From positions 1 to 46,006 of the forward strand of contig JBNJDV010000004.1 of NCBI GenBank assembly GCA_051745185.1: a stretch of DNA of 46,006 nucleotides, given 5' to 3'. Source of the stretch: Bacillota bacterium. GTDB taxonomy: Bacteria > Bacillota > Halanaerobiia > Halanaerobiales > M55B127. The position numbers were made by a program, and so were the translations under genes. Below, piece by piece: positions 1 through 46,006 of this stretch (within the stretch, counting starts at the first letter, position 1; each line of letters begins with the position of its first letter). The notes under the pieces were generated by a model. That model was given only the letters and a program-made list of their open reading frames with translations. It did not search any database and was not told the origin of the DNA.

Positions 1-140
1 ATATTTTGTATAATATTGGAAACTACAAAAGAAAAAGAGGCCTCTTCCGGCCCAATTACTTTAACCTTTTTATTATTATCAATATTATACTTAAGATCTC
101 TTATTTTTTTGTGTTCTTTAATAACATTAGTTTTTAACAT
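1..140 (-). CDS. First 46 codons of a CDS that runs off the window; probably transcription-repair coupling factor Mfd
   Basis: Not in the ORF track because it is truncated. ATG at 140..138 with an AGGTGA SD at 150..145. Hand translation: MLKTNVIKEHKKIRDLKYNIDNNKKVKVIGPEEASFSFVVSNIIQN. The Mfd call rests only on the conserved Firmicute pth-mfd gene order, not on motifs. Confidence 0.4.
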   Translation of the reverse strand, partial: MLKTNVIKEHKKIRDLKYNIDNNKKVKVIGPEEASFSFVVSNIIQN

Positions 141-196
141 AAATTCACCTATTTAAATACAAAAATAACCCCTACTTAAAGGTACGGGCCTGATTA

Positions 197-751
197 TTAA
201 TTAAACTTACTCATTGAACTAGAAACATCGTTCTCCAGTATTTCTAGAATAATTTCATCTATAGAACTTAAAATATTATCAATCTCTTTTTTTTGTGCTT
301 TATCAAACTTTTGTAGTACATAATCTGTTACTTCAAGATTAATTGGTCTTCCAATACCAATTCTAATTCTTATTATCTGTTCTGTATTAAAACTATCCAT
401 TACTGACTGTAAACCTTTATGACCACCACTACTGCCTTTGGGTTTTATCCTTAACTTTCCAGCAGGTAAATCAAGATCATCATAAATAATAATGATATCA
501 GCAAAATCTATATTATATTTATCAGCTAGTTTTTTTACAGCCCTTCCACTATTATTCATATAGGTTAATGGTTGTGCTAATAATACTTTGTTGTTTTTGA
601 TTTTACCTTTTGCAATTAAAGCTTCACAATCTTTATTAATATTTCTAATATCAAATCTATCAGCTAGTTTTTTTATAGCCATAAACCCTACATTATGCCT
701 TGTCTCAGCATATCTTTTACCTGGATTTCCTAAACCAACTATTAATTTCAA
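197..751 (-). CDS. pth: Peptidyl-tRNA hydrolase
   Basis: KLIVGLGNPGKRYAETRHNVGF is the classic Pth N-terminus. I prefer TTG at 751..749 (GGAGG at 764..760, 8-nt spacer) over the track start at 757 (2-nt spacer). Confidence 0.95.
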   Translation of the reverse strand: MKLIVGLGNPGKRYAETRHNVGFMAIKKLADRFDIRNINKDCEALIAKGKIKNNKVLLAQPLTYMNNSGRAVKKLADKYNIDFADIIIIYDDLDLPAGKLRIKPKGSSGGHKGLQSVMDSFNTEQIIRIRIGIGRPINLEVTDYVLQKFDKAQKKEIDNILSSIDEIILEILENDVSSSMSKFN

Positions 752-789
752 ATTCAAAACCTCCAGCTAACATATTAAGAAAGCTAAGA

Positions 790-810
790 CGTAATCCAAA
801 GAGGATTACG
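790..810 (-). terminator. Hairpin downstream of ctc, a possible weak terminator
   Basis: CGTAATCC (790..797) pairs with GGATTACG (803..810) across a 5-nt loop. On the minus strand only an interrupted T-rich tract follows. Confidence 0.35.
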
Positions 811-844
811 CCTATATTATTTATTTAATTACATTTTCTTAATA

Positions 845-1525
845 TTATTTCTGGTAATAATCTTTATCTTCTAAGTCTTCTTGTTCTTCGCCTTCTTCGC
901 CTTCTTCTTCCTCTTCTTCTCCAATTACTTCTGGTTCGATGAATTCTTCTTCTAGTTCTTCTTCCTCTTCTTCCTCGATTTCTTCGGAAGGAGCAACAAC
1001 TGTAACAATTACATCTTCAAGAGAGTTGACTAATGTAACCTCTTCAGGCACTTCTAAGTCTCCAACTTCTAATGAATCGCTCAATGTCAATTCACTGATA
1101 TCTAATTCAATTTCATCAGGAATATTAGTTGGTAGTACTTCGATATCTACCTCTCTCATAAGTTGCTGTAATACTCCGCCTTCTCTTACACCTGGAGCTT
1201 CTCCAACTAGTTTAATTGGAACTGTAATACTGATTGTTTCATCCATAGAAATTTGTTGGAAATCAACATGAATAAGTTCATCTTTTATTACATCTTTTTG
1301 AAAATCTTTAATCATAACAGTCTCTTGTTCACCATCAATTGTTAAATCAATTATCGCATTACTGTGGATTTTTCCTCTTAAATCTAGAGGATTAACAGTT
1401 AATGCTTGAGCTTCTCTGTGTTTACCATATACAACACCAGGAATTAATCCATTTCTTCTAAGTCTTCTTGCAACACCTTTACCAGTTTCATCTCTTTTTT
1501 CAACTTCAATACTATATCTGTGCAT
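845..1525 (-). CDS. rplY: Ribosomal protein L25 / general stress protein Ctc with a long poly-acidic C-terminal tail
   Basis: The GKGVARRLRRNGLIPGVVYG motif and two-domain Ctc length fit the family. The track start at 1537 is a GTG inside the AAGGAG SD, so ATG at 1525..1523 (MHRYSIEVEKR) is more plausible. The tail reads EEIEEEEEEELEEEF...GEEEEEEGEEGEEQEDLEDKD. Confidence 0.9.
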   Translation of the reverse strand: MHRYSIEVEKRDETGKGVARRLRRNGLIPGVVYGKHREAQALTVNPLDLRGKIHSNAIIDLTIDGEQETVMIKDFQKDVIKDELIHVDFQQISMDETISITVPIKLVGEAPGVREGGVLQQLMREVDIEVLPTNIPDEIELDISELTLSDSLEVGDLEVPEEVTLVNSLEDVIVTVVAPSEEIEEEEEEELEEEFIEPEVIGEEEEEEGEEGEEQEDLEDKDYYQK

Positions 1526-1550
1526 AACATAATTCACTCCTTAGATAATA

Positions 1551-2501
1551 TTAAAATAATACGCTTACAGATAAATCTTTGAAAATTCTATCAATAGCTT
1601 CTCCAACAAGAGGAGCTAGGGAAAGTACAGTTAGATTATCCAATTCCTTACTATGTTTTTGGGGGATTGAATCAGTAACAATTACTTCATCAATAGGTGA
1701 TTTTTTCATCCTATCAATTGCAGGTCCAGAAAAAAGACCATGACTTGCACAAGCAAATACCTTTTTAGCACCATTTTTCTTTAAAGCTTCAGCTGCCTGT
1801 GTGATGGTTCCGCCAGTATCAATAATATCATCAAACAAAATAACATTTGAATCTTTAATATTTGAGCGACCTATAACATGCATTACTTCAGCAACATTTG
1901 GTTTAGGTCTTCTCTTATCAATAATAGACATCGGAATATTTAAGGACTCAGCAATTGATCTTACTCTTTTTACAGAACCAACATCTGGTGCAACTGCTGT
2001 TAGTTTATCTAGTTCTTTTTTTCTAAAATAATCTATCATTAATGGAGCTGCATATAAATTATCAACAGGAATATCAAAAAATCCCTGAATTTGCGGAGCA
2101 TGTAAGTCGATTGAAAGCAGTCTTCTAGCTCCTGCAGCAGTTAAAATATTAGCAATTAACTTTGCAGTAATCGGATCACGTGGTTTGGCTTTTCTATCCT
2201 GTCTGGCATAACCGTAATATGGAACAACAGCTGTTATTCTCCTAGCAGAAGCCCTTCTTAAAGCATCCACAATAACTAGAAGTTCCATAATATTTTCATT
2301 AACGGGGGGGCTAGTTGGTTGAATAATAAAAACATCAGCTCCACGAACAGTTTCATTAATTTCTACACTAACCTCACCATCAGCAAATCTTTTTGCACGA
2401 GCATCTAATAATTCAGTTCCTAAATATTCGCAAATATCCTCAGCCAGATCAGGATGAGAACTACCTGCAAATATTTTTAGTTTATCACTATAAGTCGACA
2501 T
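1551..2501 (-). CDS. prs: Ribose-phosphate pyrophosphokinase
   Basis: Full-length match by eye to PRPP synthetase: DLHAPQIQGFF, the PRPP-binding loop VILFDDIIDTGGT, and conserved glmU-prs order. Confidence 0.97.
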   Translation of the reverse strand: MSTYSDKLKIFAGSSHPDLAEDICEYLGTELLDARAKRFADGEVSVEINETVRGADVFIIQPTSPPVNENIMELLVIVDALRRASARRITAVVPYYGYARQDRKAKPRDPITAKLIANILTAAGARRLLSIDLHAPQIQGFFDIPVDNLYAAPLMIDYFRKKELDKLTAVAPDVGSVKRVRSIAESLNIPMSIIDKRRPKPNVAEVMHVIGRSNIKDSNVILFDDIIDTGGTITQAAEALKKNGAKKVFACASHGLFSGPAIDRMKKSPIDEVIVTDSIPQKHSKELDNLTVLSLAPLVGEAIDRIFKDLSVSVLF

Positions 2502-2513
2502 ATTATCCCCCTT

Positions 2514-3878
2514 TTACTCGTCTTCTTTATTTTTTTTCATATATTCACGGGCAGGAACTCCTATAACCGTTGTATCTTCTTCAACATCTTTTGTAACTAC
2601 AGCACCAGCACCTGTTTTACCTCTATCTTTTATTTGTAATGGTGCCACTAAAGTTGAGTTACTACCGATAAATACAGAATCACCAATAATAGTCTTATTT
2701 TTATTTATGCCATCATAATTAGCAAATATTGTGCCTGCTCCTATATTAGTATCTTTACCTAACTGAGCATCACCAACATAAGCTAGATGAGGAACTTTTG
2801 TACCCTTATCGACATATGCTTTCTTTAACTCTACATAGTCGCCAATTTTTACATCATCTTCTATTTTACACCCTGGTCTAATATGAGCAAATGGTCCTAT
2901 ATTACAGTTATTATTTATTGTACTGTTTTTAATAACATTATTATTTTTAATACTATTATTATTTCCGATAACACAATCAATAATATTATTATTCGGCCTA
3001 ATAACATTATGCCGACCTATTTTAGTGTCCCCTTCTATATATGTAAATGGGTATATAACTGTATCTGGTCCAATTTCTACTTCTTCATCTATATATGTAG
3101 TTTCGGGGTCTATAATTGTAACTCCATTTCCCATATGCTTTTTATTGATTCTTGCTCTTAAAACTTTTTCGGCCTCAGAAAGACCAATTCTATCATTTAC
3201 ACCAATTATCTCTTTTTCATCTTTTATTGTATAAGGTAGTATCTTTTTATCCTTACCTCTTAGATAATCTACAATATCAGTAAGATAATATTCATTTTGA
3301 GCATTATCATTATCTATATTGTCCAGTGCTTCATTTAATAGACTAGAATTAACACACATAATTCCACTATTTATTTCATCTATCTTTTTTTGTTTAGAAT
3401 TTGCATCATCTTCTTCTACTATATTAGTTATTTCATTTTGCTTATCTCTTATTATTCTACCATATCCAGAAGGATTTTTTAAGACTGCAGTCATAATTGT
3501 TAAGTCTGCTGACTTTTCTAAGTGATAATCACTCATCAATTTTAAGGAATTTTCTTGGATTAAAGGTATATCAGCATAAAGAATCAATACATTACCATCA
3601 TTGTTTTTTATATCTTCTTTAGCTTGTTTTACTGCATGTGCAGTACCTAATTGTTTACTTTGAAGTTGGAATCTAACATCATCATTTTTGACTGCTTTTT
3701 TTACTTCATCAGCTTGATGACCAACTATACAAACGATATCTGAAGAAATATCACTAACAGAATCTATAACATGATTTATCATCTCTTTACCGGCAACTTT
3801 ATGTAATACTTTATTTTTATCTGATTTCATGCGGGTTCCTTTACCGGCTGCCAATATTATAGTCAGTAAATCTGACAT
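2514..3878 (-). CDS. glmU: Bifunctional UDP-N-acetylglucosamine pyrophosphorylase / glucosamine-1-phosphate N-acetyltransferase
   Basis: N-terminal LAAGKGTRMKS nucleotidyltransferase motif and C-terminal hexapeptide-repeat (left-handed beta-helix) region. Size is 454 aa. Confidence 0.97.
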   Translation of the reverse strand: MSDLLTIILAAGKGTRMKSDKNKVLHKVAGKEMINHVIDSVSDISSDIVCIVGHQADEVKKAVKNDDVRFQLQSKQLGTAHAVKQAKEDIKNNDGNVLILYADIPLIQENSLKLMSDYHLEKSADLTIMTAVLKNPSGYGRIIRDKQNEITNIVEEDDANSKQKKIDEINSGIMCVNSSLLNEALDNIDNDNAQNEYYLTDIVDYLRGKDKKILPYTIKDEKEIIGVNDRIGLSEAEKVLRARINKKHMGNGVTIIDPETTYIDEEVEIGPDTVIYPFTYIEGDTKIGRHNVIRPNNNIIDCVIGNNNSIKNNNVIKNSTINNNCNIGPFAHIRPGCKIEDDVKIGDYVELKKAYVDKGTKVPHLAYVGDAQLGKDTNIGAGTIFANYDGINKNKTIIGDSVFIGSNSTLVAPLQIKDRGKTGAGAVVTKDVEEDTTVIGVPAREYMKKNKEDE

Positions 3879-3890
3879 GCGAAATCCTCC

Positions 3891-4721
3891 TTAAAGTTTA
3901 ATCATATCTCTCTTTAACAAATTTCTATTCTCATCCTTTATAACTTTATTTATTTTAAAGTTATAATCTAAATCTGGCATTTCACTGTTTAGAACAAAAT
4001 GCCTAATTAATATCGGATAGATAGTGTCTTTCATACCATATTCAATAAGTAAACTCAAATTGTCATATGCAGTAAATAAATCGACAACATCCAAATCAAA
4101 TAAATTAGTGACAACTTTATTTAGACCCGCACTGCCCATTATATTAGATAAATTACTCCACTGCATTAAGTTCATGGTATCATCATAATAATATAACTCA
4201 GGAATATCTCTCATATATGCATTTTCTAGTATGCTTATATCTGAATTAAAGTTATGTCCTACTATTAATTCGGGATTATATTCATCTATTACATTTCTTA
4301 AAAAGTCAATTCCTTTTCTTATTGTAATAGATGGAGCCAAACTATTATTAGTAAATATAAAACCGTTATCAACTATCTTTAAATCATCCATAACAGTATA
4401 TTGGATACAGTCCAGTTCGCTTTTTAAATATTCAGTATCTATTCCCATTATTATAGATGCATCCGGTTTCTTACTCCATCTTTTATCAGGTTTAAAAGTT
4501 ACCATCTCATTAAAAACATCATCAATATTATCTAATTTATTGATAATATCAGAATCAGCGTCTGAAATTCCTATTGTATCTGCAATTTCAGGTGACTTTG
4601 CTTTTTTAAATTTTTTTTCGGTCGGAAATCTCCTTAATAACTTTTTAAGGCGATTACCGTTTCCTAATATTAATGTTAATTTAAACCTATACAAATCTTT
4701 ATCACTTACATAAGGAATCAT
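3891..4721 (-). CDS. DEDDy-type 3'-5' exonuclease domain protein (RNase D / Pol I exo-like) with an uncharacterised N-terminal extension
   Basis: The three exo motifs are readable: ExoI GIDTEY, ExoII VGHNFNSDISIL, ExoIII YGMKD (Y-x3-D). About 90 N-terminal residues have no recognisable domain. Confidence 0.6.
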   Translation of the reverse strand: MIPYVSDKDLYRFKLTLILGNGNRLKKLLRRFPTEKKFKKAKSPEIADTIGISDADSDIINKLDNIDDVFNEMVTFKPDKRWSKKPDASIIMGIDTEYLKSELDCIQYTVMDDLKIVDNGFIFTNNSLAPSITIRKGIDFLRNVIDEYNPELIVGHNFNSDISILENAYMRDIPELYYYDDTMNLMQWSNLSNIMGSAGLNKVVTNLFDLDVVDLFTAYDNLSLLIEYGMKDTIYPILIRHFVLNSEMPDLDYNFKINKVIKDENRNLLKRDMIKL

Positions 4722-4792
4722 AAATTTACCTCAAATCTAAGTAAAAGTACAGTGATTAACCGTTAGAAGTATAACAGAATCAATATATTTTG

Positions 4793-5314
4793 TCAAGATA
4801 GTAAGTTATTAATCTGTCTTGACAATGGAAGTGCAACTAAACCCCCTATTATCATCTGTGCATAATCAATGCCTATTTCTGGAATAACTGCCGGCCAACT
4901 AATTAAAAACCCTTTGGTAATCGCATAACCAATTACCATAATATTTCCACCAACAACAATAGCTAAAATATTGCTTTTTAAGTCTCCTTCTTTAGCGATT
5001 TTACCAACTAAATATCCTTCTAAACCTTTAATAATAAAAGTGAAAGGTGCCCATAAAGAATAGCCTAAAAAGATATCCATTAGAGCAGAACCCAATGCTC
5101 CCGAAACTCCACCTGCTTTACTCCCAAACACTAAAGCAATTATATAAATTGCTACTTCACCTAAGTTAAAATATGATGAACTTGGACCGGGAATATGTAA
5201 ATATGTTCCTACTGCAACAAAAGCAGTAAACATTGCTAAAAAAGATATTAATCGTGTTGATAAATTATTTAATGATAGATTACGTAACTGCTCTTTTATG
5301 TCACCTCTCATCAT
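4793..5314 (-). CDS. ECF-transporter S-component-like small integral membrane protein, substrate unknown
   Basis: 173 aa with about 5-6 hydrophobic helices and Gly/Ala-rich packing typical of ECF S components. It starts 15 nt after the glnA stop. Confidence 0.5.
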   Translation of the reverse strand: MMRGDIKEQLRNLSLNNLSTRLISFLAMFTAFVAVGTYLHIPGPSSSYFNLGEVAIYIIALVFGSKAGGVSGALGSALMDIFLGYSLWAPFTFIIKGLEGYLVGKIAKEGDLKSNILAIVVGGNIMVIGYAITKGFLISWPAVIPEIGIDYAQMIIGGLVALPLSRQINNLLS

Positions 5315-5329
5315 TAACCCTCCAATAAT

Positions 5330-6667
5330 TTAATACTTCATTAAGTATTGATCAAGTTCCCAATCATGAACCTGAGTACTATACTCATGCCATTCAACCT
5401 CTTTTGCTACAACAAAATGCTCATAAATATGCTGTCCTAAAGTCTCTTTTATAACACTGTTTTGATTTAAATACTCAACAGCTTTCATAATATCTCCCGG
5501 CAGACTCTCAATACCTCTTTTTGATCTCTCGATTGCATTCATGTCATAAATATTATCTGTTGTTTGCTCACCAGGATCTATTTTGTTTTTAATACCTTCA
5601 AGACCGGCTTTTAAAGTAACAGCCATTGCTAAATAAGGATTAGCTGCTGGATCTGGACTTCTAAGTTCTATTCTAGTTGCATCTTTTCTTGCTGAAGGAA
5701 CCCTTACCAAAGCACTCCTGTTTTGAGTAGACCAGGTGATATAAACAGGTGCTTCATAACCGGGTAATAACCTTTTATATGAATTAATAATTGGATTTGT
5801 AATTGCTGTAAAAGCTTTAGAATGTTTTAAAATACCCCCTATATAATGATAAGCTAACTCACTTAATTGTAATTTGTCATCTGGATCATAAAAAGCATTC
5901 TCTCCATCTTTAAATAAAGATTGATGAACATGCATACCAGAACCGTTTTCTCCAAAAATTGGTTTGGGCATAAAAGTAGCATGTAGATTATGCTCCATAG
6001 CGATTCTTTTAGTTACAAATTTAAATGTGGCGACATTGTCCGCTGTTCTAAGTACTGGGGTATATTTAAAGTCAATTTCATGCTGGCCTGGAGCAACTTC
6101 ATGGTGAGAAGCTTCAACATCAAAATCCATTTCTTCTAAGGCAAGAACAATATCTCTACGCGCTTTTTCTCCTAGATCAACAGGAGAAAGATCAAAATAA
6201 CCGCCATTATCATTTGTAATTGTTGTAGGGTTTCCATTTTTATCTTTCTCAAATAAGAAAAATTCTGGTTCAGGACCAGCATGCATCTCAAAACCCATTT
6301 CTTTTGCTTCATTTATCACCTTTTTTAATGTGTTACGAGGACAACCTATAAATGGTTCTCCGTCTGGGGTATAAATATCACAAATCAGTCTGGCAATTGA
6401 GCTCTCTTCTTTATGCCAGGGAAAGATTGCAAAAGTATCAAAGTCAGGTTTTAAGTACATATCTGATTCATGAATTCTAGTAAATCCTTCAATTGAAGAA
6501 CCATCAAACATTATCTTCCCATCAAGGGCTGGTTCTAATTGATCAACTGTTATAGCTACATTCTTAATTATACCTAAAATATCAACAAACTGCAGTCTTA
6601 TAAATTTCACATTTAATTCTTCAGCTTTTTTTAATATATCTCTTTTTGTTAGATGACTCATATTCAC
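5330..6667 (-). CDS. glnA: Glutamine synthetase, type I
   Basis: 445 aa. [33 protein letters not shown] and [11 protein letters not shown] are canonical GSI blocks. Confidence 0.97.
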
Positions 6668-6731
6668 TACTCACTTCTCCTTTTTAATTTATTTTTAAAA
6701 TAATTATGTATTTAATTATAACAAGATAGTA

Positions 6732-7496
6732 TTAAATATCAAATTCATTTAAGTATTTTTCTTTCATCATTTTTAAATCACTTGGTTTATCTACATCAAA
6801 ACCTATCTCTGGAGACTCTACTATTAGGGCCTTACATTTGTGTCCAATAATATCTGATATTCTGTTTTCTACCTCTTTTATTGATAACTGCCTAAAAATA
6901 AATTTGATTATAAATTTAAAACCAAGCATCTGACTCATTTTAAAAGGCTTTTTCCTTAAATTCAATATTTTATCATACCAATCCAATGGTCCCTGTATAA
7001 TTTCAGGACTAACTAAAACCATGTTGCCTCCTGTAAATATTCCCTCTTTAAGATGTACATAAGTTCGTTCAACTTCAGGATACTTTTTAAGATTAATCTC
7101 TTTAGAAATAACAGGATAGAACAGATCATGTTTTTTTTCCAACTCACACTTTTTTATAAAATCTTCAATGATCTTTGTAGTAATTAATGGGATATCAGAG
7201 GTTATTATTAAAATATGATGCTCATGATTTAAGGCATCAATACCATTTTTAATGTTATTTATCAAAACATCTTCAGGTTTAATCACCTCATAGTCTGTAC
7301 CAATAACTTCATTAATATTTTCAGGACCAACTATAACTATTTCATTTATTTCTTCAGCATTTTCAACAGCCTCTATTACATGTTGTAACATCGGCTTACC
7401 GGCAATTTCTATTAATGATTCATATTTTTTATTAGAATAATCTTTTAAAGCTCCATTGTTTTTGGCTCCTGCTACAACTAAAGCATCAAATTTCAT
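6732..7496 (-). CDS. MobA-like NTP-transferase family protein
   Basis: N-terminal ALVVAGAKNNG...IEIAGKPML nucleotide-binding fold, plus ITSDIPL. The specific substrate cannot be called. Confidence 0.6.
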   Translation of the reverse strand: MKFDALVVAGAKNNGALKDYSNKKYESLIEIAGKPMLQHVIEAVENAEEINEIVIVGPENINEVIGTDYEVIKPEDVLINNIKNGIDALNHEHHILIITSDIPLITTKIIEDFIKKCELEKKHDLFYPVISKEINLKKYPEVERTYVHLKEGIFTGGNMVLVSPEIIQGPLDWYDKILNLRKKPFKMSQMLGFKFIIKFIFRQLSIKEVENRISDIIGHKCKALIVESPEIGFDVDKPSDLKMMKEKYLNEFDI

Positions 7497-7519
7497 GTCT
7501 AAACCCCCAATTAAACTAT

Positions 7520-8386
7520 CTAATTAAATTTTCTTGTTTGAGTTAATGTAATATAATCATCACTTCTTGGCCAATTTTTAATCACGTTATCAGCTAAATC
7601 AATATCTTTTTTATCAAATAATGAAAACACGGTTGGACCGCTTCCGGTCATCATTGTGAATTTAAATCCCTGTTTTATTAATTTGTCTTTAATTATATTC
7701 ACATCAGGCACAAGTTTTTTGGTAATCGGCTCTAAAACATTGGCCCACCCATCATCTATATTCATTTTTTTCTTATTACTAATTATCTCTAAAAGTTTTT
7801 TTACAGGAATATTTTTATCAATATTATACTTATCATATAGAGTATACACTTTTTTTGTACTTACCATTTCAGGTGGTTTTACTAAAAGAACCTTATGTTT
7901 TTTTAAGGGTCTTAAATATCGTAATTCTTGACCTCTTTTTGTGGCAAAAGCAGTTCCTCCTTTTAAACAAAAAGGAACATCACTTCCGATATTAAATGCA
8001 ATATTATGTAGATCTTTTTGATTTAAATTAAGATCATACAATTTATTCATCCCATTTATTACAGCTGCAGCATCAGTGCTTCCTCCAGCTAAACCAGCGG
8101 CTATTGGAATTCTTTTATCAATGAATATTTTAATACCTTTATTTAATTTTGCCTTGCTTATAACTGCTTGTGCAGCTTTATATGCTAAGTTATGTTCACC
8201 AGTAGGTAGTTTATGATGATTGGTTTCAATCTTTATACCTTTATCTTTCTTATATAATTTTATTGTATCATGTAATGAGATTGACTGCATCACCATTTCC
8301 AAATTATGATAACCATCTTTTCTTAAGTTTTTTATATCTAAAAATAAATTAATTTTAGCATATGCATTAACTGTTAACTGATTCAT
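7520..8386 (-). CDS. ispE: 4-diphosphocytidyl-2-C-methyl-D-erythritol kinase
   Basis: AYAKINLFLDI start, GHMP kinase motif IPIAAGLAGGSTDAAA, and MTGSGPTVF near the C-terminus. Confidence 0.93.
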   Translation of the reverse strand: MNQLTVNAYAKINLFLDIKNLRKDGYHNLEMVMQSISLHDTIKLYKKDKGIKIETNHHKLPTGEHNLAYKAAQAVISKAKLNKGIKIFIDKRIPIAAGLAGGSTDAAAVINGMNKLYDLNLNQKDLHNIAFNIGSDVPFCLKGGTAFATKRGQELRYLRPLKKHKVLLVKPPEMVSTKKVYTLYDKYNIDKNIPVKKLLEIISNKKKMNIDDGWANVLEPITKKLVPDVNIIKDKLIKQGFKFTMMTGSGPTVFSLFDKKDIDLADNVIKNWPRSDDYITLTQTRKFN

Positions 8387-8444
8387 TATAACACCGCCAG
8401 ATCAATAATAATACCCTTCCTATTATAACACCTATATTCTTCAA

Positions 8445-9737
8445 TTACAATGTGTTCATCTTGTTCAGTATTTTAATATATTCATCTTTAGTATATGGGG
8501 AATTGGCAGTTGTTTTTAATATATCATCATCTGTTAATATATCAATGATTATTTTAATTAAAACTTTGATTGGTTTTATTACTGCTAATTCATAATCAAC
8601 CGTTTTAAATTCACTTGTATGAAGTCCACCTTTTACTCCTCCAAAAAACGGATGTAATATCGGCATAATATGAGAAAGATCTCCCATATCAAATGAACCA
8701 CTGAACTTCTTATTGCGTATTATTTTATTTTGATCTATAATCTGATCTGAATTTTTTATAAATAAATCAATTAATGATTCATAATTTAACAATGGCAAAT
8801 ATCCGGAATAATCTTTTATTTCTACTTCTGCTCCCATTGCAATTGCTGCAGCCTTTAAAGCCCGATTGACTTTTTGGTTAGCATCCATAATAGAATCTAA
8901 AGTTCTTGCCCTTACATAAGTTTCCATTCTAACATCACTTGGAACAGTATTTACTACATCCCCACCTTTTGTAATTATCGGATGTACCCTAACATTATCA
9001 CTATCCAAAAAAGTATCTCGCTGAGCATTTATATTATTAATCGCTAAAACAGCTGCATTTAATGCATTTATCCCTTCTTCAGGAGAAGAACCAGCATGGG
9101 ATTTCTTTCCAATAAACTTAACTTTCTTTGCGATAAAACCATTTCCACTCGGACCTACAATTACATCCTTCATCTCCCCAGTATCAAAGGAATGTACCAT
9201 TAAAGCAAGGTCTACATCATCAAAATATCCTCTGCTTATTAATTCTTGTTTACCTCCGAAGTATTTTATCTTCTTACCATTTTTTAATTTTTCTCTAAAG
9301 TCAAGTTCAATATACTCTTCAGCTGGAACAGCGATAAAATCAACAGTACCAGTTATATAGTCCATTATCTCAGCTTTTTTTAAGGCAAGTGCAATACCAA
9401 ACATTATTGCTATTTGATTATTATGACCACAGGCATGAACTACACCTTTTTCATTAGCTTTGGGGTGTTCTTTATCAATTATTGCATCTAATTCTCCCAG
9501 TACGGCAATATGAGGTTTTTTTAAGTTGCCCAAACTGGTTTTAATTCCAGTTACTGCAATTTCTTCTTCTACTTCTAAATTTAAATTTTCAAACTTATCT
9601 TTAATTATTTCACTTGTTCTATATTCCTTATATCCTGTTTCAGGGTGTTTAAATAGATCTTTAGTTAAATTAATTATATCATCTTTCTTTTCATCAACTA
9701 TACTACAGGCTCTATCTTTTAATTTCTTTATTTCCAT
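8445..9737 (-). CDS. M20D-family amidohydrolase / aminoacylase
   Basis: HACGHN metal-binding motif and M20 dimerisation-domain layout. Start moved to ATG at 9737 (MEIKKLKD; AAGGGTG SD 7 nt upstream). The track's extra 14 codons overlap an inverted repeat. Confidence 0.85.
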   Translation of the reverse strand: MEIKKLKDRACSIVDEKKDDIINLTKDLFKHPETGYKEYRTSEIIKDKFENLNLEVEEEIAVTGIKTSLGNLKKPHIAVLGELDAIIDKEHPKANEKGVVHACGHNNQIAIMFGIALALKKAEIMDYITGTVDFIAVPAEEYIELDFREKLKNGKKIKYFGGKQELISRGYFDDVDLALMVHSFDTGEMKDVIVGPSGNGFIAKKVKFIGKKSHAGSSPEEGINALNAAVLAINNINAQRDTFLDSDNVRVHPIITKGGDVVNTVPSDVRMETYVRARTLDSIMDANQKVNRALKAAAIAMGAEVEIKDYSGYLPLLNYESLIDLFIKNSDQIIDQNKIIRNKKFSGSFDMGDLSHIMPILHPFFGGVKGGLHTSEFKTVDYELAVIKPIKVLIKIIIDILTDDDILKTTANSPYTKDEYIKILNKMNTL

Positions 9738-9772
9738 TTTACACACCCTTAGATAAATAGAATAATAAAAAT

Positions 9773-9848
9773 ATGACACATATCTGATACCCCTCTAGTA
9801 TGTCAACCCAGCTTATAGATACCTTCAAAGAAGCATGATATGTGTCAT
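9773..9848. terminator. 12-bp perfect inverted repeat with a 52-nt spacer and T-runs on both sides; candidate terminator of tdh-kbl or leader element of the M20 gene
   Basis: ATGACACATATC (9773..9784) pairs with GATATGTGTCAT (9837..9848). TTTTTT follows on the plus strand and TATTTTTATT on the minus strand. Confidence 0.35.
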
Positions 9849-9915
9849 TTTTTATTTAAAAACATTAATATTTCTCTACTAAACTTTACTATTATTTATG
9901 GCTTGATATTGATAT

Positions 9916-11094
9916 TTATATAATATCTAGCTTTTTACCTACTTTTTTAAACTTATCTAATGCAAAATCCAAGTCATCTCTTGAATGAACAGCAGATATC
10001 ATAACTCTAATTCTTGCCTTGCCTTTTGGAACTGTTGGAAAACCAATAGATTGAGCAAAAATGTTCTCCTCAAATAATTTTTTGGAAAACTCTGAAGCAG
10101 TTTTTGCTTTTCCTAACATTACAGGTGTAATAGGTGTTTGACTATTTCCAACATCAAATCCAATCTCTTTCATATTCTTTTTAAAATAGTTACCGTTATC
10201 CCATAATTTATTCACTAATGTATCATCATTATCTAATATTTCAATTGACTTTAGAGTTGCAGCCACGTCAGGTGGAGTAACTGCAGAACTAAACAAGAAA
10301 GGCCTAGCTTTTTGTTTTAAGTATTCAACCATTTTTTTACTGCCTGCTGCACATCCTCCAACTGTACCAATCGCCTTTGAAAAAGTACCTATTTCAATAT
10401 CAACTTCATTGTGTAAATTAAAATGATCTACTATACCTCTCCCATGAGATCCTAGTACTCCTTCACCATGAGCATCATCAACCATTGTAATTGCATTATA
10501 TTTTTTTGCGATCTCAACAATTTCAGGTAATTTGGCAACATCACCATCCATACTAAATACACCATCTGTTACAACTAGTTTTTTACCTTCTGTTTTTTCT
10601 TTTAATATCTCTTCTAATGAATTCATATCAGCATGTTTATATACCTTAATTTCTGCACCAGACAGTTTACATGCATCAATAATACTAGCATGATTTAATT
10701 CATCACTATATATTGTATCACCTTTACCTACGATAGCAGGAATTACTGCTAAGTTTGAATTATAGCCTGATTGAAAAGTAATTGCACCTTCAACTTTCTT
10801 GAAATCAGCTAAGGCTTCTTCTAAATCATTATGAAGTTCCATTGTACCAGCTATTGTTCTTACCGCTCCTGGGCCTATTCCGTATTCTACTAAAGCCTTT
10901 TTAGCTGCTTTAACGGTTTCGGGATGATTTGCTAAACCCAAGTAATTATTTGAACTAAAATTTAAAACTTCTTTTCCTTCAATTTCTACCCATGATCCCT
11001 GAGGTCCTTCCAAGGTCCTTATTGTATTGTAAAGACCTTCTTTTTTTAATTCTTGTAACTGATCATCCATAAATTTTTGAAAATCTTTATTCAT
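9916..11094 (-). CDS. kbl: 2-amino-3-ketobutyrate CoA ligase (glycine C-acetyltransferase)
   Basis: PLP alpha-oxoamine synthase family: SNNYLGL, DDAHGEG, and GTFSKA with the PLP lysine. It is paired with tdh. Confidence 0.93.
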
Positions 11095-11106
11095 GGTAAA
11101 AACCCC

Positions 11107-12147
11107 CTACGGTTTTAAAATAATTTTTCCACAGTTACCTTCATCCATTAATTTCATACCTTTTTCAAAGTCTTTTAAATCAAACTTATGTGTAATAACA
11201 GGTGATAGGTCAATTCTATTGCCCTTAAGTAAGTTACTGGCAATATGCCAGGTACTAAACATTTTTCTACCGGTTACACCTATAACTTTTATGTTTTTAA
11301 AAATTATATCATTTGTTAGGTCCATACTTACCTCACTATCAGGGAGACCTAATAGTGAAACTATTCCACCTGCAGTAACAGCTTTAATACCATTTTTAAT
11401 TGCTGAAGGATTCCCCGACATTTCAGCAGTAAAGTCTACACCTTTTTTACCAAATATGTCATAAACAACATCTAATAAATTATCCTCAATAGGATTTACT
11501 ACATTATCAGCACCCATCTTTTTTGAAAGATCTCTTCTATATTCATTTGGTTCACTAACTAAAATATTTGCTGCTCCAAAAGTTTTAGCTACTGCCACTG
11601 ATATCAAACCAACTGGGCCTGCTCCGGTAATTAATACATCTTTACCGGCTACATTACCAGGTAATATTGTATCAATCGCATTTCCTAATGGTTCTTGAAT
11701 GGAAGCAAAATCCTTTGGAATACTCGGGTCGGTTTTCCAAATATCTACTTCCTCTAAAACTGCATATTCAGCAAAAACTCCGTCTTGATGCACTCCTAAT
11801 ATTCTCATGTTACTACAAATATGTTCCTGCCCTGTCTGACATTGGTAACAATGCCCACAGGGAATATGTGTTTCACTTGATACAAAATCCCCTATATCTA
11901 CTTTTTTTACTCTGGAACCTACTTTAATTACTTCTCCGGCTACTTCATGGCCCATAATCTGGGGAGGTTTTATATTATTTTGAGCCCATTTGTTCCATTT
12001 ATATATATGATGGTCTGTACCACAAATTGAGGTACTCTCTACTTTGATTAAAATCTGCTCGGGTCCTATTTCTGGAACTTTTACTTCTTTATAGACAGCT
12101 CCATATTCAGGTTTTTCTTTTACTACAGCATACATTTTGTCTTTCAT
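11107..12147 (-). CDS. tdh: L-threonine 3-dehydrogenase (Zn-dependent MDR)
   Basis: ICGTDHHIY, GHEVAGEV and the CGHCYQC structural-Zn motif, plus GAGPVGL Rossmann fold. It lies directly upstream of kbl. Confidence 0.93.
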   Translation of the reverse strand: MKDKMYAVVKEKPEYGAVYKEVKVPEIGPEQILIKVESTSICGTDHHIYKWNKWAQNNIKPPQIMGHEVAGEVIKVGSRVKKVDIGDFVSSETHIPCGHCYQCQTGQEHICSNMRILGVHQDGVFAEYAVLEEVDIWKTDPSIPKDFASIQEPLGNAIDTILPGNVAGKDVLITGAGPVGLISVAVAKTFGAANILVSEPNEYRRDLSKKMGADNVVNPIEDNLLDVVYDIFGKKGVDFTAEMSGNPSAIKNGIKAVTAGGIVSLLGLPDSEVSMDLTNDIIFKNIKVIGVTGRKMFSTWHIASNLLKGNRIDLSPVITHKFDLKDFEKGMKLMDEGNCGKIILKP

Positions 12148-12259
12148 TTTTACCCTCCTTGAATATAATTAAAAGACCCACTTCACCTCCATAATTTTTT
12201 TATACACCCATTTATATTATTTCATTATTAAATTCAAATATCCTTCAATTAATAATATA

Positions 12260-12288
12260 TTGCATTCCGATAATTTTGTTGGTATAAT
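12260..12288 (+). promoter_or_regulatory. Sigma-70-type promoter of bioY
   Basis: TTGCAT (12260..12265), exactly 17 nt, then TATAAT (12283..12288). The track's TTG start at 12260 is this -35 box. Confidence 0.5.
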
Positions 12289-12325
12289 AATTACGGTTTT
12301 AAATTTGAAAGGAGTGAACTTTTTA

Positions 12326-12850
12326 ATGCAAAGCAATACTAATACAAAATATTTAATTCTAACCGGATTATTTGCAGCACTTACTGCAATTGGAGCTTAT
12401 ATTTATATCCCACTCCCAATTAGTCCTGTACCTATTACACTTCAAACGTTTTTCACATTAACTGCTGGAGGTATATTAGGGAAAAAATATGGATTTTTCT
12501 CACAGTTGATATATGTACTTCTCGGTGTGATTGGACTACCTGTCTTTGCAGGAGGTGCAGGGGGAATAGGAATTTTATTTGGACCAACCGGTGGGTTTAT
12601 TTTTGGATTTATAGCAGCCGGATATATTTCCGGAATGGGTAAAAAAAGCTTATTGAATAAACTGTTATACTTAGTTTTAGCTGTACTCTCAATTTATATT
12701 TTAGGAGTAACCGGATTAATGCTTGTAACAAAGGTTGGTATAATTCAAGCAATCACAATAGGAGTTACACCATTTATAATAGGCGACCTTATAAAAATCG
12801 TTCTGGCCGCCTATCTTTCAAATAAGTTGTCTAATTATGTGCAACTTTAA
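12326..12850 (+). CDS. bioY: Biotin transporter BioY (ECF S component)
   Basis: LTGLFAALTAIGAYIYIPL..PITLQTFF is the BioY signature. Start set to ATG at 12326 (GAAAGGAG SD). The 3' end overlaps the convergent gene by 20 nt. Confidence 0.85.
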   Translation: MQSNTNTKYLILTGLFAALTAIGAYIYIPLPISPVPITLQTFFTLTAGGILGKKYGFFSQLIYVLLGVIGLPVFAGGAGGIGILFGPTGGFIFGFIAAGYISGMGKKSLLNKLLYLVLAVLSIYILGVTGLMLVTKVGIIQAITIGVTPFIIGDLIKIVLAAYLSNKLSNYVQL

Positions 12851-13760
12851 TATTACCGGCAGAAGTTGAAATTTTAATATCAATTTTATTTTCAACTTCT
12901 CCGTAATTTTTTGATTGATATACATCATCATACAACTTAATCAAACCAATCTCATCAAAATTATTACTATTAATAACAGTATTAGTTTCAATTCTTAAAG
13001 CTGCTGTCGGTGGTACTATTAACTTTATGTTCCCAGCACCTGCAGATATTTCTGTTTTATTATCATAATCAGGATATCTAATATTCAGTTGTCCTAAACC
13101 TGCATCAATGTTAAGTTTATCAACCTTTAGTTCCTCAAGATTTAATAAAAGGTCTCCTGCCCCACCTTTGATGTTAATTTCTAAGGGAGTATCTTTAGTT
13201 AAATTTATATTCCAAATAGCTGAACCAGTTCCTACATTAACCTGTCTTGTTTGCCTTATTGAAAGGTCAGCCCTGTTATCTTTTTTATCATAATTTACTT
13301 CAGGCATTTTACCTCTGTAATCCAAGTCTAAATCAAATAAATCAATATCTCTATCAACACTATCAATATTTAATCTGTTTGCACCAAAGGTTAAATCAAC
13401 CCTGAAATTATCAATGTTTGGATCATACTCTCTGTTTTCTTGATAAACTCCTGAACGTGTCTCATCTCCAAAGTTGAAGACAAAAAAACCAGTATTAATT
13501 CCTCTAAGGGTCGATGTGGGCATAATTACTGCCCCAATAATTATAACAAATATTAATATTGGAACAACCCACCACAATTTAGATTTTTTCAAAATCAAGT
13601 TTAGGCCAAATAAGATTAATAAAACCGGCCAAAATCTTGTAATAAAATACCAGAGCCTAAAAGTTGCTATTCCTAAAGAATTTAATAAAAATAATAATCC
13701 AATACCAATTAAAATTAAACCTACTATATAAGCAGATCTGTTGTTATTTTCACTGCTCAT
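12831..13760 (-). CDS. LiaF-like / toastrack-domain membrane protein (cell-wall-active antibiotic response family)
   Basis: N-terminal multi-pass TM region followed by a beta-rich repetitive C-terminal domain (GGAGDLLLNL, DAGLGQLNIRY, SAGAGNIKLIV). It starts 1 nt after the PspC gene. Confidence 0.5.
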   Translation of the reverse strand: MSSENNNRSAYIVGLILIGIGLLFLLNSLGIATFRLWYFITRFWPVLLILFGLNLILKKSKLWWVVPILIFVIIIGAVIMPTSTLRGINTGFFVFNFGDETRSGVYQENREYDPNIDNFRVDLTFGANRLNIDSVDRDIDLFDLDLDYRGKMPEVNYDKKDNRADLSIRQTRQVNVGTGSAIWNINLTKDTPLEINIKGGAGDLLLNLEELKVDKLNIDAGLGQLNIRYPDYDNKTEISAGAGNIKLIVPPTAALRIETNTVINSNNFDEIGLIKLYDDVYQSKNYGEVENKIDIKISTSAGNIKVAHN

Positions 13761-14228
13761 CTAATTTTTAACCTCCCTGTATATCAAAACAACACCTAGT
13801 ATTATTAAAATAACAGGCCAAAATCTTCTCCAATAAAATCCGGGAATCCAGTTATCTAGAATAAAGAATATACCTAAAGCAACTAATATTAAGCCTAAAA
13901 TTCGTTTTCTTTGTTCTTTACTATGTTCTTTACTTTTTTTTTCAGTTTCAGGTGTTTCTTGCTCTGCTTTATATTCACCCTCTTCATCTTCTTGTTTATA
14001 ATCGACATCATATATGTCCTCTTCATTTCTTCTGTCATTTCCCACAGGTCTTTCCGGAATGATTATCCATGCAATAATATAGGCAATTACTCCTGCACCT
14101 TCAATTAATGCAAATAAAACAAATGCAAGTCTCACTAATGTAGTGTCAATCCCAAAGTATTCAGCTATTCCTCCACATACACCACCAATAATTTGATCCT
14201 TTCTTGAACGATATAATTTTTTATTCAT
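13761..14228 (-). CDS. PspC-domain membrane protein
   Basis: [33 protein letters not shown] is the PspC domain. An acidic linker and a second TM segment follow. Confidence 0.8.
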
Positions 14229-14262
14229 TATACAAACCTCCTCATTTTGATCGTTTTTAATT

Positions 14263-15183
14263 CTAACCAGGATGAATATGAACTATTACTTCTTTTATCT
14301 GGTCACATTTTTTAAACAGTTCATTTCTAACCTTAACAGAAATATCATGACCCTGTTTTACTGTTAAATCACTCTCAACAATAATTCTTAAATCAACATA
14401 TAAATCAATACCATTATAATGAGCCCTTAATTCCTGAATCCCTTTTACTCCATCTATTTTATTTGTTATCTCTCTAATCTCTTTTTGATCACTTTCTGGG
14501 GGTGCTTTTATCATCAAAGAATCAACTGCATCTAATATTATTTTCCAGCCTACTCTAATTACTAATAGTGAAACAATAACACCAGCTATCGGGTCTAAAA
14601 TCGGATATCCATAGTTTGCCCCCAATATACCAACAGCAGCCGCAATTGATGATATTGCATCACTTCTATGATGCCATGCATCAGCAATTAGTGCTTGATT
14701 GTTTGTTTTTTCACCTACATTATAGGTGAATCTAAACATTAGTTCCTTAACAACAATAGATAAAACAGCTGCCCAGAACGCTAACATACCCGGGATATTA
14801 AAATTTCCTGCTAAAATTTGATTAAAGATATTATATCCCAAGCCGAAACCTGTTAAAAGCAGTACTATCCCTAATATTTTTGCAGCTATTGATTCCGCCT
14901 GACCATGTCCATATTGATGTTTCTCATCTGGTGGTTTATTAGAAATATATATAGCTATTAATACAGCCACAGTGGATGCAGTATCAGAAACAGAATGAAA
15001 ACCATCTGCTATTAAAGCAGCACTTCCAACCAATATACCTATAGCAATTTTTATAATTGCTAACAATATATTACCGGCAATTGTAATGTATGAAATCTTT
15101 TTTCCTTCCTTATATCTATCCAATCCAATCAACTCCAAATAATAAAAGGATTTATTTCTATTATCTTGAATATATTTAAGCAA
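14263..15183 (-). CDS. Cation diffusion facilitator (CDF) family metal efflux transporter
   Basis: HSVSDTAS and HHRSDAISS metal-site motifs in TM2/TM5, with a C-terminal cytoplasmic domain. Confidence 0.9.
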
Positions 15184-15204
15184 TGATAAAAATATATGAA
15201 ATAG

Positions 15205-15969
15205 GTGATATTATTGTCAATTACAACAATCATAATCTTATGTATAGTCGGTTTTGCAGCAGCATTTTTAGACTCAATTGCTGGTGGTGGAGGCATTTTA
15301 ACCGTGCCAGCTTTAATGGCTGCTGGACTGCCGCCTCATCTAACTTTAGGAACTAATAAATTTTCTGCAACAAATGCTTCTCTTACTAGTACTTTAACTT
15401 TTCTAAAATCTAAAAAAATACATCTTCCTTTAATCAAATATATACTACCCTTTAGTTTTTTTGGTGCAGTTTTAGGTGTAAATACAGTGTTAAGAATCAA
15501 TGAAAAGTATCTGCAAATTATTATCCTAGTCTTACTAGTTTTCGTTGCACTAAATACTCTTTTTAATAAAAATATCGGAACTGAAAACAACTTTCAAGGA
15601 TTAACAACAAAGACAATAATTCTAGGTTGTATTGTCGGTTTTTCAATAGGTTTTTATGATGGTTTCTTTGGACCTGGTACCGGCTCCATACTGCTTTATG
15701 CTTTTATTAGAATCTTTAAGTTTGATTTTACTATTGGTACTGCAAATGCACGTATACTAAATTTTACAAGTAATATGACTTCACTTCTACTTTTTGCTTA
15801 TTATGGTAGAATTGTCTATGCAGTTGGAATACCAATGGCTATTTCTATGATTTTAGGTGCTTTTTTAGGCACCAAGATGGCAATTAAACACGGTGGTAAA
15901 ATAATAAAACCAATATTTGTCATTATGTCTTTAGGTATAGTTGTAAAATTATTAATTGATACTCTTTAA
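15205..15969 (+). CDS. TauE/SafE family sulfite/anion exporter-like membrane protein
   Basis: FLDSIAGGGGILTVPAL and a repeated 4-TM architecture. GTG start only 21 nt from the divergent CDF start, so the exact start is uncertain. Confidence 0.8.
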   Translation: MILLSITTIIILCIVGFAAAFLDSIAGGGGILTVPALMAAGLPPHLTLGTNKFSATNASLTSTLTFLKSKKIHLPLIKYILPFSFFGAVLGVNTVLRINEKYLQIIILVLLVFVALNTLFNKNIGTENNFQGLTTKTIILGCIVGFSIGFYDGFFGPGTGSILLYAFIRIFKFDFTIGTANARILNFTSNMTSLLLFAYYGRIVYAVGIPMAISMILGAFLGTKMAIKHGGKIIKPIFVIMSLGIVVKLLIDTL

Positions 15970-17712
15970 TTAATCAAAATAGAGATCTTTTTCAGCTTGA
16001 CTGAACTGAGTTTTATATAATCTATTATAGACTCCACCTTTTTTATTAATCAAATCTTGATGAGTTCCTTTTTCTGCAATACCATCTTCAGTCAAAACTA
16101 TTATTTTATCTGCATTTTTAACAGTTGATAACCTATGGGCTATAACTAAAGTAGTTCTATCTTTAGAAAGACGGTCTAATGAAGCTTGGATGATTTTCTC
16201 ACTCTCATTATCTAAAGATGAAGTGGCTTCATCTAAGATTAAAATAGGGGGATTCTTTAAAAAAGATCTCGCTATTGAAATTCTTTGTTTTTGTCCTCCT
16301 GATAGTTTTACTCCTCTTTCACCAATTTTAGTTTTATAACCATTACTTAAACTCAAGATAAACTGATGTGCATTTGCCTCTTTTGCCGCATCAATTATTT
16401 CTTCATCACTTGCTTTAAAATTACCATATGAAATATTTTCCTTAACATTTCCATTAAATAAAAATACATCTTGTTGAACTATTCCTATATTTTCTCTTAA
16501 TGATTCCAATTTTACATCTTTTATATTAATTCCATCAATTTTTATCTTTCCGTTAGTAAGCTCATAAAATCTGGGTAATAGATTACAAAGGGTTGTCTTT
16601 CCTACACCTGATGTCCCCACAAAAGCAACCGTCTCACCTGGTTCAATATCTAAATATATATCTTTCAATACCTTAGAGTGATTTTCATAACCAAAAGAAA
16701 CATTTTCATATCTTATCTTACCTTCAACATTTTTTAATTCAACTGCATTGGGTTTATCATCTATTTCAGGTTCAATATCTAAAAGTTCTAAAAATCTATT
16801 AAAACCAGCCATCCCTTTTTGAAACTGTTCATTAAAGTTAATTAACCTTCTTATCGGATTCATAAACATATTGACATAAAAAAGAAAAGCAACTAATTCT
16901 CCAGTTGTTAAGCTGTCATTAAAAAGATAATAGGCACCGGCTGACAGTGTAGATAATATTATTAAATTTGAAAAAAAGTTCATTCCAGAATGAAATTGAG
17001 CCATATTTCTCATTGCATATTCTCGGGATTCCCTAAACCTTTGGTTTCCATAGTCAAACTTATTTTCTTCTAAATCTTCATTAGTAAAGGACTTTACTAC
17101 TCTAATTCCGCTTAAACTGTCTTCAACTATAGAGTTGACCTCAGCAATTTTTTCCCTTATATCCTTAAATGATCTGTACATCTTTTCACCTAAAATAAGG
17201 GAAAAATAAAACATGACAGGCAGTATTGCAAAAGTAAATAAAGCTAACTGCCATTTCATTACTAATAATATTGCAAATGAACCTAATAACATAACCAAAG
17301 AAATAAATAAATCTTCAGGACCATGGTGGGCTAGTTCAGATATATTATTAAGATCATTTACTATCCTTGACATTAAATAACCAACTTTAGTATTATCATA
17401 AAATTTAAATGATAATTTCTGAAGATGGTTAAATAATTTTTTTCTCATGTCAGTTTCCATTCTAATTCCTACAACATGTCCCCAATAATGGACAATATAC
17501 TGGAAAATTAATCTTAAAACATATAAAATGAATAATAGTACCAACATTCTAATTATCATTGCAGCATTTTTATTTGGAAAATGCTTGTCTAAAAGCTGTT
17601 GTACTATAACAGGAAACATCAAATCCAAACTTGACATTAATAATGCGCTTACTATATCTAATAAAAATAATTTCCAATGGTTTATGTAATACTTCGAAAA
17701 CTTCTTTATCAT
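15970..17712 (-). CDS. ABC exporter, fused permease/ATPase (MsbA/multidrug type)
   Basis: Six-TM ABC_membrane region, Walker A GTSGVGKTT, signature LSGGQKQR, Walker B ILILDEATS. Confidence 0.9.
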   Translation of the reverse strand: MIKKFSKYYINHWKLFLLDIVSALLMSSLDLMFPVIVQQLLDKHFPNKNAAMIIRMLVLLFILYVLRLIFQYIVHYWGHVVGIRMETDMRKKLFNHLQKLSFKFYDNTKVGYLMSRIVNDLNNISELAHHGPEDLFISLVMLLGSFAILLVMKWQLALFTFAILPVMFYFSLILGEKMYRSFKDIREKIAEVNSIVEDSLSGIRVVKSFTNEDLEENKFDYGNQRFRESREYAMRNMAQFHSGMNFFSNLIILSTLSAGAYYLFNDSLTTGELVAFLFYVNMFMNPIRRLINFNEQFQKGMAGFNRFLELLDIEPEIDDKPNAVELKNVEGKIRYENVSFGYENHSKVLKDIYLDIEPGETVAFVGTSGVGKTTLCNLLPRFYELTNGKIKIDGINIKDVKLESLRENIGIVQQDVFLFNGNVKENISYGNFKASDEEIIDAAKEANAHQFILSLSNGYKTKIGERGVKLSGGQKQRISIARSFLKNPPILILDEATSSLDNESEKIIQASLDRLSKDRTTLVIAHRLSTVKNADKIIVLTEDGIAEKGTHQDLINKKGGVYNRLYKTQFSQAEKDLYFD

Positions 17713-17883
17713 ATTCTGGTATACCTCCTAGTACTTTTAATATTTTATCATACTTTTTAAATAACTGCAATGGGATTCGTTGAATATTATTAATTATATT
17801 ATAAGTTTATTTAATAATTTATTTAATTTATTTAATCTTTTTAACTTTATTTATTATATTTTTAAAGAAAGGAGTTAATTTTT

Positions 17884-18900
17884 ATGGAACTTTATCCCTT
17901 GAAATTTTTTCCTGTTTACAAAAAGAAAATTTGGGGAGGAAATCGACTTAAATCAAAACTAAATAAAAAGAACGCTGGAAAAAGCATAGGTGAAAGTTGG
18001 GAAATATCCAGCTATAATAATAGTATCAGTATAGTCAGCAATGGTGAATTTAAAAATACCAAATTAACGACCTTAATAGAAAGATATCCTAAAGAAATCA
18101 TGGGAAGCGACTTTAACTCTAATGATAAATTTCCACTGCTTTTAAAAATAATCGATGCCAATAAAAAACTTTCTGTCCAGGTTCATCCTGATGAAAAAAC
18201 AGCAGAAAATATTAAAAACAATGACAGCAAATATGAAATGTGGTATATACTTGATGCAAAAAAGGACGCGAAGCTCTATCTCGGTCTTAAAAATATAAAA
18301 GATAAAAAGCATCTTGAAGAAGTAATAAATACAGGTAAATTAAAAGAATATTTGAATGAAGTAAATGTAAAAAAAGGTGATTTCTTTTATATCCCTGGTG
18401 GGACAGTTCACGCAATTGGAAAAGGTTTAATGTTAGTTGAAATTCAGCAGAATTCTGATACTACATATAGACTGTATGATTGGGATAGATTGGGTAGTGA
18501 TGGTAAGCCGAGAGATTTACATTTACAAAACGGTATTAAAGCTGCAAATCTTTCCTGGCAAGATTTAAATCAAAAAGTTAAATATATGAAAAAAACCAAA
18601 GACTATATTCAAGAAATTTTAAATATATCCAAATACTTTGTTACTGAAAAAATAAATGTGAAAACTTCTTTTGATATTAAAATTGACAACTTCATTTTGC
18701 TTACTTGTATTAAAAACAAGGGAGAGATAATATATAATAATAATTCCACCACATTGGAAAAAGGAGAATCAGCAATGCTGCCGGCCGATCTTAGAGAAGT
18801 TAAAATAAAGGGAGATATTGAACTTTTATCTATGTATATACCAAAATCGATTCAAAATTATAAAAATAAACTATTAGAAAATGGTTTTAATAAAATATAG
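17884..18900 (+). CDS. manA: Mannose-6-phosphate isomerase, class I
   Basis: IWGG, SVQVHPD and GTVHAIGKG...EIQQNSDTTYRLYDWDR motifs. AAAGGAG SD upstream. Confidence 0.85.
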   Translation: MELYPLKFFPVYKKKIWGGNRLKSKLNKKNAGKSIGESWEISSYNNSISIVSNGEFKNTKLTTLIERYPKEIMGSDFNSNDKFPLLLKIIDANKKLSVQVHPDEKTAENIKNNDSKYEMWYILDAKKDAKLYLGLKNIKDKKHLEEVINTGKLKEYLNEVNVKKGDFFYIPGGTVHAIGKGLMLVEIQQNSDTTYRLYDWDRLGSDGKPRDLHLQNGIKAANLSWQDLNQKVKYMKKTKDYIQEILNISKYFVTEKINVKTSFDIKIDNFILLTCIKNKGEIIYNNNSTTLEKGESAMLPADLREVKIKGDIELLSMYIPKSIQNYKNKLLENGFNKI

Positions 18901-18913
18901 TTTCAAATAAAAT

Positions 18914-18952
18914 AAGAGACCAAAACAATTTTAACAATTGTGAAGGTCTCTT
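18914..18952. terminator. Bidirectional hairpin terminator between convergent manA and phoU
   Basis: AAGAGACC (18914..18921) pairs with GGTCTCTT (18945..18952). An inner ACAATT/AATTGT pairing extends the stem. Confidence 0.6.
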
Positions 18953-18969
18953 ATGTGTTATTCTATATA

Positions 18970-19632
18970 TTAATATGAAACATCCCAATCTCCTGTAGCC
19001 ATATATATTACTCTTTCACAAATATTAGTAGCATGGTCTCCAATTCGCTCTAAAAATCTGCTCACAAAAATAAGTGACATTGCTTGTCTAATAGTTTTGG
19101 GATCTTCAATCATAAAGGTTAATAGTTCTCTTAAAATCTGTTCATCTAAAACATCAACCTCTTCATCTTCTTTAGCTATTTTATGGGCTAACTCTGTATC
19201 TAAATTTACAAAAGCTTTTAAGCTCTCTTTTAGCCGCCTTGTTACTATATCTGTCATCCTCGGTATATCAATTAATGGTTTAATTAATGGCTCATCATCA
19301 ATTTTAATAACCATTCTTGCAATGTTGGAAGCATGGTCTCCTATTCTTTCTAAATCAGTTGCTAATTTAGAAATTACAATTATTGTTCTTAAGTCTCCTG
19401 CTACAGGTTGTTGTGTAGCAATCAATCTAGTACATAGTTCTTCTAATTCTAATTCATAATCATCTATCTTGTCATCATCTTCCATAACCTGTTTTGCTAA
19501 CTCTACATCCTGTTCTTTAAGAGCCTGAATACTTTTTTCAATAGCTTCTTCAACCTGACTGCCCATTAACAGCATCTCATTTTTTAATTTTTCAATATTT
19601 TCATCAAGACTTTTTCGTAACATTTTTATCAC
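18970..19632 (-). CDS. phoU: Phosphate signalling complex protein PhoU
   Basis: Two PhoU repeats with the E(R)IGDHA motif twice (LERIGDHASN, LERIGDHATN). It is the last gene of the pst operon. Confidence 0.93.
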   Translation of the reverse strand: MIKMLRKSLDENIEKLKNEMLLMGSQVEEAIEKSIQALKEQDVELAKQVMEDDDKIDDYELELEELCTRLIATQQPVAGDLRTIIVISKLATDLERIGDHASNIARMVIKIDDEPLIKPLIDIPRMTDIVTRRLKESLKAFVNLDTELAHKIAKEDEEVDVLDEQILRELLTFMIEDPKTIRQAMSLIFVSRFLERIGDHATNICERVIYMATGDWDVSY

Positions 19633-19641
19633 CTTTCCTTT

Positions 19642-20403
19642 TTAACCAAAACGACCTGTGATATAGTCTTCTGTTCTTTGGTCATTTGGATTTTCAAAGA
19701 TTTTATCTGTATCATCAAATTCAATTAATTCACCTAATAAAAAGAATCCAACCTTATCAGATACTCTTGCAGCTTGTTGCATACTGTGAGTTACTATTAC
19801 AATTGTGTAATCATTTACTAAATCAGACATCAATTCCTCAATTTTAGCAGTTGCAGTAGGATCTAAAGCAGAAGCAGGCTCATCCATAAGTAAAACATCT
19901 GGTTTTACAGCTAGAGCTCTAGCAATACACAACCTCTGTTGTTGTCCACCTGATAAATCGTAAGCAGGTTTATTTAGTCTATCTTTCACCTCATCCCATA
20001 AAGCAGCAGCTTTAAGACTTTTTTCAACAATTTTGTCAAGTTTGTTTCTCTTTTTTATTCCTTGTATTTTAGGTCCATAAGCAATATTTTCAAAAACTGT
20101 TTTTGGAAAGGGATTGGGCTGCTGAAAAACCATACCTATCTTTCTTCTTAAATTGACTACATCCATATCCTTATTATAAATATTCTTCTCCTTAAAAAGT
20201 ACATTACCACTGACTCTGCTGTCTTCAATTAAATCATTCATACGATTCAAAGTGCGTAAAAAAGTCGATTTTCCGCACCCAGAAGGACCAATTAAAGCTG
20301 TGATTTTATTTTTCTTAATATCTATACTTATATTATTTAAAGCTTGAAAATCATCATAGTAAAAATCTAAGTTTTTTACTTGTATGATATTATTTGCTGA
20401 CAT
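19642..20403 (-). CDS. pstB: Phosphate ABC transporter ATPase PstB, copy 2
   Basis: Walker [36 protein letters not shown]. Start set to ATG at 20403 (AGGAGG SD, 7-nt spacer). Confidence 0.95.
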
Positions 20404-20504
20404 TAATTTACCTCCTGTTATTAAATACATTACTAATTTTTTTATATTAAGCTTTCAGTAATGTAAGATAGTGTAAACTTAACCTAAAATAATTAACTTA
20501 TAGA

Positions 20505-21266
20505 TTAACCAAATCGACCTGTAATATAATCTTCTGTTTTTTTCTTTTTAGGATTTTCAAAAATTTTATCAGTTTTATCAAACTCAATTAATTCGCCGAT
20601 ATAAAAAAATGCAGTTTTATCAGAAACGCGGGCTGCTTGCTGCATATTATGGGTTACAATCACAATAGTATAATTATTTGAAAGTTCTTCAATTAGATTC
20701 TCAATTTTACTATTTGCAACAGGGTCTAAAGCTGAAGCCGGTTCATCCATTAAAAGTACCTGAGGAGTATTGGCCAAAGCTCTTGCAATACAAAGCCGCT
20801 GTTGCTGTCCACCGGATAAATTAACTGCGGATTCATTTAACCTATCTTTCACTTCATCCCAAATTGCTGCCTGCTTTAAAGATTTTTCTACCAATTCATC
20901 TAATTTATTTTGATCTCTAATCCCATGAAGTTTAGGAGCTAGAGCAACATTTTCGTAAATACTCTTTGCAAAAGGATTGGGTTGTTGAAAAACCATACCA
21001 ATTTTTTTTCTGAGTCTAACAACATCAATACTTTTATCATAAATATCCTGACCATCTAGCAAAATTTTACCCTTAACTTTAGTACCATCTATTTCATCAT
21101 TCATTCTATTTAAAGTTCTAATAAAAGTCGATTTGCCGCAGCCTGAGGGCCCGATTAGAGCTGTAACTTTGTTTTCTTCAATTTCCATATTAATATCTTT
21201 TAAAGCCTGAAAATCATCATAGTAAAAATCAAGATTCTTTATTACGATTTTATTTGCTGCTGCCAT
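20505..21266 (-). CDS. pstB: Phosphate ABC transporter ATPase PstB, copy 1
   Basis: Same motifs as copy 2 and a closely similar sequence. Start set to ATG at 21266 (GAAAGGAG SD), because the track's TTG start lies inside the SD. Confidence 0.95.
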
Positions 21267-21293
21267 TATAAAACTCCTTTCCAATTTAGACTG

Positions 21294-22130
21294 TTAATAC
21301 TGCTGTCTGGAAGAAAAATATCTGGTTACTGCATTTGTTATCAAAACCATCATGATTAAAATAAAAGCTGCTCCCCAGGCAAGATTCTGCCAGTTATCAT
21401 AAGGGGAAATAGCATAATTAAATATATAGACCGGCAGTGAAGCCGTGCTGGAAAAAAGACTTCCAGGCCAGTACCTACTATTTAAGGCTGTAAATAACAG
21501 TGGTGCAGTTTCTCCGGCTGCTCTGGAAAGTGAAAGCATAATTCCAGTAATTATCCCTCGATATGCTGAAGGCAGAACTACTTTGAAAATAGTTTCCCCA
21601 GTATTAGCACCAAGAGCTAAAGAAGCTTCTCTTAGAGAATCCGGAACCATCAGCAGCATTTCTTCCGTTGTCCTCACTATTAGGGGCACCATTATAATTG
21701 CCAGCGCCGCTCCCCCGGCAAGTGCAGAATAACCACCAAATGTCCGCACTAAAATTATATAGGTAAAGATACCAACAACAATACTCGGAATACCTGATAA
21801 AACATCACTGATTAGGCGGACTACATAAGAAAGCTTATTTTGTCCAAATTCTGCCAGAAATATCCCGGCCATTATCCCCACAGGAATCGAAAATAATGAG
21901 GCGAGACCGACCAAATAGATAGTACCTACAATAGCATTTCCTAAACCTCCACCCTCTTTACCAGGAGAAGGAGGTAGTTTTGTAAAGAAATCGAAATTAA
22001 TTGCTGCTGCTCCTCTGGCCGTTACTTGAATTAAAATGCTTATTAATGGAATTATAGCAACGATCGTCATTATACCACAGATTAAAAATACCAGCCCATT
22101 GATGAATTTTCTTTTTGATAAGTTTGTCAT
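21294..22130 (-). CDS. pstA: Phosphate ABC transporter permease PstA
   Basis: Six-TM permease with the EAA-like loop (EASLALGANTGETIFKVVLP). Position fits the pst operon. Confidence 0.93.
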   Translation of the reverse strand: MTNLSKRKFINGLVFLICGIMTIVAIIPLISILIQVTARGAAAINFDFFTKLPPSPGKEGGGLGNAIVGTIYLVGLASLFSIPVGIMAGIFLAEFGQNKLSYVVRLISDVLSGIPSIVVGIFTYIILVRTFGGYSALAGGAALAIIMVPLIVRTTEEMLLMVPDSLREASLALGANTGETIFKVVLPSAYRGIITGIMLSLSRAAGETAPLLFTALNSRYWPGSLFSSTASLPVYIFNYAISPYDNWQNLAWGAAFILIMMVLITNAVTRYFSSRQQY

Positions 22131-22140
22131 TCTACACCTC

Positions 22141-23067
22141 CTATTTATGATTATTTGCTGTATAATAGATTAAAAGTCGAGCAACTATATTCAAAATTAA
22201 AGTAATTGCAAATAAAACAAGACCCAGTCCAACTAATGAACCTAGATGTAAACTGGATACTGCTTCAGAAAATTCATTAGCAATTACACTAGACATTGTA
22301 TTTCCCATTGCAAAAAATGAATAAGTAATTCGGTTAACATTTCCGATAACCATGGTTACTGCCATCGTCTCTCCTATAGCTCGCCCAAAAGCTAAAATTA
22401 CTGCTCCAATTATACCAGCTTTACCATAGGGAATAACTATATGCCAGATTGTTTCCCAGCGGGTTGCCCCCATAGCCAGCATTGCCTGCCGTTGTTCTTT
22501 GGGTACTGCCTCCAGTACATCTTTGGTAATTGAAGTAATTATCGGCAGTATCATAATTGCCAGAATAATTCCGGCAGCCAAAATTCCAACCCCCAACATT
22601 GGACCCTGGAAAAATTCTAAAAACCCAAGATGTTTGTTTAAAAAGGGCTGAATATAATCTCTAATAATCGGTGTTAAAACAAAAATTGCCCAGAAACCAT
22701 AAATAACACTTGGTACTGCTGCCAGAAGTTCAATTACAAATGACAGAGGCTGACTGATTTTCTTAGGTGCTATTTCGGTTAAAAATACTGCTGAGCCAAC
22801 TCCTAAAGGGATGGCAATTATCAGTGAGATCATAGAAGTAACCAGAGAACCATAAATAAAGGGTAAGGCTCCGAAATTATCAGTAACTGGATTCCATTCT
22901 TCTGAAAAAATAAATGAGATTCCAAATTCTTTTATTGAAGGCCAGGAAAAAGTAAGCATTACTCCCAACATTAAAATTACTAAAATTATTAATGACCAGG
23001 CAAATAATCTGCTGACCCGATAAAAAAGCCTGTCTTTTAAATTATTCTTCAAATTATATTTTACCAT
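22141..23067 (-). CDS. pstC: Phosphate ABC transporter permease PstC
   Basis: Permease with QRQAMLAMGATRWETIWHIVIP, the typical PstC EAA loop. Confidence 0.93.
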   Translation of the reverse strand: MVKYNLKNNLKDRLFYRVSRLFAWSLIILVILMLGVMLTFSWPSIKEFGISFIFSEEWNPVTDNFGALPFIYGSLVTSMISLIIAIPLGVGSAVFLTEIAPKKISQPLSFVIELLAAVPSVIYGFWAIFVLTPIIRDYIQPFLNKHLGFLEFFQGPMLGVGILAAGIILAIMILPIITSITKDVLEAVPKEQRQAMLAMGATRWETIWHIVIPYGKAGIIGAVILAFGRAIGETMAVTMVIGNVNRITYSFFAMGNTMSSVIANEFSEAVSSLHLGSLVGLGLVLFAITLILNIVARLLIYYTANNHK

Positions 23068-23111
23068 CTAAAAACCTCCTTTTAGTAAAAGACATAATAA
23101 AACACACTAAA

Positions 23112-23148
23112 GCAAAAGACCTCACCACCAAACAAGAGGATCTTTTGC
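23112..23148 (-). terminator. Intercistronic hairpin between pstS and pstC, a probable partial terminator or mRNA stabiliser
   Basis: GCAAAAGACCTC (23112..23123) pairs with GAGGATCTTTTGC (23136..23148) with one bulge. A T-rich tract follows on the minus strand. Confidence 0.5.
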
Positions 23149-23179
23149 TATAGGAATTAATATTCTATTTTTAATACTT

Positions 23180-24235
23180 TTACTTTAAATTAGGTCTTAC
23201 AGCCTCACCATCAACAGTAATTGATTCTAGTTTTTCTTTTACCATTTCTTCAAGATTTTCTGGAATTGGTGCATATAATAATTCTGTTGCATAGTCATCA
23301 CCTTCAGTTAATGCCCACCAAATATAATCAATCATTTCACCAGTTTTTTCTGCATCTTGGTACTCATCATAAACTAATAGATAGGTAAATGTTGCAATCG
23401 GCCATGCATTTTCTCCTGGCTGATTTGTGATAGAAACTCTCATATCTTCTGGCATGTTTGCTACAGCACCAGCTGCTGCTTCAGTTGTGCTTTCTAAAGA
23501 TGCTTCAACATAGTTGCCATCTTTATTTTGTAATTTAGCATGAGATAGATTATTTTCAATTGCATAAGCTAACTCAACATATCCAATTGCTCCATCATTT
23601 TGTGATACCTGACCTGCTACTCCTTCATTACCTTTAGCACCCATACCCACAGGCCAGCTTACTGCTTTACCAAAACCAACCTGTTCTTCCCATTCATTAC
23701 TTACTTTAGAAAGAAAGTCTGTAAATGCATTTGTAGTTCCACTGCCATCTGATCTACGAACTACTACAATGTATTTATTAGGTAAATCAACATCAGGATT
23801 TGCTTCCTGAATTGCTGGGTCATTCCATTTCTCAATCTTACCAAGGTAGATATCAGCAACTGTTTCTGACTTTAATCTTAACTGTTGATCAACACCCTCT
23901 AAATTATAGGTTACTGCAACGGCACCCATAACCGTTGGAATATGCATAATGTTACCATCAGCTGATTCCATTTCTTCATCCTTCATTGGAGCATCACTAC
24001 CTGCAAAATCGAATGTTTTATCAATGATTCCTCTAATTCCTCCACCAGAACCAATTGATTGATAGTCGATTCTTACATCATGATCTTCTGTATAAACATC
24101 CATCCAAGTTGAATAAAGTGGATAAGGAAAAGATGCCCCACCTGATTCTAATGATACCTGAGCTAAAGCTGTACCAGAAATTAGAATAAATAACAGTGTT
24201 ACTAATAAAATACTACTGATCTTTTTTGTAAACAT
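23180..24235 (-). CDS. pstS: Phosphate-binding protein PstS (secreted or lipid-anchored SBP)
   Basis: Signal peptide MFTKKISSILLVTLLFILISGTALA, GASFPYPLY, and the SGGG and RRSDGSGTT phosphate-binding motifs. Confidence 0.93.
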   Translation of the reverse strand: MFTKKISSILLVTLLFILISGTALAQVSLESGGASFPYPLYSTWMDVYTEDHDVRIDYQSIGSGGGIRGIIDKTFDFAGSDAPMKDEEMESADGNIMHIPTVMGAVAVTYNLEGVDQQLRLKSETVADIYLGKIEKWNDPAIQEANPDVDLPNKYIVVVRRSDGSGTTNAFTDFLSKVSNEWEEQVGFGKAVSWPVGMGAKGNEGVAGQVSQNDGAIGYVELAYAIENNLSHAKLQNKDGNYVEASLESTTEAAAGAVANMPEDMRVSITNQPGENAWPIATFTYLLVYDEYQDAEKTGEMIDYIWWALTEGDDYATELLYAPIPENLEEMVKEKLESITVDGEAVRPNLK

Positions 24236-24294
24236 TAATTATTGCCCCTTTCAGATTTTTTATTTTTTACTTTAATTAAATGATAACAGCCTTA

Positions 24295-24333
24295 TGTTAC
24301 AACAGTATGTCTCTTATGTTAAAAGAATGTTAA
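24295..24333 (-). promoter_or_regulatory. Pho box: four PhoP-type hexamer repeats at 11-bp phasing upstream of pstS
   Basis: The minus strand reads TTAACA-ttctt-TTAACA-taaga-GACATA-ctgtt-GTAACA (24333..24295). This matches the Bacillus-type TT(A/T/C)ACA-N5 direct-repeat architecture. Confidence 0.55.
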
Positions 24334-24379
24334 TAAAAAATCTGAAAAAGTTTATGATTGTAAAATCTTTCAATTTGAC

Positions 24380-26161
24380 CTAATGTGCTATTTTTAAATA
24401 AAATGAAAACTTACTTCCTTTTCCCTCAGTACTCTCAACTTTAACTTCACTACCATGTTGTTTGATAATATTTCTTACTATAGAAAGTCCAATACCTGTT
24501 CCACCTAGCTTACGAGAACGTGCTTTATCAACCCGATAAAAACGCTCAAATATTCTTTCTTGATCATCCTTTGGTATACCGATACCGTTATCTTCAATTG
24601 AAAAATAAAGTTTATCTCTATCTTTATGAACTTTTATTTTAATCTTACCATTTTCGGGCGTATATTTTATTGCATTGTCTATCAAATTAATTAAAACCTG
24701 TTCAATCTGTTCTTTAACCATATAAACTAAGGGTAATTTTTCTGCCATCTCAATTTCAAGGCTTATATTTTTATTTTCAGCATTTTTCTTTAATAAGTTG
24801 ATAACTTTCTCTATTATTTTTTTAAAGTTTTCTGCTCTTAAATTAAAAGTTTGAGATTCAATTTTAGAAAGGTTAAGCAAATCCCTAATTAAAATTGATA
24901 ATCTATCTGTTTCTTCTTTAATAATTTCAAGAAATTGTTCTCTGGTTTTTAAGTCATCAATGTCACTATCAATTAAAGTATCTAAATAACCTACAATTGA
25001 AGTTAAAGGAGTACGTAACTCATGAGAAACATTTGCTACAAAATCATTACGTACTGTTTCCAATTTTCTCAGTTCAGTAATATCAGTTAATACAATTACT
25101 CCTCCATTAATTTTTTTATTTTCATTAACTAAAGGTATAAAAGTTGCCTGAATAATTTTTTCTTCAGGATTTTTGTATTTAATTTCTCTACTGATGCTTT
25201 CCTTTTTTTCAAAGGCTCTTTCTAAATACATATCAATCCTGTGACTTAAAAGTATGTTAATTAATTTTTTCCCTTTAACATTTTCTGCTTCAATATTAAA
25301 AATTCTCCGAGCTGCAGGATTGATTAATGAAACCCTAGTTTCTTTATCAACAGCAATTACCCCATCTAGCATACTCTCCAAAATAGCTTCAATTCTATTT
25401 TTTTCTTGTGAAATCTCAGTTATCTTATCTTCTAATTCTTCTGCCATAAAATTAAACATACGAGCTAGTTTTTCAATTTCACTATTATATTTTCTAACAG
25501 GTATCCTTTCAGAAAGTTCACCTTCCGAAATCTTAGCTGCAGTCTCTGTAACAGTTTCTAAAGGTTTAACAATACTTTGAGTTAATCGCCAACCAAGAAT
25601 AAGTGTTATAAATGCCAGAATAATAAAGAAAAATAAATAGCTTTTTATATCTTCAATTAAAACACTTTGAATAAAACTTAAAGGACGTGCTGTTCTTAGT
25701 ATACCCTTTAAGTCATTGTTTTCAAAAATTGGCATTGCAAAATAAAGCATTTCTTCACCAATTGTTTCACTATAACGAATTGAACTACCATAACTTTTAT
25801 TTTCAATTGCCTCTACAACTTCTGGTCTATTTCTGTGATTATCCATATCCTGAACATTATGATGAGAATCAGAAAGTACTAAGCCATCAGAAGCTATTAC
25901 TGTAACTCTAGTATTAGTATTTTCTGCCCATTGCGTAGTTTTTTCTCTTAGTTCAGGATGATTGTTTAATAATCCATCATCTTTTATATCAATTGAAATT
26001 AATCTGCTATAATGTTTTAGGCTCATTCTTTCCTGCTCAAGGTAAAATTCTCGATGATTTGTACTAAAATAATAGAAACTAAAAATAATAATCAAAAGCT
26101 GTATAACGATAAAAATAGTTAAAATTCGATTTTTTATTCCAAGATTATTCCATTTTAACAA
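24380..26161 (-). CDS. phoR: Phosphate-regulon sensor histidine kinase (PhoR-like)
   Basis: Two TM segments around an extracytoplasmic domain, HAMP, PAS, HisKA (FVANVSHELRTPLTSI) and HATPase (GGTGIGLSIV). It overlaps the upstream response regulator by 17 nt. Confidence 0.88.
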   Translation of the reverse strand: MLKWNNLGIKNRILTIFIVIQLLIIIFSFYYFSTNHREFYLEQERMSLKHYSRLISIDIKDDGLLNNHPELREKTTQWAENTNTRVTVIASDGLVLSDSHHNVQDMDNHRNRPEVVEAIENKSYGSSIRYSETIGEEMLYFAMPIFENNDLKGILRTARPLSFIQSVLIEDIKSYLFFFIILAFITLILGWRLTQSIVKPLETVTETAAKISEGELSERIPVRKYNSEIEKLARMFNFMAEELEDKITEISQEKNRIEAILESMLDGVIAVDKETRVSLINPAARRIFNIEAENVKGKKLINILLSHRIDMYLERAFEKKESISREIKYKNPEEKIIQATFIPLVNENKKINGGVIVLTDITELRKLETVRNDFVANVSHELRTPLTSIVGYLDTLIDSDIDDLKTREQFLEIIKEETDRLSILIRDLLNLSKIESQTFNLRAENFKKIIEKVINLLKKNAENKNISLEIEMAEKLPLVYMVKEQIEQVLINLIDNAIKYTPENGKIKIKVHKDRDKLYFSIEDNGIGIPKDDQERIFERFYRVDKARSRKLGGTGIGLSIVRNIIKQHGSEVKVESTEGKGSKFSFYLKIAH

Positions 26162-26837
26162 ATTTATATCCCACCCCTCTAACAGTAGCTATATAATCCG
26201 AAGAAATCTTTTTGCGCAGTCGCCTGATATGAACATCAACAGTTCTTGTATCACCTGCATATTCATAACCCCATATTTTTTCTAAAAGTAAATCTCTGCT
26301 AAGAACATGTCCTTGATTAACTATTAGATATTTTAAAAGTTCAAATTCTTTAGGAGTCAATACAATTTTCTTTTTGTGATAATATACTTCATGACGCGGA
26401 ATATCCAATTTTAAATCACCTAGGTCAATAGTTTCTTCTTTTAACTCGCTGCTAATGTTTTTAATTTCTTTCATTCTACGAAAAATAGCTTTTATCCTAG
26501 CAATCAGTTCCCGGGGGCTAAACGGCTTTGTCATATAATCATCTGCACCCATTTCAAGTCCCAAAATTCTTTCAACTTCTTCACCTTTAGCAGTTAACAT
26601 TATAATCGGTATCTGTCTTAAGTCTTCATTACTTCTCATTTCACGACAGACTTCCATTCCATCAACTTCTGGTAACATTAAATCTAAAACTACAAGATCT
26701 ATTCCCTTTGAAAGCAATTGAAGTGCTTCTCTTCCATCTGCTGCTGTCAATGCCTTAAAACCAGCATTTTCTATATTAAACTTTATTAGCTCACGAATAT
26801 TTTTTTCATCTTCCACAATTAATATTTTTTTCTTCAA
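26145..26837 (-). CDS. phoP: OmpR/PhoB-family response regulator (PhoP/PhoB-like)
   Basis: Receiver with DLVVLDLMLPEVDG and a winged-helix C-terminus (TVDVHIRRLRKK...VRGVGYKF). TTG start at 26837 with a GGGGG SD. Confidence 0.9.
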   Translation of the reverse strand: MKKKILIVEDEKNIRELIKFNIENAGFKALTAADGREALQLLSKGIDLVVLDLMLPEVDGMEVCREMRSNEDLRQIPIIMLTAKGEEVERILGLEMGADDYMTKPFSPRELIARIKAIFRRMKEIKNISSELKEETIDLGDLKLDIPRHEVYYHKKKIVLTPKEFELLKYLIVNQGHVLSRDLLLEKIWGYEYAGDTRTVDVHIRRLRKKISSDYIATVRGVGYKFVKME

Positions 26838-26861
26838 TTTATTTGCCCCCTAAAGCTAATT

Positions 26862-26885
26862 AAAGAGCCTTTTGAAAGGCTCTTT
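26862..26885 (-). terminator. Intrinsic terminator after the Na/Pi symporter gene
   Basis: AAAGAGCCTT (26862..26871), loop TTGA, AAGGCTCTTT (26876..26885). A perfect 10-bp stem. Confidence 0.65.
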
Positions 26886-26895
26886 AAAATATAGT

Positions 26896-28551
26896 TTATA
26901 CTCTTTTCTTTTCGCGTTCGGTAACACTATATGCTATATCAGCAAACTGATCACTAATGTGTTCAAGATCTTCTAGGATTTCAAGATATGCAATACCAGC
27001 TGAGGGAATACAAATTCCTTTATTCAGCCTCCTTAAATGATCATCTCTATATTGTAATAGTATATTATCCATCTTTTCTTCACCTTCAAAGAGTCTGTCT
27101 GCAAGTGCTTTGTCGCCTGTTTCAATTATTTTTCTAGAATCATCTAAATAACCAATAACAATATCATATGCATTATTAATTGATTTTATTGCTTCCTCAG
27201 AAAATTCTAAGTTATTTTCAATAATGTATTCTGATAACTCAGCAATCGAATTACCATCATCACCGATACTTTCAATATCATCAACAATTGAAAAATAGCT
27301 GTCTAGTACTTTTATATCTTCATCCGGTAATGAACTCTGTGGAATATTTGTAAGATATATTAACAGTTCTTCTTCAATTTCATTTATTATCTCTTCTTTA
27401 TGTTTAATCTTTTTAATCATTTCTTTATCCTTATCAATAACTGCTTTTCTAGATTCTAAAACCATCTCTTGAACTATACTGTGCATCCTAGTGATTTCCA
27501 TATTGACCTGTGATAGTGCAGCCTGCGGAGTATTTAACATCCTTTCATCTAAATGTACTAAACCTCTTTCAATAGAAATTTCTTCTCCTGGTATTATTTT
27601 ATTTACTAACTTAACCATAAACCCTACAAAGGGGAACCAGATTATCGTATTAAGAACATTAAATAAGGTGTGGGTATTAGCTAGAAGTCTTTCAGCACTT
27701 ATAGTATTATTTGTCATACCACTAATACCTCTTAATAATTCCCTTAACTGACCTGTAAAATTAGGAATTAGATAGATTAGTATAATCATAATACCTGAGC
27801 CCAATATGTTAAAAATAAAGTGGGCTGCAGCAGATTTTTTAGCTGTCTTGCTTGCTCCAATAGCAGATAAAATAGCAGTAACTGTTGTACCAATATTACT
27901 ACCTAATAAAATTGGTACTCCTGATGTGAAGTCAATAACTCCAACTGAAACTAATCCCACTAAAATACCGAATGTAGCAGAACTACTTTGAACAACAACA
28001 GTTATTGTCATTCCTACCAATACACCTAATATTGGCTGAGTACCAAAGTTTTTCATTAAATCAACTATGTACTGAGAATCTCTGAGTGGATACATTGTCT
28101 CACTCATAATATTAAGACCTAAAAACAGAATACCGAAGCCTAAAATCACCTGTCCAATATACTGATATTTTTTCCTGTTTGAAAATAAATATGCAATTGC
28201 ACCTATCGTAATTGCATGAAATGCATAATCTCCAAGATCAAAAGAAATTAATTGTGCAGTAATAGTTGTACCAATATTAGCACCCATTATTACTCCAATT
28301 GACTGATATAAGGTCATTAAACCTGCATTAACAAAACCTACAACCATAACAGTTGTAGCACTACTACTTTGCACAATTGAAGTGACTCCAGTACCAACTA
28401 ATATTCCGGAAAATGTGTTCTTTGTTAAAAATGCCAAGAAGTGTCTAAGCCTTTTACCCGCGGTTTTTTGCAATCCCTCACTCATCTGCTTCATTCCGTA
28501 GATAAAAAGCCCTAGACCTCCTGTAAGACCAACCACCATTTCAAATGACAA
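26896..28551 (-). CDS. Na+/phosphate symporter (NptA family) with C-terminal PhoU-like domains
   Basis: Duplicated QSSSATT / QSSSATF Na_Pi_cotrans repeats, then a helical PhoU-like C-terminal half. Confidence 0.9.
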   Translation of the reverse strand: MSFEMVVGLTGGLGLFIYGMKQMSEGLQKTAGKRLRHFLAFLTKNTFSGILVGTGVTSIVQSSSATTVMVVGFVNAGLMTLYQSIGVIMGANIGTTITAQLISFDLGDYAFHAITIGAIAYLFSNRKKYQYIGQVILGFGILFLGLNIMSETMYPLRDSQYIVDLMKNFGTQPILGVLVGMTITVVVQSSSATFGILVGLVSVGVIDFTSGVPILLGSNIGTTVTAILSAIGASKTAKKSAAAHFIFNILGSGIMIILIYLIPNFTGQLRELLRGISGMTNNTISAERLLANTHTLFNVLNTIIWFPFVGFMVKLVNKIIPGEEISIERGLVHLDERMLNTPQAALSQVNMEITRMHSIVQEMVLESRKAVIDKDKEMIKKIKHKEEIINEIEEELLIYLTNIPQSSLPDEDIKVLDSYFSIVDDIESIGDDGNSIAELSEYIIENNLEFSEEAIKSINNAYDIVIGYLDDSRKIIETGDKALADRLFEGEEKMDNILLQYRDDHLRRLNKGICIPSAGIAYLEILEDLEHISDQFADIAYSVTEREKKRV

Positions 28552-28606
28552 ATCAGCGCACCTCCAAGTATATTATTATATTTTTTTCATCATTTGGAGA
28601 TTATCG

Positions 28607-28867
28607 TTAAATAACCCCTATTCTTGTGTGATCTTCTTTTAATTTTAATTTTACAGAATCAGTTAATAGATCAGCATAAGAAAATGACAAATGTCTTTCC
28701 TGCTCATTATCATCGATTTTTATTATAAATATATTATCGTATGTCTTAGCTAAAACACCTTCTTTGTTTATTGATCTCCTTCTACCTCTATCTGCTTTAA
28801 TTATAACTTCTTTCCCTAAATATTGAGAAATATTCCTTTTGATTTCACTTAATGTATTTTTAGTCAT
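28607..28867 (-). CDS. veg: Veg protein (biofilm/sporulation-associated small DNA-binding protein)
   Basis: 86 aa. LSEIKRNISQYLGKEVIIKADRGRRR...FSYADLLT resembles Veg, and the ksgA-proximal position is conserved. Confidence 0.85.
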   Translation of the reverse strand: MTKNTLSEIKRNISQYLGKEVIIKADRGRRRSINKEGVLAKTYDNIFIIKIDDNEQERHLSFSYADLLTDSVKLKLKEDHTRIGVI

Positions 28868-28966
28868 AAGAGAACCCCCCCAGCTTCTCTTGGATTAATA
28901 TAATTATTTATCATAATGACAAATAATTTATTGTTTAAAACTTTTAAAAGCAACTATATATAATAG

Positions 28967-29452
28967 TTACTTTGTATACCTATCAGCTACATTTGAGGCT
29001 GCATATGAATCAGGTTTAATCAATGCATCATAACCGCTTCCAATGACCATTCCAACAACTTCTTTTATAATTTCACTACTTGACCCATTCTGTCCAACAT
29101 CTATATGGATTTCAATATCTAAAAGTGAACTTTCATTATCATTGGATAAAAGTTCTGTTAACTTACTTGCGACAGTTAAACTCCTTGATACCTCATGAAA
29201 TATTCTTTTTTTAAATCCACTTCTCATCTCAACTTTTTTCTTATGATAAAAATATCTTCCTCCGTGTCCTACTCTATAAATCACTATCGCAGTAACAAAT
29301 ACTGATTCAGTTAGTCCGGGATGGGAATCTGTACCAATAATTAGTTTATATTGATTATTTGGTTTTTCTTTTATAAAAGATAAAATGCTTTCATAAGTTC
29401 TTTGAATATTCATTTTACCTTCTGTAGGACTAATAAATAGCATAACTATCAC
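28967..29452 (-). CDS. DUF458 / YkuK-like RNase H-fold protein
   Basis: FISPTEGKM...KLIIGTDSH...AIVIYRVGHGGRYFY pattern of the YkuK family. GTG start overlaps the rsmA stop (GTGA); an alternative ATG lies at 29443. Confidence 0.75.
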   Translation of the reverse strand: MIVMLFISPTEGKMNIQRTYESILSFIKEKPNNQYKLIIGTDSHPGLTESVFVTAIVIYRVGHGGRYFYHKKKVEMRSGFKKRIFHEVSRSLTVASKLTELLSNDNESSLLDIEIHIDVGQNGSSSEIIKEVVGMVIGSGYDALIKPDSYAASNVADRYTK

Positions 29453-30339
29453 TCATTTTCTCTTTTTAAATCCCAGAATACATTACTAAGTGAAACCATT
29501 TGGTCTATTGATAATTTTTCTCCTCTAATTCTTTTATCAATACCACATTCCTTTAACCCCTGTAAAATAGTCTCTTTATTAAGACTTACATGAGGAGATA
29601 ATGTTAAACTGTTTTTTATGTTTTTTCTTCGTAGATTAAATATTGCTCTTACAACTTCGAAGAAAAAATCTTTGTTTTTTACTTTATAAGGAAATTGATT
29701 ATAAGGAGTAAGTTTTATTACTGAAGAATGAACTTCAGGTTTGGGCAAAAATGCCGAAGGTGGTACTTCAAATTTAATCTCTGTTTTGTAATGAAACTGA
29801 ATAAAAACACTTAAGCTACCATAAGCTTTTGTGCCTGGTGATGCTGCTAATCTATCCGCTACTTCTCTCTGCATCATAAATGTCATTTCATCTATTTTAA
29901 GAGGAGAAAATAGTAAACTTTCTATTATTGGTGTTGTTATATAATATGGTAAGTTAGCAATAATCTTAATTTGTTTGTTATCTAAATTATTATTATCAAT
30001 AATTTGTTGCCAGTTTATTTGTAATATATCCATATTTAGTATTTCTAAATTATCAAAATCTTGAAATTGATCTTTCAAAATATTAATAAACCTAGCATCT
30101 TTTTCAATAGCTAATACTTTGCCTTTGTCTAAAGACTGAAGTAAATATTGAGTCAATGATCCGATACCAGAACCAATTTCTAAAACAAATTCATCTCCAT
30201 TTAGTTCAGATACAGCTATTATTTTTCTCATTATTTCATTATTAATTAAAAAGTGCTGCCCTAAATTTTTCTTCAATCTAATATTGTATTTATTTAAAAT
30301 ATCTCTGGTATTATGAAAATTTGCTATTTTTTTATCCAT
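29449..30339 (-). CDS. rsmA: 16S rRNA (adenine1518/1519-N6)-dimethyltransferase
   Basis: LGQHFL, SAM-binding motif LEIGSGIGSLT, and NLPYYITTPI. Confidence 0.95.
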   Translation of the reverse strand: MDKKIANFHNTRDILNKYNIRLKKNLGQHFLINNEIMRKIIAVSELNGDEFVLEIGSGIGSLTQYLLQSLDKGKVLAIEKDARFINILKDQFQDFDNLEILNMDILQINWQQIIDNNNLDNKQIKIIANLPYYITTPIIESLLFSPLKIDEMTFMMQREVADRLAASPGTKAYGSLSVFIQFHYKTEIKFEVPPSAFLPKPEVHSSVIKLTPYNQFPYKVKNKDFFFEVVRAIFNLRRKNIKNSLTLSPHVSLNKETILQGLKECGIDKRIRGEKLSIDQMVSLSNVFWDLKRENE

Positions 30340-30371
30340 AATGTACTCCTTATTTGTGTATTATCATAATT

Positions 30372-30401
30372 ATTTTATCACATAGAAACTTATAATGTAA
30401 A
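30372..30401 (-). promoter_or_regulatory. Candidate promoter of rsmA
   Basis: On the minus strand: TTTACA (30401..30396), 18 nt, then the extended -10 TGaTAAAAT (hexamer at 30377..30372). Confidence 0.4.
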
Positions 30402-30431
30402 ATAATATAACAATTTTATTTTTTTAATAAT

Positions 30432-31052
30432 CTATTCTATTTCAACTATTCCCTTTTTGATACATTTGATTAAGGCTTGAGTTCGGTCATTGACAGCTAA
30501 TTTTTTCAAGATATTACTCACATGGTTTTTTACCGTTCTCTCACTAATTATTAAAGTATTTGCAATTTCTCTATTGCTTTTTCCTTTAGAAATTTGTCCC
30601 ATTACATCTAATTCTCTTTCAGTTAGATTATGAAACCTGTAATTTTTTGGTTTTTCTTCTACTTGCTTAAAAGTATCATTTTTTACATGCTTTTTTATTA
30701 GTTGATAGAAATAATTACAGTCTTTAGAAACTGATATAATTTGATCTATATTATTATTTACACGTTCATCTAAATTAACTTTATCGTTATCTAGTAAAAA
30801 TATTAGTATATTTTTTCTTTTTCTTTTAATTTTTGCTATTATTTTTATTAATTCTCGTTCATTAAGATTAAGTATATTGACTAATACAAGATCAGGATAA
30901 AACTTATTTAAGACAGATGAAACATGCTCAAACTGTGAAATTGAAAAAACTGATTTTACTTCTGTTTTTTCTTTCAGAAAATGGGATATAGTATCTTTAT
31001 ATAGTTTGTTTTTATCAAATATTAAGATTTTAATTTTATTCATATTTTTCAC
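30432..31052 (-). CDS. LuxR/NarL-type regulator with a degenerate (pseudo-)receiver domain
   Basis: C-terminal LTERELDVMGQISKGKSNREIANTLIISERTVKNHVSNILKKL is a LuxR HTH. The N-terminal receiver-like fold has DK instead of the acidic pair DD (ILIFDKN) and N at the phospho-acceptor position (PDLVLVNIL). Confidence 0.75.
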   Translation of the reverse strand: MKNMNKIKILIFDKNKLYKDTISHFLKEKTEVKSVFSISQFEHVSSVLNKFYPDLVLVNILNLNERELIKIIAKIKRKRKNILIFLLDNDKVNLDERVNNNIDQIISVSKDCNYFYQLIKKHVKNDTFKQVEEKPKNYRFHNLTERELDVMGQISKGKSNREIANTLIISERTVKNHVSNILKKLAVNDRTQALIKCIKKGIVEIE

Positions 31053-31091
31053 CTTTGAAGTTTTGTTTTTATTATATCATTTTTATAGAAT

Positions 31092-31128
31092 AAAAAAAGG
31101 TTAATCCCAAATAAATAGGATTAACCTT
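31092..31128 (-). terminator. Intrinsic terminator after the cyclase-family gene
   Basis: AAGGTTAATCC (31097..31107) pairs with GGATTAACCTT (31118..31128). A run of 7 T follows on the minus strand (31092..31098). Confidence 0.7.
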
Positions 31129-31172
31129 AGTTTAATATTTTAATTGTTTATTAAAAAAGTCACACTTATTAA

Positions 31173-31820
31173 TTAATCTAATTCAGTTAAAACCGCTCTT
31201 ACTGGAGAAGCCTCACAATCTTTTAACTTCAGTGGCAAAGCGTTTAGATTATATAATCCAGGATTAATTTCACTTAAGTCTATTCCTTCTAATATAATTA
31301 CTTCATTACCTAATAGAAACTTATGAACATCAAAATTATTAGTTCCTAACTCTTCAATTGTTATATAATCTATACCAATAAACTTAACTCCCTTTTGAAC
31401 TAAGTACTTGGCTGCTTTATGTGTTAAGTATATAAATTCTTCATTAAATTCATTTTCTTTTAAATAACTAGAATTTTTGGTTTTAAATAAAATCTTATCA
31501 CTTTTAATTTCATGGTCAGTTAACTCTCTTTTAGTAATTATTTTCTTGTTTTTAATCTCAATTACCTGTGTTTTCCCCATAAATCTCTCTAGCTTGATAT
31601 TATCAATATTTTTACCATTTTCAATAAAATGTGAGGGTGCATCTACATGTGTACCCACATGAACACTAAATCTTATATTACTAAGTTTATAACCATCTGT
31701 ATTTATATCTTTTGTTATTTCTTTTCGTGTTACTATATCTCCAGGAAAATTAATCATATCATTTTTTATATCAATCGATATATCATATATCTTTTTGTTA
31801 ATCATGTTATCTCCTTTCAT
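31173..31820 (-). CDS. Cyclase-family protein / arylformamidase (kynurenine formamidase-like)
   Basis: HVGTHVDAPSHF metal-binding motif. 215 aa. Overlaps the upstream gene by 4 nt. Confidence 0.8.
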   Translation of the reverse strand: MKGDNMINKKIYDISIDIKNDMINFPGDIVTRKEITKDINTDGYKLSNIRFSVHVGTHVDAPSHFIENGKNIDNIKLERFMGKTQVIEIKNKKIITKRELTDHEIKSDKILFKTKNSSYLKENEFNEEFIYLTHKAAKYLVQKGVKFIGIDYITIEELGTNNFDVHKFLLGNEVIILEGIDLSEINPGLYNLNALPLKLKDCEASPVRAVLTELD

Positions 31821-32779
31821 ACTACTTTGTTATTAGGTTCGCGTCCCTCAAGAACTGCAATAACATCTTCAGCTACCATTTCAGACATCTTATATCTGGC
31901 ATAAGTTGTTGCTGATCCAGTATGAGGAGTTAACACTACATTATCTAATTCAAGTAACTTTCGATAAATTTCAGGTTCTTTTTCATATACATCCAATCCG
32001 GCTGCAAATAACTCTTTATTTATTAAGGCATTTGCTAGTTCTTTTTCATTAATAATTGGGCCTCTGCCTGTATTAACTATTACTGCAGTTTCTTTCATCT
32101 TTTTTAATTCTGGTTTATCAATAAGATGATAGGTAGATTCATTTAAAGATGCATTAATAGCAATAAAGTCAGAGCTTTCTATTAGTTCATTTAGTTCAGC
32201 ATAAGCAGCATCTAATTTGTTTTCTTCTTTTTTATCTAAGGGAGTTCTCTTATTATATAAAACATCCATATTAAATCCTTTAGCTCGCTGTGCAACAGCC
32301 CTACCAATTCTTCCAAATCCTATAATTCCCAATGTTTTGCCATAGGTTCTTTGACCTAATAACAACTCGGGCCCCCAACCTTTATATTTTAAATTCCTTA
32401 CAAATTTATCTGACTCAATTATCCTTCTGGCTGCTGATAATAGTAAAGTCCAGGTTAAATCTGCTGTTGCCTGGGTTAATACATCTGGTGTATTTGTCAC
32501 AGATATACTGTTTTCTTTAGCTGCATCTAAATCAATATTGTCATACCCTACTGCATAGTTGGCTATAACTTTCAAATTATTACATTTTTCAATTATCTCA
32601 CGGTCAATAGGGTCACTTAAAAGTGAAACAATTGCATCTGCCTCTTTAGCTTTGTTAATTAATTCTTCTTTAGTCGGATTTGTAGAATCAGAAAACACTT
32701 CAACCTCATATTTTTCCTTTAACATTTCTAAACCGGTATCCGGGATTTTTCTTGTTATAAATACTTTGGGCATATTCAC
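31817..32779 (-). CDS. D-isomer-specific 2-hydroxyacid dehydrogenase (glyoxylate/hydroxypyruvate reductase-like)
   Basis: GIIGFGRIGRAVAQR NAD-binding fold, NTGRG, and the catalytic TPHTGSAT motif. Confidence 0.88.
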   Translation of the reverse strand: MNMPKVFITRKIPDTGLEMLKEKYEVEVFSDSTNPTKEELINKAKEADAIVSLLSDPIDREIIEKCNNLKVIANYAVGYDNIDLDAAKENSISVTNTPDVLTQATADLTWTLLLSAARRIIESDKFVRNLKYKGWGPELLLGQRTYGKTLGIIGFGRIGRAVAQRAKGFNMDVLYNKRTPLDKKEENKLDAAYAELNELIESSDFIAINASLNESTYHLIDKPELKKMKETAVIVNTGRGPIINEKELANALINKELFAAGLDVYEKEPEIYRKLLELDNVVLTPHTGSATTYARYKMSEMVAEDVIAVLEGREPNNKVV

Positions 32780-32800
32780 ACCTCTTTTTTATAATGATAT

Positions 32801-34126
32801 TTATTTATAACTTAAATTTCTTTTATCAAAATCCTCTTTTATACCGGCAAGTTTTGTTAAAAGAACTTTTTTTTCAACAGCTAAAATTTTAATTAAATTT
32901 TTAATGTAAGATATATCATTTTCCTTTAATCTGATCTCTAGTTCTTTTAATTTTGTCTCGTTTTCATTATTATAACCTTTTTTTACATACTGGTTTAGTT
33001 TAACTAATTCTTTTTCTAATAGACCTTTTTCTTTACACAAAATATTTAACTCGTCTTTATATATTTTTATCTTTTTCTTTAATAAAAAAAGTTCTTGATC
33101 TAAGTTTTCTATGTAATCAAACCCTTGTTTTTTTAATAACATTAACTTGTTATCTAATTGTTTGTTTTCTAGTTCAATATTATAATTACTATTAGTTAGA
33201 CTAATCTCTAATCCTAACTGAGCATCTTCAGGTTGGTTTTGGTAATAATTTATTACTTTGACTTGTGGTGATCTTTTCTTGTTGATATTTGTTTTTTGTA
33301 AATTATAAAGTTGCTTTTTATAATTCAAGATCCTTTCTTTGTTAAAAAATAAATTACTTAATACATAATATTTTATTTTTCCCCCATTAAATAGACCGGT
33401 TTTAAAGTATCGCAAACTGTTATTTTCAATTAATTTTCTGGTGTTATTAGAAATTGAACTCAGCTCTTTATCAATTTTTAATAACTCTAGCTTTGATTTT
33501 TCTAAATTAAGTTTTAATCTTTTATTATTGCTTCCAACTTCCTTATTCGCTTTCATTTTAGCATAAAATATCTGTTTATTTATATTATGCCTTTTAGAAT
33601 ATAACTTATATTTGTTCTTCACCTCTATATATCTGGCTAATTCTTTTAAGATTTTGATGAATTTTTTATACTTTAAATTTAATAGCTTCTCTTTATTTAA
33701 TGCTTTGTTTGTTTTTAACTGTAGATACTTTATTTTTTCATCATTAAATCTGGGAAAGATAACCTTATTCCCTTCAACACTAAAACTGTATTTATCAGTT
33801 ATCATACTTTGGTTTAATTCAAGCCTTATATTAATATCATTTTTATACTTACCGTTGGTTATTAGTTCAAAAGAAGTATTATTATCTTTATATACTAAAT
33901 TATTTTTTATATAAATATTTAGTTTGTTTTTTCTAAAAGTAGAACTGTTACTTTTGATCTCTTTGTCGATTTGATTCAGCTTGTTTTTAATACTAATTAT
34001 TTCTATATTACTTTCTATTAATTTTATAATTTTATCATATCTTTGATTAGTTTCCTTAGCATCTACATTAACTATAAATATTAATGGTATTATTAGAATC
34101 ACTATTATAATTTTTTTAAGCAACAA
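32801..34126 (-). CDS. Secreted Lys/Asn-rich coiled-coil protein; divergent TolC/OEP-like outer-membrane factor candidate
   Basis: Signal peptide MLLKKIIIVILIIPLIFIVNVDA. Long heptad-like helices alternate with short amphipathic beta-like stretches (SFELITNGKYKNDINIRLEL; QVKVINYYQ..AQLGLEISLTNSNY). At 441 aa it is TolC-sized. TTG start with a GGAGG SD. Confidence 0.5.
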   Translation of the reverse strand: MLLKKIIIVILIIPLIFIVNVDAKETNQRYDKIIKLIESNIEIISIKNKLNQIDKEIKSNSSTFRKNKLNIYIKNNLVYKDNNTSFELITNGKYKNDINIRLELNQSMITDKYSFSVEGNKVIFPRFNDEKIKYLQLKTNKALNKEKLLNLKYKKFIKILKELARYIEVKNKYKLYSKRHNINKQIFYAKMKANKEVGSNNKRLKLNLEKSKLELLKIDKELSSISNNTRKLIENNSLRYFKTGLFNGGKIKYYVLSNLFFNKERILNYKKQLYNLQKTNINKKRSPQVKVINYYQNQPEDAQLGLEISLTNSNYNIELENKQLDNKLMLLKKQGFDYIENLDQELFLLKKKIKIYKDELNILCKEKGLLEKELVKLNQYVKKGYNNENETKLKELEIRLKENDISYIKNLIKILAVEKKVLLTKLAGIKEDFDKRNLSYK

Positions 34127-34136
34127 TATTCCTCCG

Positions 34137-35147
34137 TTAATATAGCTCTGATTTGTATTTTAGATATGTATTATAATAATTTAGAATTATTTTTACCTTT
34201 TCATTTTTGAGTTTAGATATTTTTAAATCTTGTTTTAAAACACTTATTTTAGTATCTAGTCCTAAACTATATTCTTTTTTTACTGTACTTTTTTCTCTCT
34301 CAGCAATATCTAATCTTTTTTCCATAACTTCATATGATTTTTTAAAGTTTTCATTCAACAGCTTAAAATCATTATTAATTGCTTTTATGTTTGCCTTATA
34401 TATCTTTTTGTTGTTTTTGATTAATATTTTTTGTTTTTTAAGTTTATTAATATATTTTAAAGGCAAGTTACTAATACTGCCTTTTTTCAATTTTAAGTTT
34501 ATAAGTTTAGATCTCTTGTTTAATAGTTTAATATATATCTTGTTCTCATGATTTTTAACATCAATAATAATATCTGTTAATCTTTGTTCGATTTCATATC
34601 TATTATTTTCGTCTGTTATATTCAATCTGTTTTCCAATTTACCCTTATAATTATCTAAATTTGCTAGTTCCTTTTCAATATTTAGCTGCATCTTCTTAGT
34701 TGTATAAACTTGTCTTGTTAACTTTTCTTCTGTAATTAATCCTTTTTTCTTCTTTTTTTTGATCTCATTTAATATCATCTGTTCGAATTCTAACTGTTCT
34801 TTTAATATCTTTAATTTATATTTTGTTAATATAACCTTATGATATAAACTAAAAAGCGAATTAAAGTTTTGCATGATTAACTCTTTTAACTCATAATCAT
34901 TTTCTAAACTTTTAATCTCATAATTTAATATATCCAACTTGTTTTTTTGATCTAAGTCATTATACTTTTCTAGTTCGATATTGTTTTGCTTTACCTCATA
35001 TTGATTTAGTAATTTTTTATATGCCAAACTTTTTTTAGAGTATAGGTTAACCAAAGTTGAATAATTTATTTTTTCTGCTTCAATACCATTGGTAATGAAG
35101 ACAGTTAATAATATTAAAAACAACATTATATTCTTAAGTTTTTTCAA
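34137..35147 (-). CDS. Secreted coiled-coil protein; second TolC/OEP-like candidate (short)
   Basis: Signal peptide MKKLKNIMLFLILLTVFITNGIEA. An OEP-repeat-like pattern is present (INYSTLVNLYSKKSLAYKKLL...; KKGLITEEKLTRQVYTTKKMQLNIEKELANLDNYKGKLENRL). TTG start 12 nt after the buk stop. Confidence 0.5.
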   Translation of the reverse strand: MKKLKNIMLFLILLTVFITNGIEAEKINYSTLVNLYSKKSLAYKKLLNQYEVKQNNIELEKYNDLDQKNKLDILNYEIKSLENDYELKELIMQNFNSLFSLYHKVILTKYKLKILKEQLEFEQMILNEIKKKKKKGLITEEKLTRQVYTTKKMQLNIEKELANLDNYKGKLENRLNITDENNRYEIEQRLTDIIIDVKNHENKIYIKLLNKRSKLINLKLKKGSISNLPLKYINKLKKQKILIKNNKKIYKANIKAINNDFKLLNENFKKSYEVMEKRLDIAEREKSTVKKEYSLGLDTKISVLKQDLKISKLKNEKVKIILNYYNTYLKYKSELY

Positions 35148-35159
35148 AAAATCAAACCT

Positions 35160-36257
35160 TTATTTAAAAATTTTAGTGTTGATTTTACCTTCTCGGTATT
35201 GCATGATATCTTCTTCACCCTTAAGTACTCTTAAAGCTCCTTTGGCTAAACTGTTCATCTCCTCAGCCCCAGGATATATAAAAACATCGGCAATAAAGCT
35301 GACTTTCTTAGTAATTCTTGATGTAATATAATCGGAATGAGCAAGTCCCCCAGTTATAAAAATAGCATCTACATTACCACCTAATGCTGCAGCCATTGCT
35401 CCAATTTCTTTTGCTATTTGATAAATCATACCTTCATAGACTAATTTGGCTTTTTTATCTCCATTTTTTATTTTTTTTTCTATTTCTTGTCCATCATTAG
35501 TATCTAGATATGCTGTCAGACCTCCATTACCTAATATTTTTTTAATGAATTGGTCTCGATCAGGATTATTTTCAAAGATGTATTCTGCCAAATCTAAGGT
35601 GGGTAAAGTACCCACTCTTTCTGGTGAATATGGACCACCTTGATTAGCATTGTTAACATCAATAATTCTCCCCTTTTTTAAAGGCGCAATTGAAATGCCG
35701 CCGCCAAGATGAGCTCCAATAAGGTTACATTCATTAAATATCAAACCATTATCTTCAGCAGTTTTTCTTCCTATTGATTTTAAATTCAAGGCATGTGATT
35801 GGCATTTTCTCGGTATCTCAGGTAATCCTGATAGTCTTGCTATATCTTCAAATTCATCGACTGATATTGGGTCTACTGTATAAGCTGGTATATCGTTTTC
35901 TTTTGATAAATTGTATGCGATTATTCCCGCAAGATTAGAAGCATGAGAAGAGTTTTTGGCTATCTTTAAATCATGAACCATATCATCTCCAATAATATAG
36001 GTTCCCCCTAATAATGGATCTAAACCAACACCACCGCGGGCTACAACTGCATCAAAGTTTTTTAGACTATAATTAGACTTTAATAGTTCTTCTTTAATTA
36101 AACTGTATCTCCAATCTAACTGATCAATTATTTTATCAAACTTTTTCAACTTCACAGAATCATGCTTGAGATTCCTTTTCCAAACTTCATTTTCATCTTC
36201 AAAAATTGATATCTTAGTTGAGGTAGAACCAGGATTAATTACAAATACTTTATACAT
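35160..36257 (-). CDS. buk: Butyrate kinase
   Basis: VINPGSTSTKISIF, HASNLAG, IGAHLGGGISI and ITGGLAH are ASKHA-fold butyrate kinase blocks. No ptb gene is adjacent. Confidence 0.93.
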   Translation of the reverse strand: MYKVFVINPGSTSTKISIFEDENEVWKRNLKHDSVKLKKFDKIIDQLDWRYSLIKEELLKSNYSLKNFDAVVARGGVGLDPLLGGTYIIGDDMVHDLKIAKNSSHASNLAGIIAYNLSKENDIPAYTVDPISVDEFEDIARLSGLPEIPRKCQSHALNLKSIGRKTAEDNGLIFNECNLIGAHLGGGISIAPLKKGRIIDVNNANQGGPYSPERVGTLPTLDLAEYIFENNPDRDQFIKKILGNGGLTAYLDTNDGQEIEKKIKNGDKKAKLVYEGMIYQIAKEIGAMAAALGGNVDAIFITGGLAHSDYITSRITKKVSFIADVFIYPGAEEMNSLAKGALRVLKGEEDIMQYREGKINTKIFK

Positions 36258-36328
36258 ATTATCTCACCTTTCTAATTGCTTTATATTAAATATTTCAGCA
36301 ATCACTACCCCTAATCCTTCTTTTAATA

Positions 36329-37126
36329 TTAGACTTCTTCAAAAGATAATAAGCCGATCTTAATTGCTTTAATTACCAGTTCAATTTTAGAAGAAACATT
36401 TAATTTATTAAACAAGATTTTTTTATGGTATTTTACTGTGCTTTTACTAAGATGCATATCTTCAGCTAATGCTCTTTCTGTATATCCATTTGCTAATTTT
36501 TTTAAGATATACCTTTGATTATATGATAGATCATTAATCTTATCATCATTTTTTAACCTGTGCTTATTATTTGATTTTAAACTTATGTTACTTGAGAAGA
36601 GTTCCATCAAGTATATGATCTGCTCTGAAATTCCATCTTTGCTTATTAAGTTAATAAATCCATTGATTTCTTCATTGTTTTTAATTGGATATGCCAAACT
36701 ATACCAACTATTTAATGGTTTACAAAAATGGTGTCCGGGTAACATATAGACCGGTTTATTTATTTTAGCTGCTAGTTGTACTGCATTTGTTCCTGAATAT
36801 CTCTCTTTTAGCGAAGTCCCTATACTTATCCCCTTTGTTTTTAAATCATTTTTGAAATTTATATCACCCACCAGTTCTTCAATTGTTTTGTCTTTGTTGA
36901 CCAACAGTAGACAGTACTTTAATTTTATTGATTGTTTTAGTTTATCAGACATTTCTGCAAAAAGTTCTTTTGTCTCGATAGAGAACTCATCTAATTTATT
37001 TTGGTTATGAAAAAGTTTATCTTTTAATATGTATCTTTTTTTATTCTCCTTTAAACACCTTGACCAAGAAGATGTTACCTCTTCTTTTATTAATTTATAA
37101 TCAAAATACATATCCTCTATTTTCAT
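36329..37126 (-). CDS. LuxR-family transcriptional regulator with an uncharacterised N-terminal sensory domain
   Basis: C-terminal LSYNQRYILKKLANGYTERALAEDMHLSKSTVKYHKKILFNKL is a LuxR HTH. The N-terminal ~190 aa are unassigned, apart from an SWSRC motif near the start. Confidence 0.7.
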   Translation of the reverse strand: MKIEDMYFDYKLIKEEVTSSWSRCLKENKKRYILKDKLFHNQNKLDEFSIETKELFAEMSDKLKQSIKLKYCLLLVNKDKTIEELVGDINFKNDLKTKGISIGTSLKERYSGTNAVQLAAKINKPVYMLPGHHFCKPLNSWYSLAYPIKNNEEINGFINLISKDGISEQIIYLMELFSSNISLKSNNKHRLKNDDKINDLSYNQRYILKKLANGYTERALAEDMHLSKSTVKYHKKILFNKLNVSSKIELVIKAIKIGLLSFEEV

Positions 37127-37174
37127 CTATTATATACACTCCTAAGTTTTTACACATATTTGATTAATGAATTA

Positions 37175-38332
37175 TTATAAATTAGTGTTTAAAAAATCTA
37201 ACTTTTCTAGTATATAATATATGATCTTTCTTTTATCAACTACAATAGAAGCCTGTGTTAACATATTATTTCTATAAGCAACATATTTCCTTTTATCTCC
37301 TTTAGTTAAATAATTATTTATACTGGCCTTTATCTTATAAACATAATTTTTATTATCCATATTAGTAGCATCCCGGTCTATTTTCAAAACTTTACCTTCA
37401 GCAACACCATATTCTTTATACGGATAGGAACTAATTCTATATCTTATAAGATCATCTTTTTTAATTCTTAGTATATCTTTATTCTGTACTGCCAATTCAA
37501 CGATATATTTATTTTGTGAAGATGGAATAATTTTTAATACTTCCTTACCAGCTGGTATGTAATCACCTATATTATACTCTTTTATAAACTCAATTCGTCC
37601 AGCAATTGGAGCTTTTATCCTGTAATTCTTAAAATCGTTGTTTATACTTTCAATTTCCAATTTATCTTTATCAATTAGTTTTCTTTTTTCTATAATTCTA
37701 TTATCTATTTCTACTATTTTTTTATTAACCAGACTTTTTAATTCAAATTTAAGCTGGTTTAAGTTATCTTTTTTAGCTAAGTAGTCTATTTCAGTAATAC
37801 TTACATTCTTTAATTCCTTAAACTTCAATAATTCTTTTTCTTTTTTATCTATCTTCTTAACATAATAATTAGCTTTTTCTTCAAATGATTTCATTTCATT
37901 TTTTAGTAATTCAAACCTCTCATGAATCTTAAATCTATTTGACAATAAATATTGTTTAGTTTCTTTTAATTCATCAACATACTTCTTATTTGTTTTTATT
38001 CTCTCTTTTAAAAACTCTTTTCTTTTTAAAATATCTCCTTTTTTTATTTCAAATAATAGGTCTCCTTTATTAACTATCTTTTTTTTATCACTAACTATAT
38101 CTTTTAATCTACCACCTTTTATACTATATACGGTGCTTATATTATTTTGATACTTAATAATCCCGTTAGTTTTAATTATCACATCTAATTTACCATAAAA
38201 AACCCATAATAATGCTAACATGATTATAATTAAAACTATCAATATCAAAAATTTAATAAATACATATCTATTTGAATTTTTGTGGTATCTTTTCTTTCTC
38301 AGTTGTTCAATATCTAGATATTTTTTATTCAA
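37175..38332 (-). CDS. HlyD/CvaA-type membrane fusion (adaptor) protein
   Basis: N-terminal cytoplasmic stub, one TM segment (FIKFLILIVLIIIMLALLWVF), a lipoyl/barrel-sandwich start (GIIKYQNNISTVYSIKGGRLKDI), a long coiled coil and a beta-barrel end. The only available start is TTG at 38332 (GGGG SD, 7-nt spacer). Confidence 0.85.
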   Translation of the reverse strand: MNKKYLDIEQLRKKRYHKNSNRYVFIKFLILIVLIIIMLALLWVFYGKLDVIIKTNGIIKYQNNISTVYSIKGGRLKDIVSDKKKIVNKGDLLFEIKKGDILKRKEFLKERIKTNKKYVDELKETKQYLLSNRFKIHERFELLKNEMKSFEEKANYYVKKIDKKEKELLKFKELKNVSITEIDYLAKKDNLNQLKFELKSLVNKKIVEIDNRIIEKRKLIDKDKLEIESINNDFKNYRIKAPIAGRIEFIKEYNIGDYIPAGKEVLKIIPSSQNKYIVELAVQNKDILRIKKDDLIRYRISSYPYKEYGVAEGKVLKIDRDATNMDNKNYVYKIKASINNYLTKGDKRKYVAYRNNMLTQASIVVDKRKIIYYILEKLDFLNTNL

Positions 38333-38351
38333 TTATATTCCCCTATGACTA

Positions 38352-40547
38352 TTATTTTTGTTTTTCCCATAAATTATAATATCTTTCTTTTTGATTTATT
38401 AACTTTTGATGAGTACCTTTCTCTAAAACCTTTCCATTTTCTATATAAAATATCTGGTCACAGTCTTTAACTGACTTTAGTCTATGAGCAACTATTATAA
38501 TCGTCTTATCACTAAATACTTGGTTTAGCATCTTATAAATATTTTTCTCAGAAGAATAATCTAGATTATTAGTGGCTTCATCTAATATTAGTACATCTGG
38601 TTTTTTTAATAGAGCCCTTGCTATAGCTATTCTCTGCTTTTGTCCACCTGATAGATTTTGACCTCGTTCTGTAACCACAGTATCATATCTGTTTGGTAGT
38701 TGATTGATATATTTATGTATTTGGCTTTTTTTACTAACCTCGATTATATCTTTAATAGAGTGTTTTTTGTTATCTAAACTTATATTTTCTTTAATACTTT
38801 TATTAAACAAGAATATATCTTGTGGTACATATCCTATTACATCTCTTAAGTTTTTTGAATTAATATCATCAATATTACTTCCATCAATTAATATTTCACC
38901 ACTATTTGCAGCATAATACTTCATTAACAGTTTAATTATTGTACTCTTCCCAGAACCGCTTTTCCCGACAATCGCCACCTTTTGTCCTGCTTTAATTTGA
39001 AATGATATCTTGTTTAAAACTTTTTTCCTCATATTATATATAAACTCTACCTCTTTAAACTCTATTAATCTTTTTACACCTTTTATTTTTAACTGACTAT
39101 CACTGATTTGAACGGGATTTAATACCATAATTTCTTTCAATCTTTCAACAGCTACCATTGCCTTCTGTATTTTCGGTTGTAGTTTGATTAAATTTTGTAG
39201 GGGGTTATAGAAATAGGCTAATAAGGCATTGAATGTTATAAGCTGTCCTACTGTTAAATTGCCATTAATAACCTGATAACCACCTGTCCACAAAATAATA
39301 ATCTCTCCAACAGCTGCTAATAAGTTATCTATTGAATTTTGTATGTTTTTAATGAAATTGGCCCTAAAAACTTCTTCAATAAAGTTTAAAAAACTTATCT
39401 CATTATTAAGATAGATATTATTTTCTTCATTCAATGCCTTAATTGTTTTTATGCCATCTACAGTTTCAACTAAACTACTCTGTAGCTTTGCTCCTTTTTC
39501 CATTTCTCTTTTTCTTACTGTACTATATTTATTTGCAAATATTAATACTAAGATTATATAGATTGGAATTAATATCACTGCTATTTTAAAAAGATAACTG
39601 CTTTGATAGTATAAAATAACTCCTCCACAAATAATTAGTAATGAATCGATCATAATTGAGATTGCTGCATTTGATAGAGCGTCTCTAATTTTTCCCGAAT
39701 CCTGTATTCTTGAAAGTATTTCTCCTATTTCTCTTTTATCATAAAATGATATAGGTAGTTTTAAAATATGGTCAATATAGTCTGTAATTAAATTAATATC
39801 AATTTGTTGGCTTAAATATAGTGTTAAGTGGTTTCTAAAAGCATCCATCATAACTTTTAATAAAGTAACAGCTAAAACACCTAAAGAAATTACATGCAAT
39901 GATTTTAAAAGTCCATTAACTAAAATATTATCAATTAGATATTTAAAATAAAACGAACCAGTAATTCCAAGAGCTGTATAAACCAATGAAGCAATAAAAA
40001 TCTGTGTTATCATTGATTTATTGGTTTTTAACTGTATTTTAATGAAATCGAAATTACTTATATTTTGATTGTTGATTCCTTTGTTATCAGTTGGATTAAA
40101 TATCAATAGAATGTTTGTCCATATTTTATTAAACTCTTTTTTGCTTATTAACTTTAGTCCGGTTTCCGGATCAAAGATTAGCAGTTTTTTGTTATATATT
40201 TTATAAACCACAATAAAATGAGCAATATTTCTCTTTATAACATGGGCTACCACTGGTGTTTTAAGATTCTGATTTAAATTATTAATTTTAGCTTTGACAC
40301 CTTTTGCATTCAACTTCAAACTTTCAGCTGCTTTTATTAAACCAAATGCAGAAGTCCCTTTTTGATTTGTACCAGCAATTTCTCTTATTCTGCTTATTGG
40401 GTAGTTAATTCCATACAAATTAGCTACTGTTGCCAAACAGGCTGCCCCACAATCACTATTATCTTTTTGTTTTATAAATTTACTTTTTTTAAAAACCTTT
40501 AATAGTATTAAGTACAGATTATCTATAATATTATGCATATTAACCAA
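38352..40547 (-). CDS. Peptidase-C39-containing ABC exporter (PCAT; CvaB/LagD/ComA type)
   Basis: The N-terminal C39 domain keeps its catalytic residues (QKDNSDCGAACL Cys; AHFIVVY His; FDPETG Asp). Six-TM domain, Walker A GKSGSGKST, LSGGQKQRIAIARA, LILDEATNNLD. Confidence 0.93.
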   Translation of the reverse strand: MVNMHNIIDNLYLILLKVFKKSKFIKQKDNSDCGAACLATVANLYGINYPISRIREIAGTNQKGTSAFGLIKAAESLKLNAKGVKAKINNLNQNLKTPVVAHVIKRNIAHFIVVYKIYNKKLLIFDPETGLKLISKKEFNKIWTNILLIFNPTDNKGINNQNISNFDFIKIQLKTNKSMITQIFIASLVYTALGITGSFYFKYLIDNILVNGLLKSLHVISLGVLAVTLLKVMMDAFRNHLTLYLSQQIDINLITDYIDHILKLPISFYDKREIGEILSRIQDSGKIRDALSNAAISIMIDSLLIICGGVILYYQSSYLFKIAVILIPIYIILVLIFANKYSTVRKREMEKGAKLQSSLVETVDGIKTIKALNEENNIYLNNEISFLNFIEEVFRANFIKNIQNSIDNLLAAVGEIIILWTGGYQVINGNLTVGQLITFNALLAYFYNPLQNLIKLQPKIQKAMVAVERLKEIMVLNPVQISDSQLKIKGVKRLIEFKEVEFIYNMRKKVLNKISFQIKAGQKVAIVGKSGSGKSTIIKLLMKYYAANSGEILIDGSNIDDINSKNLRDVIGYVPQDIFLFNKSIKENISLDNKKHSIKDIIEVSKKSQIHKYINQLPNRYDTVVTERGQNLSGGQKQRIAIARALLKKPDVLILDEATNNLDYSSEKNIYKMLNQVFSDKTIIIVAHRLKSVKDCDQIFYIENGKVLEKGTHQKLINQKERYYNLWEKQK

Positions 40548-40550
40548 TAC

Positions 40551-40682
40551 TTATTGCAATAAATGGTATGCGATCTGGCCGATCATAAAACCTAATATTA
40601 CCCCAGCTGCAGTTGTAAAAAATATACCCAATACCAAATTATGTCCGCTTACAGGTCCCTTTAATAATGATAATAATGTCAT
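40551..40682 (-). CDS. 43-aa hydrophobic peptide C: leaderless paralogue of peptide A's mature region (candidate immunity peptide or leaderless bacteriocin)
   Basis: MTLLSLLKGPVSGHNLVLGIFFTTAAGVILGFMIGQIAYHLLQ. ATG at 40682 with an AAGGAG SD and 9-nt spacer. The track's 71-aa version starts at an SD-less TTG. It ends 3 nt before the ABC gene start. Confidence 0.6.
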   Translation of the reverse strand: MTLLSLLKGPVSGHNLVLGIFFTTAAGVILGFMIGQIAYHLLQ

Positions 40683-40766
40683 TATAACATTCTCCTTATC
40701 CTTCAATAATATTTGCCTCCCTTTTTGGTAAGGGGAATAACATTTAAAGTTATTCCCCTTTATCAA

Positions 40767-40916
40767 CTATTCTCTAGCTGCTTTGTTGTAACCAACATAA
40801 GCACCAAGAGCAATTCCGCCTAAACCAGCTGCCAGGTAAATAACAGTTGCTGTTGTACTACTAACTACAAATCCACCGTCTATTTCCATTAATTCCTGTT
40901 GGGTTAAATCTCTAAT
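40767..40916 (-). CDS. Double-glycine-leader peptide B (49 codons if started at AUU; 40 if at the internal AUG at 40889)
   Basis: Hand translation: (I/M)RDLTQQELMEIDGG-FVVSSTTATVIYLAAGLGGIALGAYVGYNKAARE. GAGGTG SD at 40927..40922, 5 nt before ATT at 40916. There is an in-frame TGA at 40928..40926. Below the ORF-track cutoff. Confidence 0.65.
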   Translation of the reverse strand: MRDLTQQELMEIDGGFVVSSTTATVIYLAAGLGGIALGAYVGYNKAARE

Positions 40917-40935
40917 ACGTTCACCTCATTTCTAA

Positions 40936-41109
40936 TTACTGAGTAGAGTAATAATATGCTGCTCCAACTGCTAAACCTATTGCTATACCTGCAGAAGCAA
41001 CTCCAAAGGCTCCTAATACTAAAGCCGAACCAGAAACCGGTCCACCACCATTAATATCCATTAATTCTTGATTGGTTAAAACATGAGAGTTATTAGCTGT
41101 TAGTTCCAT
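40936..41109 (-). CDS. Double-glycine-leader peptide A (57 aa precursor, 35-aa predicted mature peptide)
   Basis: Hand translation: MELTANNSHVLTNQELMDINGG-GPVSGSALVLGAFGVASAGIAIGLAVGAAYYYSTQ. GGGGG SD at 41120..41116. The leader matches the L(-12) E(-8) L(-7) I(-4) G(-2) G(-1) consensus. Below the ORF-track cutoff. Confidence 0.8.
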   Translation of the reverse strand: MELTANNSHVLTNQELMDINGGGPVSGSALVLGAFGVASAGIAIGLAVGAAYYYSTQ

Positions 41110-41160
41110 TTAATTCCCCCTTAATAGATATTTCCCGGGATTTACTATTTTCAATATTAT

Positions 41161-41180
41161 CATATTTTTACATATTTTTC
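41161..41180. repeat. Tandem 10-bp direct repeat in the promoter region of the peptide operon
   Basis: The plus strand reads CATATTTTTA CATATTTTTC (minus strand GAAAAATATG TAAAAATATG). On the minus strand it sits immediately upstream of a TGaTAATAT extended -10-like element (41162..41154). Confidence 0.5.
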
Positions 41181-41288
41181 CACTACCTGAAAGTACCAAA
41201 TCTTACTATTTTAAGAAAATATAATGTTGGAATAATTACTCTCTAGTTGATAAAAATACCATTTTGTCAGTTTATAAGTTTTAACACA

Positions 41289-41327
41289 TAAAAAAACGGC
41301 TATATAAAATGATAAATTTTATATAGC
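41289..41327 (-). terminator. Intrinsic terminator of the DUF368 gene, insulating it from the peptide operon
   Basis: GGCTATATAAAAT (41297..41309) pairs with ATTTTATATAGCC (41315..41327) across a 5-nt loop. A 7-T run follows on the minus strand (41289..41295). Confidence 0.75.
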
Positions 41328-41362
41328 CTAATCCTAATCATATATTTATTTTTAAAATATTT

Positions 41363-42136
41363 TTAAGTATTCTCACCTATCAACTCTAATATTATAATAA
41401 TTACTGCTCCAACAAAAAAGGCAAAAATACCATTAATAATAAGTGCTGAAGGGAATACTGCAGCACTTGAACCTAATATTAAACCTGTTAGAACAGTCAT
41501 TACCTTTTTGTAATGATTTTTTAATAATAATGAAAATAAGTTAGCAAATACTAATAGACCTAAAACAACTCCAACTGCAAATACAATTAAAAATAGTATC
41601 TCTAAGTTATTAATTGCTGCTAATAAAGGGTGATAAACTCCCATTAAAACTAATATTGTACCACCACTTATTCCCGGTAATATCATTGCAATACTTCCAA
41701 CAAAACCTGCAATAAAATATAATAAATAACCGTTTAAATTTCCAAAGTTAACTTGAAATTCCATACTAAAAAATAATGCACCAGCAAAGGCTAATAATAA
41801 AAATAATAACTTTAAAAAATTAATATTTCCCATTTTTTTATATGTCGAGTGTGCAGAAGTTATTACTAAACCAAATAAAAAGTAGTTTAATAATAGAGGG
41901 TTACTTGCATATACATCAGTAATTACTGATGAACCTATATATACACCTAAAACAGCACCCAACCCAATAGGTATTAATCTCTTTAAGTTTATATTTTTGA
42001 TTGCAATAATTAATGTTTCATATATATTTAATACTAAAGCTATTGTACCACCACTAACACCGGGAAGGGTGTTCGCTAAACCGAAAGGTATAGATTTTAA
42101 AAATAATGATATAAAAGAATTATTATTGCCTGACAA
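41363..42136 (-). CDS. DUF368-family membrane protein (PopT-type undecaprenyl-phosphate translocase family)
   Basis: The LPGVSGGTIALVL and LPGISGGTILVLMG duplicated motifs are characteristic of DUF368. About 8 TM segments. Confidence 0.85.
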   Translation of the reverse strand: MSGNNNSFISLFLKSIPFGLANTLPGVSGGTIALVLNIYETLIIAIKNINLKRLIPIGLGAVLGVYIGSSVITDVYASNPLLLNYFLFGLVITSAHSTYKKMGNINFLKLLFLLLAFAGALFFSMEFQVNFGNLNGYLLYFIAGFVGSIAMILPGISGGTILVLMGVYHPLLAAINNLEILFLIVFAVGVVLGLLVFANLFSLLLKNHYKKVMTVLTGLILGSSAAVFPSALIINGIFAFFVGAVIIIILELIGENT

Positions 42137-42212
42137 AATTATCTTCCTTTCTTATAATACAAATATACATGCTCTATAAAAACTATATCATATCTTTTAT
42201 TATTTTAAAATT

Positions 42213-42234
42213 AAAAAAACCCGGGAGCGCCGGG
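42213..42234 (-). terminator. Intrinsic terminator after the 53-aa ORF
   Basis: The minus strand reads CCCGG-CGCTC-CCGGG followed by TTTTTTT (42219..42213). Confidence 0.7.
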
Positions 42235-42245
42235 CAATATTAATA

Positions 42246-42407
42246 TTATTCATCTTCATTATATGGTAAGAGCTTGATATCATCCTCATCTATCTTCTCA
42301 AGGTCAATATTATGCTTTTTTACAAAATGATAGGTTGCTTGTCCTGGTGCATGAGCTTCTACAATCTCCTCTATTCCTTCTTTTTCATATATAATTTTAT
42401 ATTTCAT
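42246..42407 (-). CDS. Small acidic hypothetical protein (53 aa)
   Basis: Hand translation: MKYKIIYEKEGIEEIVEAHAPGQATYHFVKKHNIDLEKIDEDDIKLLPYNEDE. GGAGGG SD 7 nt upstream and its own terminator. Below the ORF-track cutoff. Confidence 0.55.
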   Translation of the reverse strand: MKYKIIYEKEGIEEIVEAHAPGQATYHFVKKHNIDLEKIDEDDIKLLPYNEDE

Positions 42408-42478
42408 TAATAATCCCTCCTATTTTCTTAATCCAATTAAAACACATCATTTTAGAAATTAACGTTAAATTTATTACA

Positions 42479-43252
42479 TCAACTTAAATTAAAAAATCTT
42501 TCTGTGTTTCTGGTAGTTACTTCAGCAACTTTCTGTAAAGTAGTATTTTTTAGAGATGCAATATATTTTGCTATTTCTTTTACATATAGGGGTTCATTTC
42601 TTTTGCCTCTATGTGGTGTAGGAGCTAAATACGGAGAATCGGTCTCTAATAAAATATTACTTAAGGGAATTTTTTGAATAATATCTTTTAATTCATGAGC
42701 ACTGCTGAAGGTAACAATACCTCCTGCTCCAAAATAAAAACCCATTTCCAAAGCATCTTGTGCCATTTCTTTACCTCCTGTGAAACTGTGTAAAAGAACC
42801 TTCTGATTGGACATTTTTTCTTCCTTTAATATAGCAATAGTATCCTTATCAGCATCTCTACTGTGAATTACAATTGGTAGATTTATTTCTTTAGCTAACC
42901 TAAGCTGTTTTCTAAATGCCTCTTTTTGTATACCTCGTGGTGAATTATCATAATAGAAGTCAAGTCCAATTTCACCAATAGCTATAACCTTATCTGCTTT
43001 AGCCAAATCTTTTATTACTGTTAAGGCTTTTTTATCTAGATCTTTTGCTTCATGGGGATGAATGCCTACAACAGCATAAATCATATCATACTGTTGGCTT
43101 AAATTTAATGAACGATGACTTGAAGCTAAATTTGAACCAACATTTATTATTTTGTTTATACCATTATCATATGCTCTATTTATAACCTGGTCTCTATCTT
43201 TATTAAACTTATCAAAGTCTAGGTGTGCATGAGAATCTATTAATTCTAGCAT
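42479..43252 (-). CDS. tatD: TatD-family metal-dependent DNase/hydrolase
   Basis: IDSHAHLD start, GEIGLDFYY, VIHSRDA, LETDSPYLAP. Confidence 0.93.
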   Translation of the reverse strand: MLELIDSHAHLDFDKFNKDRDQVINRAYDNGINKIINVGSNLASSHRSLNLSQQYDMIYAVVGIHPHEAKDLDKKALTVIKDLAKADKVIAIGEIGLDFYYDNSPRGIQKEAFRKQLRLAKEINLPIVIHSRDADKDTIAILKEEKMSNQKVLLHSFTGGKEMAQDALEMGFYFGAGGIVTFSSAHELKDIIQKIPLSNILLETDSPYLAPTPHRGKRNEPLYVKEIAKYIASLKNTTLQKVAEVTTRNTERFFNLS

Positions 43253-43272
43253 ATCTATATAGCTCCTTAATA

Positions 43273-43890
43273 TTAATAATTACCTATAATCTTTCTATTT
43301 AATGCTTTTAAACAAGCTTTCCCAACTGCTAATGGTAAATCCTGGTTTATATATGTAGATCCTAATAATCTTTCTTTTGACCCATGTTCATTATATAAAC
43401 AAATTTGCACCACTACAATTTCATCTTTAATACCTGTTTTAAATATATTTTCTATTCTTAGTCTTCCAGGTAGTTGGAGATATTTTTCTAGGATTTCAAT
43501 CAAACCCTTTGCTGTTTTATAAATTATAGGTTCATCTGGGTTATCACTGCTCTTTCCTTCAAAAATGTTATCATTAATTCTTAATCTATAATGACAGACC
43601 GGATTATTATTTTCCTTAAATATTGAAATGATTTCTAAACGTTCAATATCATTATCCTTGCTGTTATGTTCAAACTGGGCTATACTTATTTTTTTATGAT
43701 CTATATCTTTATCTTCATTAACTAAAATAATGGTTTCAACATCCCTAACAATTCTTTTGGGATTCCTCTTTTTATCAGCTATAATATGTACTTCATCAAT
43801 CTCATCTTCACCGGTTATTTTACAAGAAATTATACCGTCCAATTTGTTAATCTTTTGAGTCAAATCATCGAACATACTCTCTACCCCCAT
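43273..43890 (-). CDS. Hypothetical protein (205 aa), no domain recognised
   Basis: Long ORF tightly packed between the HD-GYP gene (22-nt gap) and tatD (20-nt gap). No motif I can name. Confidence 0.55.
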   Translation of the reverse strand: MGVESMFDDLTQKINKLDGIISCKITGEDEIDEVHIIADKKRNPKRIVRDVETIILVNEDKDIDHKKISIAQFEHNSKDNDIERLEIISIFKENNNPVCHYRLRINDNIFEGKSSDNPDEPIIYKTAKGLIEILEKYLQLPGRLRIENIFKTGIKDEIVVVQICLYNEHGSKERLLGSTYINQDLPLAVGKACLKALNRKIIGNY

Positions 43891-43912
43891 TATACATTAT
43901 AATTTAAACATC

Positions 43913-45160
43913 CTAATTCTGCTTAAAACTACTATTAAATGTTCCCTCTTCAATAAGGTCAACCATCGCTTCAACAAGTTCAGGATCAAACTGTTTTTTA
44001 GAACAATTTTTTAACTCTTCTATGGTTTCTTTTTTATTTAATGCTTTTTTATAACTTCGACCCGTTGTCATAACATCAAATGAATCACATATATTTAAAA
44101 TTCTTGCCCCTAAAGGTATTTCTTCTCCTTTAATACCATCTGGATATCCATTACCATTATAAAATTCATGGTGGTGAAGAATTATTTCTAGGTCATCATT
44201 TAACATATCAATATCTTTTAACAACTCGTATCCATAATAACTGTGTTTTTTCATTTCATTAAACTCTTCTTCGTCTAGTATATCATCACTTTTTAATATT
44301 TGGTCATCAACATATATTTTACCTATATCATGTATCTTAGCCATATTAACAATCTTTTCTTTTTTTCTTTGATTTACTTTTATTGTATCACATAATTTCT
44401 TAGTATAATTCGCCACCCGTTCACAATGTCCTTCAGTATAATGATCCTTGGAATCAATAACTTTTAGGAAACTCTCTATTATTTGGGTGAAAGTATTTAA
44501 TACTTGTAAGCGTGAAAAAAAGAAATCCCTTGCTATATAGATTAAAATTATCACCAACATGAAAAATAATTTTCCAAATTGAATATAACTAAAATAGAGT
44601 ATTAATCCTAAAAAGTATGATATGAAAATACTTTTAATTAATTCGGAAAGAAATATTGTATAACTAACCTTTTGTTTTTCATCAGATAAGTAAATTACAA
44701 TATATACTAAACCAATATTAATTGAAAAATATATTATTGATGCAAAAAATAATGCAATTATTATATTAGAAGTTAAAATAGAAATTGATAATTTATATAT
44801 TAATGCAGCACTACCCGCTGCAATACCAAACATACATCGATTAAATAAAAACTTATACCAAGGTAGTTTGTTTTCTCTAATATTTAATTCACTGGTTCCA
44901 ACAAAGGCGATTATCAATACCCAAAAAGGATTTAACATTGTCATTGCAGGAATTAAAACTGGTAAACTAATTGATGTTGAAGTATTACTTTTAAAATTTA
45001 TAAAGTAGCTTAAATTACTTAAAATAAACAAAGTTGCAAGAAAAAAAATCACATCAAAATTAAAATTACCAATGGGATATAAAAAAAATATACTAATTGC
45101 AAATAATATAAAAACAAAATACTCAATTGCTAAAAATATTTTTACTTTTTTATTCATCAT
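43913..45160 (-). CDS. Membrane-anchored HD-GYP domain protein (putative c-di-GMP phosphodiesterase)
   Basis: About 7 N-terminal TM helices, then HYTEGHCERV...KIHDIGKI...HHHEFYNGNGYPDG, which carries the HD and GYP signatures. AGGAGG SD. Confidence 0.88.
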   Translation of the reverse strand: MMNKKVKIFLAIEYFVFILFAISIFFLYPIGNFNFDVIFFLATLFILSNLSYFINFKSNTSTSISLPVLIPAMTMLNPFWVLIIAFVGTSELNIRENKLPWYKFLFNRCMFGIAAGSAALIYKLSISILTSNIIIALFFASIIYFSINIGLVYIVIYLSDEKQKVSYTIFLSELIKSIFISYFLGLILYFSYIQFGKLFFMLVIILIYIARDFFFSRLQVLNTFTQIIESFLKVIDSKDHYTEGHCERVANYTKKLCDTIKVNQRKKEKIVNMAKIHDIGKIYVDDQILKSDDILDEEEFNEMKKHSYYGYELLKDIDMLNDDLEIILHHHEFYNGNGYPDGIKGEEIPLGARILNICDSFDVMTTGRSYKKALNKKETIEELKNCSKKQFDPELVEAMVDLIEEGTFNSSFKQN

Positions 45161-45225
45161 TAAATCCTCCTGGATATAAAAATATCTGATGGCATATTTT
45201 ATTTATTTATCTCCAGTGTACAGTT

Positions 45226-45294
45226 TCAGCTAATGCAGCTATAGTAGAAGCAAAAGTCATTAAACCAGTTAATATAGCTATATACCACTTCTTC
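45226..45294 (-). CDS. 22-codon aromatic/Cys-rich small ORF (speculative)
   Basis: Hand translation: MKKWYSYINWFNDFCFYYSCIS. AAGGGAGG SD with a 9-nt spacer. No homology can be asserted. Confidence 0.3.
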   Translation of the reverse strand, partial: EEVVYSYINWFNDFCFYYSCIS

Positions 45295-45300
45295 ATGTGT

Positions 45301-45370
45301 TATAGCCTCCCTTCGTCATTAAATTGTGTTTTTTAATGACTAAGCTGTGTCACATCTAACGAAGGTCGGC
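45301..45370 (-). promoter_or_regulatory. SD-sequestering 5' leader structure
   Basis: In the minus-strand RNA, UAGCCGACCUUCG (45370..45358) can pair with CGAAGGGAGGCUA (45313..45301, which contains the SD) as 5+6 bp around a 2x2 mismatch. A 9-bp hairpin GUCAUUAAA/UUUAAUGAC (45338..45313) is nested against it. Confidence 0.4.
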
Positions 45371-45439
45371 TAAGCTCGTTTTAGTTAATCTCATCTCTTA
45401 ATTATTAAAATATATGCCATCAGATATTAACAAAAAGCT

Positions 45440-45468
45440 TTCTTATATTTTATTCTTTACAAACTGTA
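45440..45468 (-). promoter_or_regulatory. Candidate promoter driving the leader / small ORF / HD-GYP transcript
   Basis: On the minus strand: TTTACA (45468..45463), 17 nt, TATAAG (45445..45440). The predicted start falls about 10 nt upstream of the distal inverted-repeat arm. Confidence 0.4.
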
Positions 45469-45590
45469 AAATTCCTTTATACAATTTATCTTAGTTTGCA
45501 GAAATGACAGTAATTTATGAACTTTTATAACCATTTTATTTGGTAAAAAATAAAAAATATGATAAAATTTTTTAAAGAGGTGTAAATAAA

Positions 45591-46006
45591 ATGAATGAAT
45601 ATATAAATAAATTTAATCAAATAAATGATCTTTCAGTTAAAGAAAATGTCCCCTTAAAAAAATATACAACCTTTGAAGTTGGTGGTCCTGCTGACCTGTT
45701 TTTAGTTCCACAGAGTGAAAAAGCCTTACAAAGGTTAACTAAAATCATCAAGGAAAATAATTTAAATTACTTTGTTTTAGGTAAAGGCAGCAATATTATC
45801 GTTGGAGACAAAGGTTACAGAGGTATAATAATTTATACCGGAAAATTAAACAGTATTAAAGTTTTAGATAATAAGATAGTTGCTCAAAGTGGAGCAACTC
45901 TAAAAGAACTTTCAGATGTAGCTTTAGAAAATTCACTTACCGGAATTGAATTTGCCTGCGGTATTCCCGGCTCTCTTGGTGGTGCTGTATTTATGAATGC
46001 TGGAGC
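45591..46006 (+). CDS. murB: UDP-N-acetylenolpyruvoylglucosamine reductase, 5' part (runs off the window)
   Basis: Hand translation: MNEYINKFNQINDLSVKENVPLKKYTTFEVGGPADLFLVP...VLGKGSNIIV...GIEFACGIPGSLGGAVFMNAG. AAAGAGGTG SD upstream. Confidence 0.93.
   Translation, partial: MNEYINKFNQINDLSVKENVPLKKYTTFEVGGPADLFLVPQSEKALQRLTKIIKENNLNYFVLGKGSNIIVGDKGYRGIIIYTGKLNSIKVLDNKIVAQSGATLKELSDVALENSLTGIEFACGIPGSLGGAVFMNAG

What the first reader, a model, noticed from the sequence alone, without database searches (positions are those of the whole stretch)
32801..41290. Class II microcin / two-peptide-bacteriocin-like locus joined to a diderm-style three-part export set in a Firmicute-type genome
On one strand, behind one promoter region, lie three tandem small-peptide genes, followed directly (3-nt and 19-nt gaps) by a C39-peptidase ABC exporter with an intact Cys/His/Asp triad and a HlyD/CvaA-type adaptor. 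Further down the same strand are two signal-peptide coiled-coil proteins with TolC/OEP-like repeat patterns. In monoderm Firmicutes, bacteriocin export needs only the ABC protein plus an accessory protein. An added outer-membrane duct is the logic of colicin V-type class II microcins in Proteobacteria. The flanking backbone (veg, rsmA, tatD, ispE, glmU-prs-ctc-pth) is typically Firmicute, so the host is probably a diderm Firmicute such as Halanaerobiales or Negativicutes. Gly-rich double-glycine peptides exported across two membranes in that lineage would be an essentially unexplored system. The block is visibly more A/T-rich, with Lys/Asn/Ile-dominated proteins, than its neighbours, which hints at horizontal acquisition. 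I cannot verify novelty without a database search.
Basis: partly seen in the sequence, partly recalled or inferred. Interest (0 to 1): 0.85.

Follow-up and report, generated by a model that had tools for sequence, protein, structure and literature searches.

The report
Two-peptide bacteriocin export operon, Halanaerobiales
An uncultured salt-loving bacterium with two membranes carries an ordinary-looking two-peptide bacteriocin operon with its cleaving ABC exporter and adaptor, but I could not show that the two downstream coiled-coil proteins are its outer-membrane duct.

Summary
The core observation holds. On the minus strand lie two double-glycine peptide genes, a third small gene, a C39-peptidase ABC exporter (PCAT) and a HlyD-type adaptor.

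Three corrections:
- Peptide 2 has a full 15-residue leader only if it starts at a conserved ATT/ATC codon.
- The third peptide has no double-glycine leader. It is a leaderless paralog of mature peptide 1, and I rate it the immunity candidate.
- A GAF-LuxR regulator and butyrate kinase lie between the adaptor and the two coiled-coil genes.

The outer-membrane claim is unproven:
- cc1 shows only sub-threshold similarity to outer-membrane factors. Pfam OEP gives E 0.025. My own profile tests score above their controls.
- cc2 shows none by HMMER, HH-suite, PDB search or Foldseek.
- Both AlphaFold models are poor.
- Both proteins are orphans confined to this clade.

The horizontal-transfer hint is rejected. 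The block is syntenic in five related loci, and third-position GC is normal.

Verdict: a new member of a known kind in an unexplored lineage. A divergent two-protein outer-membrane duct remains possible (about 0.3).

The parts
41298..41328 (-). Intrinsic terminator of the upstream popT-like gene. It marks the upstream border of the unit.
   Evidence: 13-bp stem followed by a T-run. Conserved in L001.
41154..41182 (-). Candidate sigma-70 promoter: TGGAAA, 17-nt spacer, TG-extended TAATAT.
   Evidence: Read from the sequence. The block is conserved in L001 and partly in L005. It has only 8 of 12 consensus matches, so the scan did not list it. Inferred, not shown.
41133..41140 (.). Palindrome TCCCGGGA between the candidate -10 and the ribosome-binding site of peptide 1. 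Candidate operator or 5'-UTR element.
   Evidence: Unique in the window, against 0.06 expected by chance. Conserved in L001 and in the distant L005.
40936..41109 (-). Peptide 1 precursor, 57 aa. The 22-aa double-glycine leader is MELTANNSHVLTNQELMDINGG. The 35-aa Gly/Ala-rich mature peptide has three GxxxG motifs.
   Evidence: PF10439 34.2 bits (cut-off 27.1) and TIGR03949 23.7 bits (cut-off 21.5). 73-88% identical in relatives.
40767..40916 (-). Peptide 2 precursor, 49 aa if started at ATT 40916. The leader is (M/I)RDLTQQELMEIDGG. The 34-aa mature peptide has two GxxxG motifs.
   Evidence: The frame is open only from ATT, which lies 5 nt after GAGGTG. ATT is conserved in L001 and is ATC in L005. 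Leader residues -4, -7, -8 and -12 are kept through amino-acid changes. No family HMM hit.
40732..40758 (-). Stable RNA hairpin after peptide 2, without a U-tract. Candidate transcript-stabilising or attenuating element.
   Evidence: -18.3 kcal/mol, z -5.4. Compensatory changes keep it in L001 (-18.8 kcal/mol). Absent in L005.
40551..40682 (-). ORF3, 43 aa: MTLLSLLK followed by GPVSGHNLVLGIFFTTAAGVILGFMIGQIAYHLLQ. It is a leaderless paralog of mature peptide 1. Immunity candidate.
   Evidence: 16 of 35 residues are identical to mature peptide 1, ungapped and of equal length (sequence). An AAGGAG ribosome-binding site and the ATG are conserved. 98% and 70% identical in L001 and L005. No double-glycine motif.
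38352..40547 (-). Peptidase-containing ABC transporter (PCAT): C39 peptidase, six-helix membrane domain and ATPase domain.
   Evidence: TIGR01193 634.8 bits. Pfam domains. 618 bits to the 'ABC-type bacteriocin transporter' 8vp3/4ry2 (PCAT1, by my own recollection) with the catalytic residues aligned.
37175..38332 (-). HlyD-family membrane fusion protein (adaptor).
   Evidence: HlyD_3 62 bits. TIGR01843 109 bits and TIGR01000 66 bits, both below their cut-offs. Best solved relative is E. coli HlyD 8dck, E 1.7e-13.
36329..37126 (-). One-component regulator: GAF-like sensor domain plus LuxR/GerE helix-turn-helix.
   Evidence: GerE 47 bits. GAF E 0.0035. Similar to the DhaR N-terminal region, E 1.5e-10. 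Keeps its position in all relatives.
35160..36257 (-). Butyrate kinase. It sits inside the unit, and I see no link to export.
   Evidence: NF002834 475.7 bits and TIGR02707 471.3 bits.
34137..35147 (-). cc1, 336 aa: a secreted, Lys/Asn-rich, predicted all-helical orphan with weak similarity to the helical hairpins of outer-membrane factors.
   Evidence: Pfam OEP E 0.025-0.29 in the 4 close members and no hit in the 2 distant ones. hhalign score 25.6 against a null of 10.8 +/- 1.5. Two colinear HMM hits in all five members, E 8e-6 to 1e-4, against >= 0.0076 in controls. Only 6 relatives in 5.8 billion proteins.
32801..34126 (-). cc2, 441 aa: a secreted orphan with two beta-rich segments, each followed by a long helical hairpin. 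Function unknown.
   Evidence: No Pfam, NCBIfam or PDB hit. A full HMMER search of 1.84 billion representatives finds only its own clade. hhalign and hmmsearch against outer-membrane factors stay at control level. Low-confidence AlphaFold secondary structure.
31173..32779 (-). 2-hydroxyacid dehydrogenase and cyclase-family genes, the last genes before the next terminator.
   Evidence: Pfam families listed for the relatives. 2HADH is absent in L005.
31097..31128 (-). Intrinsic terminator. It marks the downstream border of the unit.
   Evidence: 13-bp stem followed by a T-run. There is an equivalent terminator after the cyclase gene in L005.

Best explanation
This is a chromosomal, vertically inherited bacteriocin operon of a small, uncultured Halanaerobiales clade.

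**Proposed mechanism**
- Two precursor peptides carry double-glycine leaders and Gly/Ala-rich, GxxxG-bearing mature parts of 35 and 34 residues. That is the signature of class IIb two-peptide, membrane-active bacteriocins.
- The C39 domain of the PCAT cuts the leaders off after GG. The PCAT then pumps the peptides out.
- The PCAT works with a HlyD-type adaptor that spans the periplasm.
- The 43-residue ORF3 is a leaderless copy of mature peptide 1. It would stay in the producer's inner membrane, and it is the most likely immunity factor.
- A GAF-LuxR one-component regulator inside the unit is the likely regulator.

**The outer-membrane step**
- Because the host has an outer membrane, an outer-membrane duct is required.
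- cc1 and cc2 are secreted, fast-evolving orphans that always sit downstream with no terminator in between. They are the only local candidates.
- Only cc1 shows a weak likeness to outer-membrane factors. The duct could equally be a canonical TolC-family protein encoded elsewhere.

**Shown by sequence and HMMs:** the family membership of peptide 1, the PCAT and the adaptor, the catalytic residues, the synteny, and the host lineage.

**Inferred:** the ATT start, the two-peptide mode of action, the immunity role of ORF3, co-transcription, and any role of cc1 and cc2.
For: - Peptide 1 passes PF10439 and TIGR03949.
- The leader of peptide 2 is conserved at residues -4, -7, -8 and -12 across 25% protein divergence, with ATT/ATC placed 5 nt after GAGGTG.
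- The PCAT scores 634.8 bits on TIGR01193, and its Gln/Cys/His/Asp align with those of PCAT1.
- The adaptor hits HlyD_3, and E. coli HlyD is its best solved relative.
- ORF3 matches mature peptide 1 at 16 of 35 positions and is conserved in every relative.
- The gene order from peptide 1 to cc2 is the same in the window, L001, L005 and L006; L004 holds it only from the end of the adaptor gene onward.
- Neither the window nor L005 has an intrinsic terminator between the one upstream of peptide 1 and the one after the cyclase gene.
- The relatives are labelled Halanaerobiales, an order with an LPS outer membrane (PMC5007114).
- cc1 scores above controls against outer-membrane factors.
Against: - There are no expression, export or activity data.
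- Peptide 2 and ORF3 hit no family model.
- The adaptor is below the curated cut-offs of both TIGR01843 and TIGR01000.
- The regulator and butyrate kinase separate the adaptor from cc1 and cc2.
- Most type I systems encode their outer-membrane factor at a second locus (PMC4793230).
- cc2 has no detectable similarity to outer-membrane factors and no detectable internal repeat.
- The distant cc1 homologs do not hit Pfam OEP.
- All loci are related by descent, so conserved adjacency is weak evidence of functional linkage.
Confidence: 0.7

Rival explanations
1. cc1 and cc2 form a dedicated, highly divergent TolC-like outer-membrane duct, possibly a two-protein one. It docks on the HlyD-type adaptor, so the locus is a self-contained three-part exporter.
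For: - Both proteins have signal-peptide-like N-termini.
- All five cc1 members hit my full-length outer-membrane-factor HMM in two colinear stretches. These match the two helical hairpins, with E 8e-6 to 1e-4 against >= 0.0076 in reversed and HlyD controls. hhalign gives 25.6 against a null of 10.8 +/- 1.5.
- Pfam OEP is the best or near-best weak hit in the 4 close cc1 members.
- The secondary-structure order predicted for cc2 recalls a TolC repeat. It runs short helix (23 aa), beta segment, 67-aa helix, 49-aa helix. The comparison with TolC rests on my own recollection.
- The distant cc2 homolog P0013 carries two P-x-L/I-x-L/I strand-start motifs, at residues 70 and 294. TolC has the same motif at 62 and 268.
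- cc1 and cc2 diverge far faster than their neighbours (25-29% identity against 65-84%), which fits surface exposure.
- They are always found next to the exporter.
Against: - cc1 is below the Pfam cut-off (14.8 bits against 22). It is about 100-150 residues too short to hold the beta-barrel segments.
- The distant cc1 homologs do not hit OEP.
- cc2 is at control level in every profile test and shows no internal repeat.
- The AlphaFold models are poor, and Foldseek returns only generic coiled coils.
- The strand-start motif is missing from the window's own cc2.
- Two unrelated genes lie between the adaptor and cc1.
Confidence: 0.3
2. cc1 and cc2 have nothing to do with peptide export. They are lineage-specific envelope or periplasmic coiled-coil proteins of unknown role. 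They sit in a housekeeping stretch (butyrate kinase, dehydrogenase, cyclase), and the exporter uses a canonical TolC-family protein encoded elsewhere.
For: - cc2 has no significant similarity to outer-membrane factors.
- A regulator and a metabolic gene separate them from the adaptor.
- Most type I systems are split over two loci, and Halanaerobiales genomes were reported to encode type I systems detectable with standard models (PMC4793230).
- Conserved adjacency could simply reflect shared descent within one small clade.
Against: - The weak outer-membrane-factor signal of cc1 reproduces in two branches that are only 30% identical.
- There is no terminator between the exporter and cc1/cc2 in two distant relatives.
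- The adjacency survives where neighbouring genes (popT, 2HADH) come and go.
Confidence: 0.45
3. The block is a recently acquired horizontal island, as its A/T richness hinted.
For: GC is 21-23% over cc1, cc2 and HlyD, against about 30% in the rest of the window.
Against: - Third-position GC of cc1, cc2, HlyD and ABC (0.18-0.22) equals the window mean of 0.194 +/- 0.035. The deficit lies in codon positions 1 and 2, and Lys+Asn+Ile+Glu make up 45-50% of these proteins.
- The same gene order, in the same tatD...rsmA-veg backbone, occurs in five related loci, one of them with only 65-80% identical housekeeping proteins.
- No mobility genes or tRNA genes flank the block.
Confidence: 0.04
4. The double-glycine peptides are not antimicrobials. 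They are signalling or other exported peptides.
For: - Double-glycine leaders with PCATs also export pheromones such as ComC. This rests on my own knowledge.
- No activity data exist.
- A regulator lies inside the operon.
Against: - Peptide 1 passes two bacteriocin family models.
- Both mature peptides are long, hydrophobic and rich in GxxxG, unlike short pheromones.
- There is no histidine-kinase and response-regulator pair in the unit.
- A small hydrophobic gene of the immunity type follows the two peptides.
Confidence: 0.08

Closest known systems
Class IIb two-peptide bacteriocins of monoderm Firmicutes (lactobin A/cerein 7B family TIGR03949; lactococcin G and the plantaricins as the functional model)
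   Same: - Two adjacent small genes have double-glycine leaders.
- The mature peptides are Gly/Ala-rich, hydrophobic and carry GxxxG motifs.
- A small hydrophobic gene follows them.
- A PCAT and an accessory protein are encoded in the same operon.
- Peptide 1 passes the family HMMs.
   Different: - The producer has an outer membrane.
- Peptide 2 matches no model and uses an ATT/ATC start.
- The putative immunity gene is a leaderless paralog of one of the peptides.
- There is no peptide-pheromone, kinase and response-regulator module. A GAF-LuxR regulator stands in its place.
Colicin V (microcin V) system CvaC-Cvi-CvaA-CvaB plus TolC; class II microcins of Proteobacteria
   Same: - The export logic is the one a diderm needs. 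A double-glycine leader is cut by a PCAT, a HlyD-family adaptor follows, and an outer-membrane duct completes the route (PMC12219008).
- An immunity gene lies next to the structural gene.
   Different: - In the known systems the outer-membrane partner is the housekeeping TolC, encoded elsewhere. Here it is unidentified.
- The peptides resemble Gram-positive class IIb peptides, not known microcins.
- The PCAT is closest to a clostridial PCAT.
- How such peptides would cross a target cell's outer membrane is unknown.
The solved 'ABC-type bacteriocin transporter' of PDB 4ry2/8vp3, which is PCAT1 of Clostridium thermocellum by my own recollection
   Same: It is the best solved relative of the ABC protein, at 618 bits over the full length. 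The C39 active-site residues and the ATPase motifs align.
   Different: By my own recollection, PCAT1 comes from a monoderm and works without an adaptor. Here a HlyD-type adaptor follows 19 nt downstream.
HlyB-HlyD-TolC type I secretion system of E. coli
   Same: - The adaptor's best solved relative is HlyD (8dck, E 1.7e-13).
- TIGR01843 is the adaptor's best NCBIfam hit.
- The ABC protein also matches HlyB (346 bits).
   Different: - The substrates are small leader-bearing peptides, not proteins with C-terminal signals.
- The C39 domain is catalytically intact.
- The adaptor scores below the TIGR01843 cut-off.
- No TolC was recognised.

Membership tests
Class IIb (two-peptide) bacteriocins / Bacteriocin_IIc (PF10439, TIGR03949) | The family HMM is passed at the curated cut-off. 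| tested here: met
   Peptide 1 scores 34.2 bits on PF10439 (cut-off 27.1) and 23.7 bits on TIGR03949 (cut-off 21.5). Peptide 2 hits neither, so membership is shown for one of the two peptides only.
Class IIb (two-peptide) bacteriocins / Bacteriocin_IIc (PF10439, TIGR03949) | An N-terminal double-glycine leader with hydrophobic residues at -4, -7 and -12 and Glu at -8. | tested here: met
   Peptide 1 has ...LTNQELMDINGG. Peptide 2 has IRDLTQQELMEIDGG, but only if it starts at ATT 40916. The pattern is conserved in L001 and L005.
Class IIb (two-peptide) bacteriocins / Bacteriocin_IIc (PF10439, TIGR03949) | Two adjacent structural genes whose mature peptides carry GxxxG helix-packing motifs. | tested here: met
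   There are three GxxxG motifs in mature peptide 1 and two in mature peptide 2. The genes are 19 nt apart (sequence).
Class IIb (two-peptide) bacteriocins / Bacteriocin_IIc (PF10439, TIGR03949) | Antimicrobial activity needs both peptides, and a cognate immunity protein protects the producer. | not testable with these tools
   ORF3 is only a positional and compositional candidate for immunity.
Peptidase-containing ABC transporters (PCAT; TIGR01193) | A C39 domain with catalytic Cys/His/Asp and the oxyanion Gln, fused to an ABC membrane domain and an ATPase domain. The HMM is passed. | tested here: met
   634.8 bits (cut-off 523.85). Peptidase_C39 scores 142 bits. Gln27, Cys33, the His of 'AHF' and the Asp of 'FDP' align with PCAT1.
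HlyD-family type I secretion adaptors (TIGR01843) / bacteriocin accessory proteins (TIGR01000) | The HMM is passed at the curated cut-off. | tested here: not met
   TIGR01843 scores 109 bits (cut-off 208.65) and TIGR01000 scores 66.4 bits (cut-off 258.85). The general HlyD_3 domain is passed at 62.1 bits (cut-off 22.2). I therefore file it as HlyD-family in the broad sense only.
Outer-membrane factor / TolC family (Pfam OEP PF02321) | Two OEP repeats are detected at the curated cut-off. | tested here: not met
   cc1 scores 14.8 bits (cut-off 22). The close homologs give E 0.036-0.29 and the distant homologs give no hit. cc2 and its homologs give no hit.
Outer-membrane factor / TolC family (Pfam OEP PF02321) | Profile-profile or profile-sequence similarity to known outer-membrane factors exceeds controls. 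| tested here: inconclusive
   cc1 gives hhalign 25.6 (P 0.016) against a shuffle null of 10.8 +/- 1.5, a reversed score of 13.5 and a HlyD control of 15.1. hmmsearch gives E 8e-6 to 1e-4 in 5 of 5 members, against >= 0.0076 in controls. cc2 stays at control level. A full HMMER search and a PDB profile search find nothing for cc2.
Outer-membrane factor / TolC family (Pfam OEP PF02321) | The fold is a trimeric 12-stranded beta-barrel on a long alpha-barrel. | tested here: inconclusive
   The AlphaFold2 models have pLDDT 55.6 and 44.8. Foldseek against the PDB gives no hit at E <= 0.001 and no TolC among the hits. The models are too poor for this to count as a negative.
Class II microcins (colicin V type) | A small double-glycine-leader peptide made by a bacterium with an outer membrane and exported by a PCAT, an adaptor and TolC. 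| tested here: inconclusive
   The peptide, PCAT and adaptor are present. The diderm host is inferred from the Halanaerobiales labels of relatives and from PMC5007114. The outer-membrane partner is not identified. I did not test similarity to known microcins.

The most novel reading that the evidence does not exclude
cc1 and cc2 together form a previously unrecognised, extremely divergent outer-membrane duct. cc1 would supply an alpha-barrel-like part and cc2 the beta-strands. The duct is dedicated to bacteriocin export in a diderm Firmicute and is co-transcribed with its PCAT and adaptor. This would be a heteromeric relative of TolC that standard models cannot see.
Probability: 0.25. Interest if true: 0.75.

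Novelty: new member of a known kind. Interest (0 to 1): 0.45.

Why it matters
Peptide bacteriocins have been studied mainly in monoderm Firmicutes, and class II microcins in Proteobacteria. Diderm Firmicutes sit between these two groups, and I found no characterised peptide bacteriocin system from them.

This locus offers a concrete, testable case of a Gram-positive-type two-peptide bacteriocin that has to cross an outer membrane. It raises three questions:
- Which protein forms the outer-membrane duct?
- Which cells do the peptides kill?
- How do the peptides reach the inner membrane of a diderm target?

The locus also carries two practical warnings for genome mining. Gene callers truncate peptide 2 because it starts at ATT/ATC. 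The likely immunity gene is a leaderless copy of the toxin peptide.

If cc1 and cc2 prove to be the duct, they would widen the known sequence range of TolC-like proteins. If they do not, the locus is a routine PCAT operon in an under-sampled lineage.

Tried and rejected
- **Structure route.** I modelled cc1 with 4 sequences and cc2 with 8. The models reached pLDDT 55.6 and 44.8. Foldseek against the PDB returned only generic coiled coils such as SMC, F-BAR and axonemal proteins. The route is uninformative because the families are too small for a useful alignment.
- **Looking for bridging homologs.**
  - A word-indexed search of 5.8 billion proteins found 4 relatives for cc1, 8 for cc2, and 6 for a cc1 profile at E <= 10.
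  - A full HMMER scan of 1.84 billion representatives with the cc2 profile found two clusters only.
  - A scan of GTDB genomes with the adaptor profile found one locus.
  - No intermediate towards OEP exists in these databases.
- **PDB profile searches.** cc1 and cc2 found nothing.
- **Internal-repeat test of cc2.** The N-terminal half against the C-terminal half gave no signal. The script then stopped on an error, so cc1 and the control were not run.
- **Paralogy of cc1 and cc2.** No signal.
- **Script error, corrected.** My first hhalign and hmmsearch runs silently dropped the window's cc1 and two HlyD control sequences because of a name clash with an alignment file. I repeated them correctly and the outcome was the same. 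One search is the one to cite.
- **tblastn of both peptides against PLSDB plasmids.** No match. This may be due to the low-complexity filter.
- **Horizontal-island idea.** Rejected on third-position GC and synteny.
- **Read-through from peptide 1 into peptide 2.** Rejected. The two genes are in different frames in the window and in the same frame, behind two stop codons, in L005.
- **The 71-aa TTG-started version of ORF3.** Rejected. The upstream part overlaps the hairpin, carries indels in L001, and is not conserved as protein.

Full report
**What is there**

All genes of interest lie on the minus strand. Reading 5' to 3':

| Feature | Coordinates | Size |
|---|---|---|
| Peptide 1 | 41109-40936 | 57 aa |
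| Peptide 2 (as called) | 40889-40767 | 40 aa |
| Third small ORF | ends 40551 | see below |
| ABC exporter with N-terminal C39 peptidase | 40547-38352 | 731 aa |
| HlyD-family adaptor | 38332-37175 | 385 aa |
| GAF-LuxR regulator | 37126-36329 | 265 aa |
| Butyrate kinase | 36257-35160 | 365 aa |
| cc1 | 35147-34137 | 336 aa |
| cc2 | 34126-32801 | 441 aa |
| 2-hydroxyacid dehydrogenase | 32779-31817 | 320 aa |
| Cyclase-family protein | 31820-31173 | 215 aa |

Intergenic gaps are 3 to 71 nt.

- Family assignments come from Pfam and NCBIfam.
  - Peptide 1 passes Bacteriocin_IIc (34.2 bits, cut-off 27.1).
  - Peptide 1 also passes TIGR03949, 'class IIb bacteriocin, lactobin A/cerein 7B family' (23.7 bits, cut-off 21.5).
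  - The ABC protein passes TIGR01193 'peptide cleavage/export ABC transporter' (634.8 bits, cut-off 523.85).
  - The adaptor passes HlyD_3. It stays below the curated cut-offs of TIGR01843 (109 bits against 208.65) and TIGR01000 (66 bits against 258.85).
- The best solved relative of the ABC protein is the 'ABC-type bacteriocin transporter' of 8vp3/4ry2, at 618 bits. I recall this as PCAT1 of Clostridium thermocellum. The Gln, the Cys of 'DCG', the His of 'AHF' and the Asp of 'DP' are all aligned.
- The best solved relative of the adaptor is E. coli HlyD (8dck, E 1.7e-13).

**Corrections to the peptide genes**

- *Peptide 2.*
  - As called by ORF finders it has only a 6-residue 'leader', MEIDGG.
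  - The frame upstream is open back to a stop codon and holds no ATG, GTG or TTG.
  - It does hold ATT at 40916-40914, 5 nt after a GAGGTG ribosome-binding site.
  - From there the leader reads (M/I)RDLTQQELMEIDGG. Ile is at -4, Leu at -7, Glu at -8 and Leu at -12, which is the double-glycine consensus.
  - L001 keeps the ATT, with one synonymous change in the leader. The distant L005 has ATC at the same place and the leader IQTLNQNELMDVNGG.
  - Read-through from peptide 1 is excluded because the relative frames differ between the window and L005.
  - I conclude that peptide 2 starts at a conserved non-canonical ATT/ATC codon. This is an inference.
- *The third small gene.*
  - It is a 43-aa ORF from ATG 40682, behind AAGGAG: MTLLSLLK-GPVSGHNLVLGIFFTTAAGVILGFMIGQIAYHLLQ.
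  - It has no double-glycine motif.
  - Its last 35 residues align without gaps to the 35-residue mature peptide 1, with 16 identities.
  - It is 98% identical in L001 and 70% identical in L005.
  - A leaderless, membrane-resident copy of one toxin peptide is a plausible immunity factor. This too is an inference.
- *Motifs.* Mature peptide 1 has three GxxxG motifs and mature peptide 2 has two, as in two-peptide bacteriocins.

**Signals**

- Strong intrinsic terminators on the minus strand lie at 41328-41298 (after the upstream popT-like gene) and at 31128-31097 (after the cyclase gene). There is none in between.
- L005 shows the same pattern. The eleven genes may therefore form one long unit, but this has not been shown.
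- A candidate TG-extended promoter lies at 41182-41154. The palindrome TCCCGGGA lies at 41133-41140. It is unique in the window, with 0.06 expected by chance. Both precede peptide 1 and are conserved in relatives.
- A stable hairpin without a U-tract follows peptide 2 at 40758-40732 (-18.3 kcal/mol, z -5.4). Compensatory changes keep it in L001. It is absent in L005.

**Host and history**

- The closest cc2 homolog is labelled 'Halanaerobiales bacterium'.
- The only GTDB genome hit is the Halanaerobiales MAG Salar_de_Ascotan_soil_MAG_ASO31.
- Halanaerobiales are Firmicutes with an LPS outer membrane (PMC5007114).
- The order tatD-(popT)-peptides-PCAT-adaptor-LuxR-buk-cc1-cc2-(2HADH)-cyclase-LuxR-rsmA-...-veg is shared with L001/L002, L004 and L006.
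- It is also shared with the distant L005, which lacks popT and 2HADH.
- Identity of the window proteins to their L005 counterparts:

| Protein | Identity to L005 |
|---|---|
| tatD | 80% |
| Butyrate kinase | 76% |
| Peptide 2 | 75.5% |
| Peptide 1 | 73% |
| rsmA | 71% |
| ORF3 | 70% |
| PCAT | 65% |
| Regulator | 52% |
| Adaptor | 48% |
| cc1 | 29% |
| cc2 | 25% |

- cc1 and cc2 are therefore by far the fastest-evolving genes of the block.
- The low GC of cc1, cc2 and HlyD (21-23%) lies in codon positions 1 and 2, and Lys+Asn+Ile+Glu make up 45-50% of these proteins. Their third-position GC (0.18-0.22) equals the window mean of 0.194 +/- 0.035.
- Together with the synteny, this rejects recent horizontal acquisition.

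**Are cc1 and cc2 TolC-like?**

This is the crux of the finding, and the answer is 'not shown'.

- *Family size.* Both proteins begin with signal-peptide-like segments (MKKLKNIMLFLILLTVFITNGIEA|EK and MLLKKIIIVILIIPLIFIVNVDA|KE). Both are orphans.
  - cc1 has 4 to 6 relatives among 5.8 billion proteins.
  - cc2 has 8 relatives.
  - A full HMMER scan of 1.84 billion representatives with the cc2 profile finds only two clusters.
  - All of these relatives belong to this clade.
- *cc1.*
  - Pfam OEP is a weak hit in the window's cc1 (E 0.025, 14.8 bits, cut-off 22) and in its three close homologs (E 0.036-0.29).
  - It is not a hit in the two distant homologs.
  - I built a profile of 17 known outer-membrane factors. 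These were TolC, CusC and MdtP of E. coli and 14 plasmid-borne ones.
  - In the corrected run, hhalign gives cc1 a score of 25.6 (P 0.016). Column shuffles give 10.8 +/- 1.5, the reversed alignment 13.5 and the HlyD control 15.1.
  - hmmsearch hits all five cc1 members, including the 30%-identical L005 copy, in two colinear stretches. HMM positions about 164-237 match cc1 100-173, and positions about 383-443 match cc1 269-329.
  - Per-sequence E-values are 8e-6 to 1e-4. Reversed and HlyD controls give at best 0.0076.
  - The matched stretches appear to be the two helical hairpins. cc1 is about 100-150 residues too short for the beta-barrel segments.
- *cc2.*
  - It stays at control level in every test.
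  - It shows no internal repeat.
  - It shows no detectable relation to cc1.
- *Structure.*
  - The AlphaFold models are poor (pLDDT 55.6 and 44.8).
  - Foldseek finds only generic coiled coils.
- *Soft points in favour.*
  - The predicted secondary-structure order of cc2 is a 23-aa helix, a beta segment, a 67-aa helix and a 49-aa helix. This recalls a TolC repeat, by my own recollection of the TolC structure.
  - The distant cc2 homolog has two P-x-L/I-x-L/I motifs at residues 70 and 294. TolC has them at 62 and 268.
- I rate 'cc1 and cc2 form the duct' at about 0.25-0.3.

**Comparison with what is known**

- The core is a class IIb-type two-peptide bacteriocin operon with a PCAT and a HlyD-family adaptor.
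- In export logic it should work like colicin V and the class II microcins, that is PCAT, adaptor and TolC (PMC12219008).
- Its parts are of Firmicute type. The PCAT is closest to the clostridial transporter and peptide 1 falls in the lactobin A/cerein 7B family.
- The class II microcin papers I read do not mention diderm Firmicutes (PMC12219008, PMC9746304).
- For Halanaerobiales I found only an antiSMASH-based mention of bacteriocin genes in Halocella (PMC6376428). I also found a statement that some Halanaerobiales genomes encode type I secretion systems (PMC4793230).
- The locus is thus a new member of a known kind in an unexplored lineage. Three unusual details stand out: the ATT/ATC start, the leaderless paralog as probable immunity gene, and the orphan cc1/cc2 pair.

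**Verdict**

It is unproven on the outer-membrane leg and wrong on horizontal transfer.
- Interest is moderate (0.45). It would rise if cc1 and cc2 were shown to be the duct.

Noticed in passing
window 40914-40916 (L005 3209-3211): Peptide 2 appears to start at a conserved non-canonical ATT codon (ATC in L005), 5 nt after GAGGTG. Gene callers in all related contigs report a truncated 40-aa product that lacks most of its leader.
   Followed up: yes
window 40551-40682: The 43-aa ORF3 is a leaderless paralog of mature peptide 1, with 16 of 35 residues identical and the same length to the C-terminus. It may confer immunity by mimicking the toxin peptide. It was not called as a gene in L001 or L005.
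   Followed up: partly
window 41133-41140: The GC-rich palindrome TCCCGGGA is unique in the 29%-GC window. It lies between the candidate -10 and the ribosome-binding site of peptide 1 and is conserved in L001 and in the distant L005. It may be an operator, possibly for the GAF-LuxR regulator.
   Followed up: partly
window 40732-40758: A stable hairpin (-18.3 kcal/mol) without a U-tract follows peptide 2. Compensatory changes keep it in L001, and it is absent in L005. It may set the ratio of peptide message to exporter message.
   Followed up: partly
window 32801-35147 compared with L005 8981-11308: cc1 and cc2 are only 29% and 25% identical between the two subclades, while neighbouring genes are 65-84% identical. 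They evolve far faster than anything else in the block.
   Followed up: yes
window 24380-26837: The response-regulator and histidine-kinase pair next to the Na/Pi-cotransporter (PhoU-domain) gene is only 58% and 44% identical to its counterparts in L001 and L005. The adjacent genes are 84-94% identical. This suggests a divergent or replaced sensor pair.
   Followed up: no
window 15970-17712: An MsbA-like ABC exporter scores 511 bits on TIGR02203 'lipid A export', below the cut-off of 602. It is compatible with an LPS-bearing host but is not diagnostic.
   Followed up: no
window 41363-42136 and 31817-32779: The popT-like polyprenyl-phosphate transporter gene and the 2-hydroxyacid dehydrogenase gene flank or sit in the unit in the window's subclade. 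Both are absent from the otherwise syntenic L005.
   Followed up: no
window 42246-42407: A small acidic 53-aa ORF has its own terminator (42235-42219). It is 92% and 83% identical in L001 and L005. It matched no Pfam family in the precomputed tables. Function unknown.
   Followed up: no

Follow-up and report, generated by a model that had tools for sequence, protein, structure and literature searches.

Small immunity peptides that consist of a single helix guard the producers of many membrane-acting bacteriocins, and their workings are openly called unknown (PMC6957408; bioRxiv 10.1101/2023.10.24.563802). One of them is CbnZ, a peptide of 42 aa with one transmembrane (TM) helix in an N-in/C-out orientation, which is encoded directly after cbnXY and has been shown to provide immunity to carnobacteriocin XY in Carnobacterium (Britton et al., PMC6957408). 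BrcI (53 aa), EnkIaz (52 aa) and AbpIM (55 aa) are listed as similar to CbnZ, and the mechanism of small immunity peptides of this type is stated as unknown (PMC6957408). Receptors of class IIb bacteriocins are known, for example UppP, which is the docking site of lactococcin G (PMC8538875). In the yeast killer toxin K2, and also in K1 and K28, immunity is encoded within the toxin precursor; the K2 authors liken its immunity piece to CbnZ and call the mode of action an open gap (bioRxiv 10.1101/2023.10.24.563802).

The locus described here encodes a small predicted membrane peptide, C, between the two peptide genes (A and B) of a bacteriocin operon and the gene of its exporter. It lies in a window of 46,006 nucleotides, which is the whole stretch of DNA analysed, from a member of the Halanaerobiales. 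The original prediction for this DNA was that C is a leaderless copy of the mature part of A and that it may have become an immunity peptide against the toxin from which it arose.

A two-peptide operon in Halanaerobiales

Peptide A (40936..41109, minus strand) has 57 aa, of which 22 form a double-glycine leader and 35 a Gly/Ala-rich mature peptide, GPVSGSALVLGAFGVASAGIAIGLAVGAAYYYSTQ. It scores 34.2 bits against Pfam PF10439 (Bacteriocin_IIc; cut-off 27.1) and 23.7 bits against TIGR03949 (cut-off 21.5). Peptide B (40767..40916, minus strand) combines a 15-aa double-glycine leader with a 34-aa mature peptide and scores 22.5 bits against TIGR03949, above the cut-off of 21.5, and 21.4 bits against PF10439, below the cut-off of 27.1; hhalign of A against B gives 97%. 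As judged by HMM score and leaders, A and B are class IIb bacteriocin peptides of the lactobin A/cerein 7B family. No ATG, GTG or TTG stands ahead of the leader of B, an ATT or ATC is conserved at its start position in 13 of 14 loci, and translation of B likely starts at the ATT at 40914-40916, which the SD site GAGGTG precedes.

Alignment of the 230 nt 5' of A from 19 loci reveals conserved upstream elements within 41133..41200 (minus strand), namely TTTGGTAC (41193-41200), AGTGG, a -10-like TATGATAATATT box and, in the 5' UTR of A, the palindrome TCCCGGGA (41133-41140). The gene upstream of the operon is a DUF368 undecaprenyl-phosphate translocase-like gene that has its own terminator (41298-41328). 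On the other side of A and B, an ABC exporter with an N-terminal C39 peptidase domain (38352..40538, minus strand; Peptidase_C39 1.2e-41, with ABC_membrane and ABC_tran) is followed by an accessory (membrane-fusion) protein of HlyD/LcnD type (37175..38332, minus strand; Pfam HlyD_3 9.4e-17, with LcnD_C and AprE matches in relatives), so that the export pair typical of class IIb clusters is present directly downstream. A LuxR/GerE-type regulator with an N-terminal DhaR-N/GAF-like domain (36329..37126, minus strand) marks the end of the cluster and is found in synteny in every long locus. Overall, the operon is a class IIb bacteriocin cluster of ordinary make-up.

Directly 3' of the stop codon of B lies a 12-bp stem-loop (40730..40760, minus strand), for which a 100-nt piece folds at -21 kcal/mol with a z score of -3.2. 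The stem is kept in most loci with differing sequences, is absent in one subgroup, and is followed by a T-run in another subgroup only. RNAalifold recovers only 6 base pairs in the spacer between B and C, where the alignment is gappy, so the hairpin call rests on folding of each locus and on inspection. A scan of 36000-42500 against Rfam gave no match. The stem-loop is likely a partial terminator or an mRNA-stability element that parts A and B from C and the exporter. The exporter ATG (40536-40538) is conserved and lies 12 nt past the stop codon of C in the window, and 10-15 nt past it across loci, and no SD site precedes it in any locus. This close spacing and the missing SD site point to translational coupling of C and the exporter. 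C thus seems to share the expression of the export genes and not the level of A and B.

Related loci were collected from contigs that encode homologues of A and by pattern scans of genomes and metagenomes with an alignment of C; they derive from nine species-level Halanaerobiales genomes and from 11 metagenome contigs. A, B and C occur in constant order in each of the related loci and are followed by the exporter, and C is present in all 15 of the distinct locus variants compared. All of these loci belong to uncultured Halanaerobiales known from metagenome-assembled genomes (MAGs), and annotated homologues of A occur solely in Halanaerobiales MAGs, where they are labelled as ‘Blp family class II bacteriocin’ or as ‘lactobin A/cerein 7B family’. 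These hosts are salt-loving anaerobes. To our knowledge, two-peptide bacteriocin systems have not been studied previously in Halanaerobiales. No copy of C without A and B was present among the genome and metagenome collections scanned. The pattern scans of genomes and metagenomes returned the syntenic Halanaerobiales loci only, plus two spurious actinomycete fragments, and a word-indexed search for relatives of C returned one near-identical cluster. When 1.84 billion representative proteins were searched exhaustively with phmmer, a single cluster again emerged, which indicates that the C family is limited to this Halanaerobiales clade.

Gene C, its starts and its descent from A

Gene C (40551..40706, minus strand) is predicted to encode a leaderless single-pass membrane peptide of 51 aa if read from a TTG or of 43 aa if read from the ATG at 40682. 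The 43-aa peptide, translated from the minus strand of window positions 40551-40682, is MTLLSLLKGPVSGHNLVLGIFFTTAAGVILGFMIGQIAYHLLQ, and the 51-aa form begins MKDKENVIMTLL. The two starts lie 61-85 nt after the stop codon of B in the window, and C occupies the same position in all related loci. Public gene callers disagree on the start of C, some choosing the 51-aa form and others the 43-aa form.

The spacer between B and C, aligned from 16 distinct loci or spacer sequences, contains both starts. The upstream one (40704..40721, minus strand) consists of the SD site GGGAGG (40716-40721) and the TTG at 40704-40706; a GGAGG-type site stands 7-10 nt ahead of this start in all loci, and the start codon is TTG in the window and ATG in three other loci (L008, L018 and L032). 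The downstream one (40680..40697, minus strand) consists of AAGGAG (40692-40697), which is invariant in all loci, and, 9 nt further on, the invariant ATG (40680-40682) of the 43-aa form. These two in-frame starts, each with its own SD site, are exactly 24 nt apart in 16 of 16 distinct spacers; no indels, stops or frameshifts occur between them, and indels are found only upstream of the TTG. Within the longer form AAGGAG makes up codons 4-5. It is invariant even though AAG and GAG are the codons of just 23% of the Lys and Glu residues encoded in the window and neighbouring Lys codons alternate between AAA and AAG among loci, which argues for constraint at the nucleotide level and, hence, for a ribosome-binding site. 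C may yield the 51-aa product, the 43-aa product, or both. The original prediction had placed the start at 40682, where the ATG is indeed invariant, and had missed the second conserved start at 40706 that yields the 51-aa form. It had also named a 71-aa TTG form as a possible true product that would speak against its reading of C. That form (TTG at 40766) is not conserved: the added part consists of the hairpin and spacer, varies in length, and is absent in one subgroup.

Direct alignment of C residues 9-43 with mature A is ungapped and contains 16 identities in 35 positions, among them GPVSG, LVLG, F13, A18, G19, G23, G27, Y31 and Q35, so that the two peptides share their final residue. Searching with mature A against all local ORFs, blastp finds C at E 4e-8, and the profiles of the A and C families match in hhalign with a probability of 95% (E 2.7e-8) over 32 ungapped columns. 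At the DNA level only 48 of 105 nt are identical, and Ser4 is encoded by TCT in A and by AGC in C. B was also considered as parent of C and was set aside, with hhalign of B against C not significant.

A and C are both short, hydrophobic and Gly-rich, and composition can inflate alignment scores; a chance or compositional match of two glycine-zipper helices was therefore weighed, as was the possibility that C is a pseudogene. In 200,000 composition-preserving shuffles, 16 identities were never attained (p<5e-6), and the two peptides have in common the non-zipper motif GPVSG..LVLG.F and the end residue. In 13 distinct loci the pairwise dN/dS of C is 0.13 at a dS of about 1.25, that is with saturated synonymous sites; the corresponding values are 0.07 for mature A, 0.06 for mature B and 0.25-0.41 for the two leaders. 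The 43-codon frame of C, its start codons and its SD sites are preserved in 15 of 15 distinct locus variants, which is not the record of a decaying pseudogene. Chance similarity and pseudogene decay are refuted as far as sequence goes, and we give them next to no credence. By these measures C is a real gene under purifying selection.

Identity between A and C ranges from 9 to 16 of 35 positions across all locus combinations. Cognate pairs share 12.9 identities and non-cognate pairs 13.0, and this comparison across loci gave no sign of co-evolution or of gene conversion between A and C. Identity is this low everywhere and cognates are no closer, which places the duplication before the radiation of the clade, with no later gene conversion. 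On this evidence C is a long-ago duplicate of the mature part of peptide A that lacks the double-glycine leader. The original prediction fared well here. Its gapless alignment with 16 of 35 identities was reproduced, the features that it had listed (GPVSG, LVLG, the glycines at 19, 23 and 27, and the common end at Q) are all among the aligned identities, the differing Ser4 codons are as it had read them, and its view that the duplication is old and maintained agrees with the presence of C in all variants under purifying selection.

Proposed self-protection and competing readings

A double-glycine leader has G at position -2, G, A or S at -1, and hydrophobic residues at -4, -7, -12 and -15. A and B carry such leaders and C does not. 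Relatives of C have LK, LS, IQ, LR or LQ before GPVSG and never G followed by G, A or S; in 14 of 14 variants positions -2/-1 are L or I plus K, S, Q or R, position -4 is S or T, and the hydrophobic -4/-12 pattern is missing. The original prediction had stressed that C has LK where A has GG; the lack of a double-glycine leader extends to every relative, but neither the K nor ‘LK’ as such is conserved. A cryptic double-glycine site in GPVxG|HN, with ‘xG’ before HN, was rejected because -2 is variable (S/E/Q/A/T) and -4 is P. A Sec signal peptide is unlikely, given that the hydrophobic MTLLSLL stretch is too short (7-9 residues) and has no AxA site. PF10439 matches none of the 43-, 51- or 71-aa forms of C, and TIGR03949 does not match the 51-aa form. 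Searches of C against Pfam, NCBIfam and PDB sequences gave no match, and hence none to a known immunity protein in those collections; PDB sequence searches with A and C returned chance matches only. We infer that C stays in the membrane of the producer and is not exported.

These observations also bear on whether C might be released as a third, leaderless bacteriocin component that acts with A and B. C is homologous to A, the zipper is common to A, B and C, and multi-peptide leaderless bacteriocins with related subunits exist. Against this, the cluster encodes a single transporter, the C39 double-glycine exporter, for which C offers no cleavage site, and no dedicated transport system of the kind that serves leaderless bacteriocins. 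Leaderless (class IId-type) bacteriocins are cationic, but the 43-aa C has at most one Lys, which precedes GPVSG and is not conserved. C is, moreover, encoded after the hairpin, apart from A and B, and is the most hydrophobic of the three, with a core suited to stable membrane insertion. A third component is very unlikely.

The best 19-aa hydrophobic segment begins at mature residue 8 in A, B and C alike. Over this segment the Hessa dG values of C sum to between -0.8 and -2.1 kcal/mol, those of A to between -0.3 and +0.7 and those of B to between +0.8 and +2.4, and the share of G, A and S falls from 54% in mature A and 41% in mature B to 29% in C. The core of C is accordingly predicted to favour stable membrane insertion, more so than that of A or B. 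On a helical wheel G19, G23 and G27, which are invariant in A, B and C, share a face at 140 degrees. Side-chain volume increases from A to C in the direction of 320 degrees, exactly opposite the glycine face: the invariant G14, A21, A25, A28 and A29 of A are replaced in C by F, I/L, M/I/L/V, Q and I/V/L, respectively. This asymmetry is suggestive only, because it was sought post hoc, after the alignment had been seen, and its permutation p of 0.06 is marginal; it could reflect mere selection for hydrophobicity. Single-sequence AlphaFold2 predicts for the 51-aa C a helix at residues 2-15, a break at K16-G17-P18 and a helix of 32 residues at 19-50, with a mean pLDDT of 86. C is thus predicted to have the size (about 40-55 aa), the single TM helix and the lack of a leader that characterize small single-helix immunity peptides.

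The location of C points the same way. It lies on the same strand as the two structural genes and directly downstream of them, where class IIb immunity genes are found; the original prediction had named this as the immunity-gene position, and C does stand between A/B and the exporter in all loci, with CbnZ as precedent (PMC6957408). C is the only gene in the conserved operon without another assigned role, and the operon holds no competing immunity candidate. Operon position, size, single helix and absence of a leader together place C with the small immunity peptides. On the best reading, C is most likely the self-protection (immunity) factor of the A+B bacteriocin and probably acts by toxin mimicry, and we put the probability of this at about 0.55. 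Mimicry would probably work through the retained zipper face.

Under self-protection by mimicry, C would be transcribed past the hairpin that follows A and B, its translation would be coupled to that of the exporter gene, and it would thereby be produced alongside the export machinery. The peptide would insert into the producer membrane as one long helix, with its short N-terminal helix in the cytoplasm. With the G19xxxG23xxxG27 face that it has in common with A and B, it could pair with incoming A or B, or fill the site of A on a membrane target. Bulky residues in C take the place of the second small face of A (G14, A21, A25, A28/A29), and a complex of C with the toxin would then fail to extend into an active pore or to close as one. 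A duplicated, leaderless and more hydrophobic toxin domain would then be a dominant-negative membrane cap, perhaps made as 51- and 43-aa isoforms from the dual start, as holin/antiholin pairs are; this more specific form of the idea is put forward tentatively.

A different route to protection is that C masks a receptor, occupying the membrane protein on which A+B must dock without binding the toxin. Class IIb bacteriocins use specific membrane-protein receptors, and LagC and EntI depend on target-cell components (PMC8538875). C keeps the N-terminal GP(V/I)xG...LVLG.F motif of A as well as the zipper, and in the subgroup to which the window belongs the operon adjoins the DUF368 undecaprenyl-phosphate translocase-like gene; that gene, however, carries a separate terminator and does not occur in most of the related loci. 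Sequence cannot separate receptor masking from direct capping of the toxin, and we consider masking unlikely.

The link between C and the exporter gene invites a reading in which C is not an immunity factor at all and serves instead as a small exporter-associated subunit that modulates the C39-ABC/HlyD machinery, or as a membrane sensor of mature A, which it would bind in order to signal to the regulator of LuxR type. The stop codon of C lies 10-15 nt from the SD-less exporter ATG in all loci, C is placed after the hairpin with the export genes, and the cluster is without the usual set of pheromone, kinase and response regulator, having only the cytoplasmic LuxR/GAF-like regulator. Signalling would have to rely on just 8-16 cytoplasmic residues, however, and the position and size of the C gene suit known immunity peptides. 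We know of no such small subunit for bacteriocin ABC exporters. An exporter or sensor role is distinctly unlikely, although the tight translational coupling of C fits it as well.

Several points weigh against self-protection by C. The comparison of cognate with non-cognate A-C pairs yields no co-evolution signal. Mature A and B are near-invariant (dN/dS 0.06-0.07), which is unusual for an arms race between toxin and immunity and counts against the immunity reading, and the immunity gene could sit elsewhere in the genome. If self-protection by mimicry is correct, the locus would show how a toxin gene can give rise to an immunity gene and would suggest a design principle for peptide inhibitors of glycine-zipper pore formers. 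The retention of one helix face and loss of the other in C relative to A provides a concrete mimicry or capping model that can be tested by mutation, and A, B and C are all short enough for chemical synthesis. Even if this model fails, the locus offers a clean example of a two-peptide bacteriocin operon that is conserved in Halanaerobiales.

Comparison with known systems

Among two-peptide systems, ABP-118 (Ligilactobacillus salivarius pMP118) and brochocin-C belong to the same Blp/lactobin-type family and likewise consist of Gly-rich peptides. A hydrophobic immunity gene of 53-55 aa, AbpIM or BrcI, follows their two peptide genes as C follows A and B, and the brochocin operon has the order peptides, immunity, ABC, accessory, which is also the order at the C locus. 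AbpIM, tested as C was, has no similarity to Abp118 alpha or beta (pMP118 annotation), which suggests that paralogy is not a usual route to immunity. The same blastp-type test that detects C at E 4e-8 found no leaderless paralogue at three other loci (Clostridium perfringens, Bacillus mycoides and L. salivarius) at distances of up to 6 kb from the Blp genes. The expectation that a GG-leader peptide is always paired with a leaderless copy consequently holds for all related Halanaerobiales loci but fails at these three other Blp-type loci. Literature text searches, which give a weak negative, found no earlier case of a bacteriocin whose immunity protein is its own homologue. Small immunity peptides with a single helix are a known kind; what appears to be new here is such a peptide as a paralogue of the mature domain of its own toxin, of which we found no description. 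Relative to the TIGR03949/PF10439 family, C shares the mature-domain fold and glycine zipper with the family member A, but it is leaderless, more hydrophobic and matches neither model; it is better called a derivative of the family than a member.

The restraint of a membrane-lesion protein by a near-identical or paralogous membrane protein is familiar from holin/antiholin pairs, such as lambda S105/S107, and from CidA/LrgA; the S105 and S107 forms differ by 2 residues. C, too, has two conserved in-frame starts, and its longer form adds a charged N-terminal head. The differences are that the holin/antiholin systems belong to phages and autolysis and not to secreted bacteriocins, and that the two predicted forms of C are 8 residues apart. 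In yeast killer toxin K2, as is proposed for C, protection comes from a small single-TM piece of the toxin gene, but K2 is a eukaryotic viral toxin whose immunity piece is its own signal sequence within one ORF, not a separate duplicated mature domain.

CbnZ and C are alike in size, in having a single helix and no leader, and in being encoded directly downstream of two structural genes, and the N-in/C-out topology proposed for C is the one measured for CbnZ. They differ in that the function of CbnZ is proven whereas that of C is proposed, and in that C is demonstrably a paralogue of the neighbouring toxin peptide.

Translation signals within the operon

Peptide B, one of the two double-glycine-leader peptides of the putative bacteriocin, has an atypical start region. 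No ATG, GTG or TTG codon occurs ahead of its leader (window 40914-40926, minus strand), and an ATT or ATC codon is conserved 5-6 nt past the Shine-Dalgarno site GAGGTG in the same interval. From sequence comparison, this ATT/ATC is the sole plausible start of B in 13 of 14 distinct loci, and such a rare start codon may set the ratio of B to its partner, peptide A. The ATT is out of frame in two related loci, L012 (~2738-2760) and L013 (~497-520), where an A/T run contains one extra base; either B is frameshifted in these contigs or the GTG within the Shine-Dalgarno site is its start. The additional base could be an assembly error; both contigs come from one study.

A 12-bp stem-loop (40730-40760, minus strand) lies directly 3' of the B stop codon. 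The stem is kept with differing sequences in related loci, is followed by a T-run in one subgroup only and is missing from another; partial termination or stabilization of the transcript is its probable role. Farther downstream, within 40536-40553 (minus strand), the conserved ATG of the C39-peptidase exporter gene is located 12 nt past the stop codon of C, the leaderless paralogue of A, and lacks a ribosome-binding site in all loci compared. Because this ATG follows so closely behind C without a ribosome-binding site of its own, the arrangement suggests that the exporter is translationally coupled to C. The TTG at 40547 that the ORF finder proposed is not conserved.

Upstream elements and regulation

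Conserved non-coding elements occur 5' of A (41133-41200, minus strand). They comprise a palindrome, TCCCGGGA, ~25 nt 5' of the ATG of A and a TTTGGTAC...AGTGG pair located 5' of a -10-like box. Both are candidate operator sites for the cluster's LuxR-type regulator. The only regulator of the cluster is a cytoplasmic protein with a GerE/LuxR helix-turn-helix and a DhaR-N/GAF-like sensor domain (36329-37126, minus strand); pheromone peptide, histidine kinase and response regulator genes are absent from the cluster, which is atypical of class II bacteriocin loci.

Chromosomal setting and neighboring genes

The whole cluster has a fixed chromosomal context in all species-level genomes (window 35160-45160; loci L001-L024), flanked by HD-domain, TatD and 53-aa ORF genes at one end and butyrate kinase at the other. 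Mature A and B are near-invariant (dN/dS 0.06-0.07, with saturated synonymous sites). This combination is unusual among bacteriocin loci. The conserved ORF (42246-42407, minus strand), which in every locus separates the TatD gene from the bacteriocin operon, encodes an acidic, soluble product of 53-55 aa without a match in Pfam or NCBIfam.

Just 5' of the operon, a gene for a DUF368/VCA0040-like, undecaprenyl-phosphate translocase-like protein (41363-42136, minus strand) is limited to the window's subgroup, including L001-L004, and is missing from L005-L015. This neighbor is noteworthy because UppP, an enzyme of the undecaprenyl cycle, serves as the lactococcin G receptor (PMC8538875).

What the first reader, a model, noticed from the sequence alone, without database searches (positions are those of the whole stretch)
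40767..41109. Two unannotated double-glycine-leader precursor genes sharing an in-register glycine zipper
Both genes fall below the 60-aa ORF-track cutoff and appear only on hand translation of the minus strand. Peptide A is MELTANNSHVLTNQELMDINGG|GPVSGSALVLGAFGVASAGIAIGLAVGAAYYYSTQ. Peptide B is (M)RDLTQQELMEIDGG|FVVSSTTATVIYLAAGLGGIALGAYVGYNKAARE. Both leaders place L at -12, E at -8, L at -7, I at -4 and GG at -2/-1, the established recognition pattern for C39 peptidase domains. Counted from the predicted cleavage site, both mature peptides carry G19-x3-G23-x3-G27. GxxxG motifs are the hallmark helix-packing device of class IIb two-peptide bacteriocins. A is neutral and ends in an aromatic YYY patch. 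B ends in a charged NKAARE tail. This complementarity fits a two-peptide pore former.
Basis: partly seen in the sequence, partly recalled or inferred. Interest (0 to 1): 0.8.

Follow-up and report, generated by a model that had tools for sequence, protein, structure and literature searches.

The report
Halophile two-peptide bacteriocin operon
The two small genes are real. They encode double-glycine-leader bacteriocin precursors of a known family, in an operon with their processing exporter, in an uncultured salt-loving anaerobe. The second gene starts at a rare AUU codon, and a third small gene, probably for immunity, is a leaderless copy of the first peptide.

Summary

Both score above the curated cutoff of NCBIfam TIGR03949 (class IIb bacteriocin, lactobin A/cerein 7B family), narrowly. 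A also passes Pfam PF10439. Downstream lie a PCAT1-like C39-peptidase ABC exporter, an HlyD adaptor and a LuxR-type regulator. The operon is syntenic in about 16 variants, all from uncultured Halanaerobiales. The mature peptides are under strong purifying selection (dN/dS 0.04-0.08).

Corrections:
- The genes are not unannotated. The public record of this contig holds A, B and a third gene, C.
- B has no canonical start codon. It starts at ATT, or ATC in some relatives, and at ATG only in one contig where A is not upstream.
- The shared glycine register is only marginally beyond chance (p about 0.05).

New here: gene C (40551..40706, 51 aa) aligns end to end with mature A and keeps the same glycines, but has no GG cleavage site. 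It is the likely immunity protein.

Verdict: an ordinary new member of a known kind, with two unusual details. Synergy between A and B is untested.

The parts
41298..41328 (-). Intrinsic terminator of the upstream polyprenyl-phosphate-transporter-like gene. It marks the 5' boundary of the bacteriocin transcription unit.
   Evidence: 13-pair stem followed by GTTTTTTTAT. A terminator with a different stem sequence sits at the same place in all 10 lineages aligned.
41154..41182 (-). Putative promoter: -35-like TGGAAA (41177..41182), 17-nt spacer, extended -10 TGaTAATAT (-10 hexamer 41154..41159).
   Evidence: the blocks AGTGGnAA and TG-n-TA(A/G/T)(T/A)AT are conserved in 10 lineages, and the hexamer varies only within TAnnAT. 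This is inferred. The generic promoter scan is uninformative in this AT-rich DNA (51 hits against 46.3 expected).
41133..41140 (-). Conserved palindrome TCCCGGGA, within ATCCCGGGAAATA, between the -10 hexamer and A's ribosome-binding site. Function unknown; it could be an operator or an anti-SD element.
   Evidence: identical in 9 of 10 lineages, and CTTGGG in L010; only a weak 4-pair UCCC/GGGA pairing with the SD, and no compensatory changes.
40936..41109 (-). Gene A: 57-aa precursor with a 22-aa GG leader and a 35-aa uncharged mature peptide (G1, G5, G11, G14, G19, G23, G27; C-terminal YYY).
   Evidence: 26 homologues have an invariant mature core L32-Y53 and no charged residue in the core. 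dN/dS is 0.08 for the mature part and 0.43 for the leader. AF2 gives a leader helix 13-20, a break at GGGP, and a helix 27-56 with mean pLDDT 87-88 over residues 31-50.
40767..40916 (-). Gene B: 49-aa precursor starting at ATT (40914..40916) after SD GAGGTG (40922..40927). 15-aa GG leader and 34-aa mature peptide (G16, G18, G19, G23, G27; tail YNKAARE).
   Evidence: The start is ATT or ATC in all 15 distinct variants where B follows A. It is ATG at the same codon in L016, where A is not upstream. dN/dS is 0.04 for the mature part and 0.27 for the part of the leader upstream of the internal ATG. The 49-aa form is in the NCBI record.
40730..40760 (-). Stem-loop immediately after B's stop codon: 12-bp stem, 7-nt loop, no T-run. 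Possible attenuator or mRNA stabiliser.
   Evidence: -19 kcal/mol, z = -2.8. It is seen in the window and L001 lineages but absent from L002-L007.
40551..40706 (-). Gene C: 51-aa small membrane protein with a TTG start after GGGAGG. It is a leaderless paralogue of mature A and the candidate immunity protein.
   Evidence: 35 of 35 residues align ungapped with mature A, 46% identity, E 1e-9; score 80 against 22.2 +/- 4.3 in shuffles, 0 of 3000 reaching it; hhalign 94.9%; it shares G1, G5, G11, G19, G23, G27 with A. It is present in every locus, with dN/dS 0.12. ATG replaces TTG in L011, L012 and L023. AF2 pLDDT is 84.8, with helices 2-15 and 19-50. No Pfam or NCBIfam family matches.
38352..40538 (-). 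Peptidase-C39 ABC exporter (PCAT), 728 aa from ATG 40538.
   Evidence: TIGR01193 634.8 bits; PF03412 1.2e-41; PCAT1 (4RY2/8VP3) E about 1e-184, with DCGAACL, AHF(I/V)V and DP motifs aligned. The 728-aa form is in the NCBI record.
37175..38332 (-). HlyD-family adaptor / accessory protein, 385 aa.
   Evidence: PF13437, 9.4e-17; the best NCBIfam hit is TIGR01843, the type I secretion HlyD adaptor (109 bits), ahead of TIGR01000, the bacteriocin accessory protein (66 bits). Both are below cutoff.
36329..37126 (-). One-component regulator, 265 aa: a DhaR-N-terminal-like sensor region plus a LuxR/GerE HTH. It is the last gene of the conserved block.
   Evidence: PF00196, 1.6e-12; residues 11-163 match DhaR 17-173. 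It is syntenic in all long loci.

Best explanation
This is a chromosomal class II, IIb-type bacteriocin operon of an uncultured Halanaerobiales bacterium.

Proposed mechanism: one promoter drives A, B, C, the PCAT exporter, the HlyD adaptor and a LuxR-type regulator. Pre-A and pre-B are recognised through the amphipathic helix of their leaders by the C39 domain of the exporter. They are cut after the GG motif and exported. The HlyD adaptor probably helps passage across the envelope of this two-membrane host. Each mature peptide is a single hydrophobic helix of about 30 residues with a G19-x3-G23-x3-G27 face. The peptides insert into the membranes of competing cells and permeabilise them, most likely as an A/B helix-helix pair.

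B is initiated at a weak AUU (or AUC) codon 17-22 nt after A's stop. Its synthesis is therefore probably lower than A's and partly coupled to translation of A.

C arose by duplication of A and has lost the GG site. It probably stays in the producer's membrane and confers immunity.

Shown here: the gene structures, family membership, synteny, purifying selection, the start-codon pattern and the A-C paralogy.

Inferred: cleavage and export, antimicrobial activity, A/B synergy, C's role, and the consequence of the AUU start.
For: Family membership:
- A and B score above the TIGR03949 cutoff, and all 10 B variants hit it.
- A scores above the PF10439 cutoff.

Export machinery:
- The exporter hits TIGR01193, and matches PCAT1 with the catalytic Cys, His and Asp motifs aligned.
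- An HlyD adaptor follows it.

Operon structure and conservation:
- An upstream terminator and a conserved promoter block define a separate unit.
- The same order A-B-C-ABC-HlyD-GerE is found in every long locus, all from Halanaerobiales MAGs or metagenomes.

Selection:
- dN/dS is 0.08 (A mature), 0.04 (B mature) and 0.12 (C body). The leaders are 0.25-0.43.
- In A, the mature core is invariant while the leader varies.

Structure: AF2 predicts a leader helix, a break, and a long helix for pre-A. It predicts the same layout for C.

Start of B:
- GAGGTG-N5-ATT/ATC occurs in 15 of 15 variants that follow A. ATG sits at the same codon in L016.
- The internal Met is Leu in L011 and L012.
- In an E. 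coli reporter, AUU gave 6-8 times less expression than AUG or GUG (PMC3592434).

C as immunity protein:
- It occupies the immunity position directly after the two structural genes.
Against: - There are no activity, cleavage or expression data of any kind.
- The TIGR03949 scores exceed the cutoff by only 1-2 bits, and B is below the PF10439 cutoff (21.4 against 27.1).
- Class IIb peptides are described as made in about equal amounts (PMC2850506). A conserved AUU/AUC start on B points to unequal synthesis.
- Mature A has no charged residue and B is only about +1, unlike the usually cationic class II peptides. This comparison rests on my general knowledge.
- The host is a diderm with an LPS outer membrane (PMC5007114). 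No outer-membrane channel gene lies in the window, so passage across producer and target outer membranes is unexplained.
- C's role rests on position, size and paralogy only.
- In L016 a B-C pair occurs with no A gene in the 103 nt upstream. A simple 'C mimics A' logic does not predict this.
Confidence: 0.72

Rival explanations
1. A and B are two independent one-peptide bacteriocins that share an exporter, as in multi-bacteriocin Blp-type loci. They are not an obligate two-peptide toxin.
For: NCBI names A's homologues simply 'Blp family class II bacteriocin'. B's weak AUU/AUC start implies unequal amounts (PMC3592434). B occurs without an adjacent A in L016. The mature A-B similarity and shared glycine register are barely beyond chance.
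Against: A and B are strictly adjacent, 17-22 nt apart, in 15 of 16 variants. Both carry the GxxxGxxxG face. Both hit the class IIb subfamily model. A single small immunity candidate follows the pair, as in true two-peptide systems (PMC2850506, PMC6957408).
Confidence: 0.2
2. C is not an immunity protein. It is a third functional peptide: either a leaderless partner of B or an atypical substrate cut after the conserved x-G before Pro18.
For: C keeps all of A's zipper glycines and the GP(V/I)SG N-terminal motif. Its predicted fold has the same helix-break-helix layout as pre-A. A B-C pair without an adjacent A exists in L016.
Against: Position -2 would be K, S, Q or R rather than Gly, and -8 and -12 are not E and L. 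From general knowledge, C39 domains require Gly at -2. C's N-terminus (MKDKEN) is charged and conserved, which fits a cytoplasmic anchor with the N-in, C-out topology shown for CbnZ (PMC6957408). No separate immunity gene would then remain in the conserved block.
Confidence: 0.12
3. The peptides are secreted GG-leader signals, such as quorum-sensing pheromones, or membrane peptides with a non-antimicrobial role.
For: GG leaders and PCAT exporters also serve pheromones such as ComC and BlpC (general knowledge; ComA is among the exporter's structural relatives). The locus has a regulator but no recognisable pheromone, kinase and response-regulator trio.
Against: The mature peptides are 34-35-residue, very hydrophobic, glycine-zipper helices with an almost invariant sequence. 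The match is to bacteriocin families, not to pheromone families. The regulator has no membrane sensor domain.
Confidence: 0.04
4. B is translated only from the internal ATG (40887..40889), giving the 40-aa MEIDGG... product. B would then be a decayed gene, and the upstream leader would be untranslated.
For: Most gene callers report the 39-40-aa form. No canonical start lies upstream.
Against: The upstream nine codons are conserved as protein: L-12, E-8 and L-7 are invariant and dN/dS is 0.27. A strong GAGGTG sits 5 nt before the ATT/ATC in all variants, with no conserved SD before the internal ATG. The internal Met is Leu (TTG or CTG) in L011 and L012. L016 has ATG exactly at the ATT position.
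Confidence: 0.03

Closest known systems
Class IIb bacteriocins of the lactobin A / cerein 7B family (NCBIfam TIGR03949; Pfam PF10439 Bacteriocin_IIc), including streptococcal Blp peptides
   Same: GG leader with L-12, E-8, L-7, I-4. Glycine-rich hydrophobic mature peptide of about 35 aa. Paired adjacent genes next to a C39 ABC exporter. Both A and B score above the curated TIGR03949 cutoff.
   Different: The host is a halophilic, anaerobic, diderm Halanaerobiales lineage rather than lactic acid bacteria or Bacillus. Mature A is completely uncharged. B uses an AUU/AUC start. Scores are only just above cutoff.
Carnobacteriocin XY with its 42-aa immunity protein CbnZ; also BrcI, EnkIaz and AbpIM (PMC6957408)
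   Same: Two structural genes are followed directly by a very small gene. C is predicted to have one long hydrophobic helix, like the one-TMD immunity protein CbnZ.
   Different: Here the small protein is a demonstrable paralogue of one of the toxin peptides. I found no report of this for the known immunity proteins. The literature search was not exhaustive, and their sequences were not compared here.
Lactococcin G and plantaricin EF/JK (archetypal class IIb; PMC2850506)
   Same: Operon logic: two precursors, an immunity gene, an ABC exporter and an accessory protein. GxxxG motifs are proposed to drive helix-helix pairing.
   Different: There is no significant sequence match. A matched the lactococcin G-alpha and G-beta family models only over its leader, below cutoff. 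The cationic tail that lactococcin G-alpha carries is absent from A.
PCAT1 of Clostridium thermocellum (PDB 4RY2, 8VP3) and ComA
   Same: The exporter aligns over its full length with PCAT1, with the catalytic Cys, His and Asp motifs conserved.
   Different: Different cargo. Here an HlyD adaptor gene follows the exporter directly.
Colicin V / class II microcin export (CvaB C39-ABC, CvaA HlyD adaptor, TolC) of Gram-negative bacteria
   Same: GG-leader peptide, C39 ABC exporter and HlyD adaptor in a two-membrane cell. The adaptor here scores better against the type I secretion HlyD model than against the Gram-positive accessory-protein model.
   Different: No TolC-like gene lies in the window. 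The peptides belong to a family known mainly from Gram-positive bacteria. This comparison rests on general knowledge and was not tested.

Membership tests
Class IIb (two-peptide) bacteriocin | [quoted passage not shown] | tested here: met
   A's stop and B's start are 19 nt apart on one strand, with no terminator between them. The adjacency is kept in 15 of 16 variants.
Class IIb (two-peptide) bacteriocin | Double-glycine-type leader of 15-30 residues, cleaved after GG | tested here: met
   The leaders are 22 aa (A) and 15 aa (B, counted from ATT), with L-12, E-8, L-7, I-4, G-2, G-1. Cleavage itself was not tested.
Class IIb (two-peptide) bacteriocin | Dedicated C39-peptidase ABC transporter plus accessory protein | tested here: met
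   TIGR01193 at 634.8 bits against a cutoff of 523.85. PF03412. PCAT1 alignment with catalytic motifs. HlyD-family gene next to it.
Class IIb (two-peptide) bacteriocin | GxxxG (or AxxxA/SxxxS) motifs in both peptides | tested here: met
   G19-x3-G23-x3-G27 is present in A and B. The corresponding columns are invariant in both alignments.
Class IIb (two-peptide) bacteriocin | Immunity gene in the same operon | tested here: inconclusive
   Gene C is in the right place and of the right size and hydrophobicity (PMC6957408). It matches no immunity family, and its function is untested.
Class IIb (two-peptide) bacteriocin | [quoted passage not shown] | not testable with these tools
   This needs synthetic or purified peptides. 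The AUU/AUC start of B hints at unequal synthesis.
NCBIfam TIGR03949 (lactobin A/cerein 7B subfamily) | Whole-protein HMM score at or above the curated cutoff of 21.5 bits | tested here: met
   A scores 23.7 bits and B 22.5 bits. 10 of 10 B variants match at E <= 0.01.
Pfam PF10439 Bacteriocin_IIc | Score at or above the gathering threshold of 27.1 bits | tested here: met
   A scores 34.2 bits, which meets it. B scores 21.4 bits, which does not.
Peptidase-containing ABC transporter (PCAT) with an active C39 domain | Catalytic Cys and His (plus Asp) present, as opposed to a degenerate C39-like domain | tested here: met
   DCGAACL, AHFIVV and FDP align with the identical PCAT1 motifs. The residue roles come from general knowledge of PCAT1 and ComA.
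C39 substrate (applied to gene C) | Gly at -2 and -1, hydrophobic residues at -4, -7 and -12, Glu at -8 | tested here: not met
   C has (K/S/Q/R)-G before Pro18, and T/S and N at the -8 and -12 equivalents. hhalign aligns C with A only over the mature part.

The most novel reading that the evidence does not exclude
The operon protects its producer by toxin mimicry. C is an uncleavable, membrane-retained duplicate of pre-A that keeps A's glycine-zipper face (G19, G23, G27). It takes A's place next to B, or caps A oligomers, to give a non-conducting complex. B's conserved AUU/AUC start ties B's synthesis to translation of A and keeps B limiting inside the producer. The complete lack of charge on A would be an adaptation to hypersaline habitats, where electrostatic attraction to membranes is screened.
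Probability: 0.2. Interest if true: 0.6.

Novelty: new member of a known kind. Interest (0 to 1): 0.38.

Why it matters
Bacteriocins of halophilic anaerobes are almost unstudied. The only Halanaerobiales report found is an antiSMASH prediction in a genome announcement (PMC6376428). This locus gives a compact, conserved system from that group: three peptides, an exporter and an adaptor.

Three points can be tested directly:
- How a 'Gram-positive-type' class II bacteriocin is exported from, and acts on, two-membrane Firmicutes.
- Whether an uncharged glycine-zipper peptide is a salt-adapted membrane toxin.
- Whether a leaderless duplicate of the toxin can serve as its antidote.

The conserved AUU/AUC start is also a practical warning. 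Standard gene callers truncate B to 40 aa and lose its leader, so genome mining will under-count such precursors.

Tried and rejected
No helix-helix model could be made.
- Generic sigma-70 scan: 51 hits against 46.3 expected in this AT-rich DNA, so it is uninformative. The promoter call rests on cross-lineage conservation instead.
- RNA element in the 5' UTR: Rfam found nothing in the whole window. RNAalifold gave only a 4-pair anti-SD pairing with no covariation. It is left as unexplained.
- Solved structures: there is no PDB relative of A.
- Wider family for C: phmmer against 1.84 billion representatives found one true relative. Two other hits look like unrelated, larger low-complexity proteins. 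There are no Pfam or NCBIfam hits. B versus C shows no detectable similarity.
- Literature precedent for an immunity protein paralogous to its bacteriocin: nothing relevant was found. This is not proof of absence.
- Rejected: B as a 40-aa product of the internal ATG (see rivals).
- Rejected: the 71-aa TTG ORF at 40766 as the true C. That region is not conserved and contains the post-B hairpin.
- Rejected: a mobile-element or plasmid origin. The flanks are core chromosomal genes and the synteny is fixed.

Full report
**1. What is in the sequence**

Gene B's reading frame opens right after a TGA and reads GERIRDLTQQELMEIDGGFVVSS...NKAARE, with a stop at 40767. The ORF lister reports only 40 aa, starting at the internal ATG. 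No ATG, GTG or TTG lies upstream in frame. The sole candidate start is ATT at 40914..40916, five bases after GAGGTG.

In both peptides the leader carries L-12, E-8, L-7, I-4, G-2 and G-1. Both mature peptides have Gly at positions 19, 23 and 27.

**2. Are they real genes?**

A search with A found 27 close relatives. An exact look-up and a search with B added more. Genome, metagenome and contig look-ups gave 29 loci, about 16 distinct variants, every named one an uncultured Halanaerobiales MAG.

All long loci share the order TatD - small ORF - (polyprenyl-phosphate-transporter-like gene in some) - A - B - C - C39-ABC - HlyD - GerE regulator - butyrate kinase.

Nei-Gojobori estimates over 8-9 lineages give these dN/dS values:

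| Region | dN/dS |
|---|---|
| Mature A | 0.08 |
| Mature B | 0.04 |
| Body of C | 0.12 |
| Leaders | 0.25-0.43 |

Variable sites are concentrated at third codon positions. In 26 A homologues the leader varies freely, while mature residues 32-53 are invariant. These are expressed, constrained coding genes.

**3. Family**

A scores 34.2 bits on PF10439 (cutoff 27.1). B scores 21.4 bits, below that cutoff. A and B both exceed the curated cutoff of TIGR03949, 'class IIb bacteriocin, lactobin A/cerein 7B family', at 23.7 and 22.5 bits against 21.5. All ten B variants hit the same model.

NCBI already names the homologues in a sister MAG 'Blp family class II bacteriocin' and 'class IIb bacteriocin, lactobin A/cerein 7B family'. 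The exact A (57 aa), B (49 aa, so an ATT start) and C (51 aa) are held as NCBI proteins on a 46006-base contig, which is this window. 'Unannotated' is therefore true only of a 60-aa ORF track.

**4. Machinery**

The 728-aa protein at 38352..40538 is a peptide cleavage/export ABC transporter. It scores 634.8 bits on TIGR01193 and matches PF03412, PF00664 and PF00005. It aligns over its full length with PCAT1 at E about 1e-184, and the DCGAACL, AHF(I/V)V and DP motifs are conserved.

The next gene is an HlyD-family adaptor. It resembles type I secretion adaptors (TIGR01843, 109 bits) more than the Gram-positive accessory protein (TIGR01000, 66 bits). Both scores are below cutoff.

The last gene of the block is a one-component regulator with a DhaR-like N-terminal region and a LuxR HTH.

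A clean intrinsic terminator at 41298..41328 ends the upstream gene. Between it and A, ten lineages share three blocks:
- a -35-like AGTGGnAA block;
- an extended -10 of the form TG-n-TAnnAT (41154..41159 in the window);
- an invariant ATCCCGGGAAATA block before the GGGGG ribosome-binding site.

The operon therefore has its own promoter. That is an inference from conservation. The generic promoter scan is uninformative here.

**5. The start of B**

In all 15 distinct variants where B follows A, the codon five bases after GAGGTG is ATT (12 variants) or ATC (3 variants). It is never ATG, GTG or TTG.

Four further observations fix this codon as the initiation site:
- The nine codons before the internal Met are conserved as protein, with L-12, E-8 and L-7 invariant (dN/dS 0.27).
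- The internal Met is Leu in two lineages.
- No conserved SD precedes the internal ATG.
- In the 520-nt contig L016, B has no A gene in the 103 nt upstream. There the same codon is ATG, behind AAGGAG.

The pattern suggests that the weak start is maintained when B lies downstream of A. In an E. coli reporter, AUU gave 6-8-fold less expression than AUG or GUG, and second cistrons are partly translated by re-initiating ribosomes (PMC3592434). My inference is that B is made in lower amounts than A and partly depends on translation of A.

This pattern also explains why most gene callers report a leaderless 40-aa B.

**6.

Directly after B lies gene C at 40551..40706. It has a TTG start after GGGAGG and is 51 aa long. 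The start is ATG at the same position in L011, L012 and L023. It is preceded in this lineage by a 12-bp hairpin.

Its last 35 residues align with mature A without a gap, from the first residue (GPVSG) to the last (Q):
- 46% identity, E 1e-9.
- Ungapped BLOSUM62 score of 80 against 22.2 +/- 4.3 for composition-preserving shuffles; none of 3000 reached it.
- hhalign probability 94.9%.

C keeps A's glycines at positions 1, 5, 11, 19, 23 and 27. Instead of a GG leader it has MKDKENVIMTLLSLLK. The residue before the conserved Gly-Pro is K, S, Q or R, and the -8 and -12 equivalents do not fit a C39 substrate.

AF2 predicts the same layout for pre-A and for C:
- Pre-A: helix 13-20, break, helix 27-56 (mean pLDDT 72.9).
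- C: helix 2-15, break at KGP, helix 19-50 (mean pLDDT 84.8).

C is present in every locus. It has no Pfam or NCBIfam family, and only one further relative among 1.84 billion representatives.

Its position and size match experimentally proven immunity proteins of two-peptide bacteriocins: CbnZ at 42 aa, BrcI 53, EnkIaz 52 and AbpIM 55. CbnZ has one transmembrane domain, as predicted for C (PMC6957408). Immunity is therefore the best reading. That the immunity candidate is a paralogue of the toxin is unusual. I found no precedent, but the search was limited.

**7. How strong is the 'in-register glycine zipper'?**

It is real, and it is conserved in all variants. As a coincidence test it is weak. 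P(at least 3 shared Gly positions) is 0.048, and an offset of -4 gives as many shared positions. Mature A versus mature B does not beat shuffles.

The A-B relationship is significant only when the leader is included. The zipper is best seen as the family's signature, inherited by A, B and C alike, and not as a special A-B match.

**8. Mechanism, with its status**

- Shown: gene structures, family membership, synteny, selection, the start-codon pattern and the A-C paralogy.
- Inferred from well-studied homologues (PMC2850506; PCAT1 structures): leader recognition and cleavage after GG by the C39 domain, ATP-driven export, insertion of the helical peptides into target membranes, and helix-helix packing through the glycine face.
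- Speculative: A/B synergy, immunity by C through mimicry, translational coupling of B to A, and lack of charge as an adaptation to salt.
- Open problem: Halanaerobiales have an LPS outer membrane (PMC5007114), and the window holds no TolC-like gene. How the peptides leave the producer and reach the inner membrane of targets is unknown.

**9. Verdict**

However, the object is a new member of a known, already HMM-recognised family, and it is annotated in the public record.

Its modest interest lies in four things: the host group, the uncharged peptide, the conserved non-canonical start of B, and the toxin-paralogous immunity candidate C.

Noticed in passing
window 41133..41140 (-), within 41126..41140: The palindrome TCCCGGGA (ATCCCGGGAAATA) lies between the putative -10 hexamer and A's ribosome-binding site. 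It is identical in 9 of 10 lineages, although the flanks are free to vary. It could be an operator for the LuxR-type regulator or a weak anti-SD element. No covariation supports an RNA structure.
   Followed up: partly
window 41363..42136 (-): A DUF368/VCA0040-like polyprenyl-phosphate transporter gene (PopT-like) sits directly upstream of the bacteriocin operon in the window and L001 lineages only. From memory, some class IIb bacteriocins (lactococcin G, enterocin 1071) use the undecaprenyl-pyrophosphate phosphatase UppP as receptor. A link to the same lipid-carrier cycle could be coincidence or related to a receptor or to immunity.
   Followed up: no
L016 1..520: A 520-nt metagenome contig carries B with a canonical ATG start and an AAGGAG SD. 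It has no A gene in the 103 nt upstream, and C follows B. Its C protein is identical to that of L022, which has the usual A-ATT-B arrangement. It may be a second, A-less copy or a deletion variant.
   Followed up: partly
window 40730..40760 (-): A 12-bp stem-loop (-19 kcal/mol, z -2.8) lies right after B's stop and has no T-run. It is seen in the window and L001 lineages but not in L002-L007. It may attenuate read-through into C and the exporter genes, or stabilise the A-B message.
   Followed up: partly
window 36329..37126 (-) and 30432..31052 (-): There are two GerE/LuxR-family regulators. The operon-linked one has a DhaR-N-terminal-like (GAF-type) sensor region in place of a receiver domain. 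The locus therefore lacks the peptide-pheromone, kinase and response-regulator control that is typical of class II bacteriocin loci.
   Followed up: partly
window 42246..42407 (-): A 53-aa acidic ORF (MKYKIIYEKEGIEE...) lies between TatD and the transporter-like gene. An ORF of 52-55 aa is called at the same place in every related locus. It has no family hit.
   Followed up: no
window 12831..14228 (-): Adjacent PspC-domain and LiaF-like genes, a cell-envelope stress module, lie about 27 kb from the bacteriocin operon. No link to it was examined.
   Followed up: no
window 32801..35147 (-) and 43273..43890 (-): Three sizeable ORFs of 441, 336 and 205 aa have no Pfam match at E <= 0.001. The 205-aa ORF is syntenic next to TatD in all related loci.
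   Followed up: no
window 40538..40547 (-): The mechanical ORF list starts the ABC exporter at TTG 40547 (731 aa). The public record and the homologues use ATG 40538 (728 aa). C's stop at 40551 then lies 10 nt before the exporter's start codon.
   Followed up: yes
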